Source of the DNA: a virus
DNA: 64,000 nt
Reading direction: 5' to 3' (one strand)
Virus record (IMG/VR): IMGVR_UViG_3300045988_080614
Shown here: piece after piece, positions 1 through 64,000 of the stretch
Layout of the letters: every line of letters begins with the position of its first letter
Numbering within the stretch: position 1 is the first letter of the stretch
Notes under the pieces: model-generated
What the model saw: the letters and a program-made list of their open reading frames with translations, nothing else
Database searches by the model: none
Told to the model about the DNA's origin: nothing
Program-made: the position numbers and the translations under genes

Positions 1-572
1 GTAGTTATTGCACAATCAAAATCTGTTATACCATTAATTCCTTGCCTTTCTTCAAGTTCACTTAATGCACCGACTCCTATACCCCAGTCAGATAATAGCT
101 GCTCTAATCTTCTATTCAACTTACTATTGAATTCAATCTTATGAGCTATATCTTCTTTATTTTCTCTTATAGGTTTTATAGAAAGTTTTACTTTATCATC
201 TACATTAGTTATTGTTGCAAAGAACTTACTTCTATAAGGACTATTTCTATTAAATGATACAGCTTGTTCCTCTAGATTCATTACATTAGTATAATTTCTA
301 GCTACAGGACTATTATGCTGATTCAAATTTTTTAGCTGGCTAAGTTCATCTTTAAGACCATCCAAGCCAACTTTATACATCAGGTCTTCCATTAAAGGAT
401 TACCTTCATTATCATATCTAACATTTGGAAATGCTTTACTAAACTCTGGAGATTTAACTCTCTGCCAGTAATATAATGCTTGTTTAGTATTTCCAAAATA
501 ACTTTTTAATTGTGTAAATAAAGAGGGGATATTCCCCTCTTTATTTGTTGGTATAAATGTACATTTACTCAT
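1..572 (-). CDS. hypothetical protein, N-terminal part only (gene runs off the left edge); directly downstream of the giant RNAP-like gene
   Basis: ATG at 572-570, two nt after the stop (576-574) of the 2457-aa ORF. Frame stays open to position 1 (hand translation MSKCTFIPTNKEGNIPSLFTQLKSYF...). Absent from the ORF track because no stop lies in the window. Confidence 0.5.
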   Translation of the reverse strand, partial: MSKCTFIPTNKEGNIPSLFTQLKSYFGNTKQALYYWQRVKSPEFSKAFPNVRYDNEGNPLMEDLMYKVGLDGLKDELSQLKNLNQHNSPVARNYTNVMNLEEQAVSFNRNSPYRSKFFATITNVDDKVKLSIKPIRENKEDIAHKIEFNSKLNRRLEQLLSDWGIGVGALSELEERQGINGITDFDCAIT

Positions 573-573
573 A

Positions 574-3500
574 TTAAAATCTTGCTATTACATTATCACA
601 GAATTTATTTCCTTGTTCATCCTCTGTTATAGGAGGAAGACTTTCTAGTTTATCAATAGGTTGTGATGCAGTATAACCATTTTCAGCAGCTTTCTGTTTA
701 ATTGCAGCAAGTAAACTTGCTTGTGCAGATTGCTGTTGTTCCATAACAAAATTAGCCATATCTTGATTATCTGTAATATCTGTATTATCAACATAATCAT
801 TAAGATTAGCTTTATATGCTTGTGGTTTAGGTACTACTGATTCCATATCTTCACTAGCATTACTATCATACTCTACATATTGATTCTTTACTCCTAAAGG
901 TTGTACTCTTTGATATGAAGCTATTAAACTATTAGGAGCATTTACTCTTTCAAAGTATAAGTCAGCCCCCTTATAATTAATATGAACATAAGGTAAATAT
1001 TCAGGAGTACTTTTATCATCAAATGGTTTAGCAATTTTTTTATCATCCATAGATGAATTGAAATCAACTTTAACATCAAAATTTTCTGTTTCAAGATTAA
1101 CTTCACTTACATAAGATGCCCCAGTAATATCTGGTACTAATGTTCTATCATCTAAATGATTTCTAAAATATTGACCTATAAAAGTAGTTATATCAGCTTT
1201 CTCAAAGTACATATCTTCAAGAGTTTCTATATAATTACCAGTATTCATCTTCACTGCTACAGGAGCCAAATGACTAAATCCATTAGGACTGAAACCTAAT
1301 CCTTTATAATTACAGTAAAGAAATAGCTTAATAGCCATATCCTTACATTCATCATTAATGTTCATAAGTGTTTCCCAACTTCTAACATAGTCTTGTTTCT
1401 GTATATCAGTGATTCTACCTACATTGCTGAAAGTAAGAGATGGTGCTGGATTATACTTAGTAAACTTATTATACTTTACTCTATTTATAATAGGTAACTG
1501 AGATAACTCTGGGTGAGCCTTCTTGAAAGCATCAAACTCAGCAGGGAATTTAGTAATATAATATTCTCTTTCAGATATAGGATTACCATCCTCATCCTTA
1601 TAGTTATATTCACTAGTTTCTGCTAACATATAACTAATAAAATCATTATATATACTATTTCTCTGCTTTTCATTTAAATTACCATATCTAGTCATATCTT
1701 TTATAGTACTTATAATACTGGTATAAGTATTATTATAGTATGGAAAATACTTATTGAATAACTTCTTAGTAGATTCTACACCATAAGTAAAGAATGCCTG
1801 CAATATAGGTAATGGACTATTAATAACACCTTCTTCTGATAAATTAAATGAGAGTAATGATGTTCCTGTAAGAGAGTAATTAGCATCTTTCATAGGAGCT
1901 TCCAATACTTTTTCAACTTTTTCAATATTAATTATATCTGAAGAGATATAAGGTCCTGCTCCACCATTTTGAGTATCAGCTCTAGTAGCATTAGTAAATT
2001 CATTCAAATCACCTGCTAATTTATTGAGTCTTGCAAACATAAAGCCTACTTTTAATTGATTAGCATAGAATTCATGACCTTCACTAGTATTAGCAGTATC
2101 TGCATCTTTTCTTGCTATAATATTACTTGCTAAGTCTTCATCTTTAAAATTATAATTTTCTATTTTAGTATAGTAACTATTAACATTTGTGCCATTATTA
2201 TAATTTTTATACTTATTAATAACATTAATAATGGCTTCTGCTAATGATACTCTATTATTCTGTACTTCTTTTACTATATCTCTTACAATAGGTTGATTAA
2301 TTATAAGTGACATAGTATTAATTCCTACACCCATTCTTAATAATGCAAATGCACTAGAAGCAGTAATTTCATTGAAGTTCATATCACCTGCAATAGGGTC
2401 TTTTGCATTATCTACAAAGGCTGCCAAGAAACTAGCAATATTTCTGGTAATAAATTCACCATCTACATTCTTAATATCATGTAAAGAATTATATTTATGA
2501 CCATTAAATGTCAACTGATATTCTTCTTTAATACCAAGTTTAGTCTGCTGCATTAATGCATGAGAAGCATTATTAGTAGCAGCCATAGGAATAAGTGATG
2601 CACCAGACATATTTCTTTGATGAAGAGTAACCCAAGTAGTAGGTACTAATGGATTAAGTTTTTCCTTATATTTATCTGCTAAATCATCAAGTTCATCAAG
2701 ACTAAGTTTCTCAAGTCCTTTTAAACCCCCTAATTTAGTAAGAGTTTCTTTATCAACATTATATAAGATAGTATTAATTCTAGCAGCTTTCTTTGGTTTA
2801 TCAAAACCACCAGGTTCTAGAATACTCTTAGCAGTATCTTTATGTGATAATACACTCCACATAAGGTCAATCATCAAAGAATCTCTTTGTTTCTTACTAT
2901 TAGCCTTTGCATTATTATAAATACTTAACTTGTCATTTCCTTCTATTTTATCAAAGTCATAGTCATATGTACTAAAAGAACTATTTATTAAGTACTTGGA
3001 TTTGTTTTTATTAAACCATTCAGAGAATCTTGCTTGAGCAGTTTCAGATAGATTATATCTTTTGACATTACTAGATTTTAACCATCCTTTAAACTCTTCG
3101 GTAATGCTTTCCATTTCCCAAAGTTCAAGATTTTCATCTTTATAATATCTATTAATATAATCCTGTAAACCTTCTCCAAAATTTCTATCAATTTCTTCAA
3201 GAATATCCTTACTTGATTCTAATTGATAAAAATCATCCCAAGCTTTCTTAATGTTATAGTTATTTTTAGTAAACAAACTATGAAACATTACATAAACTTT
3301 ATCAACATCATAATCAGAACCTGCTAAAGAAGTAATTTCTTTAGGTAGTATAATTACACTACCTACTTGTCTAGGTAAGAATCCCTTTATTCTAATATGT
3401 TGCATAGAATATTTATCCTCAGTAGGAACTCTATAACCTATTACTTCTCTATACTTTTCTGGTACTATATAATTACCTTTACTATCTTTCTTGTTAATAT

Positions 3501-6500
3501 CAAGTTCATGAGTATTAGGGTCTAGCAAAGCATTATACAATTCTTCTGTTGGACAAGGAAGATAAGCTTCAAAATATTTAATAGAACCATCTTCATTATA
3601 AACAATTTGAGGCTGTTTACTTTCATCAAGACCAAAAGGAGAAGCTTGAATTAATGCTCCACCATTAATCTTCTGCTTAGTAACCCTATTTTTCAATATA
3701 CTATTAAGTAATGCCTGTATTCTTAAAGTCTGTGAAGGGTCTATAAGAGGAATATTAAAGTTACCATTCTCATCAAGAGTCAATGCTCTAATTAAGTCTG
3801 TTCCATATCTAGGATTACTTCTTACTTCTCTTATAAGTTCTTTCTCAACCTCATGAATATCATTAAACTTATCAGATACTTCCTTAAAAGCTTCTTGAAT
3901 ATTAGCAGTATTGATAGCATTAAAATAATTCATCCATTCTTCCTGTGTAAATTCCCTATCTTTATACTTTAATTTAAAGTTAGGGTCTCTATTAGGATTC
4001 ATGTCAGAACTAATCAATCTTCTAATCTGAGTACCTACAAGTTGAACCTTGTCAATACCATGTTCAGGAGTAGATGTCTGAATACCATAATCATTGTAAT
4101 CAAATTCATGTACTACATTTGGATTTTCTTTACCATTAAGCCTGGTTACATTTTCCAGGACAGTCATAGTAGAAGCATAATTTGTAGCATCATTAAGATT
4201 AATTGTACCTTGTAAGCCATCCTTTACAGCACTTTCAAACATAGCAGAATCTATATTATTCTTTACCATAAAGTCATTGAGAGCTTGCAATTTACTTGAA
4301 TGAAGTATTTGTCCAAACATTGCTCCTGTAAGGAGAAGGAACTCTGAATTCTTATGTTGAGTTGGAACTTTCATAATTCCACCCATTCCATCAGGTTGAT
4401 TCTTCTGAGTATAAAGATATGGTTTTCTTGTATTCCAAAGTACTAAGAAATCACTTGCAGTCCACTTATTATTCATAATATTATTGTAGGCTGTTTCTTC
4501 TGCATCAGACCACATACCTGCCATAATTTGAGTAGACCTAAATGATGGTAATGTATTATAAGCTTGTGCATCTGCTACATTGACTTTATTAAATATAGAC
4601 ATAATAGCAGCTTTATCATAAGCAGTAAAGGCATCATCTTTATCTTTAACTCTAGCTTCAAGTATTTCATTAATACTATCCATACTATTAGCAGGAAGAA
4701 TGTTATCCTTTAGATAAATAACTCTTCTAGCAGTTCTTCTACTTCCATCATTATTTACTAATACTGGTTTACCATTCCAAGTAGCAAGAGTATTAAGTCT
4801 TTCTGCTGGTGCATGGTCTTGCTTATTTCTCTTTTGGAAGTCCTCAAGATTTTTATAATAAGCTAAATCAGTAGTTGTAAGTTCAATGAACTGAGAAGTA
4901 AAATAAGTACTATTCCAGAACCACTCTCTCATTCTATCATTCATTCCTTCCTCAGAATAAACATTTACATGTTTAAATCTAGCATTCTTCTCTGTACCAA
5001 TTCTATCATAAAGACCAATATCCTTATAGTGTTGAATAGCCTCTTTAAATCTACTATCCATTATAGATTTAATAGTATTTTTAATTAAGTTATCAACTTC
5101 ATCCATAGATATCTGTTTAGCTTCATCTATAGCTTGAAGGAATGTCTTACCACTTTCATCTTTCTGATTTAATTCAGGGAAGAACTTAAATTCTGCACCT
5201 CCCATCTTTTTACCATTCATATCAAAGTTAGCAATAGGGTCTATATGATTATCTGTAGTAGCTCTTTCTTTAACAAGATTGATTCTATCAATCTCCTGAT
5301 ATACTAAATCTTTAAACTTATCAAGTAATTTCTCTTCATATCCTTTTTTATATCTCTTGAATTTAATAAACTCAGCAGATTGTGCATCAGATAACATAGG
5401 TACTTGATAATAACCATAAGTTTCACTTCCACTTCTATCTGCTGCACCAGTCATATACATATTATATAAGGCTAATGTAGCATCTAAATCTGTCCAAGCA
5501 TTATATTCTTTTCTATTATATTGAAGGAGTACTACATGCTTTAAATTACTTCTTACTTCTGCATTATTTTCAATTTCTTCTAATATACTATTTCTCCATT
5601 TACCATTCTTATTAAACCAATTACATACTCTATAATCATCAAGTACCTGTTTATAAGTATCTTCTCTCTGTAACTTCTTAATAAGAGTTGTTACATAAGA
5701 AGGATTAATATGAGCATACATAGTTTTATCACCTTGTCTTACACTAGATTCAATAGTATCTTCATCTACTTTATTGATTACCTCTGCAATATTATTAAAG
5801 GCAGTACCATGAATATTAAGTAAGTCTATATATTCACCATCTTTAACTTTCTCATTACCTTTATTTAAGTCATAATAAATAGTTCTTAAATTACTTAATA
5901 AGACATTAACTGCTGGCTTGAAAGCTTTATTATCTAAGTTAAACTTTAATGCATTTTCAAGTGTTTCTGAATCTACACTAGCACCTAACATATTCATAGC
6001 TTTCTTAATTCTTGCTATATTCTCATTAGTAAGATTTTCAGCAATAGTTTCTCTGTCTTCAAATATATCAAGTAATTCATTAACTAAATCAAGACCTACT
6101 TTAGCATTCTTTAATTGAATGTCTCCATTCTTATCATAAATACTATCAGTAGTAAGAACATTACCATATTCATAGTTATCTCTCCATTCATCAAAATAAT
6201 GTGAAGTACCCTCTGCACCATTAATAGACATTACTTTAGTACTTGTAGAGGTATCACTATTAGTACTTACCTTCTGAATAAAGTAATTAACATAATCCTT
6301 TCTATATGCTCTATAAAACTCAGTAAACAGTTGATTATCATTATTTAATTCATTAATAATCTGTTTTACCCAAACCTTCTTTTTACTAAGTTGTTCAAGC
6401 ATAGGAATCATATCTTCAGCACTAACCATATTTCTAAGAGCCTGTATTAATTCTGAATGTACATAACCTGCATTAAGATAGATATTATCTCCTAAATCAT

Positions 6501-7947
6501 CTCTATCAACATTGCCTGTAGAATCATATCTTACCATATTACCTATGGCTTGTCTAACTCTAGCAGTAAGACTATCAAAAGTAGCTACCTGTCTAACATC
6601 AGTCATCCATCCATCTTTCAAAGATTCTTCTTTCTCAAATACATCTCCTTGATTAGTTTGTTTACCATCCTCATTGAAAGTATCACTATTCTCTTGAGTA
6701 TTAAGTACAAAGCTGCTATTTAAGTTAACAGAAATACCCTCAGTTAATGCTAAATTTCCTAATGATTCTTCTGCTAATACTTGAAAGTTATTAAGTACAT
6801 TTTGAAAAGCTTTAGTCTTTCTTTCTGCAACATTTTTAGCTATATTAGTAGCTATCCTATCATCAAGATTAGGTTTAACACTTAATATTTGTTGCTTTTC
6901 TATAGCTATCTTTGCCTCTAAAGGAGCATCAGCATATACTTGGAAAGCTTTTCTTACTTCCATCATAATACTCTGTACACCTTCAGACTTAATAACACTG
7001 AATCTAGTAATTTTCTTTCTACCAAATAATAAATCATTCTTTACTTTAGGATTAGTTTCTGCTTGAATTTTATCATTATAAGTAGCTAACTTATCTTTTA
7101 ATTTACTATTTACTATAGATGAAAACATTCTAGTGATTCTTTCTACTCTATGCTTTCTCTCTATAGGAGACATTTGTCTAGCACATCTAGCTAAATCCTT
7201 AGCATATGATTTATCATCTTCCTGTATAGGAGTCTCTTCTTGTGTAGAAGTAGTATCTTGTTTTTGATATATAGGAATATTAACTTTAGAACCATCAATT
7301 TTCTTTGTAATAGTTCTTTCTCCTACTTTAATCATATTTCTACCTACATTATCAAGAGCTTTAATACCTTCATCTGATATAGAACCCCAAGTAGAAACTT
7401 TAGCTCCTTCTGGTATTAATTTAATTAATTCTTTAAATAGAATCTTTCTTTCTTCTTTAGTAGTAGGAGTAGTATTTTCTGCATTATATTTAGCTCCTTC
7501 TTTTGCAGTTTTAAAATGTACAGAATAAAAATTATCCTCTACATCTTTAACTAATTCAAAGTACCCTTTTGAATGGTCTTTAAGATAAACTCTTAAAGTC
7601 TTATTTGATTTTGTAGAGTCACTTTTCCAAGGTTTATCATGTTGCTCTACATCTACTAATGATTTATCTACGTTATTAATATTCTTTAATAGATTATTAC
7701 TGTCCTGTACAGGAGTCTCAGAACTCTGTCTACTTCCAATTTGTGATTGTATGAATTTCTCTATTTCATCTTTTGTAGGCATTGTAGGCTCTTCACCATC
7801 TTTAAAATTAGCACTTTGCCAAGCACTAATCATAGACCTTACCATATCAAAAGTCTGCATACAATCATACTTGTCTTTAAACTCACTTAAGAAATTCTGT
7901 ACTATTCTAATATTATCTCCAGTGAGTAACATACAATGTATTGCCAT
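574..7947 (-). CDS. giant virion-type RNA polymerase-like protein (crAss-like phage vRNAP class)
   Basis: Uninterrupted 2457-aa ORF. DxDxD metal-binding motif SDYDVDKVY is encoded at 3301-3315. Size and context match the Crassvirales virion RNAP (phi14:2 gp66 class). Assigned from recall; no alignment was run. Confidence 0.65.
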   Translation of the reverse strand: MAIHCMLLTGDNIRIVQNFLSEFKDKYDCMQTFDMVRSMISAWQSANFKDGEEPTMPTKDEIEKFIQSQIGSRQSSETPVQDSNNLLKNINNVDKSLVDVEQHDKPWKSDSTKSNKTLRVYLKDHSKGYFELVKDVEDNFYSVHFKTAKEGAKYNAENTTPTTKEERKILFKELIKLIPEGAKVSTWGSISDEGIKALDNVGRNMIKVGERTITKKIDGSKVNIPIYQKQDTTSTQEETPIQEDDKSYAKDLARCARQMSPIERKHRVERITRMFSSIVNSKLKDKLATYNDKIQAETNPKVKNDLLFGRKKITRFSVIKSEGVQSIMMEVRKAFQVYADAPLEAKIAIEKQQILSVKPNLDDRIATNIAKNVAERKTKAFQNVLNNFQVLAEESLGNLALTEGISVNLNSSFVLNTQENSDTFNEDGKQTNQGDVFEKEESLKDGWMTDVRQVATFDSLTARVRQAIGNMVRYDSTGNVDRDDLGDNIYLNAGYVHSELIQALRNMVSAEDMIPMLEQLSKKKVWVKQIINELNNDNQLFTEFYRAYRKDYVNYFIQKVSTNSDTSTSTKVMSINGAEGTSHYFDEWRDNYEYGNVLTTDSIYDKNGDIQLKNAKVGLDLVNELLDIFEDRETIAENLTNENIARIKKAMNMLGASVDSETLENALKFNLDNKAFKPAVNVLLSNLRTIYYDLNKGNEKVKDGEYIDLLNIHGTAFNNIAEVINKVDEDTIESSVRQGDKTMYAHINPSYVTTLIKKLQREDTYKQVLDDYRVCNWFNKNGKWRNSILEEIENNAEVRSNLKHVVLLQYNRKEYNAWTDLDATLALYNMYMTGAADRSGSETYGYYQVPMLSDAQSAEFIKFKRYKKGYEEKLLDKFKDLVYQEIDRINLVKERATTDNHIDPIANFDMNGKKMGGAEFKFFPELNQKDESGKTFLQAIDEAKQISMDEVDNLIKNTIKSIMDSRFKEAIQHYKDIGLYDRIGTEKNARFKHVNVYSEEGMNDRMREWFWNSTYFTSQFIELTTTDLAYYKNLEDFQKRNKQDHAPAERLNTLATWNGKPVLVNNDGSRRTARRVIYLKDNILPANSMDSINEILEARVKDKDDAFTAYDKAAIMSIFNKVNVADAQAYNTLPSFRSTQIMAGMWSDAEETAYNNIMNNKWTASDFLVLWNTRKPYLYTQKNQPDGMGGIMKVPTQHKNSEFLLLTGAMFGQILHSSKLQALNDFMVKNNIDSAMFESAVKDGLQGTINLNDATNYASTMTVLENVTRLNGKENPNVVHEFDYNDYGIQTSTPEHGIDKVQLVGTQIRRLISSDMNPNRDPNFKLKYKDREFTQEEWMNYFNAINTANIQEAFKEVSDKFNDIHEVEKELIREVRSNPRYGTDLIRALTLDENGNFNIPLIDPSQTLRIQALLNSILKNRVTKQKINGGALIQASPFGLDESKQPQIVYNEDGSIKYFEAYLPCPTEELYNALLDPNTHELDINKKDSKGNYIVPEKYREVIGYRVPTEDKYSMQHIRIKGFLPRQVGSVIILPKEITSLAGSDYDVDKVYVMFHSLFTKNNYNIKKAWDDFYQLESSKDILEEIDRNFGEGLQDYINRYYKDENLELWEMESITEEFKGWLKSSNVKRYNLSETAQARFSEWFNKNKSKYLINSSFSTYDYDFDKIEGNDKLSIYNNAKANSKKQRDSLMIDLMWSVLSHKDTAKSILEPGGFDKPKKAARINTILYNVDKETLTKLGGLKGLEKLSLDELDDLADKYKEKLNPLVPTTWVTLHQRNMSGASLIPMAATNNASHALMQQTKLGIKEEYQLTFNGHKYNSLHDIKNVDGEFITRNIASFLAAFVDNAKDPIAGDMNFNEITASSAFALLRMGVGINTMSLIINQPIVRDIVKEVQNNRVSLAEAIINVINKYKNYNNGTNVNSYYTKIENYNFKDEDLASNIIARKDADTANTSEGHEFYANQLKVGFMFARLNKLAGDLNEFTNATRADTQNGGAGPYISSDIINIEKVEKVLEAPMKDANYSLTGTSLLSFNLSEEGVINSPLPILQAFFTYGVESTKKLFNKYFPYYNNTYTSIISTIKDMTRYGNLNEKQRNSIYNDFISYMLAETSEYNYKDEDGNPISEREYYITKFPAEFDAFKKAHPELSQLPIINRVKYNKFTKYNPAPSLTFSNVGRITDIQKQDYVRSWETLMNINDECKDMAIKLFLYCNYKGLGFSPNGFSHLAPVAVKMNTGNYIETLEDMYFEKADITTFIGQYFRNHLDDRTLVPDITGASYVSEVNLETENFDVKVDFNSSMDDKKIAKPFDDKSTPEYLPYVHINYKGADLYFERVNAPNSLIASYQRVQPLGVKNQYVEYDSNASEDMESVVPKPQAYKANLNDYVDNTDITDNQDMANFVMEQQQSAQASLLAAIKQKAAENGYTASQPIDKLESLPPITEDEQGNKFCDNVIARF

Positions 7948-7978
7948 ATTCTTTATATTTAATTAAATTATTTGTTTG

Positions 7979-8009
7979 CAAAGATACAACTTTTATAGTT
8001 AGTTGCAAA
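7979..8009 (-). promoter_or_regulatory. Bacteroidota sigma-A type promoter (TTTG-N19-TAtcTTTG) upstream of the RNAP-like gene
   Basis: Minus strand reads TTTG (8009-8006), a 19-nt spacer, then TATCTTTG (7986-7979). This lies 31 nt upstream of the ATG at 7947. Confidence 0.55.
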
Positions 8010-8028
8010 ACTTTTTAGTAAAAATTAA

Positions 8029-8059
8029 AGGTACTATAAACAAATCGCTTATAGTACCT
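8029..8059 (-). terminator. intrinsic terminator-like hairpin after the 204-aa gene
   Basis: 11-bp stem aggtactataa/ttatagtacct with a 9-nt loop. T-rich tract follows on the minus strand. Sits between the stop at 8084 and the promoter at 8009. Confidence 0.5.
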
Positions 8060-8083
8060 TCTTAACATTATTAACAATTAAAA

Positions 8084-8698
8084 CTATTGAACAATGTATT
8101 TAGTATTATCAATAATAAGCCATTTAATGGTATTAATATTGACTAATCTTACATTGTTTTCTGAATCTTCAATATCCATATCAATACACTGATACTTACC
8201 ATCTCTAGATTCAAATTGAATTTTATATCCTCTAAGAACTCTATCTTCTCCTTCAACAATCTTAGGAATAGGATTATTCATAAGAGTATAAAGAGTTTTC
8301 TTAGCCCAATCTGCTACACCTTTCTTTGAATTTTTAACCTTATCAATTTCTTGGCATATTTGTTCAGCCAGAGTATCTACTTCTGTTTTAAATTGTTTAG
8401 CACTTTTAGCTTTATCTTGTTTCTTAAAACATACAGTAAATACCTTACTACTATGAATATTCTCCCATATACTTCTAATTCCAGGAGTACCATCTTTCTT
8501 GTCTTCTTTAGTAACTTTTACTTCTGTAGTATACCCATCAGCAGTATTACAGAAATTATGAAGATAATCCTTATCAATAGCTACTTCATTCTTACTTTCA
8601 AAGTGTTCAAGAATAACACTACTACCAAGAATATTCTTTACTCTATAATGAGAACTTTCACTAAGAATATCACCTTTTTTAATTTCTTTTTCAATCAT
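8084..8698 (-). CDS. hypothetical protein
   Basis: 204-aa ORF with an ATG start, tightly packed with its neighbours. No motif recognised. Confidence 0.55.
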   Translation of the reverse strand: MIEKEIKKGDILSESSHYRVKNILGSSVILEHFESKNEVAIDKDYLHNFCNTADGYTTEVKVTKEDKKDGTPGIRSIWENIHSSKVFTVCFKKQDKAKSAKQFKTEVDTLAEQICQEIDKVKNSKKGVADWAKKTLYTLMNNPIPKIVEGEDRVLRGYKIQFESRDGKYQCIDMDIEDSENNVRLVNINTIKWLIIDNTKYIVQ

Positions 8699-8700
8699 AA

Positions 8701-9570
8701 TTATAAATATTTATTATTAATAAAATCTTGATGCATTGGATGTGCTAAATCATACATCTGTGGGTCAACTATCTTGTTATCTCTGAGTTCAAAGAAATGT
8801 TCCCAAGCTTCTTTAAATCCACACATATATAATTCTGTTTTAGTACTATTAGGCAATACTACTCTAGCCTGTTGTGGTTTCCAACCTTTTTCAAGAAGCT
8901 TAAAATAAGTAGCCTCTGCTGTAAGAAGATGTATCATAAAATCATACTCAACATTTTTACTAGTATAAAAATCATCATGATAATTCTTTTCAGTATAAGT
9001 ACCTTCTTTTATAGCTAACCAACAAGGTTTAATAAATGTGACTTCATTATTGAATTTGCATTTACCATAATTACAATATCTTTGAGATTCCTGAATAAAA
9101 GACATTGTTCTATGTCTTACTACTTCATGACTTACAGCTCTATTAGTGATAAGTTTTACTGTATATCTTTTAGGATAATATTCATTATCTTCTGAATTAA
9201 AGTACTCTCTAATATAGGATACTTTCTTTTCTAACTCTAGCCAATGTCTATAATTAGTAGTAAAGTAAGCATAATTATCTACTGCTTTACACTTAATCCA
9301 TTCCATATTATATAAATTATAATGCGTTAAATCTTCAGCAAATGTCTTAAGTAAAGTAATAGGCATCTTAAAGTGAATAGTACCAAATTCAAGTGGAGCA
9401 TCATGCTTATGTTCTTCTAACATATTTACAAATGGAGTAGCACTAATATCTGTAATTTTATCTTCACTTTTATAAGATACTCTAGCACATTTTTCTATAT
9501 GTTTATAGATACCTAATAAACTAAAATCTGTCTGATTACAGATTTCATAACTTTGATTAATTAACTTCAT
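8701..9570 (-). CDS. thyX: FAD-dependent thymidylate synthase ThyX
   Basis: ThyX signature RHRTMSFIQESQRY (RHRxxSxxxxSxRY). Confidence 0.85.
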   Translation of the reverse strand: MKLINQSYEICNQTDFSLLGIYKHIEKCARVSYKSEDKITDISATPFVNMLEEHKHDAPLEFGTIHFKMPITLLKTFAEDLTHYNLYNMEWIKCKAVDNYAYFTTNYRHWLELEKKVSYIREYFNSEDNEYYPKRYTVKLITNRAVSHEVVRHRTMSFIQESQRYCNYGKCKFNNEVTFIKPCWLAIKEGTYTEKNYHDDFYTSKNVEYDFMIHLLTAEATYFKLLEKGWKPQQARVVLPNSTKTELYMCGFKEAWEHFFELRDNKIVDPQMYDLAHPMHQDFINNKYL

Positions 9571-9571
9571 A

Positions 9572-9886
9572 TTATTCTAAATTAATACATTTATCATCAA
9601 CTACCCAGCCACTTAAATCATTAAGTTTAGTTTGGAAATTATTAATACTCTTTCTATGCTTATATTCTTCAAGAATAGCTCTAATCTGTTCAGGAGAATA
9701 CTTCTGAGAATCAAATGCTGTAAGCAATTTATTATCATCATTTTCATCCCCTTCGCTAATTTCAATAGTAGTAGTCTTACTCATAGTAATACTTACAGTA
9801 ATATCTACTTTAATTTTCTTTGGTTCAGAATTCAACTCATTGAGTCTTCTTTCTTCACTCTGCATTAATGTTGGTGTATTACTCAT
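9572..9886 (-). CDS. hypothetical protein
   Basis: The track start at 9889 is GTG. The first ATG is at 9886 (MSNTPTLMQ...) and overlaps the upstream stop. Confidence 0.5.
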   Translation of the reverse strand: MSNTPTLMQSEERRLNELNSEPKKIKVDITVSITMSKTTTIEISEGDENDDNKLLTAFDSQKYSPEQIRAILEEYKHRKSINNFQTKLNDLSGWVVDDKCINLE

Positions 9887-10349
9887 CACTAGTTTCTTTT
9901 AAATTATATAATTCTCGATATTTATTAAAGATACCTTTAATTATATCTTCTCCTATAGGATTCTCTCTTTTACTATCTCTTTCAAGACATACATCTAAAG
10001 GTACATTTGTAAAATCTTTAATTTCAATTATATACTTATCATTATTATCTTTGAATGTATCATTCATCATTGAAACCATACCTTTTAAATTTCCATTCTC
10101 TTTAGGATTAAGATTCATTTCATCTATGATGATAGTATTGAATTTAAAATTCATAGCATTTATTAATATAATACCTTTACAAGCTGTAATATAATGCTCT
10201 CTTGTAGGAACCCAATATTTACCACTCATATTTCTTAAATCATCTCTATTAATTCTAATAGAATGTTCTGGGTCTTTAAGAACCTCTTGTTTAGCCCAAG
10301 TACTCTTACCACTGGCAGGAATACCTCTTGTAAGAATTATTCTTTTCAT
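9879..10349 (-). CDS. polynucleotide 5'-kinase, T4 Pnk kinase-domain-like (no phosphatase domain)
   Basis: MKRIILTRGIPASGKSTWAKQ...INRDD...IIIDEMNLNPKE...RDSKR parallels the T4 PseT N-terminal kinase domain ([22 protein letters not shown]...NINRDD...ISDTNLNPERR...RNSKR) as I recall it. At 156 aa it covers only the kinase half. Confidence 0.7.
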   Translation of the reverse strand: MKRIILTRGIPASGKSTWAKQEVLKDPEHSIRINRDDLRNMSGKYWVPTREHYITACKGIILINAMNFKFNTIIIDEMNLNPKENGNLKGMVSMMNDTFKDNNDKYIIEIKDFTNVPLDVCLERDSKRENPIGEDIIKGIFNKYRELYNLKETSDE

Positions 10350-10522
10350 TTTATACTATTTGATTGTTCTACAATAGCCTCTTTAAGTTCTTTAAACTTC
10401 TGAGATACTTTCTTATCTACTAAATTATTTTCAATAAAAGCACAACTACAAGTATATGTCATATAAGCATCACATATCTTCTTAGCCATATTGTAAATAA
10501 GTCTTTTTCTGTTATTCCCCAT
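10346..10522 (-). CDS. small hypothetical protein (58 aa)
   Basis: Hand-translated MGNNRKRLIYNMAKKICDAYMTYTCSCAF... An ATGA overlap joins it to the downstream start. Confidence 0.35.
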   Translation of the reverse strand: MGNNRKRLIYNMAKKICDAYMTYTCSCAFIENNLVDKKVSQKFKELKEAIVEQSNSIK

Positions 10523-10664
10523 AATCAGTATGAAACATATTAATATAATTAGTAGTAGTAAAAGAGGCTAAAACTATTACTTTATTATTTTTAATTTCAA
10601 TATTTTCTTTTTTAATTTTAGTCTTTATTACTAATCTAGACATAATATAATCTAAAGTATTCAT
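10512..10664 (-). CDS. small hypothetical protein (50 aa)
   Basis: Hand-translated MNTLDYIMSRLVIKTKIKKE... It fills an otherwise empty gap and overlaps its neighbours. Confidence 0.3.
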   Translation of the reverse strand: MNTLDYIMSRLVIKTKIKKENIEIKNNKVIVLASFTTTNYINMFHTDYGE

Positions 10665-10828
10665 TATTTTAATAGTTTAAGTACCTCTTCACATTTATGT
10701 TTAATTTCTTGAGCATAATTAGCAGCTTCACTACTATATTCACTACAATAATCTATAATATTATTAGCAGTACTTCTAATAGATACTAAAGCTAAAAAAG
10801 ACTCTTTTAGTTTATCTTTTTGTGTCAT
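10664..10828 (-). CDS. small hypothetical protein (54 aa)
   Basis: Hand-translated MTQKDKLKESFLALVSIRSTANN... Starts 2 nt after the upstream stop. Confidence 0.3.
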   Translation of the reverse strand: MTQKDKLKESFLALVSIRSTANNIIDYCSEYSSEAANYAQEIKHKCEEVLKLLK

Positions 10829-10829
10829 A

Positions 10830-11243
10830 TTAAGTTATATTGCATAATACTTTACTAAAATCAGAATTACCTTTATTAATGTCATTAGTAAACCATCTTA
10901 TAAATGCAAGATTATGATTATTCTCTTCCATTTCTTTATAAATCTCCTTATATTCAATTAACTGGTCAATAATATCTTTTTTAGGATTTTTCAGTACAGC
11001 TTTTTCATATTCTACTATTTTATTTACAATATGATTAGTTTCCTCATCTAAAGAATTGATACATTCAGTTAAATTATCATAAGTTAATTTTGTATAGACA
11101 TCTCCATCACTTGCCCATACAGGAGCAATAGCTTCTACTACTGCTCTATAAATAGGATGATTTCTACTAAAAGACATAAATAGCAAAGGAGAACCCTCTG
11201 GATTCTCCTTTCTTTTTAAATAAATATTTAAATAACTACTCAT
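10830..11243 (-). CDS. hypothetical protein
   Basis: 137-aa ORF with an ATG start, in an operon-like array. Confidence 0.55.
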   Translation of the reverse strand: MSSYLNIYLKRKENPEGSPLLFMSFSRNHPIYRAVVEAIAPVWASDGDVYTKLTYDNLTECINSLDEETNHIVNKIVEYEKAVLKNPKKDIIDQLIEYKEIYKEMEENNHNLAFIRWFTNDINKGNSDFSKVLCNIT

Positions 11244-11670
11244 CCTTATTTTCTTTTAATTCAATATATTTATTAAGGTACCATTCAGCTTTTTTCTTAT
11301 CTTGAATATCTGTACCTTTAAAATTTGCTCTCCATTGATATTTAAAAGCATTTAACTCACAAAAAGCAAGTACTTTTTCTTTACCAAAAATATCAAGCAT
11401 CACATCAATACATTCATATTTATTATTTTTATAATGAGAAGGATGATTAACCATTTCTTTTTGTTTATTTGGTAATGTATTAATCTTTTTAAAGTATATT
11501 GTTAATTCTGCTTTATCCCTCCAATAATGGCTTTTATTACCTTGATTATCAGTAATACAATTATCAAAGTCACTAGTATATAATTCTCCTTCGGTGTAAG
11601 CAACATCTTCTGGATTACCATCCATTATAACTGGTTTAATACATTCAAATTTATCTCCTTTTTTAATCAT
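11236..11670 (-). CDS. DUF3310-like phage protein
   Basis: C-terminal pattern PSHYKNNKYECIDVM...AFCELNAFKYQWRANFKG...DKKKAEWYLNKY matches my recollection of the DUF3310 family signature. Confidence 0.5.
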   Translation of the reverse strand: MIKKGDKFECIKPVIMDGNPEDVAYTEGELYTSDFDNCITDNQGNKSHYWRDKAELTIYFKKINTLPNKQKEMVNHPSHYKNNKYECIDVMLDIFGKEKVLAFCELNAFKYQWRANFKGTDIQDKKKAEWYLNKYIELKENKDE

Positions 11671-11703
11671 ATTAATATTTATTTAATTGTTAAAGTATTC
11701 TTT

Positions 11704-11723
11704 GGTCCTATAAGAGAGAAGAA
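11704..11723. repeat. third copy of the GGTCCTRTAAGAGAGAA motif (see hairpin repeats at 47546 and 48768)
   Basis: ggtcctataagagagaagaa lies immediately after the DNA polymerase stop. It sits in the loop of a 6-bp hairpin (attctt/aagaat). Confidence 0.4.
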
Positions 11724-13865
11724 TTAGTGAACCCAATAGTCTGAGACTTCTGCAACTGCTGGTATAGGAACAGATTTACAATATTTAGCTGCTGATTTTT
11801 CCATAAAATCTTCTAGTACTTTAGGAAATTCATTTAAATTCTCAGGATATTCCCAATTACATTCATCATGAGTTAAATTAGCTAATCTACATTTACCAAA
11901 GTAACCATTATTAACTATCCAATGAAATATAGAAATCTGAGAATCTTTTAATATTATAGCTCCAGTTCCTTGAGTTACAGAATTTAAAGCTTTTCTATCC
12001 CATTTAGATACTTCCTTAAAGTGTTTTTTAACTTCAACATATATACTATCTTTATTAGGTTTATGTATATTTCTATACTCTTCCCAAAATTCAGTTGTAT
12101 AATGTTTCTGTTCTTCTTTCCATTTATTAAAGGTTGCCCAATAAGTCTTATGTCCTGTTATAGGATTAAGAAGAATATATCCTTTATTTCTAACTTCCTT
12201 TGAACCTTTCTCCTTAAATTTAGCAATACCAGGAAAACCTTTTGAATAAGCTTCAGCAAATTTCTCAGCCTCTTCCAAGGTACATCCTTTAGCATTTTGT
12301 ATAGCAAAAGCAGAACCACCAAATTGTTGAGAAAACTCAATAGGTTTTACATCTTTTCTAAGATGAGGATATAATTTTTTAATATCTTTAATAGGAGTAT
12401 CTCTAGGTATTTCTTTAGTGTAAATCATATAAGCACATAGAGAATGCATATCACCACTTCCATGTATAAATTCATCAATCATTGATTGCTCTTTATATAT
12501 ATCAGCACCTAATCTACTTTCAATAGCACTATAATCACAACTACACCATTTATAACCTTTAGGTGCAGTAAAACAACTTCTAGTAATATTATCAGCAGGT
12601 AATTGCTGCATATTAGGATATGGACAAGCTTTTCCTTCTTTCTTTTGTTTTGCTGAAGGTTTAATAGGAAGTTTCTTTAATTTAGCTAAATCATCATTAT
12701 TATCCTTTGAACCACAAGACATTCTACCTGTATCACAGCCTAATTGTCTATATACAGTATGTATTCTATTAGTGTTAGGATTAATAGCATTTAAATGATT
12801 CTGTCCAAAAGATGTTACTACTTTAGCCGAACCATTATAACCTGCATAATAATCCTTATCTTCTGGCTCTCCTTCTCCTAAATAAAGCTTTAAGAATTCA
12901 TCGTTAATTCCTTTTTGCTTCTTTAGTACTTTTTCCATTGCACTCTCTTTATCTTCTCCAGTCTCTTTATCTTGAATTTTAGTATCAAACCCTAATATCT
13001 TTAATAAAGGAATAACTTGATTAGAAGAAGCCCAATTTATAGTACATTTAGGAGTTAAATCAAATCCAGAAAATAAATCTCCTTCTCTATTTATATATGT
13101 AAACTCTTTTAGCTTAGAATTAGATATAACAAATTTATTTAAGTCTTCAATAGCCTCATTTAAATGTTGTTTATCTATATCCATTTTAGCTTTCCATTTA
13201 TTTTCATCTAAATGAATACCACACCACTCTAAGTAGGCTATTACAGGAACAAAATCACACTCTAATTTAGCTCCTACTTTACAATTTTGTTTAGTACAAT
13301 CTTTAAGTTGAGATACCATTATATCATATAGAGGAGTAACATCTCCTGCTGCATATTTAATAGTAGAATCATCAATACCCCTCCATTGTATTTCTCCTCT
13401 TATAGTTTTATCTATATATATTCCTAATCTTCTTTTTGCAATAGATTGTAAACCATAAGAAATACCATTAATAGGGTCTTTATATTCAGGAGGATAACCT
13501 AAATATAAAAGTTGTTCTACAATCATAGTATCATAAACTTTAAAAGGTATAATCTCATCATTGTAAAGCCATTGCAAATCAAATTTTAAATTTTGTCCTA
13601 TTAAAAAATTTTCTTCTAATATATTCTTATATAATTTAATACTTACAGTTGTACAATCAATAACTATTTGAATAGTACCCTCTATATTACCAAATTGAGC
13701 CAAGAGTAATTTACCTACATGTGGGTCCTTACCTAAAGTCTCAGTATCAAATTGAATCATTCTCCAATCTTTCATTATTGTAAGAGATTCTTCTACTGAG
13801 ATTATCTTATAGACATTACTTTCAAATAATTGCTGATTAGCTGTTACTAAATAAATTGTATTCAT
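11724..13865 (-). CDS. family A DNA polymerase with 3'-5' exonuclease domain
   Basis: Exo motifs FDTETLG, NLKFDLQWL and YAAGDV. Pol motif A DYSAIESR, motif B RKDVKPIEFSQQFGGS, motif C LTHDE. The track start at 13892 is GTG; the first ATG is 13865. Confidence 0.9.
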   Translation of the reverse strand: MNTIYLVTANQQLFESNVYKIISVEESLTIMKDWRMIQFDTETLGKDPHVGKLLLAQFGNIEGTIQIVIDCTTVSIKLYKNILEENFLIGQNLKFDLQWLYNDEIIPFKVYDTMIVEQLLYLGYPPEYKDPINGISYGLQSIAKRRLGIYIDKTIRGEIQWRGIDDSTIKYAAGDVTPLYDIMVSQLKDCTKQNCKVGAKLECDFVPVIAYLEWCGIHLDENKWKAKMDIDKQHLNEAIEDLNKFVISNSKLKEFTYINREGDLFSGFDLTPKCTINWASSNQVIPLLKILGFDTKIQDKETGEDKESAMEKVLKKQKGINDEFLKLYLGEGEPEDKDYYAGYNGSAKVVTSFGQNHLNAINPNTNRIHTVYRQLGCDTGRMSCGSKDNNDDLAKLKKLPIKPSAKQKKEGKACPYPNMQQLPADNITRSCFTAPKGYKWCSCDYSAIESRLGADIYKEQSMIDEFIHGSGDMHSLCAYMIYTKEIPRDTPIKDIKKLYPHLRKDVKPIEFSQQFGGSAFAIQNAKGCTLEEAEKFAEAYSKGFPGIAKFKEKGSKEVRNKGYILLNPITGHKTYWATFNKWKEEQKHYTTEFWEEYRNIHKPNKDSIYVEVKKHFKEVSKWDRKALNSVTQGTGAIILKDSQISIFHWIVNNGYFGKCRLANLTHDECNWEYPENLNEFPKVLEDFMEKSAAKYCKSVPIPAVAEVSDYWVH

Positions 13866-14463
13866 TTTTATATTTCCATTTATATCCTGCACAAGTTTTA
13901 TTTTTTCCTGTTAAACACATTCTTAGAGCTGAATTCTTAGCAAAAGGAACTTCATTAACATCATGCCATTCTCTGATAAAATTTCCTTGTAAATCAAATT
14001 GAAGTATAGGTTTTTTATTTCCTTCTGATATTAATTTACCAAGATTTTTCTTTTCTTGTTCAGATAATGATTTATGATAATTTAAAGCCCATTGTCTTAT
14101 TTGTTCTTTTCTTTCTTGAGATAAATGTTCTCCAGTATGGTCATATATAGCATCTCCTCCATCTGAAATATTATATAAAGGTATCTTTAATCTTCTATAT
14201 TCTTGTATAAGATATTGTTCTAGTTTATCCAAAAGTTTTTTTACTTTTTCTTTTGTATCTCGTTGAATTAAAAATAATTCTTTATATTTAAAAGCATCAA
14301 ATCCGTATTTTGCTATAGCACGATGAAAGGGACAATTCTTATTCTTTCCTCTTAAACACTTATGCTCTATCTTTCTTTTATGAGGACGCATAGTTTGACC
14401 AATATAAAATTTATGGGATGGGGACTCATAGATATAAATAACTCCAAAATATTTATTTTCCAT
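13837..14463 (-). CDS. free-standing GIY-YIG homing endonuclease
   Basis: GVIYIYESPSHKFYIGQT...R...H...AIAKYG motif block. C-terminal ...TCAGYKWKYK tail is typical of seg-like endonucleases. Overlaps the polymerase start. Confidence 0.85.
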   Translation of the reverse strand: MENKYFGVIYIYESPSHKFYIGQTMRPHKRKIEHKCLRGKNKNCPFHRAIAKYGFDAFKYKELFLIQRDTKEKVKKLLDKLEQYLIQEYRRLKIPLYNISDGGDAIYDHTGEHLSQERKEQIRQWALNYHKSLSEQEKKNLGKLISEGNKKPILQFDLQGNFIREWHDVNEVPFAKNSALRMCLTGKNKTCAGYKWKYKNEYNLFSNS

Positions 14464-14474
14464 ATTTTTTATTG

Positions 14475-14482
14475 CAAAATTA
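14475..14482 (-). promoter_or_regulatory. -7 box TAatTTTG upstream of the GIY-YIG gene
   Basis: Minus strand reads gTAATTTTGcaat, 11 nt before the ATG at 14463. No clear -33 TTTG. Confidence 0.35.
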
Positions 14483-14571
14483 CAATATAAAAAATAAATA
14501 TTTTTGAGTCTAAAATATATACTTATGATTTATAAAAGAATTACTAAGTATATCATTACTTACTAAACATA

Positions 14572-15060
14572 TCATCTTTTAAATTCTAATTTATTAAAAT
14601 CTAATATATATTTATATGTATTAAAGAAATTAGAACCTAATAAACCATGTACTGTTACACCTTTATTCTGCTTAAGCCAACTAAATGTATGTTTAATTGT
14701 ACTACTACAAACAAATGTTTCTTCAAATTTCTTATTATTATAATAAAGACCTAAAATACCCATTTTATCTGTAGAACATTTACCATTAGCTCCCCATACT
14801 TCAAAGTTTTTTCCAATATAGGAAACATTTAATTTATATTTATCTATAATATCAGCATCAAGCATAGATTGTATACAGCCTGTATCTAATACAAAGTTTA
14901 ATTTCCTATCTCCAATATAAAAGGTTACTATTGGCATATCACATAATTCCATTGATTGTTTAAAAGACATTACATCTTTACTTTTAGTATAGAGAGTGTA
15001 TACATAATACACTCCCATAACTACTAAAAGAACAATAATCCCAATACCAATATAAATCAT
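14572..15060 (-). CDS. membrane-anchored retropepsin-like aspartic protease
   Basis: N-terminal hydrophobic helix IYIGIGIIVLLVVMGVYYVY. Catalytic FVLDTGCIQSML (D-T-G). Downstream HGLLGSNFF flap/dimer motif. Confidence 0.7.
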   Translation of the reverse strand: MIYIGIGIIVLLVVMGVYYVYTLYTKSKDVMSFKQSMELCDMPIVTFYIGDRKLNFVLDTGCIQSMLDADIIDKYKLNVSYIGKNFEVWGANGKCSTDKMGILGLYYNNKKFEETFVCSSTIKHTFSWLKQNKGVTVHGLLGSNFFNTYKYILDFNKLEFKR

Positions 15061-15540
15061 TTAATTAGTAGTACCAATACCCCCTCTATTATCATTATTA
15101 AGATTATCTACCTTAATAAGCTCTACACCATTACTAAATAACCATTTAAGCTTAGTTAAAATACCCGCATTCATCTTAGGCATAATCCTAAATTGACAAA
15201 TTCTAGTACCCTTTGGAATCTCTGTAGCTTTAAATGCTTTAGCAATATAGTTCCATTCATCTTCATTTCCCTTATAGGACTCATCAATAACTCCCTGGGA
15301 ATTAGCAAGTTCAATATTCCACTTATTAGGTGTAGAACTTCTAGGAAGTATATAAGCTTCAAATCCTTTAGGAAGTTCCATAGCAATACCTAGAGGAAGA
15401 TATTTAATCTTTCTAGATTGTACTTCTGGACCTGTAAATCTTACATCTTCTGCAAGCTTTAAATCAATCCAATCACCCTGTTCAATAATTTCTGGCATAC
15501 AGCCTTCAGTAATCTCCTTAACTTTAATCTTTAATTTCAT
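15061..15540 (-). CDS. dut: dUTPase (trimeric type)
   Basis: Motifs ILPRSS, GVIDESYKG and C-terminal NRGGIGTTN. Confidence 0.85.
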   Translation of the reverse strand: MKLKIKVKEITEGCMPEIIEQGDWIDLKLAEDVRFTGPEVQSRKIKYLPLGIAMELPKGFEAYILPRSSTPNKWNIELANSQGVIDESYKGNEDEWNYIAKAFKATEIPKGTRICQFRIMPKMNAGILTKLKWLFSNGVELIKVDNLNNDNRGGIGTTN

Positions 15541-15551
15541 TCTTTTTTAAT

Positions 15552-15734
15552 TTAAAATATTAAACTATTATACATAACTCTTTCATATTGAGCTTTAAAT
15601 CCTTCTTTTTGTCCAAGAGTTAAATTCCTAAACCATAAAGCAACATAATCTCTATACTTAGGATGATTATCCTTAATAAAAGATTGTATTAACCAATCTT
15701 CAAAATCTATATCATAATAAATATTAGTACTCAT
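15552..15734 (-). CDS. hypothetical protein
   Basis: 60-aa ORF with an ATGA overlap to nrdG. Confidence 0.4.
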   Translation of the reverse strand: MSTNIYYDIDFEDWLIQSFIKDNHPKYRDYVALWFRNLTLGQKEGFKAQYERVMYNSLIF

Positions 15735-16222
15735 TTCTGTAATTTATAAGTTATATCAGTAAAGACAGTTTCATAATCTGTAAACTTTCCTTCTGTTCTT
15801 ACTTCTTTAAGACTATATAATCTCTGATTAGTAGTCTTTGAATCTAAACCTCCTAAATTAGATATATAGGAACCTACTTTAAGATAATCTAAAAAATTGA
15901 GAAAATATCCATAATCTTTTATTATATTAATAATATCTGTACCTACATACATAGCTGTTTTAAGATTATTCTTAGACATCTTAATATAAGACCATAACAT
16001 AGGTATATTTTCAGCATTACCCATAAAACATATACAAGTAATACCTTTATTACTATTAATAAGTCTATTTAATTCTTCTATATCTAACTCTTTACCTTCA
16101 TCTTTCCAAAGATTTTTCTGATTACAGTCTTTACAATGAACTTTACATCCAGATATAGCAATACATAAAGTGATTTCATCAGGAATTTCTTGAAATGTTA
16201 CTTTTGCATATTGATACTTCAT
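15731..16222 (-). CDS. nrdG: anaerobic ribonucleotide reductase activating protein (radical SAM)
   Basis: CxxxCxxC cluster GCKVHCKDCNQ near the N-terminus. Lies next to nrdD. Confidence 0.8.
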   Translation of the reverse strand: MKYQYAKVTFQEIPDEITLCIAISGCKVHCKDCNQKNLWKDEGKELDIEELNRLINSNKGITCICFMGNAENIPMLWSYIKMSKNNLKTAMYVGTDIINIIKDYGYFLNFLDYLKVGSYISNLGGLDSKTTNQRLYSLKEVRTEGKFTDYETVFTDITYKLQK

Positions 16223-16593
16223 TATTCATACCATTTAGGATTTAATTGCTCAAATCCATATTTAACTAACTCTTTAAAATTATCCCAAGTATCTAATTGT
16301 AGAGGTCTGTCTCCTATAAATTCAAAATTATAGCATTCTTCTTGATAATCATATCTAAAAGTAGCTAATACTATACATAATTCTTTACTTTTAAATAAAT
16401 CCTTATGTATTCTACAACCAGTATTCTTAGGATAACAATAAAATTCATGATTTAGTTTTATGTATTCATTTTCCTTACCATAATAAAGATTAGGATACCA
16501 TTTAACTATATCATAAGATACAAAAGGAGGCTTGTTACCTACATAACTAGCCTCCCTAAATTCTAATACACCTATTCTTTTAGATTGTATCAT
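16222..16593 (-). CDS. hypothetical protein
   Basis: 123-aa ORF that overlaps both neighbours. Confidence 0.5.
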   Translation of the reverse strand: MIQSKRIGVLEFREASYVGNKPPFVSYDIVKWYPNLYYGKENEYIKLNHEFYCYPKNTGCRIHKDLFKSKELCIVLATFRYDYQEECYNFEFIGDRPLQLDTWDNFKELVKYGFEQLNPKWYE

Positions 16594-16846
16594 GATTAAT
16601 TATTTTATTTATAGTAGCATAAGATTGATTTCCTACAAGTCTATTATATTCTTGGTCTTCACTTAAAAAGATTAAAGTAGGAATACTTCTTATATTATAT
16701 TTTCTTACTAAATCCTGATTATTGTCTTCCTCAATATCAATACTCTTCATATCTGTTTTATATTCTTTAGTAATTCTTTCTAAAGTAGCAGATAAAGCTT
16801 TACATTGAGGACAACTATCAGATTCAAATTTTAATATCTTAATCAT
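16580..16846 (-). CDS. thioredoxin/NrdH-like redoxin
   Basis: CPQC active site, IPTLIF cis-Pro loop region, 88 aa. Adjacent to nrdD. Confidence 0.7.
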   Translation of the reverse strand: MIKILKFESDSCPQCKALSATLERITKEYKTDMKSIDIEEDNNQDLVRKYNIRSIPTLIFLSEDQEYNRLVGNQSYATINKIINHDTI

Positions 16847-16849
16847 TAT

Positions 16850-18117
16850 TTACACATTAATATTTTTATTATATACTCTAGTTCCTGCTTCTATTTGTCT
16901 ATCCACACTAAATAGTTTAATAGGTCTTAAATACCCAATTATCCTTGTATATTGAGATATATTTTTACTATGACATTTAGGACATTCTACTATAGGATGC
17001 TTAGTAATATAACCACAATCTTCACATTTACTATTAGGTATATTAAAAGTAAAATATGAAGTACCTTCTTTAATAGCATAATCTATCAATTTTAGATATT
17101 GTTCTTTACTTAAATGCTCTTCTAAATTAATATGGCAAGCAGAACCTCCATCTGTATATTGATAAGTAGAATTTCCATGTAAATACATCTTATCTAATAC
17201 ACTTATATTAGTATCATTCTGTAAGAAGAAATAAGAATTATATAGATTTCTATTAGAAGGAACAAAATATCCATCTTTTTTATCCCAATTATAATTTTTA
17301 CTAGCAAGAGACTCTGCTGGAACTACTTCGCTATTAAATAAGAATGGTCTTTTCTTATCATTAATTGAATGTAAAGCATTTTGCTCCTTTATAGTAGAGA
17401 GAATAAGCTGAAGGAATTCAATATAATCTTTATTATTATTTACTTTAAGACCTAAGAACTCAGCAGCCTCATTAAGACCATTAATTCCTATAGTAGAATA
17501 AAGCTTCTTAATATGAATATAACCAGCATTACAACAAGTAAACATTCCTGCATCTTCCCAATCATATAATATTGTTTTATATGCAATATGATACTTGTAT
17601 ACTCTTTCAAGAATATTAGTAATATATATATTTAAACTATTTCTATTAACCTCTACCTTAATATCTGGTATTCCTTCATTTTTCCAATCTCCAACCCAGT
17701 CTTGAACAATTCTATTAATATTAAGAGTAATTACATTACAAGAGCCTGTCATAATACCTGTCAATCCTGATGTAGGACTAAATGTATTTTTATCTACTTG
17801 ATTTCTTAACCTGCAACATGAAGCTAAACTATCAGCACTATCACTAATATAAGTAAAGAAACTATGTTTTTCAGCATACATTTCTGCACATAAATCTTTA
17901 TATTCTTTATCAATAATATTTTTACCATTATGTACCATTGCAAATGTTTCCACAGGAAAAGCTACTATTGCTTTTGTTCTAAGTTTATTAAACCATTTCA
18001 TAAACAATCTTTGCAAAGTATCTATTGCTTTCCATTCTGGTTTAGTACCATCAGGATAATAGAATTCTCCAAACATTGCTTCAAAATAAGTTTTATCAAA
18101 ATATGAAATATTTGTAA
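16850..18117 (-). CDS. nrdD: anaerobic ribonucleoside-triphosphate reductase NrdD, exon 2
   Basis: The frame extends upstream of the track ORF to ..(F)TNISYFDKTYFEAMFGEF. C-terminal Zn ribbon CEDC...CPKC and glycyl-radical motif TRIIGYLRP. Exon 1 plus exon 2 total 2166 nt (721 aa). Confidence 0.85.
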
Positions 18118-18338
18118 CATTTTGTTCACATAGAGTCGTTAATTCTATGCAGTTCTCTTATGAACTTCTTATAATTTCTTATAAGCTCAGACTATATCAT
18201 TACTTATATAAGTAATCCCCGCTTCCACTCACTTGAGTGTACTCCATAAAGGATAGTCGTTGAACCTTACCAAAATAAATTGGTCTTGGCTGCTGATTAC
18301 CATATCAAATGACTTAGGGTTCCAGCAATTCAAGGATT

Positions 18339-19043
18339 TTATAGTCCACCTACTTTGCCATGTATTTTATGGTGACATATAGAACATACAGTTATTAAAT
18401 TATTAGGATTGTTTAATTCTTTATCTTTAGTAGCAATTTCATACAATTTATCTATGTCTTCTATTGGAGATAATGGATAATTTTGTACTATAATTCTATC
18501 TAATATTACTTTAAAAGGGATTAAATGATGTACTTGTAGATTATCTTTACTTCCACAAATTATACATTTATTTTTATCTCTATTAAGTATTTCCTTTTTT
18601 AAAGAATTATTACTACAATATTCTCGAAGTCTTTGAGATAATGTAGTTATACCACCCTTCCAATTAGGATGATTATTACCTACCATTAATCCTATTTTAC
18701 TTTCAGAATTGTTTCTAATTTTTATTCCTAAATTCTTTAAAACTCTATCAATAACACAAGGGTCACAATTATATCTAAGACCAAGTTCTTTCTTTGAAAG
18801 TCCTTCTTTTAAATATAATCTTTCCATAACTTCTTTATTAGTAAAATCTTTTGGAATTTCTTTAGACTTAAAATTCCATTGTGACTCTACTAAAGTTCTC
18901 CTTGTAATAGAATGTTTCTTTAATCTTAATAAGATTGTTCTATGTGTAGTCTTAAACTGTTCTGCAATCTCAGTTAAAGACTTTCCTTGTAAATACAAGT
19001 CAATAATAATACTATCATTTAAATCTTTTCTATGTGCTGCCAT
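18339..19043 (-). CDS. intron-encoded HNH homing endonuclease
   Basis: CIICGSKDNLQVHHLIPF...NLITVCSICHHKIHG. N-terminal HTH-like GKSLTEIAEQF. Confidence 0.85.
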   Translation of the reverse strand: MAAHRKDLNDSIIIDLYLQGKSLTEIAEQFKTTHRTILLRLKKHSITRRTLVESQWNFKSKEIPKDFTNKEVMERLYLKEGLSKKELGLRYNCDPCVIDRVLKNLGIKIRNNSESKIGLMVGNNHPNWKGGITTLSQRLREYCSNNSLKKEILNRDKNKCIICGSKDNLQVHHLIPFKVILDRIIVQNYPLSPIEDIDKLYEIATKDKELNNPNNLITVCSICHHKIHGKVGGL

Positions 19044-19063
19044 AAATATAATTATTTAGGCTG

Positions 19064-19095
19064 CAAAGATACAAAATTTATTTGAAAGTACCAAA
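19064..19095 (-). promoter_or_regulatory. Bacteroidota-type promoter inside the intron driving the HNH gene
   Basis: Minus strand reads TTTG (19095-19092)-N20-TATCTTTG (19071-19064), 20 nt before the ATG at 19043. Confidence 0.5.
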
Positions 19096-19102
19096 CTTCT
19101 TA

Positions 19103-20000
19103 ATGGACTTTGATATGACCTATTACCAGCAGGTTGATTAATACCCCATACAAATTGACTAAAGGCTTTATAGATTCTATCTCTTACTGTTCTTTGAATT
19201 TTAATATAAGGACTAGTAGCATATAAATCTAGCTTATCATACCATTTATCTCCAAATTCCATAATAGTATAATAATTTAAAGCTATAAAATAAGAACCTA
19301 CTGCTACTGCACCCTTACATTGAGAGGACAATGTAAATATAAGATTAGTTAATTGACCACTAAATGACTCTAAATCATTAGGTGGAGTAGGAGTTACTCC
19401 ATCAATATTACCTACACCTTCTAACATTAAAGGATAGAGACTTACTGCCATACAATAGAATTTAGGTACAGGAGTACTTGCTTCATCATTAGTATAAATA
19501 ATATGATTATTTAAATCTTTTTCATATTGCTTTGCTAATTCAGGAAATAATTCATTAAGTTTATCCTTCATTCTTTGTCTTTGAATAAGCCTATTTTCAT
19601 CTTTATATACTTCTGCTTCAAGAGATGCTACATTTTTAATAGCAGTATTAGCATTAGGGTCTGTATTACTAGAAGTTGCTGCATTTTCTTGGTTATTCTT
19701 ATATTCTTCCATATAATGTAACCTCTTAATTCTAGTTCTAGCTTCCTTATGTTTTTCTCTATAAAGAATATAAGATTTAGCAATATTAGGATAATTACCC
19801 ATAAGATAATATTCTACTGTATCTTGAATACTTTCAGTATTAATATTATCAGTAGTAAAGGCATTAGCAAATTCTTTAAACTCATTCTCATTAAATTTGT
19901 CTTCTTCCTTACAGGACTCAAAAGCCTTCCTAATAGCATTTACTATTTTATTTGAATCCCATTTAACTTTACTACCATCTCTTTTTATTACATATGTCAT
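19103..20000 (-). CDS. nrdD: NrdD, exon 1 (ATP-cone plus N-terminal part)
   Basis: ATP-cone-like VIKRDGSKVKWDSNKIVNAIRKAF. The track ORF reads through into the intron for 15 codons (LRSLVLSNKFCIFAA) before a stop. Confidence 0.85.
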
Positions 20001-20019
20001 ATATTATTTTAATTAAACA

Positions 20020-21114
20020 TTATTCCATTTTATCTATCCAAGTTCTCAAATCATTAGAACTTTCAATATTTATTCCCATAGGAACTGTGGCTCCTGTAGA
20101 GAGATAATACCAAAGTTCTTTACCTACTTCCCAAGGTGCTTCAAGTTTAATTTGATTATTTTTACCAAGATATAATGTACCTTCTACAAAAGTAAAATCA
20201 CAATCCCATACAAGTGGAATCATATTAGACTTAGAAATTACTATATCTTTATAAGGTAAAATTGTGAAGTCTTTAAAGTATTCATCCTTTTCAATATTAA
20301 GTTTAAGAATTCTTGCATATAATCTACATTGATATGCATAATTCCACTCTATAAATGACTTATAGAAATTATATGTAGGTTTATATGATGTCTTTACATC
20401 TACAGGTTGAATAGTTTTATTCTTATAATCTACTCTAAGAATATCAAACATGCATCTATAAGGAACACCATCTATTTCTGCTTTAAACTTTAATTGATAA
20501 AGATTTTCACAATCATCAAAAGGATTATTCTTCTTAAAATATAATGCAGTTTGAGAACTTTCAATAAGAGCATTAGCCATCTGATGTGCTATATTATTAA
20601 GCTCTGTACTTATTAAGATTTTATCTTTAGCTAGGTACAATAAATTATAGTAATCAGATGCTCTTTCCTTAATTACTTTTGCTCTAGTTTCTGGTTTCCA
20701 ATTTAACTGAAATCCATTAATATTTGTAGAATCTATAATAAGATTATCTGGTATCTTATACAATGAATCATAAGTACTTGAATAACTATTAAATAAAGAT
20801 TTTACAATAGTTTCTACTTTATCAGTAATAGGAGGAAATTCTGCTACTAAATACCTTCTTTCATATTCTTCAGGAGGGTCAGTAGTTAAACAATCTACTA
20901 AAGAACCTAACAATAAAGAAGGACTTTCAACCTTATCAAACAATGTATCTAAATGTTCAAATCCTTCTCTCTTAAATTTAGATATAGTAGAATAACTAAG
21001 AGCTTTATCAGCTCTATAATTTTCCTCAGAAGTTATCCATGATATATCATAAAGACTCTTCTTTCCATTTCCATTTATATCCATAACAAGTTTTTCTTTT
21101 ATTATTACATACAT
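20020..21114 (-). CDS. PD-(D/E)XK (RecB/Cas4-like) nuclease
   Basis: FDILRVDYKNKTIQPVDVKTS (D...D-x-K) and YQCRLY (QxxxY). The track start at 21120 is TTG; ATGs occur at 21114 and 21084. Overlaps the HNH gene end. Confidence 0.55.
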   Translation of the reverse strand: MYVIIKEKLVMDINGNGKKSLYDISWITSEENYRADKALSYSTISKFKREGFEHLDTLFDKVESPSLLLGSLVDCLTTDPPEEYERRYLVAEFPPITDKVETIVKSLFNSYSSTYDSLYKIPDNLIIDSTNINGFQLNWKPETRAKVIKERASDYYNLLYLAKDKILISTELNNIAHQMANALIESSQTALYFKKNNPFDDCENLYQLKFKAEIDGVPYRCMFDILRVDYKNKTIQPVDVKTSYKPTYNFYKSFIEWNYAYQCRLYARILKLNIEKDEYFKDFTILPYKDIVISKSNMIPLVWDCDFTFVEGTLYLGKNNQIKLEAPWEVGKELWYYLSTGATVPMGINIESSNDLRTWIDKME

Positions 21115-21634
21115 CTCCAATATGTCCAGTCATAGCTGGTTTATAATTAAAGCCTAAAGAAATTAAAGCATCTTTACATGATGGAAATTCTGCAATTATT
21201 TTATTTGTTACAATATCTATTTGTAATACTGGTTTAAATCTTTTATAAATTGTATTTAAATTTTGACAATTTTTAGATTGTGTAACACATCTAAGATTGT
21301 TTATATTATTATTAGAAGTATTACCATCAATATGATCAATAACCATATTCTTAGGTATATTTCCTTTATATGTAATATAAACTAATCTATGAACTCTATA
21401 ATCTTTTTTAATTCCATTATGTGTTAAATTAACATACCAATATCTTTGCTTAAAGAACTGCTTCAAAATTCTTTCCTTATAACATCTTTGAGATTTATTA
21501 TCTGTTCCATAATGACTATTTAAAACAGATAAGTTTCCTTCTCTTATTTTAGGAAGGGCTTTAACAACTCCATTTCTACTTATAGCATAGTCTTCTAAGC
21601 CTGGAATAATTTTAAAATTTATATTCATTTCCAT
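21047..21634 (-). CDS. free-standing HNH homing endonuclease (NUMOD4 plus HNH_3 type)
   Basis: YAISRNGVV; HRLVYITYKGNIPKNMVIDHIDGNTSNNNINNLRCVTQSKN. Confidence 0.85.
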   Translation of the reverse strand: MEMNINFKIIPGLEDYAISRNGVVKALPKIREGNLSVLNSHYGTDNKSQRCYKERILKQFFKQRYWYVNLTHNGIKKDYRVHRLVYITYKGNIPKNMVIDHIDGNTSNNNINNLRCVTQSKNCQNLNTIYKRFKPVLQIDIVTNKIIAEFPSCKDALISLGFNYKPAMTGHIGDVCNNKRKTCYGYKWKWKEESL

Positions 21635-21636
21635 TT

Positions 21637-22140
21637 TTAAGACTTTTCAGCATATTCTTTAAATATTTCTATAGCTTGTAAAAGCTGTTTTTTACTATAA
21701 ACTTCAAAATAAATACTCTTTTGTTCTGTAGCAGTAAGAATATTATCAAGGTATTTCCTAAATAGTTTTCTTTTATATGGGAAAACTTCATTTGAGAATC
21801 CCTTACATTCTATCCATACATCTATATCTTTATACTTAAGATATATGTCAGGTAAATATGTAATAGGCTGTATAAGTCCATCACATAATCTAAGTAATTT
21901 AGGTGAAGGTTTACCTGACTCTTTTACTCTCTTTTCATGTTGAGAATCTGTTTCTTTATCATAAAAAGGAGTAATAGGTTTAAATGAAGGAAATACTACA
22001 TGTTTCTTAGGTTCATATAGAGGATTAAAACCTGCCTCAATTAATGTATTGAAACAGGTTTTTTCCAATATACTTTTAAAGGTAATATTACCTTGTTTAT
22101 TTACAGTAGCATTCCTAATCTTCTTATTGACATTTGCCAC
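21637..22140 (-). CDS. T7 endonuclease I-like Holliday junction resolvase
   Basis: PDIYLKYKDIDVWIECKG (PD...E-x-K). Only a GTG start is available. Confidence 0.55.
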   Translation of the reverse strand: MANVNKKIRNATVNKQGNITFKSILEKTCFNTLIEAGFNPLYEPKKHVVFPSFKPITPFYDKETDSQHEKRVKESGKPSPKLLRLCDGLIQPITYLPDIYLKYKDIDVWIECKGFSNEVFPYKRKLFRKYLDNILTATEQKSIYFEVYSKKQLLQAIEIFKEYAEKS

Positions 22141-22444
22141 TAATAATACCAGTTAAAATATTAAGAAACTCCTTAAATTCTTCCTTATTATTAAGATTAA
22201 TTACCTTAACATTAGGTTCTTTTGGCATAGGACCTCTTTTACCATGTGTTCTATATATACTCTTCTGTACAGGAACAACTACTTTAGCTTCAATAGAATC
22301 TCTTTTAATCAAATCGTCAATAGTAGCTTCATCTACAGAACTATTACATTCAAATTGTACACCATTACTACAAGTAATAATCTGAGTAATCTTATCTCCT
22401 AACTTAATCTCCTGATTAGTACCTTTAAAATAATACTTTTTCAT
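22124..22444 (-). CDS. hypothetical protein
   Basis: 106-aa ORF with an ATGA overlap to the UDG gene. Confidence 0.5.
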   Translation of the reverse strand: MKKYYFKGTNQEIKLGDKITQIITCSNGVQFECNSSVDEATIDDLIKRDSIEAKVVVPVQKSIYRTHGKRGPMPKEPNVKVINLNNKEEFKEFLNILTGIISGKCQ

Positions 22445-23094
22445 CTTTTAAATTTTATTTTATTGTTTAAATGATTATTTATTTCATCCCACAAATTATA
22501 TCTAAGTTTCTTATGATTCCTAGCATAATATGAAGGATGTTTTTCTTTAATTACATAATTATATTGAGAGATATAAGGTTCAAAAGTTTTAGCTTCTTCA
22601 CCAAATAATACATATACACAAGCAGTCATATATCTAGACATATTATATATTAGTTTAGATATAAAAGGTCTCCATAGTCCTAAATGAGAACTAGGGAGAC
22701 CTACCTTACATGTTAATGCACAATTCAACATTAATACTCCTTGCTTCTCCCAATCTTCAAAACTGGGGTCAAAGATACTACTATTTTGTGGAATTTCATA
22801 ATTGATAACTGATTCTTTTATAACTTGTAAGGATGGTGATAAATCTTTATCAAGTGTTTTTATATTGTTACCAAAAGCAATTCCAGTAGCCTTACCTAAT
22901 TGTGGATAAGGACTTAAACCTAATATAACTACCTTTAATTCAGATAATTTACAAGCTTTAAAACAATTAAAGATGTCATTATAATTAGGACATAAATTAA
23001 CAGTATTGCTAGAATTAAGTGTATTAATTGTCTCATATAATATTTTCTTATCTATTACTTTTAACCAATCTCCAAAATATTCCTCTAAAGACAT
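22441..23094 (-). CDS. uracil-DNA glycosylase-like protein
   Basis: VVILGLSPYPQ (compare GQDPYH) and a late HPSYYA (compare HPSPLS). Confidence 0.6.
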   Translation of the reverse strand: MSLEEYFGDWLKVIDKKILYETINTLNSSNTVNLCPNYNDIFNCFKACKLSELKVVILGLSPYPQLGKATGIAFGNNIKTLDKDLSPSLQVIKESVINYEIPQNSSIFDPSFEDWEKQGVLMLNCALTCKVGLPSSHLGLWRPFISKLIYNMSRYMTACVYVLFGEEAKTFEPYISQYNYVIKEKHPSYYARNHKKLRYNLWDEINNHLNNKIKFKR

Positions 23095-23753
23095 AATTTA
23101 TCTATATTATCTACAAGAAGCTGTTGTATTTCCTCATTAACATTAATATTGGTAGGAGCCTTAACATGTCTTATAAACTTATCAATATCATTATTAATGA
23201 TAACTGTCATAGTAGTAAAACCACTTATTATAGAAAAATATCTAGAAACAGTACTACAATATTCAATAAGATACTTTTGAATACCTTTACATACAACATT
23301 ATCACTATTGAAAACTTTAGGACTTACTCTAAGTATAAGCTCTGTGGTAGCTGATGTTCTTCTAGGAGGTCTAATAGTAGATAATACTAATGGTTCTAAA
23401 TTACTATTAAGTATTAAACCTCTCATTCCATAATAAAGATTACCATCTTTATCTCGAATTTTATTTAATTCTCCTGCTTCTCTAATTAAACTTAACTCTT
23501 TTAAAAGAGGACCAAAAGTTTTTCTTTCATTTATACTAGTAGAAGAAGAAGTAAATAGTGGAATTATTCCTCTCAAAGATAAAGAATTATAAATAGGAAT
23601 CTCTGTAACCTCACCATTAAATATATGATTTGTCATATATATAGAGAATTGGTTATTCTCTGTTCCTAATAAAGGTATATTTGTTGAACGGAGAGAGGCT
23701 GACGTAACACCAAGAAAGATATTTATATTATTTTTAATATTTTCACTTATCAT
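23085..23753 (-). CDS. hypothetical protein, last gene of the E1/JAB neighbourhood
   Basis: 222-aa ORF with a TAATG overlap to the E1-like gene. Confidence 0.55.
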   Translation of the reverse strand: MISENIKNNINIFLGVTSASLRSTNIPLLGTENNQFSIYMTNHIFNGEVTEIPIYNSLSLRGIIPLFTSSSTSINERKTFGPLLKELSLIREAGELNKIRDKDGNLYYGMRGLILNSNLEPLVLSTIRPPRRTSATTELILRVSPKVFNSDNVVCKGIQKYLIEYCSTVSRYFSIISGFTTMTVIINNDIDKFIRHVKAPTNINVNEEIQQLLVDNIDKLCL

Positions 23754-24703
23754 TAATCTTCTTCTTTTAAGTACATCATATTACAATCATATTCTATAAA
23801 GAAAGGTAATTGCTTTATCATAGGAACAATTTCATTAGCACAGAAATTAACTACATTATTTACAATAAAAGAAGCTATCATACAAGCCATAAAAGTAGTT
23901 TGTTTTAAACTACATACAGTTTCATCTGCTTCTTCATCAGAAAATAAGAATTCTTTTTCATATCTATCCTGATTATATGTATCTGTACCTACAATAGTGA
24001 GTATTTGTAAAGTATCAAATGACAATCTGGCATCAATATATAGACATTTAGATTTATCTTTCTGTAATTCTACATGTTTTCTCCAGTTATTAAAGAATAC
24101 CTTTCTAGCTTCCATATTATCAAAACCACAAATCATAATATCAGAAGTAAAACTATTCCTAGTATATAATTCTCGCATAGCAAATATATCAGTATATTTA
24201 CTATAATAGCTAACAGTTTCTGCTATGGCATCCACTTTATATTTATCTATATCCTTGATACCAAACATTTGTCCAGCAAGATTAACTTCCTCAACTTTAT
24301 CATTATCAAAGATATAGATACTCTTAGGATGTATTCTAGCTAATTGAAATATAGCATTTGAAGAAATACCTCCTGCACCTCCTACAATAATAACTTTCTC
24401 TTTAATTTTATTAAACCATTCTGCTCCTGAAAATCTAGCAGTTTCATCATGATAATCTTCACTTATAGGAGGAATTTCCTGATGTTGATTTTTAATAACT
24501 TCATTCAAAAAAGCTTCATCTTCTTCTGATAATATAGATTCTGATTCTTCTTCTACTACTTCTTCAGGTCCTAATATTGATGTTGTTTCTCTGTCGGTTA
24601 TCTCTAAAGGAGCAATAGCAACTTCTGGAACATTAACTGTAGTATTTACTATTTGTTCCATATTAACCTCCAAAGGTGGAGTTATAGTTGATTCTTCATT
24701 CAT
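23753..24703 (-). CDS. ThiF/MoeB/E1-like adenylyltransferase
   Basis: VIIVGGAGGISSNAIFQLARI...IYIFDNDKVEEVNLAGQMF...YKVDAI...ICGFDNMEARK. Acidic N-terminal extension of about 90 aa. Confidence 0.8.
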   Translation of the reverse strand: MNEESTITPPLEVNMEQIVNTTVNVPEVAIAPLEITDRETTSILGPEEVVEEESESILSEEDEAFLNEVIKNQHQEIPPISEDYHDETARFSGAEWFNKIKEKVIIVGGAGGISSNAIFQLARIHPKSIYIFDNDKVEEVNLAGQMFGIKDIDKYKVDAIAETVSYYSKYTDIFAMRELYTRNSFTSDIMICGFDNMEARKVFFNNWRKHVELQKDKSKCLYIDARLSFDTLQILTIVGTDTYNQDRYEKEFLFSDEEADETVCSLKQTTFMACMIASFIVNNVVNFCANEIVPMIKQLPFFIEYDCNMMYLKEED

Positions 24704-24707
24704 AATT

Positions 24708-25550
24708 TTAAATAATAAAACGTTCTACTTCATCCTCTATAACTTCAATAAAGGAATTAGTTTTAAATGTATGTAATTTCTGTAATACACCATAAGCACA
24801 TATAGCCATTTGTGAATCTTCAAGATAACCTTCTTCTGCTAAATTATCATCAAAGGCTTCTGTTACAAGAAATTCTACAAAATAACCAATAAAAGCTCTA
24901 TAATTTGCTAAACCTTTTTGTCCCTCTCCAAATCTTTTAGAAAATACTGTAGGCATTTTTTGAACCCATTCATTGAGGTCTTTTGGAGTAAAAATAGGAC
25001 TACCTATAAGTAATTGTTTAACAATATTATTTAAGTCTGTTTCATTAAATTTATACTTATTATAATCAATAGATTCATCTGTATCTACTCCTGTTTGAAC
25101 AGCAGTATTAGTCTTAGAGAAAGGTATATTTGCTTCCTTATATAAAGGTGTTGCCTTTAAAGTAGGTTCAACAATAAGATTAGTACGAGGCTCTCTACTA
25201 ATATTTGTATTTTTAATCTTATCCTTACTAATTTCTTCAATTCTACTAAATAGGTCTGTATAACCAATATTTACAGTAGGCTTTTCAATATTCAAGAAGA
25301 AATATTCTATTTCATAAGATTCTATAGCATCATATTCATCATTACCTATATTAATAGTTTCTTCACCAAAGAACTCATATTCAAGTACTTCTGTTACATG
25401 AGGAATATGTTTAACTTTTCTTGTAATTGCCGCAGTATATTGACCGGCATTATTAACAATCAAAGATAAGAAATTATTCATATCAGAACCTTCTTCTTGA
25501 AGAGTTCCAAGGTCAGTTCCACTGAAAAACGTTGACATCTGGTCATGTGA
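24708..25550 (-). CDS. JAB/MPN (JAMM) metallopeptidase, exon 2
   Basis: The frame extends upstream of the track ATG to SHDQMSTFFSGTD. Joined to exon 1 this gives HSHDQMSTFFSGTD (HxHx7Sx2D). Confidence 0.8.
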   Translation of the reverse strand, partial: SHDQMSTFFSGTDLGTLQEEGSDMNNFLSLIVNNAGQYTAAITRKVKHIPHVTEVLEYEFFGEETINIGNDEYDAIESYEIEYFFLNIEKPTVNIGYTDLFSRIEEISKDKIKNTNISREPRTNLIVEPTLKATPLYKEANIPFSKTNTAVQTGVDTDESIDYNKYKFNETDLNNIVKQLLIGSPIFTPKDLNEWVQKMPTVFSKRFGEGQKGLANYRAFIGYFVEFLVTEAFDDNLAEEGYLEDSQMAICAYGVLQKLHTFKTNSFIEVIEDEVERFII

Positions 25551-25615
25551 CTTAATGTTATCCTTACAGCTCTTTATCTGTAAGTTCTTGTTTTTATAAT
25601 AAAAATAGTTAATTA

Positions 25616-25647
25616 TTTGCTTATTTAAAATCTAATTTGTACCTTTG
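25616..25647 (+). promoter_or_regulatory. Bacteroidota-type promoter for the LAGLIDADG gene (antisense to the intron)
   Basis: TTTG (25616-25619)-N20-TACCTTTG (25640-25647), 11 nt before the ATG at 25659. Confidence 0.5.
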
Positions 25648-25658
25648 CACATAATAAA

Positions 25659-26549
25659 ATGATTTATATTATGGGAAAATTAAAATTAGAAAATAAAAAA
25701 GATTTAATTTTATCTCTTTATAAAGAAGGTAAAACTCCAATAGAAATATCTAAAATATTAGGTACTTATTTACAGCCTATAACTAATTTATTAAAAGCTT
25801 ATATACCTAATATTAAATTTACTCCTAATAAGGGGAATGTTCATTATTTTCATACTATAGATAGTTATGCAAAAGCTTATATTGTAGGTTTTATAGCTGC
25901 TGATGGAGCTTTAGTAAAACCTAAACATGGTAATGATGCTTTAACTATAACAATTAAATATGAAGATAAGTCTGTTTTAGATTTTATAAAATCTGAAATA
26001 GGTAATGAACATAAAATTCAAGAAATAATTCGACCTTCTAGTTTTGATAAAACTAAAATAATTCATCATGCTAGATACTGTATAACAGATAAAAATATAG
26101 CAGATGATTTACATAAATTAGGTATAGATAATAATAAAAGTTTAACTATGGGAAATATTATAGAAAATATTCCATATAAATATAGAGATGCTTTTATTAT
26201 AGGATATTTTGATGGAGATGGTTCTGTAACTATTAGAAACAGATTATATTCTAATGATAGAAATTTTTTATGTAAGGATTTCTCTCTATATGTACAAATT
26301 AGAGGGACTATTAAATTTCTATCTGGAATATGTAATCATTTAAAAATAACTACTTCTCATATACATCAAATTGATTCTATACCACAATTAAGTTTTGCAA
26401 ATAAAAAAGATACTTATAGATTCTTTCAATGCTATAAAAATCTTCCATTTTATTATAAAAGAAAGTATGATAAATTCTTACAAAGAATAAATCATCCTTC
26501 TTATGACAAATATAAACAAGTTCAGACTATATCATCATCTATAGAATAA
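25659..26549 (+). CDS. double-motif LAGLIDADG homing endonuclease
   Basis: YIVGFIAADGAL and FIIGYFDGDGSV. Encoded on the strand opposite the host gene and intron. Confidence 0.9.
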   Translation: MIYIMGKLKLENKKDLILSLYKEGKTPIEISKILGTYLQPITNLLKAYIPNIKFTPNKGNVHYFHTIDSYAKAYIVGFIAADGALVKPKHGNDALTITIKYEDKSVLDFIKSEIGNEHKIQEIIRPSSFDKTKIIHHARYCITDKNIADDLHKLGIDNNKSLTMGNIIENIPYKYRDAFIIGYFDGDGSVTIRNRLYSNDRNFLCKDFSLYVQIRGTIKFLSGICNHLKITTSHIHQIDSIPQLSFANKKDTYRFFQCYKNLPFYYKRKYDKFLQRINHPSYDKYKQVQTISSSIE

Positions 26550-26716
26550 TCTATAGAGTTGGGCACTCGTGTCACTATTATATTCTGCGTGATTAGCAGT
26601 TTCAAGTGTTAGTCGTTGAACCTTCAAAGAGGTTTTAACCTCTAAGCTTGGCTGCTGATTGTGGCTTGTCAACCAGTTTCCAGCAATTCACCCAATTTTA
26701 TATGCACTCACAGTTA

Positions 26717-27010
26717 ATGCATTAAGCCTTGCTGACATTCTAATAAGTCATGTTCTATCATATAATTACAGATTTCTGCACTCTTATCAAACTCAGTATA
26801 AGTAGCAGAACCATAATCCATAAGACAGAAATCTTTAGCAGTTAATACTAAAGAATTATCTTCAAATCTACCAGTATAATCATAGAATAATACTCCACTA
26901 TATTCATTATTAGGAAATCTAGCACACAAGAATCTAATCTTTTCTTCTAGTTCTGGAGTAATAATTAACTTATATGTATTATCTTGTTTCTTTAATATAT
27001 TTTTGTCCAT
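26717..27010 (-). CDS. JAB/MPN metallopeptidase, exon 1
   Basis: Contains the upstream JAMM Glu context NNEYSGVLFY. Ends ...ECQQGLMH at the splice site (98 codons). Confidence 0.8.
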
Positions 27011-28094
27011 AATTATAATTTATAAATTCTAATATATTCCGTATTGCCACATTAATATATTTTACATTAAGAATATATACAGGTTCAATAGTAGTATCAG
27101 TATCTATAATCCTCATTTTAACAGGTATATTCTTAAATGTAAATAAGACATCAGTACTAGGACTACAAGAACTGTGTCTATTACTATCTTCTTCAGTAAA
27201 ACATCCTTTATAAAAGACTGCTTTTATAAGAATTTTAGCTCTTACTAACTCATTTAAATCTGTAGAAAGTTCTTTATTATTAAATCTTTTATTATAAATT
27301 GCTATAAACTCATTGCTTATTAATCTAATTAAAGAAGCATCATTATCAGCAAAACTATAAGTATTATTTACATATTTAAAAGTAAATACTTTTCTATTTA
27401 TAAGATTACGTATGGCTTCTTTTATAATAAATGAAATTTCTGAAGAGGTTCTACAACTAGTATCTGAAAAAATTATTTCTTTATTACTATTATTTCTACC
27501 AATATATTCCATTCTGTAATAAGGAACTCCTGCTATAGATTCTACTGTAACATATCTAGCTAATTCCACACAGAATAATCTCCATATATTTTCATTATTT
27601 TCATCTCTAAGAATAGTACAAGTTGTTCCAATAGGACCTCCTCCTAAACAAGGTCTCTGAAAATAAGCTTTACCATGACTTAAAGAACCTGAAGGTAAAT
27701 GGGAATGTGTATAATTACTTTCATATAAAACTTTAGTGAAAGTAGTAACAATCATTTCAAATCTTTTAGCTTGTTTTCCTGCATAATCAAGTGGTACTTT
27801 AACATATAAGTCATGAATATCTACACTATTATCTTTTTCATTAGTAATAGTTACATTAGGAAAATGAACTAATATAATATATGAAAATTCACATAATGGA
27901 AGTAAAGGAGAATTTAAAGTATCTTCCAAGTTTTCACCTTCTGCTATTAAAGTTTCTACAGCATCTTTAAAATCTTTATCTACTTGAAAGTCTACTTTAG
28001 TTTCACCAAAGAAACTTTTAAATATTTCATATACTTTAAGAGCTTCTTCTGTAGGAGTATAATATTTATTTCTTATCTGTTCTTTTATATCCAT
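26979..28094 (-). CDS. hypothetical protein (candidate E2/UBC-like partner; unverified)
   Basis: The track start at 28118 is TTG; the ATG at 28094 gives MDIKEQIRNKYY... Beta-rich core followed by THSHLPSGSLSHGKAYFQRPCLGGGP. Overlaps the JAB start by 32 nt. Confidence 0.6.
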   Translation of the reverse strand: MDIKEQIRNKYYTPTEEALKVYEIFKSFFGETKVDFQVDKDFKDAVETLIAEGENLEDTLNSPLLPLCEFSYIILVHFPNVTITNEKDNSVDIHDLYVKVPLDYAGKQAKRFEMIVTTFTKVLYESNYTHSHLPSGSLSHGKAYFQRPCLGGGPIGTTCTILRDENNENIWRLFCVELARYVTVESIAGVPYYRMEYIGRNNSNKEIIFSDTSCRTSSEISFIIKEAIRNLINRKVFTFKYVNNTYSFADNDASLIRLISNEFIAIYNKRFNNKELSTDLNELVRAKILIKAVFYKGCFTEEDSNRHSSCSPSTDVLFTFKNIPVKMRIIDTDTTIEPVYILNVKYINVAIRNILEFINYNYGQKYIKETR

Positions 28095-28158
28095 AAGTAA
28101 TAAAAAAGAAGGGAGCAAATATATTACTATACTTACTCCCTATTAGATTTTTTATAAA

Positions 28159-28872
28159 TTACATGTTTTTAAACATATCATTAAGTTCATTTGATGAATA
28201 TGGAGAATCTGATTCCTCTTCCTTTGAAGCATTTGAAGTATCTGAAGTGACATTACCAATAATAGCAATATTATCAATATCAATATCATCAGAATAATCC
28301 ATACCTGCATTCTCCATTTCTTTCAAAAGACTTTCAATAACTTTCCTAAGTTCTGCTTTAGTAACATAGCTACTAAGGTCAGTAGTCTTCATAGCAGGCT
28401 TATTAGGAACTTCCTTCTTTGCAGGAGCTGCTTTAGCTGTAGAAGCTGAAGCATCTGCTATTGCAGGAGCTGCTTCTTTGTTAAGAATCTTCTGCAAATC
28501 TTCTGTCTTACAGTTAGTATAATTCTTACCATAAGTCTTCTTAACTACTTCTGTAAGGTTCTTAACCTTAATCTCCTCAATGATAGCCTTTCTATCAAGC
28601 TTTGCTCCACTTCTAATCTTCTTTGAAGCATTAGTAATCATAAATACCAAGTTATTAGTAGTAGTTCCCTTATAAGGAACATCATGTGGAAGGATAGCAG
28701 CATCATTCTTCAATTCAATCTTAGTAAGACCCTCAAAGAATGTACAATCAGTATAATCAATACCTGCCTTAGTAAGGTCTGCTTTGAGTTCTGCCAATGT
28801 TGTTGCTGCACTTTCAATAACTTGTGTCTTGTGAGTCTTTGTAGGAATCACTGTAATCTTTCTTTTTTCCAT
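28159..28872 (-). CDS. hypothetical protein with a possible N-terminal beta-grasp-like module and an Ala-rich linker
   Basis: KITVIPTKTHKTQVIESAATTLAELKADLTKAGIDYTDCTFFEG...NLVFMITNASKKIRSG, then a SAP-like KTEDLQKILNK segment, an AAPAIADASASTAKAAPAKK linker and an acidic tail. Confidence 0.55.
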   Translation of the reverse strand: MEKRKITVIPTKTHKTQVIESAATTLAELKADLTKAGIDYTDCTFFEGLTKIELKNDAAILPHDVPYKGTTTNNLVFMITNASKKIRSGAKLDRKAIIEEIKVKNLTEVVKKTYGKNYTNCKTEDLQKILNKEAAPAIADASASTAKAAPAKKEVPNKPAMKTTDLSSYVTKAELRKVIESLLKEMENAGMDYSDDIDIDNIAIIGNVTSDTSNASKEEESDSPYSSNELNDMFKNM

Positions 28873-28918
28873 TTTTCTTTAAATTTTAATATATTAAACT
28901 TTAATTATTTGTGTTATT

Positions 28919-29941
28919 TCAAAAAGGTAAATCATCATCCATATTTGGTGCTTTAGTCTTATTAAAAGCATTATTAAATTCTTCAATAAGTCTTTTTTTA
29001 CCAAAATAATGATATATATCTGAATAATCTTTTGCTTTATCAATTAAAGGACAATGAATTATCTCAAAACCTGTTTTTAATCTAAGATTATAGGCATCTA
29101 TTTCACCTGCTGAATCTCCATCAAATGCTATATAAATATGGTTATATCTTTTTTGTAAACAATTAATTGCAGAATCACTTAACTCTGTATTTTCTGATTG
29201 AACATATATACAGGGTATATTAACATTAGACCATAGACAGATACTATCTTTCAATGATGAACATATAAGCAATGTATCTCCTGTCTCTGGAATTTTAGAC
29301 CACAAACCAATAACACTCTTGTCATTGGAAGATGTCCATTTGTAACCATTTTTATTATAGGGTTGATAAATTTTCTTGGTGATATTCCCTTCTTTTCTTT
29401 CAATATAACAATATGCTAGTTTATCACAAGCAAATGTATATCTTTTATTATCTTTATATATAATTTTATGACTAATAGGATATACTTCAACATACTTTAA
29501 TAGATTTATATTACATCCATAAGATTCCCAATACTCAACATCATAATTTCTCCATTCTCTAGTTTTAACCTCTAGTCTGATTTGACTACTACTTATTGTA
29601 GCTGAGTTATGTTTAATTTGAGATTTAGAGATATTAATCTGCTTAGTATTAATATTCATATCTTTACTTATCTTATCTACTAGTTCTATAAAACTAATAT
29701 TGTAGATTTGCATAAGTAAATCAAATAAAGACCCTTGTTCTCCTGTTGCAAAGTCTTTATAATGTATATGTATACCATCACTTGAATATAATCCAAATGA
29801 AGGTTTAGAATCATTCCTTAAAGGGCTATTCATTCTAAAAGGAACTTGTGTAATACCAAAGTAGAAATTAAGTATTTGACCCTCATCTACTTTGTTTAAT
29901 ATATCTTTTAAAGTTATTGAAGTATATCCATTGCTAATCAT
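28919..29941 (-). CDS. DnaG/T7 gp4-like DNA primase (Toprim)
   Basis: NSPLRNDSKPSFGLY primase N-terminal motif. Toprim LICSSLKD...IAFDGDSAGE. Acidic-aromatic C-terminus NMDDDLPF. Confidence 0.75.
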   Translation of the reverse strand: MISNGYTSITLKDILNKVDEGQILNFYFGITQVPFRMNSPLRNDSKPSFGLYSSDGIHIHYKDFATGEQGSLFDLLMQIYNISFIELVDKISKDMNINTKQINISKSQIKHNSATISSSQIRLEVKTREWRNYDVEYWESYGCNINLLKYVEVYPISHKIIYKDNKRYTFACDKLAYCYIERKEGNITKKIYQPYNKNGYKWTSSNDKSVIGLWSKIPETGDTLLICSSLKDSICLWSNVNIPCIYVQSENTELSDSAINCLQKRYNHIYIAFDGDSAGEIDAYNLRLKTGFEIIHCPLIDKAKDYSDIYHYFGKKRLIEEFNNAFNKTKAPNMDDDLPF

Positions 29942-29953
29942 ATTATTAATATA

Positions 29954-30886
29954 TTAAGCGTTTGCCCAAGGGTTATTTGTTGGTGCTACAAAAGGATTTT
30001 CCTTATTTTCAGCACTAAAATTAGTCTCTGATACAGAATATTCATGAAGTGTTTTATAGTCAAATTCTGTAGTAGCTAAACCACCATTATTCTTTCTATT
30101 CTGAATATCTGCCTCAAGCTTAGATGTAGAATTACTACTATTCTTCATAGTGAAGTGAGTATAAACACTAGAATATTGCCTACCATCATCAGTAGTTCTT
30201 ACACCAATAGCAACCTTAACTTTATTATTAGGCTGCAAGGTAATACAATCTTTAAGTTCAGACATATTACCCTTGAAATAATCTGTAATGTGGTCAAGTC
30301 TACATTCTGCATCCTGTGGATTATCAATCATAACCCAAGAGCCATTAACATACTTCTGACAAGAAGGAATATTCAAATAGTTCTGCAAGAACATAGTAAG
30401 AGCTTCTTCACCTCTAAAAGCTGGTCTATAATTATTACTAATACTAAAAGGTTTAACTTCACCTGTCTCTTTATCAATATATGTAGGAATAGTTTTATTC
30501 TTAACATCATCCTGTGTAGCCCAAGCAGTTCTACCATAAGAATCAATTACCTGACACTTAGTATTTTCCTTATTAGTAAAGATATTATTCTGAATAGAGA
30601 ATCTAGCTTGGAAGAACTCCTCAATACCATTATTAGTTTCAGGGTCAGATTTCAAGATAAATGTAGGATAAGCCATCTGAATCTCCTTCCCATCATTATC
30701 CTTCATAACCCCATAATACTCAGGGTCCTTAGTAATATCTCTACCATAGAGATTACTAAGTTCTTCCTTAGAAGGATTAAAGGCTACTACTTTACAGCCT
30801 GCAATACCAATATACTTCTTAAATTCAGTAGCTTCTTGAGACTCCTGAACTTTGCCAAATGCCATCAAACTAATTGTTGTATTCAT
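29954..30886 (-). CDS. hypothetical protein (position suggests an ssDNA-binding protein; unverified)
   Basis: 310-aa ORF between the primase and ATPase genes. No motif recognised. Confidence 0.5.
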   Translation of the reverse strand: MNTTISLMAFGKVQESQEATEFKKYIGIAGCKVVAFNPSKEELSNLYGRDITKDPEYYGVMKDNDGKEIQMAYPTFILKSDPETNNGIEEFFQARFSIQNNIFTNKENTKCQVIDSYGRTAWATQDDVKNKTIPTYIDKETGEVKPFSISNNYRPAFRGEEALTMFLQNYLNIPSCQKYVNGSWVMIDNPQDAECRLDHITDYFKGNMSELKDCITLQPNNKVKVAIGVRTTDDGRQYSSVYTHFTMKNSSNSTSKLEADIQNRKNNGGLATTEFDYKTLHEYSVSETNFSAENKENPFVAPTNNPWANA

Positions 30887-30914
30887 TTCTTTTATTTTAT
30901 TTAATTGTTAATAA

Positions 30915-31319
30915 TTAATCAATATTATCATTATTACCTGCATTTCCAAGATTATCAAAAGGAAGTGCTTCACCAGCATCAGGAATTTCTTCTGTTGGCT
31001 CCTGTACAGGAGCAACAAAAGTAAGTACTCTCTTCTTCTGCTGATACTTACCTTCCTTGTCCATCTTAGGTGTACCGTCCTCATTAAACTGAGGAATCTG
31101 CTCATCCTTAATAAGCTGCTTTGAAATAAAACCACCAGTAAGCATCTTAACACCTGCTTCATTAGCCTCAATAATAGCTAACTGTTCATCAAGCTCTGCC
31201 TGAATTTTATTAAGGTGCTTTTCCAAAGTCTCAATTCTACTATAAATACTAGAATTTGCCTTATAAATGTTCTTAATCTGAGAAATCTGACGTGATGTCA
31301 ACTTTGTTAAATCTTTCAT
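30915..31319 (-). CDS. hypothetical coiled-coil protein
   Basis: 134-aa ORF with heptad-like IETLEKHLNKIQAELDEQLAIIEA. Confidence 0.55.
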   Translation of the reverse strand: MKDLTKLTSRQISQIKNIYKANSSIYSRIETLEKHLNKIQAELDEQLAIIEANEAGVKMLTGGFISKQLIKDEQIPQFNEDGTPKMDKEGKYQQKKRVLTFVAPVQEPTEEIPDAGEALPFDNLGNAGNNDNID

Positions 31320-31333
31320 TTTTACTTTTATTT

Positions 31334-31633
31334 TTAATATATTAATAATATGTTTTCTTTTGTGTTTCTATTAAATATAGAATTAAGGCTTTCTTGTTTA
31401 GTTAATGTATGTATTGCATACTTACACATATAATATTTAAGAGCTATCTTTACATATTCACTGTACATTTCATAAGGTAAAGAAGTTATAGTTTTAACAA
31501 ATATATCTACATATTTTCTTTCTTTACCTTTTTCAATACAATAATTATCTAATAATAAGATAATATCTTGTAAAGCAATATGTCCAGATATTAATATAGA
31601 AGTAGCAATACTAACTATTTTATTTCTATCCAT
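31334..31633 (-). CDS. hypothetical protein
   Basis: 99-aa ORF that overlaps the upstream gene. Confidence 0.5.
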   Translation of the reverse strand: MDRNKIVSIATSILISGHIALQDIILLLDNYCIEKGKERKYVDIFVKTITSLPYEMYSEYVKIALKYYMCKYAIHTLTKQESLNSIFNRNTKENILLIY

Positions 31634-32360
31634 ATACCTCTTTAATTTTATCCATTACAATAGATAAATCATTAGGAATTTCATCAGGTAAGTCATCAAG
31701 TACTCCTAAGCTATCCTTAGCAGGATATTCTCCATCAAACTCTTTAATAAAATGTTTAATAGGTTTCTTATTTTCTGCATCATAACCTACTTTACCAAAG
31801 AGAATAATGTCAAACTTCCCTTCAGGTGTGATATAATCATCCACCATCTTACCTGTAGTCTTAAACTTATAGGAAATAGAATCACCATTTTTATCTTTAT
31901 ACTCTTCATAATGAGCACAACAGATAATATTCTTATTCTCAGGGCATCCTTTAAATGAATCAAAGATAAGACCCATTCCATAGCCTATTTGCTTTGGTGT
32001 ATCCCATCCTCCCTTCATTGCATTTGCCATATAAAAATCTTGTGCAAGATAATTAAAATCATCAATTACAATATTCTTATAAGGGCAATTAGGATTCTTA
32101 AAAGCATCAATAACTTCTGCTACTTTCTTAAATCTTTCAAGTCCATTAAGACTATCAATCTGCATTCTATTTCCTTTAACCATGTCCATCACATTAGTAG
32201 ATGGACATAACTTAAATTCTGGATTAGGAACAGCCCTACCAATACATTGTATTACAAAAGTTTCTTTAGGATTTAAACCTTTAATACCTAATTTCTTTCT
32301 ACCACAATAACTAGTAGTTTTTCCAAATCCAGACTTTGCTAAAACTAAAATTTTTGCCAT
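31626..32360 (-). CDS. AAA_24/Sak4-like P-loop ATPase
   Basis: N-terminal Walker A KILVLAKSGFGKTTS. Walker B-like NIVIDDFN. Confidence 0.65.
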   Translation of the reverse strand: MAKILVLAKSGFGKTTSYCGRKKLGIKGLNPKETFVIQCIGRAVPNPEFKLCPSTNVMDMVKGNRMQIDSLNGLERFKKVAEVIDAFKNPNCPYKNIVIDDFNYLAQDFYMANAMKGGWDTPKQIGYGMGLIFDSFKGCPENKNIICCAHYEEYKDKNGDSISYKFKTTGKMVDDYITPEGKFDIILFGKVGYDAENKKPIKHFIKEFDGEYPAKDSLGVLDDLPDEIPNDLSIVMDKIKEVYG

Positions 32361-32388
32361 TTAACTTCTATTCTTTATAAATGAATTG

Positions 32389-32420
32389 CAAAAGTACTAT
32401 ATTTATTTTACTCTAGCAAA
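32389..32420 (-). promoter_or_regulatory. Bacteroidota-type promoter upstream of the ATPase gene
   Basis: Minus strand reads TTTG (32420-32417)-N20-TACTTTTG (32396-32389). Overlaps the 3' end of the helicase gene. Confidence 0.45.
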
Positions 32421-33589
32421 TCTTTAACTCTTTTTATTATACCACAAACAAACATACTTATAGTAGTATTAACTGTTTGTTTATTTCTTATCTTATCTAA
32501 ATACTTATATACCTTTTCTAATTCTACTTTATTATTAGGTAATGGTAATTCATCAAAAGCACATACTGCACCATCAAAGAATAAAGGAGCAATGCCTCCC
32601 ATTTCACCATCTCGATTTATACATACTTCAAGAAATCTAATATTATCCTTAAATTTCTTTATATTATAATCTAAATATGAATCTAAACTAAATCTAAATG
32701 GAGAAAATAATCCTAATAGTACATTGCAGTCTCTTGATATATACTTACTATCACCTAAACCCTGAGCACTAGGTCTTAATCTATTTAATTTAAAAGCATC
32801 ATTACCTTCAGATTCAAAAGCTTGTTGCTGAATTACTACAGGAGAAAACTTATATCTGTTTCTTAAATATTTAGCTAAATATTCTGACAATTTATCCATA
32901 GATTGTTTAAGAGTCATACCTCTTTCAGTATCTATAAGATTCATAGTATCAATAACAATTAACCTATATTCATTAGGGTCATCCTGTTCATAATGGTCAA
33001 ATACTTCTGTTTCTTTTATTTGTCCCCATTCATCTTTATATTTACCCTTTTTAGTATATTCAGTACCATGTTGTCTAGCATAACTTTTACAATAATTAAG
33101 AATACCAGTAGGATTAGGCTTTTCTTCAGGAAATATAACATGTTCTTCAAAATACTTAATAATATCTTGAACTTCATCAGATTGTAGTAAATCTAATACT
33201 TCCTGTGAAATAGCAGTAGTAGTACTTCTTAAATCTCTAGGAGATACTCTTATTGTATGATTACTATACTCGTATAGGAGCCAACATTCAAATCTTTGAA
33301 GAATTCTTTCAGGTGTTTCTTCTAAAGGAAAATATAAGACTTTAAGATTTGCTCCTACTTCTTTATGGTAATAGCAATAAAGTAGTGGTTTATAGATAAA
33401 AGTATATGAAGTAAATTGAGACTTTCCACCTTTAGTAAAGGACGATATACAATAATATGTACTTTGTTCTATACCAATAAAGTCATCTTTAAATCTAGTA
33501 AAAGAAGAAGGAATACAATTAATTTTACCTTCAAGTATTCTGTTTCTTCTTTTAACTAGATTATCATATACTCTCTCTCTTAAACTCAT
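32408..33589 (-). CDS. DnaB-like replicative helicase (RecA-fold)
   Basis: Walker A-like SSFTKGGKSQF, Walker B RLIVIDTMNLI, and C-terminal INRDGEMGG resembling the DnaB KNRNG motif. Confidence 0.6.
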   Translation of the reverse strand: MSLRERVYDNLVKRRNRILEGKINCIPSSFTRFKDDFIGIEQSTYYCISSFTKGGKSQFTSYTFIYKPLLYCYYHKEVGANLKVLYFPLEETPERILQRFECWLLYEYSNHTIRVSPRDLRSTTTAISQEVLDLLQSDEVQDIIKYFEEHVIFPEEKPNPTGILNYCKSYARQHGTEYTKKGKYKDEWGQIKETEVFDHYEQDDPNEYRLIVIDTMNLIDTERGMTLKQSMDKLSEYLAKYLRNRYKFSPVVIQQQAFESEGNDAFKLNRLRPSAQGLGDSKYISRDCNVLLGLFSPFRFSLDSYLDYNIKKFKDNIRFLEVCINRDGEMGGIAPLFFDGAVCAFDELPLPNNKVELEKVYKYLDKIRNKQTVNTTISMFVCGIIKRVKDLLE

Positions 33590-33942
33590 TAGAATGTCTT
33601 AATATACTCCTTCTGATGGTCAATATAATTGTTCATCTTCTCAATGGTAGCATTAAGTTTATCATCAAGAGCCATATTCCATTTAAGGAACTTCTTCAAC
33701 TCTGCTTTGAATCTAGAGAAAGCTTCCTTTTCAGCTTTAGCTCTAGCAAGTTTCTTACCAGTTTCTACATCAAAGGTATCACCCTTCTCTGTATTAAGCT
33801 TAGATACACCTACTGTTGTAAATCTAAGCTTAAACTTAGGTACAATAAACTTCTCAATAGCAGTTACAGTCTGCTTTACTTCATTTACCTTAAACTCAAG
33901 AGCTACATGCTGTAGCTTAAATGTTTCAATGTTGTTATTCAT
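33589..33942 (-). CDS. hypothetical protein
   Basis: 117-aa ORF with a 1-nt overlap to the helicase gene. Confidence 0.5.
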   Translation of the reverse strand: MNNNIETFKLQHVALEFKVNEVKQTVTAIEKFIVPKFKLRFTTVGVSKLNTEKGDTFDVETGKKLARAKAEKEAFSRFKAELKKFLKWNMALDDKLNATIEKMNNYIDHQKEYIKTF

Positions 33943-34036
33943 TTTACTTTATATTTAATTAATTAAACAATAATTTATTTCTTAATATTAATAGGAGTAT
34001 CTTCCTTAAAATACTCATATGTTGTAAATTCTTCTT

Positions 34037-34642
34037 TCATTTTAACTCTGATGTCCAATCATTATTAATATTATCTTCCTGACCTTCATTCTCTATATAA
34101 TCAGAAAGAATTGAAGTTACTACCTGTTCTCCATCTTTTACTTCAGATTTCCAAATAAAATACTTTAATAATTTAAGATAAGTATAATCACCATTCATAG
34201 AATTAATATACTTCTGAGTAGCTGTAATTATTTGCTCATCTGTATAATTTGGATATCTTAAGAAGAAACTCTGTAACTTTTTTCTAATATCTTCTATATT
34301 ACCTTTATAATAATAACTAGTTCCAGGCATTTTACCTTTAGGGTATATATCCCTTAGTTTTATTGCTAAATTCTGACATCTAAGATTAACAATATTAATT
34401 GTTTTCTTAGTATCTTTACTACTATCAAGTAATATAGAATTACAGAGGTTAATACCTTTATTAATAACACTATATTTCTTATTTAATTCAAAAAGAGAAC
34501 AATTACATTTAGTAATTAATCCCTTTTCAATTAAATCTTCATACAGTTTATCATTTTGGCATTGTAAAGCAAGTAATATAAATACTTGCTGAGCAGTAAG
34601 ATTATATTTCTCACATACTGTATCATCTATAACAAATTTCAT
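34037..34642 (-). CDS. hypothetical protein
   Basis: 201-aa ORF with an ATGA overlap to the SF2 helicase gene. Confidence 0.5.
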   Translation of the reverse strand: MKFVIDDTVCEKYNLTAQQVFILLALQCQNDKLYEDLIEKGLITKCNCSLFELNKKYSVINKGINLCNSILLDSSKDTKKTINIVNLRCQNLAIKLRDIYPKGKMPGTSYYYKGNIEDIRKKLQSFFLRYPNYTDEQIITATQKYINSMNGDYTYLKLLKYFIWKSEVKDGEQVVTSILSDYIENEGQEDNINNDWTSELK

Positions 34643-35856
34643 AGCTTAATATCTTTAATATCAGTAATTTCTTTTATCATAGAACTATCATAATCCTTAA
34701 GCATTTTATCTTTTAATTCCTCATCTCTAGTATCTTTAAAATAAGGTATAATAACTATTGGTTTAGGATGTCTTAATAATCTTCCAAATTTCTGTTGTGA
34801 AAGAATTTCTGAAGCATTTAAATTACAGAATAATCCTACTCTGCAATTAGTTAAATTCATACCTTCTGAAAGCATATTAACACTAGATATATGATTAATC
34901 TTACTATTATTGAAATCATCAAGATTCTGTAAAGAATTCTTATTCTTACTATTAATAGGAGCATAATCTTTAAACTTTAAAGACTGCTCAATATTATTAC
35001 AGAATAAGAGTACTCTCTGGTCCTGTAAGATACAGATAATAGATTGGCATATATCTACCTTCTGTTCTGAAAGCCATTTTAATCTTTCTGAAGCTGCTCT
35101 AAGCCATTTATTCTTAAAGACTATAGTTTTATTAAACATAAACTTTCTTTTATACCAGTCTATTTTATCACTTAACTCATTATAATATTGCTTTTGGGTA
35201 CATTTGATAATTATCTTTCTTGTAGTAAATCTTTTAATGAAATTCCATCTTTCATCATAATTACAAGTAACAGGATTGCTACATCTAGGATTCTTTATTA
35301 TCTCTGCTACACTTTTAATATTATCTAAATATAAAGGAATAGTATAAATTATAGGTGTAGGTAATACTTCATCTTTAATACCATCAGCAATGTTACCTTT
35401 AACTATATTATAAGTACCCAAAGATTTCATATAATCCATAATATCACGAGGAATTGTAGCACTTAAAAATAGTAATTTAACATTAGGATTAACCTTAAAA
35501 ATATCATCAAGGATTTCCCTTTTAAGTTCACTTAAATGATGAGCTTCATCAAATACTATACAATCACAATATTTATTAAGTTTATGAATACTATTATAAC
35601 AAAGAATTTCTACTTTATCTGTATTACATCCCCATTTCTTTATTTCTTCTTTCCAATTATTTATTAATGGTTGTCTGGGAACAATAATACTAACAGTAGT
35701 TTCTTCTTCATTTTGTTTAAAATTAAAATCTACTATCTTATTAATACAGTCAATAGCAAGTTTTGACTTACCATATCCAGTTCCAAGATATAAGATAGTA
35801 GATTTTACTAATAATACTTTACTTAAAGCATTATCAGCAGCTTCTTCTCTAGTCAT
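34639..35856 (-). CDS. SF2 DEAD/DEAH-box helicase
   Basis: GTGYGKSK (motif I), VFDEAHH (II), LSAT (III), QKFGRLLR (VI). Confidence 0.85.
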   Translation of the reverse strand: MTREEAADNALSKVLLVKSTILYLGTGYGKSKLAIDCINKIVDFNFKQNEEETTVSIIVPRQPLINNWKEEIKKWGCNTDKVEILCYNSIHKLNKYCDCIVFDEAHHLSELKREILDDIFKVNPNVKLLFLSATIPRDIMDYMKSLGTYNIVKGNIADGIKDEVLPTPIIYTIPLYLDNIKSVAEIIKNPRCSNPVTCNYDERWNFIKRFTTRKIIIKCTQKQYYNELSDKIDWYKRKFMFNKTIVFKNKWLRAASERLKWLSEQKVDICQSIICILQDQRVLLFCNNIEQSLKFKDYAPINSKNKNSLQNLDDFNNSKINHISSVNMLSEGMNLTNCRVGLFCNLNASEILSQQKFGRLLRHPKPIVIIPYFKDTRDEELKDKMLKDYDSSMIKEITDIKDIKL

Positions 35857-36277
35857 TATCTGGATTTACTTCTTTATAAAACATAATTTTATCTGATACT
35901 ATTTGAGTATCATTAATAATTATAGTACTACCTTTAGGAATAATGAATTTGGCAACAACATACTCTGGAAACCAAAGTACAGATTTCTTAAGGTCTTTTA
36001 GAGTCTTAAAACTATGAAAACCATTTGTAACTACAATATCAATATATTCATCTTCTTTTTTAAATCCTATCCGTAAAGGACTAGTACATATCTTTTTCTT
36101 CTTATATTTACAAGTATAAAAAGGTGCAAAATAGGAATTCTTAGTAGGAAAAGGAAATAATCTAGCATATTTAACCACAATTTTATATACTATTGTATCC
36201 TTCTCAAGAATTTCTGTTATTCCTTCATACTCACCTTTTAGATAATTAGTGAGAGGTATTCTTTTACAAAAACACAT
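35849..36277 (-). CDS. MC-family paralog A (hypothetical)
   Basis: Shares MCF..., D.IVYK, GFHS and FIIPKGS...N...IVS with the ORFs at 45096 and 45770. Confidence 0.55.
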   Translation of the reverse strand: MCFCKRIPLTNYLKGEYEGITEILEKDTIVYKIVVKYARLFPFPTKNSYFAPFYTCKYKKKKICTSPLRIGFKKEDEYIDIVVTNGFHSFKTLKDLKKSVLWFPEYVVAKFIIPKGSTIIINDTQIVSDKIMFYKEVNPDND

Positions 36278-36687
36278 TATAATATCTTTACTTTAACATT
36301 ATTAATACTAATTCTCTTTGAGTCTTTAGGGTGTATAAGTATGTCTATTCTATGTTTATGTCTTTTATTCATAACATCTTTAACTAAATACACTCCATAA
36401 CCTTCAATATACACTTTCTTAGGTTTATTCTTAGGGAATAAATAAAGTAAGTCTCTAGAGATTGCACACCATTTAATCTTATTATTTTTTAAATGATGTA
36501 GATTTATCTTACTACCATCAGCAGTAATCAATGGTTGATTATTACACTGACTTTTAACTGGCTGGTAACAAGTCAACTTTACATGAGTTACAGTTTGTGC
36601 ACAGCATTTAATAGTAGTAAAACATAACATTGCTACTATAATAAGTATATATAATGCAAAACCACAACTAATTCTTATATTCTTCAT
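36277..36687 (-). CDS. secreted/membrane 3D-domain (MltA-like DPBB) protein
   Basis: N-terminal hydrophobic leader. LTCYQP...NNQPLITADGSKI...WCAISRDLL...GVYLVKDVMNKRHKHRIDIL resembles the 3D domain pattern. Confidence 0.5.
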   Translation of the reverse strand: MKNIRISCGFALYILIIVAMLCFTTIKCCAQTVTHVKLTCYQPVKSQCNNQPLITADGSKINLHHLKNNKIKWCAISRDLLYLFPKNKPKKVYIEGYGVYLVKDVMNKRHKHRIDILIHPKDSKRISINNVKVKIL

Positions 36688-36698
36688 AATTAATTCTT

Positions 36699-36878
36699 TT
36701 ATAATGTAAGTAATCTTTTATAAGTCCTTACATAATTTCCATTATTATCTCTACCATTATACCACATAATAAATACATAATTTCCATTAGACAATATCAT
36801 ATCTACTTTAGGACTATACTTATTATATAGGAATAATAAAAGAATAATAATACATACTATTATTATAATCTTTATCAT
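36699..36878 (-). CDS. small membrane protein (59 aa)
   Basis: Hand-translated MIKIIIIVCIIILLLFLYNKYS... Just below the track cut-off. Confidence 0.35.
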   Translation of the reverse strand: MIKIIIIVCIIILLLFLYNKYSPKVDMILSNGNYVFIMWYNGRDNNGNYVRTYKRLLTL

Positions 36879-36891
36879 ACTTTTAGTTATT

Positions 36892-36930
36892 AAAAAGTGA
36901 TAGTAGTGTGTTTCACAACAGACTACTATC
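36892..36930 (-). terminator. intrinsic terminator-like hairpin
   Basis: 9-bp stem gatagtagt/actactatc followed by TTTTT on the minus strand. Lies downstream of the stop at 36974. Confidence 0.45.
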
Positions 36931-36973
36931 TAAGTGTTAAAACCTTTATAAACAAACCGTCTATTTCACATAT

Positions 36974-37270
36974 TTAATCATTAAAAACTTCATAATCCAT
37001 AACTTTTCCCAAGCAGTCATGTGCTATTCTATTAAGATGAGATTCAAATCTCTTCTTTTTAGACATAGAGAGCCATTCTACCCTTTTACTCCATTCAGGG
37101 CACTCTTTGGAAGTCATATAATCATATGATTCATTAGAGATATTTAGCACTCTTACTCTTACAGGAGTACGAGTTACCTTAAAATTAATATCAAAATTAC
37201 CTTTAACAGAGAAATTTACTGATTCTTCAAATCCTCCTTCAATAATCTTTACACTAGCTTTAACTTCCAT
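36974..37270 (-). CDS. hypothetical protein
   Basis: 98-aa ORF with an ATG start. Confidence 0.5.
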   Translation of the reverse strand: MEVKASVKIIEGGFEESVNFSVKGNFDINFKVTRTPVRVRVLNISNESYDYMTSKECPEWSKRVEWLSMSKKKRFESHLNRIAHDCLGKVMDYEVFND

Positions 37271-37754
37271 AGTTTTTTATTTATTTATTATTCTTCATAT
37301 AATTTTAAATTAAAGTTAACAGTTTTACTATTGAAAACTGTTATGTAAAAGTCACTTTTCTTTAATAACAAGAAATAGTAAAAACTCACTAGCTTTTTCT
37401 TTAAAATCTTAGTTTCAAAATCACATAAGTACGTTTATAGTCATTACTTTTTGCATTTGTGGACTATAGAAAATACTATTATTACTCTATTTTTATTGAT
37501 TAGCGAGTATTCAAAAAATAGTAGACCAAAAAATTTTACTCGAATTTCTTTATTTGTTATGTTATAATTATTAGTATTTTCTATTTCATTTTAAATATTT
37601 CATTTAATACATATATTATCATACATATATAAATAAAACAAAATATACTAGCTATTATTGCCATATAGTTTAGGGTAAATTAAGAATTATTAATATTATT
37701 ATAAAAATACATAAAAGAGCTATAATATATTCCATATACTTTAATTTAAATAAG

Positions 37755-38141
37755 TTAATATCTTACACCAAAAGGTTTACCATCCATAAAGGTAAAACAC
37801 TCAAATATTTTTTCATAAGTCCAACTTGTATCTTGATGACCTATTAGTGTTCTATCTTCATCTAAAAGAGTTATTAAACGATGAACATTATTATCTGTTT
37901 TTATCCAACCATAAGGATTATGATACTGCATTTCTTCTAGACATTCTTTTAAATTTTTAAAAGGTCTATACTTTACTTCTGGTTTAATTCTATAATTATT
38001 AATATTTTTTATCAAGCTACTAATATCAGTTATAAAAGCAGGTTTCCATTCATTAAGGATAGAAGAATAAAATTCAATTTCTCTTCCAGCTAAATAAGCC
38101 TGCAATATTTCAACTAGCTTTTTTACCCTATCTTTATTCAT
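37755..38141 (-). CDS. hypothetical protein
   Basis: 128-aa ORF with an ATG start. Confidence 0.5.
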   Translation of the reverse strand: MNKDRVKKLVEILQAYLAGREIEFYSSILNEWKPAFITDISSLIKNINNYRIKPEVKYRPFKNLKECLEEMQYHNPYGWIKTDNNVHRLITLLDEDRTLIGHQDTSWTYEKIFECFTFMDGKPFGVRY

Positions 38142-38171
38142 ATTACTTTCTATTTAAATTAGTTTGATTTT

Positions 38172-38351
38172 TCAAGATATAATGTCAAATATAATATAAT
38201 CAGCTAAAAGAATAAATACTCCTATTATAAATAAACCAAATAGGGAATCTAGTTCAAACGCAAATAGGATTATACTAGAAACAATAAGAACATCTCCTAC
38301 TAATCCTAATATAATAATAAGATATTTTATCATTTTATTTTTAATTTCCAT
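38172..38351 (-). CDS. small membrane protein (59 aa; alternative ATG at 38333)
   Basis: Hand-translated MEIKNKMIKYLIIILGLVGDVLIVSSIILFAFELDSLFGLFIIGVFILLADYIIFDIIS. Confidence 0.35.
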   Translation of the reverse strand: MEIKNKMIKYLIIILGLVGDVLIVSSIILFAFELDSLFGLFIIGVFILLADYIIFDIIS

Positions 38352-38516
38352 TATACTTTTATTTTTTATCCAAATCCTATTTCTCCTTCAACTCTTCAAG
38401 TGCTAAGAATAACTCATTTTGAATATGAATTATTGTACCTTGACTTAGCTTTATTCTTTTTAAACCAATAATCTTAGAAATATTATTAATGTGAACTATA
38501 GCTTTTTCTTTGCTCA

Positions 38517-38888
38517 TTACTTATCCTCCTTAAAATCTATTTCTTTTAAGCAGTTTAAATCTGGATAATAACAAGTTGTCTTAGGATAGCCAAATTCTAT
38601 CACTTCTTCCTCTTGTTTATGCAAAAGAAGAGAAAGTATTTTTAATCGTTCTTGTGAATCACGCAACTGCTTTAAGTATTTTTCCTTTTGACCTTTGTCA
38701 GAAAGGTCATAGTCTAATTCGCAACAACGTTCTTTTCTTGGCATAAAGTTCAGAGGATGAACAATGTGTTTATCATCCTCATCTTCTTTGCCAAAGCATT
38801 GCACTATTATATTAGCACTATAATTTGTACTGTCTGGCTGTAAGTTTTGTATTTTAATGCCAAACTTCTTTATCTGCTCTTCTGTCAT
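38517..38888 (-). CDS. hypothetical protein
   Basis: 123-aa ORF at the left edge of the higher-GC island. Confidence 0.5.
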   Translation of the reverse strand: MTEEQIKKFGIKIQNLQPDSTNYSANIIVQCFGKEDEDDKHIVHPLNFMPRKERCCELDYDLSDKGQKEKYLKQLRDSQERLKILSLLLHKQEEEVIEFGYPKTTCYYPDLNCLKEIDFKEDK

Positions 38889-38904
38889 ATCTCTTTCTTT
38901 TTAT

Positions 38905-38928
38905 CCTCTCCCTTTCAACAGGGAGAGG
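38905..38928. other. GC-rich intergenic hairpin
   Basis: 9-bp stem cctctccct/agggagagg with a 6-nt loop, between the stop at 38937 and the start at 38888. No U-tract on the minus strand. Confidence 0.4.
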
Positions 38929-38936
38929 GAGTTTTG

Positions 38937-39176
38937 TTACACTAGGTTAAGACTTACGGCAGTACATTTCTTGAAATCCAAGTTCATATCTGCCATACGA
39001 TATTCCAGAGCTTCAAGGTAGGCAGTCATACCTACAGACTGCTTCACCATTAGCTTATACTGGTACTCGCCAACTTTCTGCAAGAAACCTTCCTTCTTCA
39101 AGGCTGCATTCAACTTACTTAAATGCTCTACTAACTCATCATGCTCATCAAGCATTCTTTTCTGATAATCTTCCAT
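38937..39176 (-). CDS. hypothetical protein
   Basis: The track start at 39230 is TTG. The first ATG at 39176 (MEDYQKRMLDEH...) removes the overlap with the upstream gene. Confidence 0.5.
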   Translation of the reverse strand: MEDYQKRMLDEHDELVEHLSKLNAALKKEGFLQKVGEYQYKLMVKQSVGMTAYLEALEYRMADMNLDFKKCTAVSLNLV

Positions 39177-39211
39177 ATTATTTATATTTATATTTCGTAA
39201 AAACTGATTAG

Positions 39212-39604
39212 TTACTTGTTTGGGATGCAACGATTCTCAAACTTCTTGTAAGCATCAAGATAAAACTCATCTTTAGCTTTGTTGTATGTTACCTCATAGT
39301 ACATACCATCAGGTAGTGTTGTTGAAAGAAGCCACTTTGCATTACCAAGAATGTAACACTGCCATACTACATATACTTCAAACTCTTGTTTTGAATCACT
39401 CTTATCCAAGTGTTCCTCAACATATTTATGTACAAATTCACTTACTTTTTTATTCATATTATTCTCATTTATGTCTTCGTTTACTTCAATGTATTTAATT
39501 GGGTTGTCTTTATCTACAAGACAAGCCATGTTAAAACATTGAAGGTTATCTTTAAATATACACCCTACACATTCCAATGTAGGGTTTGGAACTTCCTTAA
39601 TCAT
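39212..39604 (-). CDS. hypothetical protein
   Basis: 130-aa ORF with a Cys-rich N-terminus (CVGCIF...C...C). Confidence 0.5.
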   Translation of the reverse strand: MIKEVPNPTLECVGCIFKDNLQCFNMACLVDKDNPIKYIEVNEDINENNMNKKVSEFVHKYVEEHLDKSDSKQEFEVYVVWQCYILGNAKWLLSTTLPDGMYYEVTYNKAKDEFYLDAYKKFENRCIPNK

Positions 39605-39619
39605 AATTACTATCTATTA

Positions 39620-39835
39620 CTAAAGCTCATCAAACTCTTTTTGCAATCTCTGTTTTGTTTCATTCAGAAGTTGCTTGAATTTAGTCTCAAATTCCTTATC
39701 ACACTGTGATAGCCCCCAAATAGCATCAGCAATTCTAAAATTACCTGATTTTGAAGACATATTTAAGAGTTCATCTACTTTAGGAATTAAACTCTTTGCT
39801 AAGATATTTCCTCTTTCTAATTTTTCTGTATTCAT
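39620..39835 (-). CDS. hypothetical protein
   Basis: 71-aa ORF. Confidence 0.45.
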   Translation of the reverse strand: MNTEKLERGNILAKSLIPKVDELLNMSSKSGNFRIADAIWGLSQCDKEFETKFKQLLNETKQRLQKEFDEL

Positions 39836-39897
39836 ATTACTATCTATTTATCCTTTATAGGATGTTAGACTTTTTCTTAATTCTTCTTCTGTTATAG

Positions 39898-40023
39898 TTA
39901 TTTTCTATTAACTTCTGTTGGGTCATAACATCCATCTATTTTACACCCTTGTCCTAATATTGAATGTTTACATCTAATGTTTTCAAAATAAGGACAGGGT
40001 GGTTGCTTTCTTTGTTTACCCAT
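39898..40023 (-). CDS. small Cys-rich protein (41 aa)
   Basis: Hand-translated MGKQRKQPPCPYFENIRCKHSILGQGCKIDGCYDPTEVNRK. Strong AAGGAGG lies 5 nt upstream of the ATG. Confidence 0.4.
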   Translation of the reverse strand: MGKQRKQPPCPYFENIRCKHSILGQGCKIDGCYDPTEVNRK

Positions 40024-40044
40024 ATTACCTCCTTACAGGATAAA

Positions 40045-40290
40045 TTATTCTACTTTCTCATAAGTTGCTAAGAAAATATCAGGCTTACAAGGATAGAATT
40101 CTCCCTTTACACCTTTAATAATGTAATCACCAATAGATGCTTCCATATCTCCTTCTAAAGTATGAATTATAAGGGTAGTACCTTTATTTGTAATACTTTC
40201 ACCTATAAAATCATCAATTTCTGAGAGATTTGTTCCCAGCCACTGAATAGCCTCAATGATAACTGGCTTCTTTCTATATTTGTTATTCAT
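40045..40290 (-). CDS. hypothetical small phage protein
   Basis: [11 protein letters not shown]...[27 protein letters not shown], a pattern I recall as recurrent in phage small proteins. Confidence 0.5.
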
Positions 40291-40426
40291 TATTTTTAAT
40301 TGATTTAGTTATTATACTACAATACTTAATAGCTTTAATTGCTATCCAAATAGCATGTTTTTGCTTAGGGTCAATAAGATTACTTCTAATTTTAAATAAT
40401 ATTTTTATAACCTCTTTTATATTCAT
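40283..40426 (-). CDS. small hypothetical protein (47 aa)
   Basis: Hand-translated [24 protein letters not shown]... Overlaps the next start. Confidence 0.3.
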
Positions 40427-40801
40427 TTATACTTCTATTTTTAAAGAAATATCAAGACCAAATAAAAGATGCTGTAAATCAGGAACATTTTCTACAGCTC
40501 TTAACCATACAATAGACTTATTTACTACTTTATAAGCAGCATAATTAGTATTACTTTTACAAAGTCTTATATGATAAGAATCATTAAAATAACCATCTTT
40601 ATCCTTTTTCCATCCATTCTTTTCAAGAATTTCTGGGGTAAGAGGTATATCTTCAATAAAGTCATCACAGATAACTCCATTAAAATTATCTTTAACCCCT
40701 TTAAAACAATATCCATACTTTGAAGTATTAGTTACTTCTATTAAGTATTTAGTATTACCTATTTTATAATGTAATAAATCACTAGTAATATATTTTGGCA
40801 T
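40427..40801 (-). CDS. hypothetical protein
   Basis: 124-aa ORF. Confidence 0.5.
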   Translation of the reverse strand: MPKYITSDLLHYKIGNTKYLIEVTNTSKYGYCFKGVKDNFNGVICDDFIEDIPLTPEILEKNGWKKDKDGYFNDSYHIRLCKSNTNYAAYKVVNKSIVWLRAVENVPDLQHLLFGLDISLKIEV

Positions 40802-40827
40802 AATAATTAATTAATTTTTATTAATAC

Positions 40828-40992
40828 TTAATCTTCTGCTATTTCTATTCCAAATGTTACTATAAAGCCAAGAAGAGTAAAGAATGTAAAGATTCCTATA
40901 GCATCATTTTTAAATAGATAATAACTATATACTTCTAATATCACTATTAATAAGTAAGCAATAAGGATAATACATAATTTAAATACTTTCAT
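40828..40992 (-). CDS. small membrane protein (54 aa)
   Basis: Hand-translated MKVFKLCIILIAYLLIVILEVYSYYLF...FTLLGFIVTFGIEIAED. Confidence 0.3.
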   Translation of the reverse strand: MKVFKLCIILIAYLLIVILEVYSYYLFKNDAIGIFTFFTLLGFIVTFGIEIAED

Positions 40993-40997
40993 AATTG

Positions 40998-41159
40998 TTA
41001 AAATTTAATTCTAAAATCTTTACCTTTAAGAGTAGGTCTCTTACTTAAGATAAATTTTTCTAATTCTTCTAAATCAATAGGGAAGATTGAATTATATTTA
41101 TATTTTAAAGTACAAATAAATCTTCCATTAAGCATAATGTCAAATGTAAATATTTCCAT
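40998..41159 (-). CDS. small hypothetical protein (53 aa)
   Basis: Hand-translated MEIFTFDIMLNGRFICTLKYKYNS... Confidence 0.3.
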   Translation of the reverse strand: MEIFTFDIMLNGRFICTLKYKYNSIFPIDLEELEKFILSKRPTLKGKDFRIKF

Positions 41160-41167
41160 TATTCATT

Positions 41168-41422
41168 TCATTTATTATAAATTACAACCGAATCTACAGG
41201 AGTTTTACCTTCATAAGTAATTCTTAATTCTGTATTACCTTTATATACATCTAAAGCTGTAGGAGTTTTGTTTATGTATGCCATGATAAATGATGACTCA
41301 ATAACCACAATAATTAAAAGCACAATAGAAATAATACTACTATATTTATCACTTATTATAATTGCACAAATTATCGTTACAGTAGCAATTAACATAAGAA
41401 TAATATATGCTAATATAATCAT
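41168..41422 (-). CDS. small membrane protein
   Basis: 84-aa ORF with two hydrophobic helices. GGAGGGAGG lies upstream of the ATG. Confidence 0.45.
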   Translation of the reverse strand: MIILAYIILMLIATVTIICAIIISDKYSSIISIVLLIIVVIESSFIMAYINKTPTALDVYKGNTELRITYEGKTPVDSVVIYNK

Positions 41423-41778
41423 TATTTACCTCCCTCCTTTGGTAATAAATCATCAATGTAGAGCCAACGAGTGATGCCTAACTCTTTAACCGTCTGCTTC
41501 CAATCATCAGCATCTACTTCATCCAAACTTGCCCATTTACACATTGAACCTGTATATCTAAACAAAATGGCAGACTTATCCTTTGGCTCTTCAATAGCAT
41601 CATACCAGAGGTTGTTTAAAAACCAGTTTATGGCTGCTTTAAATGATTCCTTGACATCTTCTTCTCTATACAGAACCATAGAGCCTATTTTGCCAATCTC
41701 ATCCTCATTAAGCCCATAAGAGCCTAGATTATTAAGTTGCCTTTCAGTAGCCTCTTCTATTTTCCTATTATCTATCAT
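41422..41778 (-). CDS. hypothetical protein
   Basis: 118-aa ORF. AAGGAGG lies 9 nt upstream of the ATG. Confidence 0.5.
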   Translation of the reverse strand: MIDNRKIEEATERQLNNLGSYGLNEDEIGKIGSMVLYREEDVKESFKAAINWFLNNLWYDAIEEPKDKSAILFRYTGSMCKWASLDEVDADDWKQTVKELGITRWLYIDDLLPKEGGK

Positions 41779-41781
41779 AGC

Positions 41782-42105
41782 TTAATCCTCCTTTAATATT
41801 TCTATCAACTTATCAGCCCTCTTAATTGCAAGCCTTTCCTCAATGAAACAAGTTTCATTTGGCTTCGAAATAAGTATCTTTAAAAGTTCTTTTGCTAGCT
41901 CATATCTTCTCTGCTCCCAATTAATTGTAGCATCTAAGTTGGGAATTTCTTCAAAGTCCCAATAGTAGTTAAGAGGTTCTTCTACATGTTCTGCACCTTT
42001 GCTATCTATATATGAAACACTATCATATTTACATCTTCTGGTAGTACAATTAAAACAGACAATATTCACAATTTCGCCTGTCTTTCTGATTTTAGCTTTT
42101 TTCAT
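41782..42105 (-). CDS. hypothetical protein
   Basis: The track start at 42108 is GTG and the ATG is at 42105. AAGGAAG lies upstream. Confidence 0.5.
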   Translation of the reverse strand: MKKAKIRKTGEIVNIVCFNCTTRRCKYDSVSYIDSKGAEHVEEPLNYYWDFEEIPNLDATINWEQRRYELAKELLKILISKPNETCFIEERLAIKRADKLIEILKED

Positions 42106-42202
42106 CACTCACTTCCTTTCGTAATTAAGTCAAACAACTCATCTACAAATATTCAATCAGTAAAAGTATTACTTCCTTAACACCTTTCATAAATTACTTA
42201 TT

Positions 42203-42679
42203 TTATAAAAAGTTTTTTATTTCTTTATCCCAGTTTGTAATATGTTCCAAATGATATTTAGAATCATTTAAATCTATTAATACAGCCTGATATAAAGAAT
42301 TAAATTGATTACGTGTAATTGGTTTCCAATACTTAGTATCAGTAACTTTAAAACTATTTTTATAGATATTATAACGTCCCACTACTAAGCAAGTTACTAC
42401 TTCCTCTTCTTCCATATCAAGAACTTGAAAGATTTCAGTAGTTTCACTAGTATCTTCTTCTATAAAGCAATCACCTGCTTTAATATTCTTAACACATTTC
42501 TGTGTTTCTAACTTTCTTATTGTAGTAAGTATTTTAACTTTTTCTTTAGATAAATCATCTAGCCTATCATATAGTTTATTAATAGCATCATCATAAGCTT
42601 TATTTTCATAAGTATCAGCTAAATTAGATAATCTATCTTTTAATTTATTAAATTCTCCTTTTATTATTTTCTTTTCCAT
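42203..42679 (-). CDS. hypothetical coiled-coil protein
   Basis: 158-aa ORF with GAAGGAG upstream. Distant paralog of 43719-44114 (shared GDC[FY] and W..IT..QF). Confidence 0.5.
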   Translation of the reverse strand: MEKKIIKGEFNKLKDRLSNLADTYENKAYDDAINKLYDRLDDLSKEKVKILTTIRKLETQKCVKNIKAGDCFIEEDTSETTEIFQVLDMEEEEVVTCLVVGRYNIYKNSFKVTDTKYWKPITRNQFNSLYQAVLIDLNDSKYHLEHITNWDKEIKNFL

Positions 42680-42681
42680 AT

Positions 42682-43713
42682 TTACTCCTTCACATTTTTA
42701 GTTGTACCTAACAAGTGCTCATTTCCCTCGTAAGGAATGCACTGCTTAAAAGCAAAATTGGTCATACTACGGCAGTTCATTATATGATATGGATTATTCC
42801 AAGTACTATCAAACTTCTCAAAGAACCCTGGGAACCATTCTTCTGTATCTGTATTCCTCACGAGCACCTTGTCAAAAGGCTTGAACTTGCACTTCTTTAG
42901 CAAGTCCTCCAAAGTCTTTGTCTCTGCATTCCAAGCCTTGTTTTTCTTGGCTAGGGCATCAAAGAGTTGTTGCTTCTCGGAGTCTGTTGCTAAGCGGAGG
43001 CTATAATGAACTTTTGTATTACCATATTCAGCTTCAGTAAATTTATCGTCAGCATTATAGAAAGCATAGTAAAAAGCTCTTTCGTCTCCATCTTTATATT
43101 CACCTTTTAAGATGAAAATACAATTTGCAAAATATCCACCTTTAATTCCTTTCATAAACACAATATCCCCATCCTTGAACTCGGGCTGCTTTTCAATTTC
43201 CAAAGTTTCAAGGTTTAACTTACCACCACACTCCCTTTCTAAGGAATCCATATATATCTTAGTTTCTGCATCTGTCATTTTTCTCCAATTTCTAGTTATA
43301 AAATTAGGGATTGAACTATATCTGTTTTGTAATGGTTTATCAATATACTCACCCATGGAAGTAATAAGGTGTACCGCATTAAATCTTGTATAATCATCAT
43401 TAAGCCATTTATCAAAGACAACTCTATATCCATCCATAATCAGCACATCGCCTTTCTTCCAAGCAAACTTAGACCAGTCTCGCATTTCTTTTGATGGAAA
43501 AACAACACATTCTCCACCATCAAACATATTGCCAAATTTAATTAATACACATTCTCCAGTTTGCGTTAAACCAAATTTTGAAGTACAGAAGTTTATCTTA
43601 AAAATTTCATCTGTCACAGCTTCAAAACTACATTTTCCATGAATAGTAGAATACAATTTAGTACCTTTTGGTTTACATTTTAAAATAGCTGCTATGTTTA
43701 TTTTTGTTTCCAT
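42682..43713 (-). CDS. hypothetical protein with internally repeated modules
   Basis: 343-aa ORF with recurring K(P)(F)D/GD.V motifs (KPKGTKLYS, FKDGDIVFMKG, FKPFDKVLVRN). Confidence 0.55.
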   Translation of the reverse strand: METKINIAAILKCKPKGTKLYSTIHGKCSFEAVTDEIFKINFCTSKFGLTQTGECVLIKFGNMFDGGECVVFPSKEMRDWSKFAWKKGDVLIMDGYRVVFDKWLNDDYTRFNAVHLITSMGEYIDKPLQNRYSSIPNFITRNWRKMTDAETKIYMDSLERECGGKLNLETLEIEKQPEFKDGDIVFMKGIKGGYFANCIFILKGEYKDGDERAFYYAFYNADDKFTEAEYGNTKVHYSLRLATDSEKQQLFDALAKKNKAWNAETKTLEDLLKKCKFKPFDKVLVRNTDTEEWFPGFFEKFDSTWNNPYHIMNCRSMTNFAFKQCIPYEGNEHLLGTTKNVKE

Positions 43714-43718
43714 GTTAT

Positions 43719-44114
43719 TTACTCTTTATTAATACTTTTATTAATTTCTATAATAAAGTCACTCCAGTTATATTTTTTTATAATCTCCCAATTTGGGTCT
43801 TGTATATTTTTTAATGCAAGAAGATATCCCTTTTTAAATTGTTCTGATGTGATTTTTACCCAACCTGTAATATCATATATATAAGAAGAATCTCTACCGA
43901 TATAATCTTCATCTACACATATATAATATACATAGTTATTACTTATTGCAACAATTTTTACTAAAGTGCTCCATACAATATCAAAATAACAATCTCCAAC
44001 AGTAAAATTAGAAAGTATTTCTTTCTTTTCTAATATCTTAATTTGATTATAGATATCATCACTTTCCTTCTTTAATTGTTTATATTTAGCTCTTAATTCT
44101 TTTAATGTTTCCAT
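43719..44114 (-). CDS. hypothetical coiled-coil protein
   Basis: 131-aa ORF. Confidence 0.5.
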   Translation of the reverse strand: METLKELRAKYKQLKKESDDIYNQIKILEKKEILSNFTVGDCYFDIVWSTLVKIVAISNNYVYYICVDEDYIGRDSSYIYDITGWVKITSEQFKKGYLLALKNIQDPNWEIIKKYNWSDFIIEINKSINKE

Positions 44115-44125
44115 AAAGATATAAT

Positions 44126-44458
44126 TTACTCATTATACATATAAGAAATACTATCTAATAATACATTATTATGAAAACCTTCATAAAATGTACTATCAAT
44201 ATTACATCTTATATTAATATATTCACTCATTGCTTCAGATTTATCTTTAGCCCATATATTATTGTTATCAAATATAATATCAGCTAAGTTAATAACTTCT
44301 TTATATTCTTCTAACTTATAATATTTAAACTGTAATTCATCAATAAATTCTCTTTGTTTATTAATTATTTGTGCTTGATTATATAAACAAATAGTACTAA
44401 ATATAAGAAGAGAGGTTAATATAACCTCTCCTATTATATGATATAAAAAATGTTTCAT
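44126..44458 (-). CDS. hypothetical membrane-anchored protein
   Basis: 110-aa ORF with an N-terminal hydrophobic helix. Confidence 0.45.
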   Translation of the reverse strand: MKHFLYHIIGEVILTSLLIFSTICLYNQAQIINKQREFIDELQFKYYKLEEYKEVINLADIIFDNNNIWAKDKSEAMSEYINIRCNIDSTFYEGFHNNVLLDSISYMYNE

Positions 44459-44460
44459 AA

Positions 44461-45111
44461 TTAATTCTTATAAATATTATCGAGAATATTCTTAAAATGT
44501 GGATTATCTATTACAGATTGTGCATCAGCTTCATTTTTGAACATAATATTACCAAAATACATATCTGTATTAGAATTAATATGAACAATTTGATAACCAT
44601 AAGGTTCTGTTGTGGTTTTATCATAAGCTATCATATAACCGCATTTATCAACATTAGTACTATATTCCCAATCACCATTAAAATATTTAGCAATATTCAT
44701 TAACTGTGAAATAGCTAAAATCTTATCCATACAGTGAGTACGTACTCTAAGTCCACCAAAATTGGTAGGACAGGCTTGAAGTATATCATTATAAGTAATA
44801 TCGTGCTTCTTGAATTTAATTATGCCTTTAGCCAAATCACTATTTTCTAAATCTATCTCCATCCCTTCAGGAATTTCAACAGTTAATTGATTATTCTTTA
44901 TTTCCATATTATTATTATTATTTGTTAATTTAAAAATTACACCTGTATTATCACGTCTAAATATATAAGAACAATGCCCTAAAAAAGATTTATATGTACT
45001 ACAACCACTGGTTTCAAATGCACATCCTTTACATCCTATACCTATGCCAACTTTTACTACTTGATAAGTTTTATTTCCATAGGTAAATATTTCACCTATT
45101 TTTCTTTCCAT
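44461..45111 (-). CDS. hypothetical protein
   Basis: 216-aa ORF with a Cys cluster CKGCAF..GC....LGHC near the N-terminus. Confidence 0.5.
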   Translation of the reverse strand: MERKIGEIFTYGNKTYQVVKVGIGIGCKGCAFETSGCSTYKSFLGHCSYIFRRDNTGVIFKLTNNNNNMEIKNNQLTVEIPEGMEIDLENSDLAKGIIKFKKHDITYNDILQACPTNFGGLRVRTHCMDKILAISQLMNIAKYFNGDWEYSTNVDKCGYMIAYDKTTTEPYGYQIVHINSNTDMYFGNIMFKNEADAQSVIDNPHFKNILDNIYKN

Positions 45112-45551
45112 AATTCTTTAACATTAAAATCTTCATTTTTATTAATGTATTTAAATTTACCTGTATAGATAAGTGTATTAGATACTACTTCATTATAATA
45201 ATTAACTACATATATACTACCTTTTGGAATAATAAATTTTCCTACATAAACAGGATTATATAAAACATTTGTAGTAATAAAAGGATACAAATTTCCATTA
45301 GGAAAAAAGAGCATATCTTTTGTCTGTAAGTCACATACTCCCTGTAAAGATAATAAACTATGTAAACCTATATTAATAGAATCTCTATTAAAATCTACAT
45401 ATTCACGCATAGGAGTATTTCTGCTATACATATAAGTAGTCATAAAATAAGAATAAAACCTAACTTCATCTGCAAAGCAGCCTACTTTATAAACTGTAAT
45501 ATCTCTTTTTGCTATTAAGAGTTTACTTTCTTTTGTTTTATTGAAGCACAT
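45096..45551 (-). CDS. MC-family paralog B (hypothetical)
   Basis: MCF..., IAKRDITVYKV, GLHS, GKFIIPKGSIYVVN...VVSNTLIYTGKF. Confidence 0.55.
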   Translation of the reverse strand: MCFNKTKESKLLIAKRDITVYKVGCFADEVRFYSYFMTTYMYSRNTPMREYVDFNRDSINIGLHSLLSLQGVCDLQTKDMLFFPNGNLYPFITTNVLYNPVYVGKFIIPKGSIYVVNYYNEVVSNTLIYTGKFKYINKNEDFNVKELWKEK

Positions 45552-45583
45552 AAGCTTAATATTTAAAATACTTAAATATAAAA

Positions 45584-45617
45584 AGGAGTATACTAACTAG
45601 ATAGTTAATATACTCCT
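45584..45617 (-). terminator. intrinsic terminator-like hairpin
   Basis: Stem aggagtata(c)taact / agtta(a)tatactcct (about 14 bp) followed by TTTT on the minus strand. Lies just upstream of the start at 45551. Confidence 0.45.
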
Positions 45618-45769
45618 ACAAAACATATGGCATAAAGCCTCTCAGAGATTTTGGAGAAGTAATACGAATTGAACGTACTTTGGCTACTTAAAACTGTGTT
45701 TCACCTTATCACCTGTCCTATATAGTTTCAACTATATAGGTAACTTCTCGTTTAATAATTATTATATCT

Positions 45770-46192
45770 TCATAACTTTACCCACTTACCTGTGTAAATA
45801 ATGTTAGAAGAAACAATTTCCCCTCTAGTATTTATATAGTATTCAGAACCTTTAGGAACTATAAAAGTACCTAAATATAGATGAGAGTATAGTCTTAAGT
45901 CATCTACAAAACCCTTGATAGCATCTCCTAAATATATATCTCTAAAATAGGGATTTTGAGGATAAAATTCTATAGCTACTTCTTTATAAGAATGGTAACC
46001 AGCTTCTATTTCAATTATTTCATAATCATTTTTTATAGGCTTTAAAGGAATTATTGGATTACTTCCTTTAATTCTATAGATATGTTTCTGAAATAAACTA
46101 ACAAAAGTATTACCAAGTACTACACCTATTTTATAGACATAAAAGTCTCTTTTAGCTATCTGTTTAGTATTTTTTCTACCTATCCAACACAT
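45770..46192 (-). CDS. MC-family paralog C (hypothetical)
   Basis: MCW..., IAKRDFYVYKI, GYHS, GTFIVPKGSEYYIN...IVSSNIIYTGKW. Confidence 0.55.
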   Translation of the reverse strand: MCWIGRKNTKQIAKRDFYVYKIGVVLGNTFVSLFQKHIYRIKGSNPIIPLKPIKNDYEIIEIEAGYHSYKEVAIEFYPQNPYFRDIYLGDAIKGFVDDLRLYSHLYLGTFIVPKGSEYYINTRGEIVSSNIIYTGKWVKL

Positions 46193-46195
46193 ATT

Positions 46196-46651
46196 TTAAA
46201 GTTCTAAATATTGGTCATAAAATAGTCTTTTTATCTTATCTTCTCCTATCATTGAAACTGCTTTCTTTATAGCTTCTTCACTATTAAAGTAAACAATTCC
46301 AGCATACTTAACATTTATATGTTTATAAATATAAATATTATCAAACAATTTAACAACTATAGAATGATTTACTCCATCATTCTTACCTAGAAAATATTTA
46401 GTACCTTTTTCTATTTTTGTAATACTATTAAAGTAAGAAGCAAGTACAGATAATTGTGCTAAGGTTTTGAATTTGTCTATTTGTCCTAGAGGTAAATCCA
46501 AACTTACAGTTTTAGATTGTTCTTTGACATAATAGAGTATTATTTCATCTCTACTAAAAGCATTTAATGCTAATGCTTTAAGTATATCATTATTGCTACT
46601 ATACCAATTAGCAGCTTGTTGTATAGTTATTTTTACATTTCTTGTTTCCAT
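46196..46651 (-). CDS. hypothetical protein
   Basis: 151-aa ORF. Confidence 0.5.
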   Translation of the reverse strand: METRNVKITIQQAANWYSSNNDILKALALNAFSRDEIILYYVKEQSKTVSLDLPLGQIDKFKTLAQLSVLASYFNSITKIEKGTKYFLGKNDGVNHSIVVKLFDNIYIYKHINVKYAGIVYFNSEEAIKKAVSMIGEDKIKRLFYDQYLEL

Positions 46652-46653
46652 AA

Positions 46654-46776
46654 TTATTTAATTTTAATAGACCAATCAGGTCTGTTATACATATTCCTAT
46701 AATGATTTGCAGATTTATAATCATTAAAAGGTTTAATGATATTACCTGTACTATCTAATAATAAAACTTGTTTCAT
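46654..46776 (-). CDS. small hypothetical protein (40 aa)
   Basis: Hand-translated MKQVLLLDSTGNIIKPFNDYKSANHYRNMYNRPDWSIKIK. Confidence 0.3.
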   Translation of the reverse strand: MKQVLLLDSTGNIIKPFNDYKSANHYRNMYNRPDWSIKIK

Positions 46777-46777
46777 A

Positions 46778-47170
46778 TTATTTCTTTACTATTTTGTTAA
46801 TAAGTATAGGAGCAGTAGTATCAATACCATAAGTATCCTTTTTAGGGATACTATAGTATCTAATATGATTTGTTCCTCTGTTAGAATAAGAATATATATG
46901 ATTACAGGAATCTACTTTATACTTACAGGTATTACCTGGGTAGTATACTGTATATTCTAAGTAATATACTTCCTTATAAGATTTTTTAATATTTGTATAG
47001 CAAGATGTAGTAATTCCTAAGCAAAATAATACTATTGTAGTTAGTATTGCATTTACTTTTATAGAATTATACTTATTACATCTTACATTATTTATAATAA
47101 TCATAATAAATATAATAGCAATAACTACACTTATTACTAATACTAATTCATAAATATTACTATTATTCAT
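46778..47170 (-). CDS. hypothetical membrane protein
   Basis: 130-aa ORF with two N-terminal hydrophobic helices. Confidence 0.45.
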   Translation of the reverse strand: MNNSNIYELVLVISVVIAIIFIMIIINNVRCNKYNSIKVNAILTTIVLFCLGITTSCYTNIKKSYKEVYYLEYTVYYPGNTCKYKVDSCNHIYSYSNRGTNHIRYYSIPKKDTYGIDTTAPILINKIVKK

Positions 47171-47213
47171 TTTATTTCTGTTTTAAATAATTAATAATCA
47201 AATGTATCACATC

Positions 47214-47507
47214 TTACCAAGCATCTGTATATAATGGTTCAATGGTTATATACTTGAAGTAATCACTGCCTGAGCCTTTTCTATTACATCTCATATATGC
47301 TTTAGCAAATTTATTATCTTCTTTGATTTCTTTATGAACTAATTGCATAAAGAGTACATCATTATTTATTTCTAGAGTATGTTGATTAAATCTATTTACA
47401 CATCCTTTCCAAGTATCTACTATAATAATTGGTTGTATATCATTAGTACATACTATTGTAAGCATATAAAGCTTCTTTCCTCTGGGATTTTCTATTTGAT
47501 TATACAT
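47214..47507 (-). CDS. hypothetical protein
   Basis: 97-aa ORF. Confidence 0.5.
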   Translation of the reverse strand: MYNQIENPRGKKLYMLTIVCTNDIQPIIIVDTWKGCVNRFNQHTLEINNDVLFMQLVHKEIKEDNKFAKAYMRCNRKGSGSDYFKYITIEPLYTDAW

Positions 47508-47545
47508 AATTATACTATTTAAATAATTTGACTTAAAATTGTTGG

Positions 47546-47617
47546 GTCCTGTAAGAGAGAATAAATAAAGGCTAATATTTACTAACCTAACTAGAGTTAT
47601 TTATCTCCTTACAGGAC
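47546..47617. repeat. long imperfect hairpin, copy 1 of a repeated element
   Basis: Arms gtcctgtaagagagaataaata / tatttatctccttacaggac form about 20 bp with two bulges and a loop of about 30 nt. Intergenic. Confidence 0.55.
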
Positions 47618-47646
47618 TAACAATCATTTTTACAAACAATATTTAA

Positions 47647-47832
47647 TTAAATTTTACTTTTAATTTCTTTAAAAAGACAATAGCTATTAATTCCACCTGC
47701 AAGAAGCAAGAAGAATAATACTATGAATATTTGTGTTCCTTTATATAAGAATAAATAGAAACACATTGCAATAGCAATTATATAAATAAATTGCATAAAT
47801 GCAAAAAAGACTAATGTACTACACTTTTTCAT
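47647..47832 (-). CDS. small membrane protein
   Basis: 61-aa ORF with two hydrophobic helices. Confidence 0.4.
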   Translation of the reverse strand: MKKCSTLVFFAFMQFIYIIAIAMCFYLFLYKGTQIFIVLFFLLLAGGINSYCLFKEIKSKI

Positions 47833-47844
47833 AACTAAGGAATT

Positions 47845-47892
47845 AAAAACCTACATAGTAATAAATACTATAGTATCTATTAACTATGTAGG
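47845..47892 (-). terminator. intrinsic terminator-like hairpin
   Basis: 10-bp stem cctacatagt/actatgtagg flanked by A5/T5 runs, so it could work in both directions. Confidence 0.45.
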
Positions 47893-47922
47893 AAAAAACT
47901 TATAACATAACAACTTAGCACT

Positions 47923-48102
47923 TTAATATCTAAATAATTTCTTTTTAGCTTTATTCTTATGTGAATAGTAAGTGCTCTTTGCCTTACTTTCACAAAAGAC
48001 TAATTCAATTTCTTTTGTAATTTTAGTTACATGATTTTTACGAACAATAGTTCTTTCACTCTTGTAGTAGCAAGTAGCTACTTTTTCATTAATTGTTCTC
48101 AT
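47923..48102 (-). CDS. small basic protein (59 aa)
   Basis: Hand-translated MRTINEKVATCYYKSERTIVRKNHVTK... Confidence 0.35.
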   Translation of the reverse strand: MRTINEKVATCYYKSERTIVRKNHVTKITKEIELVFCESKAKSTYYSHKNKAKKKLFRY

Positions 48103-48109
48103 AATTCTA

Positions 48110-48289
48110 TTACTTTTTTAATGTTACTTTAAACCAAATGCACTTACCTTTCAGTAAATGTTTATGCAAAGCAAAAGCTCTACAATCTTTTAAACCTTCC
48201 TCTATAGTTTTAGAGGCATTGATAGTCCTAGCTAAATAATAGTTAGGTCTAAACATTCGATAGAATGTTATTAAATACGTCTTTTTCAT
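48110..48289 (-). CDS. small basic protein (59 aa)
   Basis: Hand-translated MKKTYLITFYRMFRPNYYLARTINASK... Confidence 0.35.
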   Translation of the reverse strand: MKKTYLITFYRMFRPNYYLARTINASKTIEEGLKDCRAFALHKHLLKGKCIWFKVTLKK

Positions 48290-48420
48290 TTTTCTGTTAA
48301 TATTTTAATAATCCAAATACCTATAAATATCCAACCTACTATAATATATTGTTCATCAGTTAGCATATTTAATACTGCTAAAATACCAATAGGTATTATA
48401 ATATAAAGTAATTTTTTCAT
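48286..48420 (-). CDS. small membrane protein (44 aa)
   Basis: Hand-translated MKKLLYIIIPIGILAVLNMLTDEQYIIVGWIFIGIWIIKILTEK. ATGA overlap. Confidence 0.3.
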   Translation of the reverse strand: MKKLLYIIIPIGILAVLNMLTDEQYIIVGWIFIGIWIIKILTEK

Positions 48421-48430
48421 CTCTTAAATA

Positions 48431-48523
48431 TTAAAATATCATATAACCTAAAATTATAGATACTATAATAGTACCTATTAATTCTGTATAGAAATAAAAT
48501 GTATAAAAATCTTTTTTATTCAT
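48431..48523 (-). CDS. very small membrane peptide (30 aa), doubtful
   Basis: Hand-translated MNKKDFYTFYFYTELIGTIIVSIILGYMIF. Confidence 0.2.
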   Translation of the reverse strand: MNKKDFYTFYFYTELIGTIIVSIILGYMIF

Positions 48524-48767
48524 AATTGTTATGTTTAAATGTTTTTAACTATGTATTTTATTGATATTTCATACTAAATAAAACAACTAGAGTTGTAATG
48601 AGAAAGTATAAAATGTTATCATCTTATTTGTTGTTAACAAAAAGACTAGAGAGTAGATTATAGTGATTTTATAGGGGATTTGTTTTAACCCCCACACACC
48701 TTAATCCTTTAAACCTAAAACCTTAATAATCAATAGATTACAAAGTTCTATTAAAGTATTTATTTAA

Positions 48768-48834
48768 GTCCTATAAGAAAGAAAAAGACTATAAAACTGT
48801 AAAACAAAAGAATATTATTTCTTCCTTACAGGAC
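48768..48834. repeat. long imperfect hairpin, copy 2 of the repeated element
   Basis: Arms gtcctataagaaagaaa... / ...tttcttccttacaggac. Same end sequences as copy 1. Confidence 0.5.
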
Positions 48835-48895
48835 CTAAAAACTTTAAAACACACATGATATTCTCTCTAATGATATTTGATATTAACACTAGAGA

Positions 48896-48920
48896 TAATA
48901 AAAAAGGGAGCAAGGCTCCC
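48896..48920 (-). terminator. intrinsic terminator
   Basis: gggagc-aag-gctccc hairpin followed by a T-run on the minus strand, 7 nt after the stop at 48927. Confidence 0.55.
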
Positions 48921-48926
48921 TTCCCT

Positions 48927-49259
48927 TTAGAAGCTGACAATAGCATTACTATTGTTACCCTGCTCATGCATGATAAGCATGTGATTGCCATCCTGCATTA
49001 TAACTTCTGATACTACTGGAGTATCATAAGCCTCATTATTAAGCATCTTGTTGCTTAACTTCTCTGCTACCATTCCACGGATTTCTCCGCAAGCAAAGAA
49101 GCACATTGTGGCTCCTGATGCATGAGTTTTCTCCTTTGATAGAACTACATTGATTGATGCACCATTGCAAGCTGACTTCATTTCTTCGAGGCTAACAGTC
49201 TCAATGAAATTGTTGTTTGAACTCTGTGAATTACTCTTGAAATTTGAAAAGTTAATCAT
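48927..49259 (-). CDS. hypothetical protein, first gene of the minus-strand block
   Basis: 110-aa ORF. Visibly higher GC than its surroundings. Confidence 0.5.
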   Translation of the reverse strand: MINFSNFKSNSQSSNNNFIETVSLEEMKSACNGASINVVLSKEKTHASGATMCFFACGEIRGMVAEKLSNKMLNNEAYDTPVVSEVIMQDGNHMLIMHEQGNNSNAIVSF

Positions 49260-49296
49260 AATTGTATAGTTTTAATTGTTATGGGGAGGGACTATC

Positions 49297-49327
49297 CCAA
49301 CCCTATAGTCTAGGGGGTGAGGGTTGG
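49297..49327. other. GC-rich inverted repeat in the leader of the first minus-strand gene
   Basis: ccaaccct (49297-49304) pairs with agggttgg (49320-49327). Embedded in a G-run-rich patch ggggaggg...gggggtgagggttggtgg. Confidence 0.45.
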
Positions 49328-49333
49328 TGGATT

Positions 49334-49347
49334 ATACCACGCTTATG
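49334..49347. repeat. direct repeat ATACCACGCTTATG, copy 1
   Basis: Exact 14-mer. On the minus strand it reads CATAAGCGTGGTATAAT. Confidence 0.6.
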
Positions 49348-49393
49348 TAACTATAATAAAAATTTAAAAAAATTAAAATTAAAAAAAAATAAA

Positions 49394-49407
49394 ATACCAC
49401 GCTTATG
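49394..49407. repeat. direct repeat ATACCACGCTTATG, copy 2
   Basis: Exact 14-mer 60 bp from copy 1. Both copies are flanked by long A/T homopolymer tracts. Confidence 0.6.
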
Positions 49408-49454
49408 ACAATATAGTCAATTTCAAAAAAAAAAATAAAAAATTTAATTATAAA

Positions 49455-49486
49455 TTTGGTAGTTTAATTTTTTATTTGTATCTTTG
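49455..49486 (+). promoter_or_regulatory. Bacteroidota-type promoter (TTTG-N20-TATCTTTG)
   Basis: The 40-nt block taaatttggtagtttaa...t(a)tctttgcatc is nearly duplicated at 53288-53327. Confidence 0.55.
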
Positions 49487-49776
49487 CATCTACAAGGAAC
49501 ATATAAATACTTGAAGAGATTTATCAACTCTATAAAACATAGATAGACCCAATGCTATAGGTGTATATTTGAATGCAGCAAACTGAGAGAATAAAGGGTA
49601 TCAGTAAAGGCTACAGGTAAGCATTCCTAGAGATAAAAGAGTGAGAAATAATATTATATAAACGGGATATAAAACTATAGCATGGAAGCAAGCCATAATG
49701 CTGGCAGGGTCTCTTTATATATTATAGATTAGTTGATTTATTATTCTCAAGGAATAAGGATTAATAGTTTTAAATT
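49487..49776 (+). ncRNA. candidate structured leader or ncRNA (about 290 nt without an ORF, downstream of a promoter)
   Basis: Nested perfect helices 49545-50/49707-12, 49553-60/49675-82 and 49571-76/49621-26. Visibly higher GC than the flanks. Confidence 0.3.
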
Positions 49777-50040
49777 ATGGATAGAATAAAAAGGAGAAGA
49801 GCATTAGCAGGAATAAGTTGTAGAAGTTATACTGTTGATGATTGGGAACAATTTCAACAGATAAAAGAAACAAAATCTTTTAAAGAAAAACAGAAAGCTT
49901 TAAAAGAACAATATAATAAAATGCTTGCAAATAGAAAAAGAAAGAAAGGAAAATTAACTAAGAAAGACTTTCAGGAAGTTTATGAGTTTGTTTATATAAA
50001 ACAACAAAAGAAATATAAACCTAGACTTAAAATAAAATAA
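49777..50040 (+). CDS. small basic hypothetical protein
   Basis: 87-aa Lys/Arg-rich ORF. Confidence 0.5.
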   Translation: MDRIKRRRALAGISCRSYTVDDWEQFQQIKETKSFKEKQKALKEQYNKMLANRKRKKGKLTKKDFQEVYEFVYIKQQKKYKPRLKIK

Positions 50041-50072
50041 AGAGTAGTAATTAAGTTTACTACTCTTTTTTA
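50041..50072 (+). terminator. intrinsic terminator
   Basis: 10-bp stem agagtagtaa/ttactactct followed by a T-run, directly after the stop. Confidence 0.6.
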
Positions 50073-50081
50073 TTTATATAC

Positions 50082-50112
50082 TTGTATATATAAAACTTTA
50101 TTTATATCTTTG
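50082..50112 (+). promoter_or_regulatory. Bacteroidota-type promoter (cTTG-N20-TATCTTTG)
   Basis: The -7 box is at 50105-50112, 22 nt before the ATG at 50135. Confidence 0.5.
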
Positions 50113-50134
50113 CAGAAAATTTAAAGTATAAACT

Positions 50135-53100
50135 ATGAGTTGGAATGAATTAAGCTTAAAAGATAAAGCTGATTATATTAAAGAATCAGTTAATAATGGT
50201 ATATATAACTTATCTGATATAAGAAACAGATATAATATGTATGCTAATGGTGGTTATAAACCATCAGAAAGTATTAAGAAAAGAATAACTAATTGGGAGG
50301 GTAGTTCAATGAGAACTAATAGGTCATTTCAAGCAGAAGCTAATGACTTTAATAGAGTAATACCATCAAGTATTAGGTCTAAATTATCTCAACAACAACT
50401 TGATGCCTTATATTCTTATGGATATAATGTAGGTATGGGTAATCTTAAGAAAAGAGTATTACCTACCTTATCTAATTATGTTCAAGGTAAAGCATCAAAT
50501 GAAGATGTACAGAAATCTATGTGGGCTTCAAAAGATAATGAATTAAGAGGTCTTACTACTAGAAGAAACATTGAAAGAAGTTTATTTGGTGGTAAATATC
50601 AAACTGTATTCACTGGTACAGGAGGAACACCACATAATTATGGTTATACTGCTACTACTAATACTAATAGAAGTAGTAGTAATCCTTATCAAATACAGAA
50701 TGAAGAATGGCAAGGTAAAAACTATTTAGGTGCATATAAAGGACTTCAATTATCTATGAATGATATTATGGGTAAAACTAAAGAGAATGATATTGATGAC
50801 TTATTCTCTACTGGTATAGGACCCACAATATCTATGGATAATTTATTATCTATTGGTAATAATAATGTTGCTCCTGTACAGCCAGATTATAGTTATGCTA
50901 AATTATTACTATCAGATTTTGATTCAGATTTAAATAGTAATATGTTTGGCAATGGAGGTAAAATACCAAGAACCTATCAAGGAGATTTAAATCATTTAAA
51001 AGATGTAGGTTATCAGAAATGGAGAGCACATTTACCTACTAATTTAAGAGAAGAAACTTCAGATTATAACTTATATGAAGCATATAAATCAGGTGCTAAA
51101 CCTAGATTAGAATCTGATGGTTTTTATCATTTACCTTCAAGAGACCCAAGAACAAATAAAATATTAAAGAAAGCTACGCATCCTACTTATGGTATGGCTT
51201 TAAGAGAAGATGCTATAGAAGGATATTTACCTGTATATAATAATGGTGAAACATATACATACCCATTACCTTGGATTAAAGCTTATGGAGGTAAAATTAA
51301 TATGTTTGCTGAAGGAGGTAACATGGATAATAACAGAACCGCAATGCCTGCTCATCCTGCTACAAATCCATATAAAAGAAGAAGTTGGGAAACTGATGAA
51401 GAATATAAAGAAAGAATACAAGATTTAGATAATAAATCACAAGAGGTAGCATTAAATGATTCTACAGCAATAAATAAATATAAAGAGTGGGAAGCTAATA
51501 TACAAAAGCAACAGAAAATAAATGAAGAAAAGTCAAAAGCTATTACAATAGAAAAGAATACTAAGAGAGCAAAAACTCTAGAAAAAGAATTTAATTCTTT
51601 AAGAAATATACCATCTCAAATGTCTTCTAATGATACTATACAAGCAATAAATAAAAATATACCAGAAGCTTATAAACAGCAGTATATTAATAATATAAAT
51701 ATGTATAAACCAGCACTAGATACTATAGATTTAGGTATTAATTTATATAGTTTATATAATCCTACAGTACCAGTATTAAGTGCAGGACTTTTAACAAATG
51801 GATTACAATTTGGACAATCTATAGTAGATGAGGATTTAGGAGCAACTGATTACAGTGCCTTAGCTTTTGATACTTTAGGACTTTTAGGAGCCACAAATAA
51901 ATTACCTACTAGATTAAGAATAGGTAAAAATAGATTTTGGGATATAGATAAAACAGCAGATTATTTAGGAGCAGGTCAAAATATTTTAGATTCTGCTGGT
52001 GATGTATATGATTTAAGCAAAACTGGTTATCATTTATATAATAATAAAGGTAGTAATAATTTATATATATCTCCTTTTGAAAAGAGTTTTGATGAAGGAG
52101 GTAATTTAAGCTATATAGATGCAGATAATAGAAGAAGTAATATATTACTTCATACAGAAGATGGTAATCTATATGATAGTGCAGGTAATAACTATACTCA
52201 AAGTTATTTAGATGAAGAACATGTACCTATAATTAAAGGTACTATGCCTAGAAATACTAGACAATATTATGACCCTAATACTACATTAGAATTTATTAAT
52301 GCTGCTACAGCCCCTATAAGTAACTTTAGTCCTAGTAATATTGTAGGTTCTATAAGAGAAGCTAGAGATTATAATACATTTATGAATAGCTTTATGAATC
52401 AAGATAATACTGGTTTCTTTACTAGAGAATATACTAAAGAACACCCTTATATAAGTACATTAGGTAATATAGGTGGAGATATATTATTAGGTACAGCTTT
52501 AAATAAAGGATATAATACTTTTAAAAACAATATAAATAGCAGAATTAATAAAAAATTGTTTAATAAAGCTATTGATAATATAGCTAATATTTCTGATAAG
52601 AAATTAGATAAAATATATAATAGGATATATAATACTGGAGACTATGAAGATTTACAGCAATTAAGAGATAAACATTTTGAAATTAAAGCTAGTAATCCTT
52701 TAATGTCTAGAGATAAACCTATGCAATTATATCATACAGTAGGAGATGAATATAACCCTAATTTCAATATATTTAATCCTACTATTGAAGGTTCTAACTC
52801 TGCTATATATACTACAGACAATTTAGCTATGAGTAAATCCTATTCCTCTAAGCCTACTTATGGTAGAATTAAAAAATTATATTCTAATGCTTCTAAGAGT
52901 TATGATATAGAAGGTTATTATCAGCCTTGGAATGAAATACCTTATAATGGTAATATGTGGAGTACTAGAACATTAGAAAAAGCAGTTAGAAGTCATCCTC
53001 AATATGGTATAGATAGATTAGTTATACATAATATAAAGGATTGGGGAGGTAAAGCTATGCCTAAAGGAACATTCTTAATGGATGGCAATATAAAGTCTTC

Positions 53101-53281
53101 AGGTACTGTTATAGAGAATTTAAATCCTAATGATTTAAAGTATTCTTCTGCTGTTACTTATGATGATTTAGGCAATATAATCCCTCTATCTGAAAGAGAT
53201 AATTTTAGTATTAGTGATTTAAGATATAGCCTTATTCCACTGGGTACAGGAGCCACATTACTTAATTCAAAAGTTAAATAA
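50135..53281 (+). CDS. large multidomain protein with an N-terminal GH24 phage lysozyme domain
   Basis: ITNWEGSS...LSQQQLDALYSYGYNVGMGNL...LRGLTTRRNIERSLF matches the GH24 lysozyme pattern. The C-terminal roughly 190 aa carry an LYHTVG...SAIYTTDNLAMSKSY...VIENL pattern. Confidence 0.7.
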   Translation: MSWNELSLKDKADYIKESVNNGIYNLSDIRNRYNMYANGGYKPSESIKKRITNWEGSSMRTNRSFQAEANDFNRVIPSSIRSKLSQQQLDALYSYGYNVGMGNLKKRVLPTLSNYVQGKASNEDVQKSMWASKDNELRGLTTRRNIERSLFGGKYQTVFTGTGGTPHNYGYTATTNTNRSSSNPYQIQNEEWQGKNYLGAYKGLQLSMNDIMGKTKENDIDDLFSTGIGPTISMDNLLSIGNNNVAPVQPDYSYAKLLLSDFDSDLNSNMFGNGGKIPRTYQGDLNHLKDVGYQKWRAHLPTNLREETSDYNLYEAYKSGAKPRLESDGFYHLPSRDPRTNKILKKATHPTYGMALREDAIEGYLPVYNNGETYTYPLPWIKAYGGKINMFAEGGNMDNNRTAMPAHPATNPYKRRSWETDEEYKERIQDLDNKSQEVALNDSTAINKYKEWEANIQKQQKINEEKSKAITIEKNTKRAKTLEKEFNSLRNIPSQMSSNDTIQAINKNIPEAYKQQYINNINMYKPALDTIDLGINLYSLYNPTVPVLSAGLLTNGLQFGQSIVDEDLGATDYSALAFDTLGLLGATNKLPTRLRIGKNRFWDIDKTADYLGAGQNILDSAGDVYDLSKTGYHLYNNKGSNNLYISPFEKSFDEGGNLSYIDADNRRSNILLHTEDGNLYDSAGNNYTQSYLDEEHVPIIKGTMPRNTRQYYDPNTTLEFINAATAPISNFSPSNIVGSIREARDYNTFMNSFMNQDNTGFFTREYTKEHPYISTLGNIGGDILLGTALNKGYNTFKNNINSRINKKLFNKAIDNIANISDKKLDKIYNRIYNTGDYEDLQQLRDKHFEIKASNPLMSRDKPMQLYHTVGDEYNPNFNIFNPTIEGSNSAIYTTDNLAMSKSYSSKPTYGRIKKLYSNASKSYDIEGYYQPWNEIPYNGNMWSTRTLEKAVRSHPQYGIDRLVIHNIKDWGGKAMPKGTFLMDGNIKSSGTVIENLNPNDLKYSSAVTYDDLGNIIPLSERDNFSISDLRYSLIPLGTGATLLNSKVK

Positions 53282-53291
53282 TCTTAATAAA

Positions 53292-53323
53292 TTTGGTAGT
53301 TTAAAATATTTATATTACCTTTG
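53292..53323 (+). promoter_or_regulatory. Bacteroidota-type promoter (TTTG-N20-TACCTTTG)
   Basis: Near-duplicate of the promoter block at 49451-49490. Lies 17 nt before the ATG at 53341. Confidence 0.55.
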
Positions 53324-53340
53324 CATCCGTAAAATAATAG

Positions 53341-53766
53341 ATGTTTGAAATGATGAAGTTAATTATGAAATATATAAGGAATCTGATATTGTTTATATGG
53401 CAATTACCTCAACACTTATTAGCTATACTATATATAGGATATTTAGTAATGATGTGTAAAGATTTAGGTGTAGATTCCAGATATAAACAAGCTATAGTAA
53501 TTCCTTGTGTTATGAGAGGAGCAGTTACTTTAGGTTGTTATGTATTTGTAGGACTTAATTCAGAATATAGGAAAACTGTTAAACATGAATTAGGACATAC
53601 AATTCAAAGTAAGATATTAGGTCCTTTATACTTAATTGTAATAGGTATTCCTAGTATTACTTATTGTGGTTTAAGAAGGATATTTCCTTCATTAAGAAAG
53701 AAGAATTACTATAACTTTTACACTGAGAAATGGGCAAATAATCTTAGTGAAAAGCATATAAAGTAA
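53341..53766 (+). CDS. small membrane protein with an HExxH motif
   Basis: Hydrophobic helices plus VKHELGHTIQS. Confidence 0.5.
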   Translation: MFEMMKLIMKYIRNLILFIWQLPQHLLAILYIGYLVMMCKDLGVDSRYKQAIVIPCVMRGAVTLGCYVFVGLNSEYRKTVKHELGHTIQSKILGPLYLIVIGIPSITYCGLRRIFPSLRKKNYYNFYTEKWANNLSEKHIK

Positions 53767-53815
53767 TCTTTTGATTACACATTATAATATTAAGAGTGAT
53801 GACCTTAGTATTATT

Positions 53816-53870
53816 AACCTGCATAAATAAATGGCGATATTCTCCCTTGCAGGTTTTATTGGGAGAATAT
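53816..53870 (+). other. interleaved (pseudoknot-type or mutually exclusive) helices abutting tRNA-Glu
   Basis: Helix A: aacctgca 53816-23 with tgcaggtt 53848-55. Helix B: atattctccc 53837-46 with gggagaatat 53861-70. Order along the strand is A5'-B5'-A3'-B3'. Confidence 0.4.
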
Positions 53871-53942
53871 GGTGGGTTAGACAAGTGGTTAAGTCATAGG
53901 GTTTTCATCCCTACATCAGGAGTTCGAGTCTCCTACCCATTA
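53871..53942 (+). tRNA. tRNA-Glu(TTC)
   Basis: Hand-folded cloverleaf. Anticodon stem taggg/cccta with loop ttTTCat. T arm aggag-ttcgagt-ctcct. The acceptor stem has two G-U pairs. Confidence 0.7.
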
Positions 53943-53947
53943 CTAAT

Positions 53948-54018
53948 TGGAGTATGGTGTAAGGGTAACACGAGAGATTTTGGTCCTCTAATTTTCAGTT
54001 CGAATCTGGGTATTCCAA
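53948..54018 (+). tRNA. tRNA-Gln(TTG)
   Basis: Acceptor tggagta/tattcca, D stem gtgt/acac, loop ttTTGgt, T loop ttcgaat. One A-C mismatch at the base of the anticodon stem. Confidence 0.7.
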
Positions 54019-54025
54019 CTATGAT

Positions 54026-54099
54026 GGCTCTGTAGCTCAACTGAATAGAGCAACAGCCTTCTAAGCTGTGGGTCATAGGTTTGAATCCTATCAGAGTCA
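54026..54099 (+). tRNA. tRNA-Arg(TCT)
   Basis: Acceptor ggctctg/cagagtc, D gctc/gagc, anticodon stem acagc/gctgt with loop ctTCTaa, T arm atagg-tttgaat-cctat. Confidence 0.85.
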
Positions 54100-54148
54100 C
54101 AAGAGGATTTGAGAAATCCAATGAGAATTGTAACTTTTAATATTCTAA

Positions 54149-54178
54149 AACTACTAAATCTGTGAAGACAAGGTAGTT
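54149..54178 (+). other. conserved-loop hairpin, copy 1
   Basis: Stem aactac/gtagtt. 18-nt loop taaatctgtgaagacaag with an inner tct-GTGA-aga mini-helix. Confidence 0.5.
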
Positions 54179-54230
54179 ATATTTAAAAATTTTTATGTGA
54201 GTAAAAAATGTGGCAAACATACAGCGATTA

Positions 54231-54262
54231 TAAGCAGTAAATCTGTGAAGACTAGCTGCTTA
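54231..54262 (+). other. conserved-loop hairpin, copy 2
   Basis: Stem taagcag/ctgctta. 18-nt loop taaatctgtgaagactag. Ends 4 nt before tRNA-Ala. Confidence 0.5.
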
Positions 54263-54266
54263 ATTT

Positions 54267-54339
54267 GGGGATAGTGGTGTAATTGGTAACATATTTCCTT
54301 TGCAAGGAAATGTTTAGAGTTCGAGTCTCTCTGTCTCCA
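54267..54339 (+). tRNA. tRNA-Ala(TGC)
   Basis: G3-U70 wobble present in the acceptor ggggata/tgtctcc. Anticodon stem tttcc/ggaaa with loop ttTGCaa. Confidence 0.8.
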
Positions 54340-54443
54340 CATGAAAAGTATTGTAGATGCATATATGAATACAACGTAACTCCTAGGTTTTAGTTTATCT
54401 ATGTAAGTTTAGTCCTAGTGGATGTCGTAGAATCCTTAGTAAC

Positions 54444-54468
54444 AAGGGAGGCTAGAGTTATCTCCCTT
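54444..54468 (+). other. leader hairpin before tRNA-Met
   Basis: 7-bp stem aagggag/ctccctt. Ends 4 nt before the tRNA. Confidence 0.4.
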
Positions 54469-54472
54469 ACAT

Positions 54473-54544
54473 CGTGGGTTGTAGCAGTGATAGCTTACTT
54501 GGCTCATAACCAAGTGGTCGTTGGTTTGAATCCAACACCCACAA
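54473..54544 (+). tRNA. tRNA-Met(CAT); function (initiator, elongator or Ile2) undetermined
   Basis: Anticodon stem cttgg/ccaag with loop ctCATaa. T arm gttgg-tttgaat-ccaac. C1-A72 mismatch. Short atypical D arm. Confidence 0.7.
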
Positions 54545-54586
54545 CTATTAACTTTTAGATTTAATATATTAAACTAAGGTTTTCAA

Positions 54587-54612
54587 CTCTACTTTCCCTT
54601 AATAAAGTAGAG
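54587..54612 (+). other. leader hairpin before tRNA-Asn
   Basis: 9-bp stem ctctacttt/aaagtagag, 9 nt before the tRNA. Confidence 0.4.
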
Positions 54613-54621
54613 TGCTATTAT

Positions 54622-54693
54622 TGGGATATAGCTCAAAGGCAGAGCATTTGACTGTTAATCAAAAGGTTGAGGTATCGTAATCCTCTATCCCAG
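54622..54693 (+). tRNA. tRNA-Asn(GTT)
   Basis: Perfect acceptor tgggata/tatccca, D gctc/gagc, loop ctGTTaa. Non-canonical T arm gaggt-atcgtaa-tcctc. Confidence 0.65.
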
Positions 54694-54701
54694 CTATAAA
54701 T

Positions 54702-54775
54702 AGGAGTATAGTTCAGTCGGTTAGAGCATTTGGCTTATATCCAAATTGTCGGGGGTTCAAGTCCCTCTGCTCCTA
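54702..54775 (+). tRNA. tRNA-Ile(TAT)
   Basis: Acceptor aggagta/tgctcct, D gttc/gagc, anticodon stem tttgg/ccaaa with loop ctTATat, T arm ggggg-ttcaagt-ccctc. Confidence 0.8.
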
Positions 54776-54782
54776 CTATTTA

Positions 54783-54855
54783 CTCTCTTTAGCTCAGTTG
54801 GTAGAGTACGAAACTTTTAATTTTGGGGTCATGGGTTCAAGTCCCATAGGAGAGA
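54783..54855 (+). tRNA. tRNA-Lys(TTT)
   Basis: Acceptor ctctctt/aggagag, D gctc/gagt, loop ctTTTaa, T arm atggg-ttcaagt-cccat. Confidence 0.8.
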
Positions 54856-54857
54856 CT

Positions 54858-55109
54858 ATGAATTATTTATTAAAACTTATACAGAATAATACAGGAGTAA
54901 GTTCTAAGAATTTCTTTCTAGTATCTGTAACTATTGTAGGTATATTATTACTTATAGTACCTATAATAGTATTATTAGTAGAAGTATTTAATGAACATAC
55001 AATACATACAGATTTAAGTGGTATGGCACAATATATTACAGCAGTAGCGGCTATATTTACATCTGTAGGTATTACTAAAGCATGGTCAGAAAAATATGAA
55101 AAGAAATAA
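54858..55109 (+). CDS. small two-helix membrane protein embedded in the tRNA array (holin-like topology; function unproven)
   Basis: ATG at 54858, 2 nt after tRNA-Lys: MNYLLKLIQ...FFLVSVTIVGILLLIVPIIVLLV...YITAVAAIFTSVGITKAW. The track's TTG start at 54798 lies inside the tRNA. Confidence 0.45.
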   Translation: MNYLLKLIQNNTGVSSKNFFLVSVTIVGILLLIVPIIVLLVEVFNEHTIHTDLSGMAQYITAVAAIFTSVGITKAWSEKYEKK

Positions 55110-55181
55110 GCTTCTCTATATCAATGATAGATTGTCACCCTTGTAAGGTGAAGGTTATAGGTTTGAGTCCTATGAGAAGCT
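55110..55181 (+). tRNA. tRNA-Thr(TGT)
   Basis: Perfect acceptor gcttctc/gagaagc, anticodon stem tcacc/ggtga with loop ctTGTaa, T arm atagg-tttgagt-cctat. Irregular D arm. Confidence 0.65.
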
Positions 55182-55208
55182 CAATATAAACTTTAAATTT
55201 GTATTATT

Positions 55209-55319
55209 ATGAAAGTTATTACATTTGTAAAAAACATGATTAAAGCTTATTTTAAAGCTTATGCAGATGCTATGGAACCATTCTATAAACATGGTATTTC
55301 TCCTATGTGTCCTGCATAA
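55209..55319 (+). CDS. very small ORF (36 aa), doubtful
   Basis: Hand-translated MKVITFVKNMIKAYFKAYADAMEPFYKHGISPMCPA. Followed by two hairpins. Confidence 0.25.
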   Translation: MKVITFVKNMIKAYFKAYADAMEPFYKHGISPMCPA

Positions 55320-55370
55320 TTAATTGATGTTTAAAGTGTTATGAGCAATATGGCTCATACACTATGTTTG

Positions 55371-55393
55371 AGGAGGGTAATACCTCCTTTTTT
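55371..55393 (+). terminator. intrinsic terminator
   Basis: aggagg-gtaata-cctcct hairpin followed by a T-run. Confidence 0.55.
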
Positions 55394-55430
55394 AATGACT
55401 GTTAATTAAGTGTTAAAGTATGTAATTTCC

Positions 55431-55461
55431 TTGTATAATATAAATATTTGTATTATCTTTG
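55431..55461 (+). promoter_or_regulatory. Bacteroidota-type promoter (cTTG-N20-TATCTTTG) before tRNA-Leu
   Basis: The -7 box at 55454-55461 lies 20 nt before the tRNA 5' end. Confidence 0.5.
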
Positions 55462-55481
55462 CAGCAGTTAAATAAAACAAT

Positions 55482-55565
55482 GCTCCTATGGTGGAATTGG
55501 TAGACACAAGGGACTTAAAATCCCTCAGCCTTTAGGCTATGCAAGTTCAAATCTTGTTAGGAGTA
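55482..55565 (+). tRNA. tRNA-Leu(TAA), long variable arm
   Basis: Anticodon stem aggga/tccct with loop ctTAAaa. Variable-arm hairpin agcc-ttta-ggct. T arm gcaag-ttcaaat-cttgt. Confidence 0.85.
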
Positions 55566-55587
55566 CTAATATAAAAATATTAAGAGT

Positions 55588-55776
55588 ATGGCAATAAAAA
55601 GTGATTTACAATGGCAGGCAGAAGATGATGCTAGAACAATGGCTAGGTATCAGGAAATTATGTCTGATAAAGCTAGATTAAAGAGAGCAACAACTGCTGC
55701 AAGAAAAGAAGCAGCTAATTTAACTAAAAGAGCAAATGCAATGAATGCTGCTGCTAAAGGAGGAAGGAGAAAATAA
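55588..55776 (+). CDS. small hypothetical protein
   Basis: 62-aa helical, basic ORF. Confidence 0.45.
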   Translation: MAIKSDLQWQAEDDARTMARYQEIMSDKARLKRATTAARKEAANLTKRANAMNAAAKGGRRK

Positions 55777-55777
55777 T

Positions 55778-55927
55778 ATGGCAGGAATGTTAAAAACAAT
55801 AAATAGTTGTTCAGGTACAACTAGTAAAGAATTACGTGATAATATTAATAAGAAAGATATTACTAAGGACCAAATAGTTGATATAGTATATGCTATAAAT
55901 AGGTTCTATTGTTTCTATTATGAATAG
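55778..55927 (+). CDS. small hypothetical protein (49 aa)
   Basis: ATG at 55778 preceded by aggaggaaggag. The track start at 55745 overlaps the previous gene. Confidence 0.4.
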   Translation: MAGMLKTINSCSGTTSKELRDNINKKDITKDQIVDIVYAINRFYCFYYE

Positions 55928-55933
55928 GTTAAT

Positions 55934-56161
55934 ATGGAGAAGTTTAATAATGAACATAAAGAAGAATACAATAAAGAACCTGTATATTATTGCAAGAAAT
56001 GCCTATCTTTAAAAATAGGATATGTAGCAGTATTAGAGGGTTCAGAATATTGTGAAGATTGTAATTCTACTAATATAGGAAAAGCTCCTATTGAAGAGTG
56101 GGATAAAATGTTTTTTAATAAATATGGTTATCATTATTTAGAAGAATTTAAAGATAAATAA
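55934..56161 (+). CDS. small zinc-ribbon protein
   Basis: CKKC...CEDC pairs. Confidence 0.5.
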   Translation: MEKFNNEHKEEYNKEPVYYCKKCLSLKIGYVAVLEGSEYCEDCNSTNIGKAPIEEWDKMFFNKYGYHYLEEFKDK

Positions 56162-56163
56162 AT

Positions 56164-56427
56164 ATGGAAGAGAATAGAGAAAAAAAGAAACTCACTTATG
56201 AGCAGTTAAATGAAGTTGCTAATCAGTTAGCACAGGAGAATATGAAGCTTAAACAGAAGTGTCAAGAGCTTTATATGGCAGATACAATTAAGAGATTGGA
56301 ATTCTTGTTTAAGGTGGTAGAATCTACTTATCCTTTTAGTGCAGAATTTAGAGATACTTGTGCTAAAGAAATTATAGAACTTATGACTCCTGTACAGGAG
56401 AATAAAGAAGATAAAGAATCAGAATAA
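56164..56427 (+). CDS. hypothetical coiled-coil protein
   Basis: 87-aa ORF. Confidence 0.5.
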   Translation: MEENREKKKLTYEQLNEVANQLAQENMKLKQKCQELYMADTIKRLEFLFKVVESTYPFSAEFRDTCAKEIIELMTPVQENKEDKESE

Positions 56428-56428
56428 A

Positions 56429-56824
56429 ATGGATAGACCAAATAGTGCACTAAAAGTTCCTTATAAGAACTTAATGGGATTTTTCACACTATGGTTAAAG
56501 TTCTTAAGACCTTTTCATACTTTGTCAGATAGAGAGTTAGAAGTAGCTGCTTGTATGCTTAAAAACAGATATGAACTTAGTAAGAAAATATCTGATGAAA
56601 AGATACTAAATGATGTCTTATTCAGTAAAGAGAATAAAGATAAAATGATGAAAGAGTTACACATTACTAATCAATATTATCAAGTAATACTTGGTAAATT
56701 GAGAAAAGTAAAATTCATAAAGGATAATAAAATCTACTCAAGATTTATTCCAGAATATGAAGAAGGTAAGGTGTTTACTTTATTACTTGTATTTGATGAA
56801 GAAAAGATAAAAGATGAATTATAA
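56429..56824 (+). CDS. hypothetical protein, possible LuxR/sigma-region-4-like HTH
   Basis: LSDRELEVAACML...ELHITNQYYQVILGKLRKV. Confidence 0.45.
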   Translation: MDRPNSALKVPYKNLMGFFTLWLKFLRPFHTLSDRELEVAACMLKNRYELSKKISDEKILNDVLFSKENKDKMMKELHITNQYYQVILGKLRKVKFIKDNKIYSRFIPEYEEGKVFTLLLVFDEEKIKDEL

Positions 56825-57092
56825 AGATTCAGTTATAAAAGTAGCAAAAGAACTTAATTTAAGTGAAGAATTCGTAGATAAAGTATATAAAGCTTATTGG
56901 ATAACTATAAGAGACTATATGTCTTCTCTTCCTCTTAAAGAAAATCTTACAGAGGAAGAGTTCAATAGGCTTAGACCTAATATTAATATACCTTCTATAG
57001 GTAAGTTCTATGTTACTTATGATAGGTATAAGAATAAAAAGAAACAATTTAATATAATCAAAGAATTGAAGAGTAGAAATGAAGATAATTAA
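56814..57092 (+). CDS. possible HU/IHF-like DNA-binding protein
   Basis: 92 aa. VAKELNLSEEFVDKVYKAY...IPSIGKFYVTYDRYKNKKK resembles the HU fold pattern. Confidence 0.4.
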   Translation: MNYKDSVIKVAKELNLSEEFVDKVYKAYWITIRDYMSSLPLKENLTEEEFNRLRPNINIPSIGKFYVTYDRYKNKKKQFNIIKELKSRNEDN

Positions 57093-57504
57093 AGCAAAGA
57101 AAATTAAACCTACATTTGACCATGTAGTAACTTCTTTAAATCTTTATGAAGAGGATTTATATGAGAATGGTATTATTACTCATGGTAAAGGAGAACCAAT
57201 GATGGAACAAACTGTAATAGCAGCAGGTCCTAATACTCCATTTGCTGAAGGTATGATAGTACATATTAATCCTATTAAATATGCTAGAATGAAGCATAAG
57301 AAAGGTTCCGTTAAAGATGGTGTTATTGAAGATAATTCTGTTATAGATTATGTTCTTCCTATTATCTCTATGGGAGATAAACTAGTACTATTATTACAGT
57401 CAAATGATATTGATTATATTATTGAAGAGTGGGATGATGTTGAAGTAGAAAAACCTAAGAAACAGACTCTTATTCTTCCTGGAAAAAAAAGTATTATTGT
57501 CTAA
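57079..57504 (+). CDS. possible GroES/gp31-like co-chaperonin
   Basis: IKPTFDHVV...GII...EQTVIAAGP...EGMIVHIN...DKLVLLLQSNDIDYII follows the Cpn10 pattern. Confidence 0.35.
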   Translation: MKIIKAKKIKPTFDHVVTSLNLYEEDLYENGIITHGKGEPMMEQTVIAAGPNTPFAEGMIVHINPIKYARMKHKKGSVKDGVIEDNSVIDYVLPIISMGDKLVLLLQSNDIDYIIEEWDDVEVEKPKKQTLILPGKKSIIV

Positions 57505-57510
57505 TTAAAT

Positions 57511-57544
57511 AGTCCTAGTCAAAAGCTAGGACTTTAATTTTTTA
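57511..57544 (+). terminator. intrinsic terminator
   Basis: agtcctag-tcaaaag-ctaggact hairpin followed by ttaatttttt. Confidence 0.55.
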
Positions 57545-57551
57545 TAGAGAT

Positions 57552-58094
57552 ATGAAGTTATTAAAATATGAAGGATATAATCTTACTTTTGAACCTGAAA
57601 TATTAGCTCTTAAAGTATTTAAGAAGTTACATACTAGAGACCATTCAAAAGATAAATCAAGATTTATTCAAGAGTTAGCTTTTATATATTTTTATTCAGA
57701 CCCTAGGTCTGATTATCAATATTTAACTGATGAGAATGAAAGACTTAAAGCTATAGTAGAAGGAGAAGGTTTACCTGATGATTGGAAGATAGATAAAATA
57801 TTACAGGATGCTATAGATTATTATAGTTCTTTTAAGCCTACTTCTGCATTATTACTTGAAGATACTAGAGCAGCAGTAGATAAGTTAAGACAGTTATTAA
57901 GAAATATAGATTTAACAGAAGTTGATGATAAAGGTAAACCTATATATACTCTTAATACTATTACTGCTACAATTAAACAAGTTCCTTCATTAGTTAAGGA
58001 TTTAGATGAAGCAGAAAAGACTATAGCTAGAGAAATTATGCAAGATGAATCTATTAGAGGTTCACAAGAAAAATCAATGTTTGAAGATGAATAA
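57552..58094 (+). CDS. hypothetical protein
   Basis: 180-aa ORF. Confidence 0.5.
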   Translation: MKLLKYEGYNLTFEPEILALKVFKKLHTRDHSKDKSRFIQELAFIYFYSDPRSDYQYLTDENERLKAIVEGEGLPDDWKIDKILQDAIDYYSSFKPTSALLLEDTRAAVDKLRQLLRNIDLTEVDDKGKPIYTLNTITATIKQVPSLVKDLDEAEKTIAREIMQDESIRGSQEKSMFEDE

Positions 58095-58419
58095 TATGAA
58101 TATAGAAGATTTTAACAATAAGCAGTTTGATATATTTGGCACTACTTTTACTATTAAACTAGTAGATACATTAGATGCAGATGATAATCTACTTCATTAT
58201 GGACTTACTAAAGGTAATATAAGAGAGGTAAGAATAAGTAGAGAAGTAATAAAAGCTAAGCAACCTGATTCAGAGTTATATTTAACATTAGTTCATGAGA
58301 TTGTACATGTTATATTGGATACAGGACAATATCTTGAAGAATCAGGGAACGAAGCATTAGTTGAATGGTTAACTAGATGTATTATATCATTATTAAAACA
58401 AGGTATATTATGCAAATAG
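58087..58419 (+). CDS. small HExxH metallopeptidase-like protein
   Basis: LTLVHEIVHVILD. ATGs at 58087 and 58096; the track start at 58045 overlaps the upstream gene. Confidence 0.45.
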   Translation: MNNMNIEDFNNKQFDIFGTTFTIKLVDTLDADDNLLHYGLTKGNIREVRISREVIKAKQPDSELYLTLVHEIVHVILDTGQYLEESGNEALVEWLTRCIISLLKQGILCK

Positions 58420-58736
58420 AAGATATAACAAGTGCTTTAAATAAGTATTTAGAAGATAAAAGAAAACTTGAAAAGTTAGATATAAAAGGACATTTTGTAG
58501 TTAAAAGAAATATCAAAACTATGAAACCTCCTATTTATAAGAAGTTTATTATCAAGCTCTATTATGTTACTCCTATACAGGATAAAGAGATATTTATAAT
58601 AATGAACATAGATAAATGTCCTAGTGGTTCAGAAGATATTTATTGGGAAAACTTAAGTAAGGAATATCTTTTATATGTATTTAATTTAATGAGAACTGAA
58701 ACTTTTACTAAATTAATATATGGCAATATTGATTGA
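58410..58736 (+). CDS. hypothetical protein
   Basis: The ATG at 58410 (MQIEDITSAL...) overlaps the upstream stop. Confidence 0.45.
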   Translation: MQIEDITSALNKYLEDKRKLEKLDIKGHFVVKRNIKTMKPPIYKKFIIKLYYVTPIQDKEIFIIMNIDKCPSGSEDIYWENLSKEYLLYVFNLMRTETFTKLIYGNID

Positions 58737-60969
58737 AACTAATGAATATCAAACTCCTATAACTGAAGAATTACTTTCTCAATATCCAGAGGAAGTAGTT
58801 CAACAGTTTACAGAGATTGTTAATATAGTTCCTTTTATTAAGAATCTTATTAATCCTAATAGACCTAAGATAGAAGATTTACCTAGAGATAAAGAAGGTA
58901 GAGCTATTGTAGATATAACTAATCCTCCTATATATAAAGATGCAGATTATTTTAGACAAGCAGCATTATTTTATTTAAAGAATGATTGTTATACCAAATT
59001 GAGACCTAATAGTAATCCTAATAGTGAATATAGAAAGTATTGGAGAGAAGAATTAAGAAGATGTAGAGAAGGACTTATAAGACAATCTGATGGTATGTAT
59101 GTTACTGGTTTTCTTTACTGGTTTCTTAATTATTGTCCAATGATGGTAAACTTCTATAAAGAAGGACAAAAGAAAGCTATAAGAAAGGAATCTTTTGGTT
59201 TCTTCTTTGAAGGTATATGGTGGAGAAGTATATATCTTTATAATGCTAGAGAGCAAGGACATCATGCAATAGAATTAGCAAAAAGAGGTTGTGCCAAGAG
59301 CTATTTTTTAGCTACAATAATGTCACATAATCTTATTGTAGGAGAATCAGAAGCTACACATAAAAGATGTATTACAGTACTTACTGCTGCACAAAAAGAG
59401 TATCTTAAAGATGATAAGGATGGTACTTTAAATAAGTTTATACCAGAGCTTTCATTTGTTATAGATAATACTCCTTTTCCTAATCTTTTATTAAAGAATT
59501 CACCTAATGAAATGTCTTGGCAAATGGGGTATAAGAAACCTAATGGTGCTATAGGTGGTTCTATGAATCAGGTATTAGGTGTATCTGCTAAGGATGATAG
59601 TGATAAACTTAGAGGTAAGAGAGGTTGGATATTATATGAAGAGATGGGTACTTTTGATGGCTTATTGGAACTATATGATGTAACTAGAAAATCAGTAGAA
59701 GATGGTGATTATACTTTTGCATGTATGTATCTAGTTGGTACAGCAAACAATAAAGAATCATCATTTTTATCTGCTAAGAAATTATTATATGCACCTAACT
59801 CTTATAATATACAAAGTGTACCTAATGTATATGATAAAAAGGGTAGTGGTAAAGATACTTTTGGCTTCTTTTTTCCTGCATATATTAATAGAGCAGGATG
59901 TTATAACAAAGATGGTATATCTGATGTAATTAAAGCCCTATTACAAGTATTAATGGCTAGATATAAAGCTAAATATGGTGCAGACCCTACATCAGTACTT
60001 AGAGTTATAGCAGAGGACCCTATTACACCAGCAGAGGCTATTATTAAGGTAAAAGATGCATATTTCCCTGTAGCTTCTTTACAAGAAAGAGCTGATACTC
60101 TTGATAAGAATCCTAGTTTATATGATGATGTATATGTAGGAGAGTTATATACTACTGGTACAGGAGAAATAGAATTTAGACCAACAGATGATATTCCTAT
60201 TAGAACTTATCCAGTAGATAATGATACTAAAGGTGCTTTAGAGATATATTCTATGCCTAAGAAAGATAGAGAAGGTAAAGTATTTAATGATAGATATATT
60301 ATAGGAGTAGACCCATATGACAATGACCAAGCAGAATCTCATTCTTTATATAGTATCTTTGTTTTAGATACATTTGTAGATAACTTAGCTGCTGAATATA
60401 CTGGTAGAACAAACTTTGCTGACGAAGCACATGATATGGTACTTAAACTATGTATTTTCTATAATGCTAAAGCTTTATATGAAAGTAATAAGAAGGGTTT
60501 ATATTCTTATATGGAAAAGACTAGAAATACATTTAGATTAGCTGATACTCCAGAATATTTAAGAGATAAACAATTAGTTAAGTATTCTTCTTTTGGTTCT
60601 AATGCTAAAGGTGTTAATGTTAGTGCTAATATCAATAACTTTGCAAATAGACTTATTAAGGATTGGTTATTAATGAAAGTACCTATAGAAGTTAAACAAG
60701 AAGATGGACATATAGAAATACAGGAAGTACCTAAATTATATACATTAAAGAATAGAGCCTTAATTGAAGAGGCAATTCAATTTAATCCAGATATAAATGT
60801 GGATAGAATTAGAGCTTTAGGTATATTAATGCTCTATAGAGAGCAATATATTATTAGATATGGTACAGGAAGAACAGAATCTAGTTCAGAAAGATTAAGT
60901 AAAGATTATGCAGGTAATGATGAATTCTTTACTAAGAATTTTGATGCTAGACATATAGGTAAACAGTAA
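58720..60969 (+). CDS. terL: terminase large subunit
   Basis: 749 aa, immediately upstream of the portal gene. ATPase-like ELAKRGCAKSYF and nuclease-like IIGVDPYDND motifs. Confidence 0.75.
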   Translation: MAILIETNEYQTPITEELLSQYPEEVVQQFTEIVNIVPFIKNLINPNRPKIEDLPRDKEGRAIVDITNPPIYKDADYFRQAALFYLKNDCYTKLRPNSNPNSEYRKYWREELRRCREGLIRQSDGMYVTGFLYWFLNYCPMMVNFYKEGQKKAIRKESFGFFFEGIWWRSIYLYNAREQGHHAIELAKRGCAKSYFLATIMSHNLIVGESEATHKRCITVLTAAQKEYLKDDKDGTLNKFIPELSFVIDNTPFPNLLLKNSPNEMSWQMGYKKPNGAIGGSMNQVLGVSAKDDSDKLRGKRGWILYEEMGTFDGLLELYDVTRKSVEDGDYTFACMYLVGTANNKESSFLSAKKLLYAPNSYNIQSVPNVYDKKGSGKDTFGFFFPAYINRAGCYNKDGISDVIKALLQVLMARYKAKYGADPTSVLRVIAEDPITPAEAIIKVKDAYFPVASLQERADTLDKNPSLYDDVYVGELYTTGTGEIEFRPTDDIPIRTYPVDNDTKGALEIYSMPKKDREGKVFNDRYIIGVDPYDNDQAESHSLYSIFVLDTFVDNLAAEYTGRTNFADEAHDMVLKLCIFYNAKALYESNKKGLYSYMEKTRNTFRLADTPEYLRDKQLVKYSSFGSNAKGVNVSANINNFANRLIKDWLLMKVPIEVKQEDGHIEIQEVPKLYTLKNRALIEEAIQFNPDINVDRIRALGILMLYREQYIIRYGTGRTESSSERLSKDYAGNDEFFTKNFDARHIGKQ

Positions 60970-60998
60970 ATTTAGTAAAAATAGATTAAAATAATAAG

Positions 60999-61034
60999 AA
61001 ATCCACTTATATATAGGTATAAGTGGATTTTTTT
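60999..61034 (+). terminator. intrinsic terminator
   Basis: 13-bp stem aaatccacttata/tataagtggattt followed by a T-run. Confidence 0.6.
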
Positions 61035-61037
61035 ATA

Positions 61038-61045
61038 TATCTTTG
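61038..61045 (+). promoter_or_regulatory. -7 box TATCTTTG upstream of the portal gene
   Basis: 24 nt before the ATG at 61070. No clear -33 TTTG. Confidence 0.4.
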
Positions 61046-61069
61046 CAAGCAAATTAAATTAATAATAAT

Positions 61070-63454
61070 ATGAGTGAAATAAGTAGTTTTCCAAGACAGG
61101 CTTTACCATTTTCTAGAAAGACTAAAAAGTGGAGAAAACAATGCCTAGATTTTTTTGATTCTAAATCATTCACTCATTATTCTCTATGCAGAAAGAGTGT
61201 TCTTCATAAGAAGATTAACTATGATTTATTATTAGGTAAATTACATATGAATGATTTGCAGTTAATATTAAATCCAGATGATATTAAAGCAGATTATATA
61301 CCTAATAAAATACAACATTATAGTATTCTTCTTCCTAAACTTAATGTTCTTCAAGGAGAAGAATCAAAAAGAGTATTTGATTATAGAGTTATAGTAACTA
61401 ATCCTACTGCTATTTCTGAAATAGAAGAGAATAAGAAAAAAGAATTAAATCAGAGATTACAGGAATGGATAACTGATAATTCTATGAGTGATGAAGAAGC
61501 TAGTCAGGAATTAGATAGAATTAATGATTACTTTACATATAATTGGCAGGATGCAAGAGAACAAAGAGGAAATTTAATCCTTAATCATTATGTCAAGCAA
61601 TATGATATGAAAGTAATGTTTAATGAGGGATTCAGAGATGCAATGACTGTAGGTGAAGAAATCTATCAATGTAGTATTGAAGGAGGAGAACCTGTAGTAA
61701 GAAGACTAAATCCTTTAAAAGTAAGAATACTCAAATCAGGATATAGTAATAGAATAGAAGATGCAGATATTATTATTCTTGAAGATTATTGGAGTCCTGG
61801 AAGAATAATAGATACATTCCATGATGTATTAAAGAAGAAAGATATTGATTATATTGAGAATCTTAAAGTAGGTATTGATGAAGGTAAAACAGATGAAATG
61901 AGTAATGTTGACCCTAGATATACTATGATACCTACTAATTTCTTAGATGAAAATATTGAAGTTAATAATGCAGAAGTAAGCCAAGAAGGTTTCTTTAGTT
62001 CTATCACAGATGGATATACAGAAAGCCTTATGCCTTATGATATGGCAGGTAATATTAAAGTACTTAGAGTATATTGGAAATCTAAAAGAAAAATTAAGAA
62101 AGTAAAATCTTATGATGAAGATGGTGAACCTCAATATAATTTCTATTCAGAAGATTATGTAATTAATGAAAACTTAGGTGAAGAAGAAGAAACTTATTAT
62201 ATTAATCAGGCATGGGAAGGTACTAAGATAGGTGAGAATATCTATGTTAATATGAGACCTTGTGTTGTACAATATAATAGTTTAATGAATCCTTCAAAAT
62301 GTCATTTTGGTATTATAGGTTCTTTATATAATCTTAATGATAATAAGCCTTTCAGTTTAGTTGATATGATGAAACCATATAACTATTTATATGATGTTAT
62401 TCATGATAGATTAAATAAATTAATTGCTAGAAACTGGGGTACTTTAGTTAGTTTTGATTTCTCTAAGAAACCTAAGAATTGGGGAATGGATAAATGGATG
62501 TATTTTGCTAAGACTTTAGGATTATATGTTCAAGATTCTTTTAATGAAGGTAATGTAGGTGCTGCTACAGGAAAACTTGCAGGAGCTATGAATAATGCTT
62601 CAAATGGAGTTATATCTGCAAGTGATGCTAATCAGATACAATCTTATGTAGAATTGCTTACCTTTATTAAAAATGAAATGTCAGAAGTAGCAGGTATTTC
62701 TCCTCAAAGAGAAGGTCAAGTTAGTAATAGAGAAACTGTAGGTGGAGTTGAAAGAGCAACATTGCAATCTGCACATATTACTGAATGGTTATTTGTTACA
62801 CATGAAAACTTAAAGAAAAGAGTTCTTGAAGCTTTTATTGAAACAGCTAAAATAGCTATGAAAGGTAATAAGAAGAAATTCCAATATATATTACCTGATG
62901 GTGCTTTAAAGATGATAGAAATAGATGGTGATGAATTTGCTGAATGTGACTATGGTTTAGTTGTAGATAATAGTGAAGCTTCTCAAAAGTTGAATCAACA
63001 GATAGAGACATTAGCACAAGCAGCTTTACAAAATCAGACATTATCATTCTCTACTATTATGCAGTTATTTGGTACAGCTTCCCTTGCTGAAAAAATTAAT
63101 ATGGTTAAGAAAGATGAGAATGCCAAATTACAGCAATTACAACAATCTCAACAACAGGAAGCACAACAAGCTCAAGCTACTTTACAACAGAAAGCTGAGA
63201 GTGAACAACTTCAAAGAGAGCAAGAATATAAGATGAATCAAGAGAATAATGAGACTAAGATATTAGTTGCTCAGATTAATGCAGCTTCTAAAGAAACTCC
63301 TACAGAGGAACCTGATAATTCTATGGAGCAAGCTAAACTTGATGAAAATAGAAGACAGTTTGATACTAATCTTGGATTCTTAAAGGAAAAACTTGATAAG
63401 GAATTATCAATTAAAAGACAACAAATTCATAAACAAGTAAATACTAAGAAATGA
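61070..63454 (+). CDS. portal protein
   Basis: 794-aa ORF after terL with a Gln-rich coiled C-terminus. Call rests on size and synteny only. Confidence 0.65.
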   Translation: MSEISSFPRQALPFSRKTKKWRKQCLDFFDSKSFTHYSLCRKSVLHKKINYDLLLGKLHMNDLQLILNPDDIKADYIPNKIQHYSILLPKLNVLQGEESKRVFDYRVIVTNPTAISEIEENKKKELNQRLQEWITDNSMSDEEASQELDRINDYFTYNWQDAREQRGNLILNHYVKQYDMKVMFNEGFRDAMTVGEEIYQCSIEGGEPVVRRLNPLKVRILKSGYSNRIEDADIIILEDYWSPGRIIDTFHDVLKKKDIDYIENLKVGIDEGKTDEMSNVDPRYTMIPTNFLDENIEVNNAEVSQEGFFSSITDGYTESLMPYDMAGNIKVLRVYWKSKRKIKKVKSYDEDGEPQYNFYSEDYVINENLGEEEETYYINQAWEGTKIGENIYVNMRPCVVQYNSLMNPSKCHFGIIGSLYNLNDNKPFSLVDMMKPYNYLYDVIHDRLNKLIARNWGTLVSFDFSKKPKNWGMDKWMYFAKTLGLYVQDSFNEGNVGAATGKLAGAMNNASNGVISASDANQIQSYVELLTFIKNEMSEVAGISPQREGQVSNRETVGGVERATLQSAHITEWLFVTHENLKKRVLEAFIETAKIAMKGNKKKFQYILPDGALKMIEIDGDEFAECDYGLVVDNSEASQKLNQQIETLAQAALQNQTLSFSTIMQLFGTASLAEKINMVKKDENAKLQQLQQSQQQEAQQAQATLQQKAESEQLQREQEYKMNQENNETKILVAQINAASKETPTEEPDNSMEQAKLDENRRQFDTNLGFLKEKLDKELSIKRQQIHKQVNTKK

Positions 63455-64000
63455 GAATAATAAATCAAATGGTTATACAACCAAATACACCTAATGATAA
63501 CAGAGTATTATGGTTAAATGGGAGCAGTGCTTCTTATTATAACAATGGTACTTGGGTTACTATAGGTGAGTCTTCTGAAGATAGGAGAGAACTTGAAGAA
63601 AAAGTAGATTCCCTAGATAAGGAGATGGGTCAAGTTAAGAAAGACCTTATGGTATTTGGTTCAGAACAAGGTGTAGTAGAATTAGAAATAGGAGATAGTG
63701 ATGAAATTAAAGCTAATAATTTAAAGAAACTTCAATCTATTCAAACTAATGACCATACTTTCTTTACAGATATTAATTATGGATATGGTACAGCTTCTTG
63801 GCTTCCTGCTACAGGAGGTACAGCACTTATTATAACAAGTGAAGGTCATGCAGTTAAATATTTAATATCTATTGAAGGAGTAGTAAGTAAAGATGAGGAA
63901 TTTACCTTAAAAGACTTTTCAACTGAATTAAATAATAAAGTAGATAAAGTTGAAGGTAAACAATTATCTAGTAATGATTATACTACAGCAGAAAAGAATA
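63451..64000 (+). CDS. hypothetical structural protein, 5' part (runs off the right edge)
   Basis: ATGA overlap with the portal stop. Frame stays open to the window end. KVDKVEGKQLSSNDYTTAEK resembles the G-K-x-L-S-x-N-D-[YF]-T repeat seen in phage fibre proteins. Confidence 0.5.
   Translation, partial: MRIINQMVIQPNTPNDNRVLWLNGSSASYYNNGTWVTIGESSEDRRELEEKVDSLDKEMGQVKKDLMVFGSEQGVVELEIGDSDEIKANNLKKLQSIQTNDHTFFTDINYGYGTASWLPATGGTALIITSEGHAVKYLISIEGVVSKDEEFTLKDFSTELNNKVDKVEGKQLSSNDYTTAEKN

What the first reader, a model, noticed from the sequence alone, without database searches (positions are those of the whole stretch)
23085..28872. Phage-encoded ubiquitin-like conjugation-type cassette: E1/ThiF plus JAMM peptidase plus candidate E2-like and beta-grasp partners
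**Seen:** a run of abutting or overlapping minus-strand genes.
- 23753-24703: ThiF/E1 adenylation signature VIIVGGAGGISSNAIFQLARI...IFDNDKVEEVNLAGQMF...ICGFDNMEARK behind an acidic N-terminus. A Cys (ETVCSLKQTT) sits roughly where an E1 crossover-loop Cys might be.
- 24708-25550 plus 26717-27010: after intron removal, a complete JAMM motif (EYSGVL...HSHDQMSTFFSGTD) on a 378-aa protein.
- 26979-28094: orphan protein with a beta-rich core followed by SHGKAYFQRPCLGGGP. This is reminiscent of the HPN...C flap of UBC/E2 folds.
- 28159-28872: the first ~88 aa look beta-grasp-like and end in KKIRSG, ahead of a linker.

**Established:** E1+JAB(+E2+Ubl) neighbourhoods are the prokaryotic ubiquitin-like conjugation systems (Iyer, Burroughs and Aravind 2006). 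They recur in CBASS Cap2/Cap3 and in the Bil/Bub antiphage systems.

**Inference:** I do not know this set as a described module of a lytic crAss-like phage. It could conjugate or deconjugate a Ubl on phage or host targets, for example as counter-defence against Bil- or CBASS-type systems. Alternatively it could be a ThiS/MoaD-style adenylation or sulfur pathway.
Basis: partly seen in the sequence, partly recalled or inferred. Interest (0 to 1): 0.9.

Follow-up and report, generated by a model that had tools for sequence, protein, structure and literature searches.

The report
Phage ubiquitin-like activation gene cassette
A group of gut and environmental phages, including the cultured crAss001, carries a fixed five-gene cassette that looks like a virus-owned ubiquitin-like tagging system, although two of the four proposed parts could not be confirmed by fold.

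Summary
23753-24703(-) encodes an E1/ThiF-type enzyme. 26717-27010 plus 24708-25550(-) encode a complete JAMM peptidase, split inside its HxH motif by a confirmed mobile group I intron.

The 237-aa protein begins with a domain of about 75-89 aa that always ends in [Ser/Ala]-Gly. In relatives this domain also occurs as a stand-alone ORF with only 1-5 residues after the Gly, or is cut off at that point by an inserted homing-endonuclease gene. That is the signature of a ubiquitin-like precursor trimmed by a JAMM enzyme.

The order Ubl-like / p371 / JAMM / E1 is kept in all 161 related phage loci with enough flank. A fifth, fast-evolving gene follows.

Two things are not shown:
- The beta-grasp fold. 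AlphaFold failed and profile searches were silent.
- An E2/UBC fold for p371. Its model is poor at the core, and Foldseek, Pfam and hhalign found nothing.

p371 is a large phage-only family with an invariant His...Cys pair.

Best reading: a phage-encoded Ubl processing and activation module, probably a conjugation cascade with a non-canonical carrier enzyme. Its targets are unknown. I found no description of it in the literature searched.

The parts
28159..28872 (-). p237: precursor made of an N-terminal Ubl-like domain (codons 1-89, 28606-28872) and a C-terminal extension (28159-28605)
   Evidence: Homologs lie in the same 74 phage records as E1 and JAMM. The domain boundary is fixed by split and stand-alone forms. 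The extension is not conserved between clades.
28606..28611 (-). Ser88-Gly89 codons: predicted JAMM cleavage site and E1-activated C-terminus
   Evidence: The Gly is invariant and is preceded by Ser or Ala in every relative aligned. Stand-alone ORFs end SG-K*, SG-E*, AG-H*, AG-Y* and SG-NEKKH*. An HNH endonuclease gene is inserted directly after SG in L007, L038, L074 and L079.
26979..28094 (-). p371 ('x2'): phage-only protein family with invariant N85, Y128, S131-H132, C149-x-G151 and E185-S186..G189.P191. Candidate thioester carrier or ligase; fold unresolved.
   Evidence: Invariants were counted in 136 distinct sequences. The family has 2349 representative clusters. Only 5 hits were found in 185,579 species genomes, all in metagenome-assembled genomes (MAGs); of the four contigs long enough to judge, two are 94-111 kb, crAss-genome size. 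The AF2 model has pLDDT 67, with residues 126-152 below 50. No Foldseek, Pfam, PADLOC or hhalign match was found.
27648..27701 (-). p371 His132 (27699-27701) to Cys149 (27648-27650): the invariant His...Cys stretch
   Evidence: The spacing varies from 11 to 36 residues among relatives. His130 is replaced by Gln or Phe in some, so this is not an HxH metal site.
26717..27010 (-). JAMM peptidase exon 1 (residues 1-98, ends at His98)
25551..26716 (-). Group I intron interrupting the JAMM HxH motif
   Evidence: Rfam RF00028 matches 26507-26726(-) at 69.9 bits. Read from the sequence: P1 pairs exon ATGCAT with intron GTGCAT, with U.G at the splice site; P10 pairs intron TGTGA with exon-2 TCACA; the intron ends in G. 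The intron is present in L014 and L018 and absent in L008, L010 and others.
25659..26549 (+). LAGLIDADG homing endonuclease ORF inside the intron, on the opposite strand to the host gene
   Evidence: Pfam LAGLIDADG_3 E 3.8e-8; PHROG endonuclease E 1.7e-37.
24708..25550 (-). JAMM peptidase exon 2 (residues 99-378: S-H100, S108, D111, then a ~230-aa C-terminal region of unknown function)
   Evidence: PADLOC JAB E 3.3e-5 on the spliced protein. Pfam Prok-JAB scores 16.5-21.6 bits, below the cut-off of 25.
23753..24703 (-). E1/ThiF-type adenylating enzyme: variable acidic N-terminus (1-85) plus the adenylation domain. Cys264 lies at 23912-23914.
   Evidence: Pfam ThiF E 6e-15. The profile hits MccB, UBA5, PaaA, TcdA, UBA6, Uba1, ThiF, MoeB and Cap2. 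Invariant residues: G109, G111, G112, S115, D133, D135, K156, D195, R200 and C264. The usual Arg of NLxRQ is an invariant Gly144.
23085..23753 (-). p222 ('x3'): fast-evolving fifth gene, its start overlapping the E1 stop
   Evidence: Detected after E1 in 83/83 crAss-type loci. A same-strand ORF of 173-461 aa holds this position in 74/75 diverged loci. No family or PDB match.

Best explanation
The cassette is a phage-encoded system that processes and activates a ubiquitin-like protein.

Proposed steps:
1. p237 is a precursor. The JAMM peptidase cuts after Ser88-Gly89 and frees an ~89-aa modifier with a C-terminal Gly. (inferred)
2. The E1 adenylates that Gly with ATP and probably holds it as a thioester on the invariant Cys264. 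(inferred from family membership)
3. The modifier then passes to p371. Its invariant Cys149, with His132 nearby, would act as the second carrier or ligase, taking the place of an E2 without being a recognisable UBC protein. (weakest step)
4. p222, which evolves fast, would set target choice or be the target.

The targets are unknown. The position among replication genes suggests replisome or host proteins early in infection.

Shown here: the E1 and JAMM identities, the intron and its exact junction, the invariant [S/A]-G domain end, and the strict gene linkage.
For: E1:
- Pfam ThiF is above its cut-off.
- The profile matches solved E1-type enzymes.
- The nucleotide-site residues and Cys264 are invariant in 146 sequences.

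JAMM:
- The motif is complete and invariant once the intron is removed.
- The splice junction is proven by intron-less alleles and by Rfam.

Modifier:
- The domain of ~75-89 aa always ends in [S/A]-G.
- Four distinct stand-alone versions (six loci) carry only 1-5 residues after the Gly, as Ubl precursors do.
- An HNH endonuclease gene splits the gene two codons after SG in four loci, one of them with a decayed endonuclease. The two halves therefore need not be joined.
- The part after SG differs between clades.

Linkage:
- The order Ubl-like / p371 / JAMM / E1 holds in 83/83 and 78/78 loci with flank. Two of these (L133, L169) were confirmed by eye.
- The same 74 of 50,697 phage records are hit by p237, JAMM and E1.
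- Start and stop codons overlap or abut.

p371: the invariant S-H...C-x-G across 136 sequences points to a catalytic Cys.
Against: - No tool shows a beta-grasp fold. AF2 on p237 failed (pLDDT 41). PDB, Pfam and hhalign comparisons were not significant.
- No tool shows a UBC fold for p371.
- p371 has more invariant polar residues (N85, Y128, E185, S186) than a plain E2 needs, which would also fit a different enzyme.
- The E1 lacks the near-universal Arg of the NLxRQ motif. It is an invariant Gly, so ATP handling may differ.
- The tail is S-G or A-G, not G-G.
- No PADLOC match to BilA, BilB or BilC.
- The equivalence of Cys264 to the ThiF/UBA5 crossover-loop Cys could not be aligned.
Confidence: 0.5

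Rival explanations
1. Sulfur-carrier pathway of the ThiS/MoaD/CysO/QbsE/TtuB type. JAMM exposes the Gly, the E1 adenylates it, and it becomes a thiocarboxylate. p371 then uses the sulfur to modify a nucleotide, a tRNA or a small molecule.
For: - The best NCBIfam hits of the E1 are ThiF models (2e-17).
- In QbsE/QbsD and CysO/Mec+, JAMM enzymes trim sulfur carriers. In QbsE two residues are removed (known biochemistry, recalled from my own knowledge).
- The end of the domain, LP-x-GDF-x-LFL-x-P-x-K-x-K-S-G, resembles the MoaD/ThiS end GDE-V-x-I-x-PP-V-x-GG by eye.
- p371 has many invariant polar residues, like an enzyme.
- The cassette sits among nucleotide-metabolism genes, and the phage carries many tRNAs.
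Against: - The tail is S-G or A-G, never G-G.
- The ThiF and MoeB equivalog scores are far below their cut-offs (63 against 159).
- No rhodanese domain is fused to the E1. The crAss001 replication module has no annotated desulfurase, PP-loop thiolase, ThiG or MoaE.
- p371 matches no known sulfur-insertion family.
Confidence: 0.15
2. The enzymes are counter-defence tools and not a cascade for the phage's own modifier. The JAMM would strip host Bil- or CBASS-type conjugates and the E1 would interfere with host Ubl activation. p237 would be an ordinary replication accessory protein with a small N-terminal domain.
For: - The E1 domain's best defence-library hits are CBASS Cap2 models (4e-9), and the JAMM hits the CBASS JAB model (3e-5).
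- Bil and CBASS systems use such enzymes against phages (established literature, e.g. PMC10097602 and PMC10557695, listed).
- The p237 extension looks like a helix-extended-helix (HeH)-type segment plus an acidic tail by eye.
Against: - It does not explain the invariant [S/A]-G end, the stand-alone forms with 1-5 extra residues, or why p237 and p371 stay glued to E1 and JAMM in every locus across very distant phages.
- The cassette keeps a fixed place inside the replication module and is not found in variable accessory islands.
Confidence: 0.1
3. The E1-like enzyme is a peptide- or nucleoside-modifying adenylase of the MccB, PaaA or TcdA kind. It would act on something other than the p237 domain, and the link to p237 would be only syntenic.
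For: The top solved-structure matches of the E1 profile are MccB, UBA5, PaaA and TcdA.
Against: - Those matches cover only the shared Rossmann part, positions 92-160.
- The E1 has no conserved peptide-clamp N-domain. Its N-terminus is variable, and the FpV4 enzyme is only 228 aa.
- A JAMM peptidase and a Gly-ended small domain are not part of those systems.
Confidence: 0.08

Closest known systems
Bacterial Ubl-JAB-E1-E2 operons ('6d' of Iyer, Burroughs and Aravind 2006; to my recollection the system now studied as Bil)
   Same: Both have a small modifier, a JAMM peptidase, an E1 and a Cys-bearing partner. The 2006 paper also lists a fifth, rapidly diverging protein (PMC1779556).
   Different: - This cassette is phage-encoded and sits in a replication module.
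- There are no PADLOC hits to BilA, BilB or BilC, and only E 0.007 to BilD.
- The partner p371 is not a detectable UBC protein.
- The modifier ends in S-G and is usually fused to a C-terminal extension.
CBASS type II Cap2 (E2-E1 fusion) and Cap3 (JAB)
   Same: The E1 adenylation domain and the JAMM give their best defence-library matches here. Cap2 also appears among the PDB profile hits.
   Different: - There is no CD-NTase.
- The E1 is not fused to an E2.
- A separate small modifier takes the place of the CD-NTase C-terminus.
- The matches cover only about 80 residues of the Rossmann fold.
Lambda/T1 tail assembly protein I (Ubl-like) with the JAB domain of protein K
   Same: A phage protein in which a Ubl-like domain ends in a conserved Gly and is followed by a linker and a second domain. 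A JAB peptidase is predicted to cut after that Gly (PMC1779556).
   Different: - That system has no E1 and no Cys partner.
- It works in tail assembly, not in the replication gene block.
- No sequence similarity was found.
Sulfur-carrier systems with JAMM trimming (QbsE/QbsD/QbsC, CysO/Mec+, TtuB/TtuC/TtuD)
   Same: A small protein has its C-terminal Gly exposed by a JAMM enzyme and is then adenylated by a ThiF/MoeB-type E1. The nearest NCBIfam models are ThiF.
   Different: - No G-G end.
- No rhodanese or sulfur-insertion partner.
- Scores are far below the family cut-offs.
UBA5-UFM1
   Same: A minimal E1 without a separate Cys domain, and a modifier whose precursor ends x-Gly plus two residues. 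UBA5 is among the best profile hits (2.7e-10).
   Different: - The match covers only the Rossmann region.
- The equivalence of Cys264 to UBA5's catalytic Cys is my inference, not an alignment.
- UBA5-UFM1 is a eukaryotic system with UFC1 as its E2.
PRTRC (ParB-related, ThiF-related) cassette of plasmids and ICEs
   Same: NCBIfam PRTRC_ThiF matches the E1 at 5e-8. From memory, that cassette also holds JAB-, E2- and Ubl-like proteins.
   Different: - The score of 32.6 is far below the cut-off of 144.75.
- No other PRTRC model matched any cassette protein.
- tblastn of the E1 against 72,556 plasmids found nothing.

Membership tests
E1-like superfamily (ThiF/MoeB/Uba) | Rossmann-type nucleotide loop GxGxxG and a family profile match above the curated threshold | tested here: met
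   Pfam ThiF scores 55.4 bits against a cut-off of 28.1, covering residues 92-306. G109, G111, G112 and S115 are invariant. The profile hits many solved E1s.
E1-like superfamily (ThiF/MoeB/Uba) | Acidic and basic residues that hold ATP and Mg (ribose Asp, Lys, and the Asp of the DN motif) | tested here: met
   D133, D135, K156, D195-N196 and R200 are invariant in 146 sequences. Their roles are assigned by analogy with MoeB and ThiF, from my own knowledge.
E1-like superfamily (ThiF/MoeB/Uba) | Arg of the N-L-x-R-Q motif | tested here: not met
   The motif reads N-L-[SA]-G-Q. Gly144 is invariant, whereas MccB and UBA5 have Arg in the printed alignments.
E1-like superfamily (ThiF/MoeB/Uba) | Catalytic Cys in the crossover loop, for thioester-forming members | tested here: inconclusive
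   Cys264 is invariant. The C-terminal half would not align to any solved E1, so its position in the fold is not established.
JAMM/MPN+ metallopeptidase | E ... H-x-H-x7-S-x2-D motif | tested here: met
   E36, H98, H100, S108 and D111 are present after splicing. H98, H100, S108 and D111 are kept in at least 97% of 143 sequences.
JAMM/MPN+ metallopeptidase | Family profile above the curated threshold | tested here: not met
   Pfam Prok-JAB scores 16.5 bits for the window protein and 20.4-21.6 bits for relatives, against a cut-off of 25. PADLOC JAB gives E 3.3e-5.
Ubiquitin-like (beta-grasp) modifier | Beta-grasp fold | tested here: inconclusive
   - The AF2 model is unusable (pLDDT 41, shallow alignment).
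- hhalign against Ub/NEDD8/SUMO gives P about 0.05-0.1 over ~30 columns.
- PDB and Pfam searches are silent.
- A crude propensity profile gives strand-strand-helix-...-strand order.
Ubiquitin-like (beta-grasp) modifier | C-terminal Gly exposed directly or after removal of a short extension | tested here: met
   The Gly is invariant. Stand-alone ORFs carry 1-5 residues after it, and genes are split two codons after it.
Ubiquitin-like (beta-grasp) modifier | Genomic linkage to an E1 and a deconjugating peptidase | tested here: met
   All 161 loci with enough flank.
E2/UBC conjugating enzyme | UBC fold | tested here: inconclusive
   Foldseek against the PDB gave no hit at E<=0.001, and the best hits were unrelated. 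However, the model is below pLDDT 50 across residues 126-152, which hold the conserved His and Cys.
E2/UBC conjugating enzyme | Family profile match (UQ_con, Prok-E2_A to E, BilB, Cap2 E2 part) | tested here: not met
   - No Pfam hit for the window protein or for 111 diverse members.
- No PADLOC hit.
- hhalign against three canonical E2s found nothing.
E2/UBC conjugating enzyme | Conserved His (HPN-like) a short distance before an invariant catalytic Cys | tested here: inconclusive
   S131-H132 and C149 are invariant, but the spacing is 11-36 residues against about 8 in canonical E2s, and there is no Pro-Asn.
ThiS/MoaD sulfur-carrier pathway | Gly-Gly end, a sulfur donor domain, and an acceptor enzyme in the neighbourhood | tested here: not met
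   The end is S-G or A-G. ThiF and MoeB equivalog scores are far below their cut-offs. No such partner is annotated in the crAss001 module.
Group I intron with homing endonuclease | Ribozyme core, U.G at the 5' splice site, terminal G, and presence/absence polymorphism at an exact site | tested here: met
   Rfam RF00028 scores 69.9 bits against a gathering score of 50. P1, P10 and the terminal G were read. Intron-less alleles are shown. The LAGLIDADG ORF is shown.

The most novel reading that the evidence does not exclude
Crassvirales of the Steigviridae, the Flavobacterium FpV4-like phages and many environmental relatives run their own complete ubiquitin-like protein-conjugation cascade during infection. 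It would use a new carrier or ligase family (p371, His132/Cys149) that is unrelated in sequence to UBC enzymes. It would tag host or phage proteins, for example replication factors or host defence proteins. It can be tested in the cultured phage crAss001 (gp75-gp79).
Probability: 0.35. Interest if true: 0.85.

Novelty: new variant of a known kind. Interest (0 to 1): 0.72.

Why it matters
Ubiquitin-like conjugation in bacteria has recently been tied to anti-phage defence (CBASS Cap2/Cap3 and Bil). A conserved cassette of the same logic on the phage side, in one of the most abundant human-gut phage groups, would show that viruses of bacteria also use this chemistry.

The cassette brings with it a large uncharacterised enzyme family (2349 sequence clusters) as the likely partner. 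It is present in cultured phages: crAss001, DAC15/17, the Bacteroides cellulosilyticus phages and FpV4. The proposal can therefore be tested directly.

It also corrects the database label 'thiamine biosynthesis protein', which is unlikely to be right.

Tried and rejected
- AlphaFold of p371 with 47 sequences gave pLDDT 67 with a poor core. Foldseek found nothing in the PDB and only the protein's own family in BFVD.
- AlphaFold of p237 with 58 near-identical sequences failed. The homolog tool lists only the 120 closest hits, so the alignment stayed shallow.
- The third homolog search, run with a diverse p371 profile, returned the same clade.
- Profiles of the Ubl-like domain (8 and 28 sequences), p371, p222 and the E1 C-terminal half were searched against PDB sequences. 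Only noise came back.
- Pfam scans of 111 p371 members, 13 p222 members, 28 Ubl-like domains and the long p371 variants returned noise.
- tblastn of the E1 against plasmids, meant to reach a PRTRC locus, found no match.
- An HxH metal site in p371 was rejected, because His130 is Gln or Phe in some clades.
- A RiPP leader/core reading of p237 was rejected, because stand-alone forms have only 1-5 residues after the Gly.
- The HNH insertions after SG were considered as introns and judged unlikely. The endonuclease ORF starts 10 nt after the Gly codon, and the next cistron has its own ATG.
- A faint PF27945 flag on one homolog turned out to be GTT3_N noise.

Full report
WHAT IS THERE. The window is a 29% G+C crAss-like phage genome segment. 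Between a DnaG-type primase (28919-29941) and a uracil-DNA glycosylase (22441-23094) lie five minus-strand genes whose start and stop codons overlap or abut:
- p237 (28159-28872)
- p371 (26979-28094)
- a JAMM peptidase in two exons (26717-27010 and 24708-25550)
- an E1/ThiF-type enzyme (23753-24703)
- p222 (23085-23753)

No near-identical genome is in the GenBank phage set. The same gene order is found in Bacteroides phage crAss001 (gp79, gp78, gp77, gp76, gp75), in DAC15, cr85_1, cr106_1, cr128_1 and bajarodcaudo virus 1, and in Flavobacterium phage FpV4. GenBank labels the E1 'thiamine biosynthesis protein' or 'E1 enzyme family protein' and the JAMM 'metalloprotease domain containing protein'. 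The other three genes are labelled hypothetical.

E1. Pfam ThiF matches residues 92-306 at 55.4 bits, against a cut-off of 28.1. A profile of eight phage sequences hits MccB, UBA5, PaaA, TcdA, UBA6, Uba1, NAE1/UBA3, ThiF, MoeB and Cap2 in the PDB.
- In 146 distinct relatives the glycine-rich loop, D133, D135, K156, D195-N196, R200 and Cys264 are invariant.
- One near-universal feature is missing. The Arg of N-L-x-R-Q is an invariant Gly. I cannot explain this.
- The N-terminal 85 residues are acidic and variable, and they are absent in FpV4.
- NCBIfam ThiF, MoeB and PRTRC_ThiF models match far below their cut-offs, so the enzyme belongs to the superfamily but to none of those named families.

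JAMM AND ITS INTRON. Joining the two exons restores E36...H98-S-H100-x7-S108-x2-D111. The product aligns without a gap to uninterrupted homologs.
- Genomes 98-99% identical to the window lack the 1166-nt insert and join 26716/7 directly to 25550. Two others carry the insert.
- A scan restricted to the insert finds the Rfam group I intron model at 26507-26726(-), 69.9 bits, E 2e-17. Wider scans missed it.
- In the sequence the guide sequence TGTGA-GTGCAT pairs with the start of exon 2 (TCACA) and the end of exon 1 (ATGCAT, with U.G at the splice site). The intron ends in G.
- The LAGLIDADG endonuclease ORF (25659-26549) lies on the opposite strand.

THE MODIFIER CANDIDATE. The first 89 residues of p237 end in K-K-I-R-S-G.
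- In 83 crAss-type loci the S-G is invariant.
- In 78 far more diverged environmental loci the equivalent ~75-aa domain ends K-x-K-[S/A]-G, with the Gly invariant.
- What follows the Gly differs between clades.
- In four distinct versions (six loci) the domain is a separate small ORF with 1-5 residues after the Gly: SG-K, SG-E, AG-H, AG-Y and SG-NEKKH.
- In four loci, including cr106_1, an HNH endonuclease gene sits directly after the SG codons. The upstream ORF ends SG-KF or SG-IC and the downstream part has its own start codon. In one locus the endonuclease has decayed but the split remains.

This is the behaviour of a Ubl precursor, and it matches the JAMM-trimmed carriers and the lambda tail-assembly protein I discussed by Iyer et al. 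(PMC1779556).

The fold itself is not shown:
- AlphaFold failed on a shallow alignment.
- Profile and hhalign comparisons were not significant.
- Only a crude propensity profile and a by-eye likeness to the MoaD/ThiS C-terminus speak for a beta-grasp.

p371. Its profile finds 2349 50%-identity cluster representatives. In 185,579 species genomes it finds only five hits, all in metagenome-assembled genomes; two of the contigs are 94-111 kb, crAss-genome size, one is 29 kb and two are short fragments. It is in effect a phage-only family.
- N85, Y128, S131-H132, C149-x-G151 and E185-S186..G189.P191 are invariant.
- His130 is not invariant, which removes an HxH metal site and leaves a His...Cys pair 11-36 residues apart.
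- The AlphaFold model is confident only outside this stretch.
- Foldseek, Pfam, PADLOC and hhalign give nothing.
- An E2-like role is therefore an inference from context and from the invariant Cys. It is not a finding.

p222 evolves fast and matches nothing. A gene holds its position after the E1 in nearly all loci.

LINKAGE. p237, JAMM and E1 each hit the same 74 of 50,697 phage records: 29 Bacteroides, 29 Flavobacterium, 12 uncultured crAss and 4 others. About 395 IMG/VR contigs encode the E1. In every one of the 161 fetched loci with enough flank, the order Ubl-like / p371 / JAMM / E1 is kept. Some contigs appear in both fetches.

INTERPRETATION. The best-supported reading is a phage-encoded Ubl processing and activation module. 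It is probably a conjugation cascade in which p371 replaces a canonical E2. I put the full chain at about 0.5 and the Ubl/JAMM/E1 triad alone at about 0.75.

Rivals:
- A sulfur-carrier pathway (0.15).
- Counter-defence enzymes that do not act on p237 (0.1).
- An MccB/TcdA-like adenylase (0.08).

None of the rivals explains the invariant Gly end together with the universal four-gene linkage as well as the main reading does.

The closest known systems are the bacterial Ubl-JAB-E1-E2 operons (Bil type), CBASS Cap2/Cap3, lambda tail-assembly proteins I/K, the JAMM-trimmed sulfur carriers and UBA5-UFM1. The cassette passes the tests for E1 superfamily membership and for the JAMM motif. It fails or cannot be tested for membership of any of those named systems.

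NOVELTY. Six full-text searches found no paper describing this module in crAss-like or FpV4-like phages. The library does not cover all journals. I rate it a new variant of a known kind, with high practical interest because cultured phages carry it.

Noticed in passing
window 25659-26549 (+), inside the intron 25551-26716 (-): The LAGLIDADG homing endonuclease ORF lies antisense to the group I intron and its host gene. The ribozyme core occupies the 5' ~220 nt of the intron, and the ORF sits in the 3' part.
   Followed up: partly
window 16850-20000 (-): The anaerobic ribonucleotide reductase gene appears split: 314 aa at 19056-20000 and 408 aa at 16850-18076, against one 721-aa gene in a close relative (L094). 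A second Rfam group I intron match lies at 18168-18395(-) (92.4 bits), and a 234-aa ORF lies at 18339-19043. The exon junctions were not worked out.
   Followed up: partly
whole window: With default filters, neither the whole-window Rfam scan nor a 4-kb scan reported either group I intron. Both appeared only when about 1 kb was scanned. Other introns in this window could have been missed in the same way.
   Followed up: no
window 28919-28936 (-); L003 8929-8946: The primase ends in DDDLPF, like the acidic tip of bacterial SSB. The fifth cassette gene of FpV4 ends in EDLPF. This may be a shared docking peptide.
   Followed up: no
window 28159-28605 (-): The part of p237 after SG has a helix-extended-helix (HeH)-like segment (..RKAIIEEIK...KTEDLQKIL), a low-complexity Ala/Pro/Lys linker and a conserved acidic end, S-x-x-E-[IL]-[DN]-D-M-F, in crAss-type relatives. 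It looks like a DNA- or replisome-binding protein.
   Followed up: no
window 24272-24274 (-), E1 Gly144: The Arg of the E1 N-L-x-R-Q motif is replaced by an invariant Gly in all 146 relatives. No compensating residue was identified.
   Followed up: partly
L007 7281-7796; L038 ~4470-4900; L074 ~4495-4930; L079 ~4815-4970: Related HNH endonuclease genes, one of them decayed, are inserted at the same point right after the SG codons of the Ubl-like gene, in phages from different subclades. This is a homing site at the most conserved codons.
   Followed up: partly
L154 2988-6487: In a distant relative, both the JAMM gene and the E1 gene give two separated HMM hits. This suggests further insertions or introns in these genes.
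   Followed up: no
window 53871-55565 (+): A cluster of ten tRNA genes.
   Followed up: no
window ~48000-49000: GC skew changes sign, and cumulative skew reaches its minimum near 48 kb, where gene orientation switches from minus to plus.
   Followed up: no

Follow-up and report, generated by a model that had tools for sequence, protein, structure and literature searches.

A probably mobile group I intron with an opposite-strand LAGLIDADG endonuclease gene in the JAB/JAMM gene of a crAss-like gut phage

Described introns and the JAB gene locus

The IA-type group I introns of phages that carry homing endonuclease genes, such as those of T4 td with I-TevI and T4 nrdD (sunY) with I-TevII as well as those of Bacillus phage SPO1 and Staphylococcus phage Twort (in part PMC3984707), have the self-splicing core with P7.1/P7.2 in common with the intron reported here. 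Likewise, they are located in the most conserved, active-site-coding DNA of phage enzyme genes, have a stop codon at the intron start, carry an endonuclease ORF in a peripheral loop that partly overlaps the core and has its own promoter, for which we have a candidate at our locus, and show presence/absence polymorphism between close relatives. In contrast to these, the endonuclease gene described here lies on the opposite strand and is of the LAGLIDADG rather than the GIY-YIG or HNH type, the intron lacks P2, and the host gene belongs to the JAB/MPN+ family.

Group I introns in crAss-like phages have already been described (Yutin et al. 2021, PMC7886860); according to the searched text of that study they reside in the genes for MCP, PolB, primase, ATP_43b and RNAP subunits of the Delta and Zeta groups. 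These introns come from the same virus order, were recognised by their LAGLIDADG and other endonuclease domains and cut core genes at conserved motifs, whereas MPN and ThiF appear in this text only as genome-map entries and we found no discussion of endonuclease gene orientation in it. Searching the literature for opposite-strand endonuclease genes in introns of phages or bacteria yielded eukaryotic rDNA cases only, namely the Didymium I-DirII and L2066 nuclear rDNA introns (PMC3073962, PMC9548176), which likewise carry an opposite-strand endonuclease gene with its own promoter. These encode His-Cys box enzymes and use Pol II promoters, spliceosomal introns and polyadenylation, whereas here a phage protein-coding gene is combined with a LAGLIDADG enzyme and a candidate promoter of bacterial type; the two antisense arrangements are analogous, not related. 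The first-pass annotation knew of no JAB gene acting as intron host, and in the literature we also found neither a group I intron in an MPN/JAB gene nor the antisense arrangement in phages.

We analysed a stretch of 64,000 nucleotides (IMG/VR record IMGVR_UViG_3300045988_080614), referred to as the window, from a crAss-like gut phage, in which the gene of a JAB-type metalloprotease is split by a 1,166-base group I intron within its active-site motif:

26717..27010, minus strand: JAB/MPN+ exon 1, 98 codons to ..GLMH; homologue of crAss001 gp77
25551..26716, minus strand: group I intron, 1166 nt, defined by RF00028 and intron-less alleles
24708..25550, minus strand: JAB exon 2, SHDQMSTFFSGTD.. 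to the stop codon

The split gene and its ribozyme

The locus contains two minus-strand ORFs, 26714..27010 (98 aa, ..GLMH followed by TAA) and 24708..25538, which had been read as halves of one gene. The gap-free alignment of the spliced protein of 378 aa with the crAss001 gp77, cr128_1 and bajarodcaudo homologues and the contiguous intron-less alleles confirm this reading. Exon 1 ends with ATGCAT at 26717, its final base being the predicted U, and exon 2 starts at 25550 with TCACATGAC (SHD..), so that the intervening 1166 nt run from 26716 to 25551 and end in G, as had been proposed. The joined product reads ..GLMH|SHDQMSTFFSGTD, the insertion point lying within the HxH motif, after the codon of its first His and before that of the Ser (H|SHx7Sx2D); joined sequence and homologue alignment agree with the earlier claim that splicing recreates HSHx7Sx2D in phase 0.

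Intron-less homologues share this junction with the motif unbroken. The allele L004 is identical to exon 1 plus exon 2 in 1129 of 1137 nt and reads ..TTAATGCAT|TCACATGACC.. without interruption; L004 to L008, L012 and L014, being 95-99% identical, are all continuous at the predicted junction. Intron-less phages are near-identical in the flanks (98.5-99% of nt over 8 kb) with a clean gap of intron length, and the spliced product has at least 120 distinct contiguous counterparts of 378 aa, with 97-99% identity. The DNA comparison with intron-less alleles leaves the boundary ambiguous by 1 nt because intron and exon 2 both begin with T; the terminal G is obtained only with the junction placement of the first-pass annotation. 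The presence/absence polymorphism on its own does not say whether the intron was gained by homing or precisely lost, both being compatible with it.

The protein shows the catalytic signature E...HxHx7SxxD, and none of eight diverse relatives deviates at E36, H98, S99, H100, S108 or D111. With the Pfam Prok-JAB model the window protein scores 16.5-18.8 bits, below the cut-off of 25, and all eight diverse family members match it (best E 9e-6). In a PDB profile search, JAMM/MPN+ proteases account for 30 of 30 matches, each of them weak (E 0.011-0.55), and the motif aligns residue by residue with JAMM1 (5lda). For the intron-less protein P0001, single-sequence modelling with AlphaFold reached a mean pLDDT of 35, too low to be usable, and the homologues listed for P0001 were too alike for a useful alignment. 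The gene is located within a conserved gp78 / JAB / ThiF (E1-like) / gp75 block. Compared to L004, its codons show six synonymous differences and one non-synonymous difference; together with the intact catalytic residues this makes the previous suggestion of a functional gene under selection plausible.

The covariance-model search proposed by the first-pass annotation returned a match to Rfam RF00028 at 26726..26507 (minus strand; model positions 1-253) with 69.8 bits and E 3.1e-17, the gathering score being 50 bits. Matches to Rfam were obtained solely when short sub-ranges were searched. Scans of the whole window, i.e. a gathering run and an E-value run, reported neither intron because of their speed filters; a missing covariance-model hit from a whole-window run would therefore have been a false refutation. 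The P, Q, R and S elements noted earlier on the minus strand could all be located, and the core folds into P1 and P3-P9 without P2. All following features are on the minus strand:

26507..26726, minus strand: ribozyme core (RF00028), P1 plus P3-P9, without P2
26722-26717, minus strand: 5' strand of P1, AUGCAU, the end of exon 1
26712-26708, minus strand: P10 guide UGUGA, pairing with exon 2 UCACA (25550-25546) over 5 bp
26707-26702, minus strand: P1 guide GUGCAU, with the U.G pair at the 5' splice site
26695-26689 with 26565-26559, minus strand: P3
26690-26676, minus strand: P element
26685-26680 with 26658-26653, minus strand: P4
26675-26671 with 26666-26662, minus strand: P5
26660-26650, minus strand: Q element
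26651-26621, minus strand: P6/P6a
26621-26610, minus strand: R element
26614-26610 with 26529-26525, minus strand: P7
26608-26573, minus strand: P7.1/P7.2, two helices, each with two co-varying pairs
26557-26538, minus strand: P8
26533-26522, minus strand: S element
26459..26502, minus strand: long hairpin of the P9 region, the antisense strand of which encodes part of the endonuclease C-terminal tail
25563..25584, minus strand: terminal hairpin of 7 bp, CUUACAG-AUAAAGAG-CUGUAAG

The intron starts with UAACUG, the UAA being an in-frame stop as its first codon, and finishes with ..CAUUAAG, i.e. with the terminal G at 25551. The terminal hairpin, located 12 nt upstream of the 3' splice site, has a conserved loop and compensatory changes in six of its seven pairs.

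Testing the structure on ten related introns and 82 base pairs, we found 94.4% of cells paired, compared to 35-46% with the partners slid, and both-side changes in 36 of the 82 pairs, compared to 16.1 in shuffles (none of 500 shuffles reaching 36). Compensatory changes occur in P3, P5, P6a, P7.1, P7.2 and P8, while P4, P6 and P7 are invariant. In P1 the U.G pair is invariant in the 10 relatives and two other pairs co-vary (exon AUGCAU/AUCCAU/GUGCAU with guide GUGCAU/GUGGAU/GUGCAC); P10 is supported by covariation as well, the exon 2 start AGUCA in the related intron L020 being matched by the guide AGACA.

The covariance match, the P1 U.G pair, P10 and terminal G, the intron-less alleles, the gap-free protein and the covariation together support the interpretation as a group I intron. 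The presence of P7.1/P7.2 suggests it to be of IA type, with no finer subgroup cleanly assignable because P2 is absent. An intein is ruled out: the intron opens with the stop UAA as its first codon, many further stops come after it and the endonuclease is encoded on the complementary strand. As to a group II intron, Rfam returned nothing of this type for 25300-27000 with E values up to 10, and the LAGLIDADG ORF is the only ORF of the interval with a Pfam match. Placing the 3' splice site at the end of the Rfam match (26507) does not restore the reading frame and disagrees with the intron-less alleles. CrAss-like phages are known to reassign stop codons; this is ruled out here, the stop being UAA and the strand being full of stops in all frames.

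The antisense endonuclease gene and the intron family

A conventional intron-encoded endonuclease had been assumed at first, but the LAGLIDADG ORF sits on the strand opposite to the intron:

25659..26549, plus strand: LAGLIDADG homing-endonuclease ORF, antisense to the intron, 296 aa from ATG 25659
25616..25647, plus strand: candidate Bacteroidetes-type promoter, TTTG, 20 nt, TACCTTTG

Public gene calls use the conserved start, ATG 25671 (292 aa). The protein has a helix-turn-helix-like segment at its N-terminus and two LAGLIDADG motifs (IVGFIAADG and IIGYFDGDG), both of which by inspection keep the acidic residue (IAADG, FDGDG). It matches PF14528 LAGLIDADG_3 with 33.9 bits (cut-off 22.5) and stays just under the cut-off of PF00961 (21.1 versus 23.1 bits); a sequence search of the PDB returned no LAGLIDADG relative and NCBIfam gave no match. 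The final ~30 codons (from ~26459 up to the stop codon, 26549) share their DNA with the P9 hairpin, the 3' strand of P7, J8/7 and the 3' strand of P8. All close homologues are antisense to their own ribozyme as well, overlapping its 3' side, and opposite-strand endonuclease genes were found in four of the 101 related cores sampled. Public assemblies contain the identical 292-aa protein in 43 blocks, and the eight places shown, from independent samples, all have the same split-gene context; an exact look-up with the 296-aa form gave no match.

The candidate promoter lies in the 3' part of the intron and ends 11 nt before ATG 25659. The pattern TTTG-N17-23-TAnnTTTG occurs nine times in the 64 kb compared to 3.6 expected, and the TAnnTTTG box is retained in the related introns L017, L018, L019 and L020, i.e. 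the candidate is suggested by a consensus match and by conservation in five sequences.

Diverged crAss-like phages carry the same intron family at the same JAB site. Some copies are without the endonuclease gene, either through loss or because they never acquired it: L021 (405 nt) lost it by deletion, and L045 (300 nt) is without ORF and retains the P9-region hairpin. In L020 a related intron is inserted at an H|SH site of the adjacent gp78-like gene, and its P1 and P10 fit this site; the Y-x-H-S-H of that gene is invariant.

A cousin is found in the cultured Flavobacterium psychrophilum phages Fpv1, Fpv2, Fpv20, FpV21 and the FPSV series, where the intron in the JAB gene is not annotated as such (NC_031914.1 gp56/gp55/gp54 in Fpv1). 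As in the window, ThiF is next door, the JAB gene is split around the HxH motif, the ribozyme core is related (74% identical over 183 nt) and an antisense LAGLIDADG gene, 39% identical at the protein level, overlaps the core with its 3' end. However, the splice site differs, lying 6 nt upstream (..VGH|IHSH..), the intron has its own P1 (GGUCAU/GUGACC) and P10 (AUACAU/GUGUAU) as well as a P2 hairpin absent from the window intron, and its Rfam score of 43.4 bits is under the gathering score. The Fpv1 intron is 1021 nt long with the predicted spliced junction ..GGTCAT|ATACATTCACAC...

Mechanism, alternatives and meaning

These data very probably reflect a mobile self-splicing IA-type group I intron with an opposite-strand LAGLIDADG endonuclease in a JAB/JAMM gene. 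For splicing, promoter activity as well as endonuclease cleavage and its target, we infer the following course. The minus-strand pre-mRNA would fold so that the exon sequence AUGCAU pairs with the guide GUGCAU as P1, guanosine would attack after the splice-site U of the U.G pair, the guide UGUGA and exon 2 UCACA would form P10 with the terminal G at 25551 docking, and ligation of the exons would yield a protein of 378 aa whose E..HSHx7SxxD site is intact. Ribosomes would be kept out of the ribozyme by the UAA that forms the first codon of the intron. Mobility would be conferred by the double-motif LAGLIDADG endonuclease, whose gene occupies the opposite strand of the region bounded by the P9 hairpin and the terminal hairpin and is presumably read from a Bacteroidetes-type promoter of its own. 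During a mixed infection the enzyme would cleave the intron-less allele near ..TTAATGCAT|TCACATGACC.. (candidate target ..CAAGGTTTAATGCATTCACATGACCAGATG..), whereupon repair would insert a copy of the intron. The ~950 nt between the catalytic core and the 3' splice site could slow 3' site selection, and the endonuclease mRNA, fully complementary to intron RNA including the 3' strand of P7, J8/7 and part of P8, could interfere with folding.

It is quite unlikely that the ribozyme splices within an immobile element, the LAGLIDADG protein being nuclease-inactive or only a maturase and the polymorphism being due to exact loss of the intron or to ordinary recombination with phages that lack it. Public data do hold far more intron-less than intron-carrying alleles, and L021 and L045 indicate that the endonuclease gene is dispensable for intron retention. 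However, the acidic residue is kept in both motifs and the ORF is intact across lineages only 56-73% identical to one another and across independent public samples. The family furthermore reached a second gene in L020 and a site 6 nt off in the Flavobacterium phages, and therefore mobility must have been needed at some time. Permanently split genes with a free-standing endonuclease gene between them occur in some T4-like phages, and an unspliced gene of this kind, the 98-aa and 276-aa halves of which assemble or are inactive, would be in line with the three separate genes in public gene calls and in the Fpv1 GenBank record and with an ATG (MSTFF..) 12 nt into exon 2. We regard this as very improbable: the gap contains a full group I core in sense orientation whose P1 and P10 pair and co-vary with the exon ends, the split would part the two metal-binding histidines of HxH, and the phase-0 junction restores the motif gap-free. 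There is hardly any chance of an assembly artefact or chimera, although a megablast of the locus against deposited phages gave no near-identity DNA match. The insertion recurs in independent data, refuting an artefact: the same 1166 nt (99-100% identical) are present in two other IMG/VR contigs, the eight contigs with the identical endonuclease come from independent samples with the same context, and diverged versions occupy the same site in other phages.

We consider it rather unlikely that the opposite-strand arrangement is a regulatory device instead of a neutral accident of insertion, or, as a related idea, that P1-guided reverse splicing moves the family between genes. In the former case endonuclease transcripts, which match the last 950 nt of the intron (its 3' part) with perfect complementarity, may block ribozyme folding or trigger cleavage of double-strand RNA; endonuclease expression would then lower the JAB protease, and host-gene transcription would lower the endonuclease. 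In the latter, moves between genes may depend on recognition of a short H|SH-coding sequence (..ATGCAT|nnnCAT..), reverse splicing being guided by the 6-nt P1 and not by the endonuclease, as suggested by the fit of P1 and P10 to the new site in the gp78-like gene.

As a summary of the preferred reading, a mobile self-splicing intron, the element is of an ordinary kind and its unusual feature is the opposite-strand homing-endonuclease gene. In the examined intron-carrying crAss-like contigs and the deposited genomes of cultured Flavobacterium phages, annotation breaks the JAB gene into two 'hypothetical' genes and an 'endonuclease', and recognising the intron gives back a conserved 378-aa enzyme; as to method, default whole-contig covariance-model scans can overlook such introns. 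Endonuclease genes on the opposite strand, with promoters of their own (here a candidate), are a recurrent feature of group I introns in phages. The intron singles out the HxH codons as the part of the gene under the strongest constraint, the invariant Y-x-H-S-H of the neighbouring gene being another constrained site, and its ORF-less, endonuclease-carrying, two-endonuclease-gene, gene-deleted, ectopic-site and shifted-site forms provide a well-sampled natural series suited for studying the homing cycle.

A group I intron within the JAMM motif of a phage JAB gene

The window is DNA of a crAss-like phage and has in common with crAss-like relatives the gene order primase, two unnamed genes, gp78, JAB, ThiF, gp75 and UDG. 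Two of its ORFs, as proposed in the first-pass annotation, are halves of one JAB/JAMM (MPN+) metalloprotease gene, and all four conserved group I elements are located on the minus strand of the interval between them.

Features of the split JAB gene (window coordinates, strand)
27010..26714, minus: exon 1 ORF, 98 residues, C-terminal ..ECQQGLMH, then TAA
26716..25551, minus: interval, 1166 nt, 5' UAACUG, 3' CAUUAAG
26690-26676, minus: element P
26660-26650, minus: element Q
26621-26610, minus: element R
26533-26522, minus: element S
25538..24708, minus: exon 2 ORF, N-terminal MSTFFSGTD

Upstream of the exon 2 ATG the same frame encodes SHDQ (first base 25550), and the joined protein shares 32-38% full-length identity with crAss001 gp77, recorded as 'metalloprotease domain containing protein', and with homologues in cr128_1, DAC15/17 and other Crassvirales. 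The Pfam profile Prok-JAB matches the window protein weakly (16.5-18.8 bits, cut-off 25) and is matched by eight of eight diverse family members (best E 9e-6); the PDB hits of the JAB family profile, each weak (E 0.011 to 0.55), are JAMM/MPN+ proteases only (30/30; CSN5, RPN11, JAMM1, AMSH/STAMBP). The motif aligns residue for residue with that of JAMM1, and E36, H98, S99, H100, S108 and D111 are invariant in eight diverse relatives, placing the intron between the codon of the first metal-binding His and the following Ser-His codons, i.e. inside the JAMM motif as had been claimed. The further suggestion that the gene is under selection is plausible: six synonymous and one non-synonymous codon differences from the related phage locus L004, a small sample, fit purifying selection.

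The interval 26716..25551 is a group I intron with exact boundaries. The Rfam model RF00028 matches 26726..26507 (minus strand) over its entire length with 69.8 bits (gathering score 50, E 3.1e-17), helix P1 being formed in this alignment by exon AUGCAU and the internal guide GUGCAU with U.G at the splice site, and UGUGA directly 5' of this guide is complementary to exon 2 bases 1-5, UCACA, forming P10. Exon 1 ends in U and the intron in G, both as initially read. Rfam scans of the whole 64 kb in both threshold modes missed both introns of the window despite scores well above the gathering score, and searching about 2 kb recovered them, indicating that speed filters hide AT-rich phage introns.

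The insertion is absent from near-identical IMG/VR phages; L004 matches the joined exons 1 and 2 at 1129 of 1137 nt and reads uninterrupted ..GGTTTAATGCAT|TCACATGACCAG.. exactly at the predicted junction. Over 8 kb around the JAB gene, intron-less phages align at 98.5-98.9% with a single clean gap, the intron. A public protein search returned 2779 relatives, the best 120 of which are without exception uninterrupted 378-aa proteins with 97-99% identity to the spliced product, and the spliced protein aligns gap-free with three intron-less homologues at GL[MI]H|SH[DN].M.TFFSGTD, showing the motif restored in phase as predicted. Splicing itself is predicted from sequence comparison.

We rejected an assembly artefact as the origin of the insertion, since the same 1166 nt are found in two further IMG/VR contigs and the identical endonuclease protein in 43 blocks of public assemblies, flanked in the eight places shown, from independent samples, by 98-aa and 276-aa genes beside ThiF.

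An opposite-strand endonuclease gene and its candidate promoter

Features of the endonuclease gene, the promoter pattern and a second intron
25659..26549, plus: LAGLIDADG ORF, sole long ORF within the JAB intron
25616-25647, plus: candidate Bacteroidetes-type bipartite promoter, TTTG-N20-TACCTTTG, ending 11 nt 5' of the first ATG
19064-19095, minus; 32389-32420, minus; 53292-53323, plus: three more of the nine pattern copies
53871-55565, plus: tRNA array, ten genes
19056-20000, 18339-19043 and 16850-18076, all minus: ORFs at the second intron

The ORF matches LAGLIDADG_3 (33.9 bits, cut-off 22.5) and has two LAGLIDADG motifs with their acidic residues kept and a helix-turn-helix-like N-terminal segment; it presumably encodes an active endonuclease. 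Its stop codon lies within the P8 loop and its final ~30 codons are complementary to the P8 3' strand, J8/7, the P7 3' strand and the P9 hairpin, so that the tail ..KQVQTISSSIE is dictated by the ribozyme sequence. All close homologues found (56-100% identity) are antisense to their own ribozyme and overlap its 3' side. The ORF-less intron L045 retains the P9 and terminal hairpins adjacent to each other, suggesting that the endonuclease gene was inserted between them as a self-contained cassette.

Nine copies of the pattern TTTG-N17-23-TAnnTTTG are present in the window, where 3.6 are expected; none of 100 shuffles has as many as nine. The TAnnTTTG box is kept in L017, L018, L019 and L020 despite diverged surroundings, and the endonuclease gene may be transcribed from it. 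In L017 a stop directly follows the first ATG, which places the conserved start at the equivalent of 25671, the start also chosen by public gene calls. One pattern copy lies upstream of the tRNA array, and one stops 21 nt short of the HNH endonuclease ORF in the second intron. The copy at 32389-32420 resembles the promoter region within the JAB intron (76% identity over 55 nt).

This second group I intron (RF00028 match 18168-18395, minus strand, 92.4 bits, E 6e-24) apparently splits an NrdD-like anaerobic ribonucleotide reductase gene, as read from the translation. Exon 1 and the ribozyme core are separated by its sense-strand HNH endonuclease ORF, which encodes an N-terminal helix-turn-helix. 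Over their first ~40 residues the LAGLIDADG (25671-25800, plus) and HNH (18920-19043, minus) proteins are alike (35% identity over 40 residues, pairwise E 0.003), and both segments look like helix-turn-helix DNA-binding modules.

Related introns and covariation of the RNA

Related introns were gathered via the endonuclease protein and DNA patterns.

Introns of diverged JAB genes that share the H|SH insertion site
L017: 1159 nt
L018: 1039 nt
L019/L022: 1959 nt (L019 2651-4609; L022 1869-3827), two endonuclease-like ORFs
L021: 405 nt
L045/L068: 300 nt
L145: 1319 nt
L147: available sequence stops within the intron

In L019/L022 the opposite-strand LAGLIDADG ORF sits in the P9 region, and a sense-strand ORF of 210 aa with, by inspection, a LAGLIDADG-like motif (LIGLVLGDG) replaces P7.1/P7.2. 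We aligned ten introns without their endonuclease region and scored their pairing against a structure drawn by hand, in which P7 and P10 each form a pseudoknot. Standard pairs fill 94.4% of the cells versus 35-46% with partners slid by 1-3 columns, and 36 of 82 pairs show changes on both sides (shuffle mean 16.1; 0/500 shuffles as high). Compensatory changes occur in P1, P10, P3, P5, P6a, P7.1, P7.2, P8 and the P9 and terminal hairpins; P4, P6 and P7 are invariant. P1 is most telling, as one of its strands is protein-coding exon: exon AUGCAU faces guide GUGCAU in the window, AUCCAU faces GUGGAU in L017, L018, L021 and L045, and GUGCAU faces GUGCAC in L019 and L147. The presence of P7.1/P7.2 places the JAB intron, which has no P2, in the IA group, and every crAss-like member of the alignment starts with UAA.

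L020 carries the same intron family in the upstream gp78-like gene (L020 2862-3823; window 26979-28118, minus, just upstream of JAB) at ..DYMH|SHVSG.., with an endonuclease 56% identical. Its spliced product aligns gap-free with gp78 homologues, all of which have the invariant motif Y-x-H-S-H and, after it, C..G.GPI; the window gp78-like protein has no Pfam or NCBIfam match. The L020 P1 guide fits AUGCAU, and its P10 guide is AGACA instead of UGUGA, fitting exon 2 AGUCA; both target sites share ..ATGCAT|nnnCAT..

A cousin intron resides in the cultured Flavobacterium psychrophilum phages Fpv1, Fpv2, Fpv20, FpV21 and the FPSV series. In Fpv1 (L156, NC_031914.1 63500-70500), gp56 (3809-4162) and gp54 (1870-2814) are exons 1 and 2 of the JAB gene, beside ThiF, and the 'endonuclease' gp55 (2897-3646) is an opposite-strand LAGLIDADG gene inside the group I intron, 39% identical to that of the window; the record annotates no intron in the stretch examined. 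This intron (RF00028, 43.4 bits) has P1 GGUCAU/GUGACC, P10 AUACAU/GUGUAU and a terminal G, and its derived splice site, ..VGH|IHSHNTM.., lies 6 nt upstream of the crAss-like site. L146, L148, L151 and L155 form a sister group of the JAB-intron core in a different host gene, with a large P5 extension, an exon 1 ending ..CATCCAT and a long sense-strand ORF 3' of the core.

A new host gene and a recurrent arrangement

Group I introns of crAss-like phages with LAGLIDADG and other endonucleases are described in PMC7886860 for MCP, PolB, primase, ATP_43b and RNAP genes. We found no mention of an intron in an MPN/JAB gene there or elsewhere in the literature searched, in line with the first-pass annotation, which knew of no such host. 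A well-known class of elements thereby has a new host gene, JAB, and a new insertion site within it.

Nuclear rDNA introns are known to carry opposite-strand endonuclease genes, as this phage intron does (PMC3073962, PMC9548176). For phage or bacterial introns we found no description in the literature searched, and the words 'antisense', 'opposite' and 'orientation' are absent from the main review of bacterial group I introns. In an IMG/VR sample of 101 distinct related cores, four belong to introns that enclose a bona fide opposite-strand endonuclease gene.

Opposite-strand endonuclease genes (intron-sense strand coordinates)
L043, 769-1546: GIY-YIG + NUMOD1
L060, 2165-3026: LAGLIDADG
L105, 421-1252: LAGLIDADG
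L130: intron and contig same as L011/L015; 100% identical to that of the window

L043, L060 and L105 are unrelated phage contigs with the same ribozyme core type, in which the endonuclease gene separates the R and S elements, so the arrangement has arisen more than once; it is unusual but recurrent, not unique. The JAB intron family offers a rich set of natural variants, and the cultured Flavobacterium phages make splicing, promoter use and endonuclease activity directly testable.
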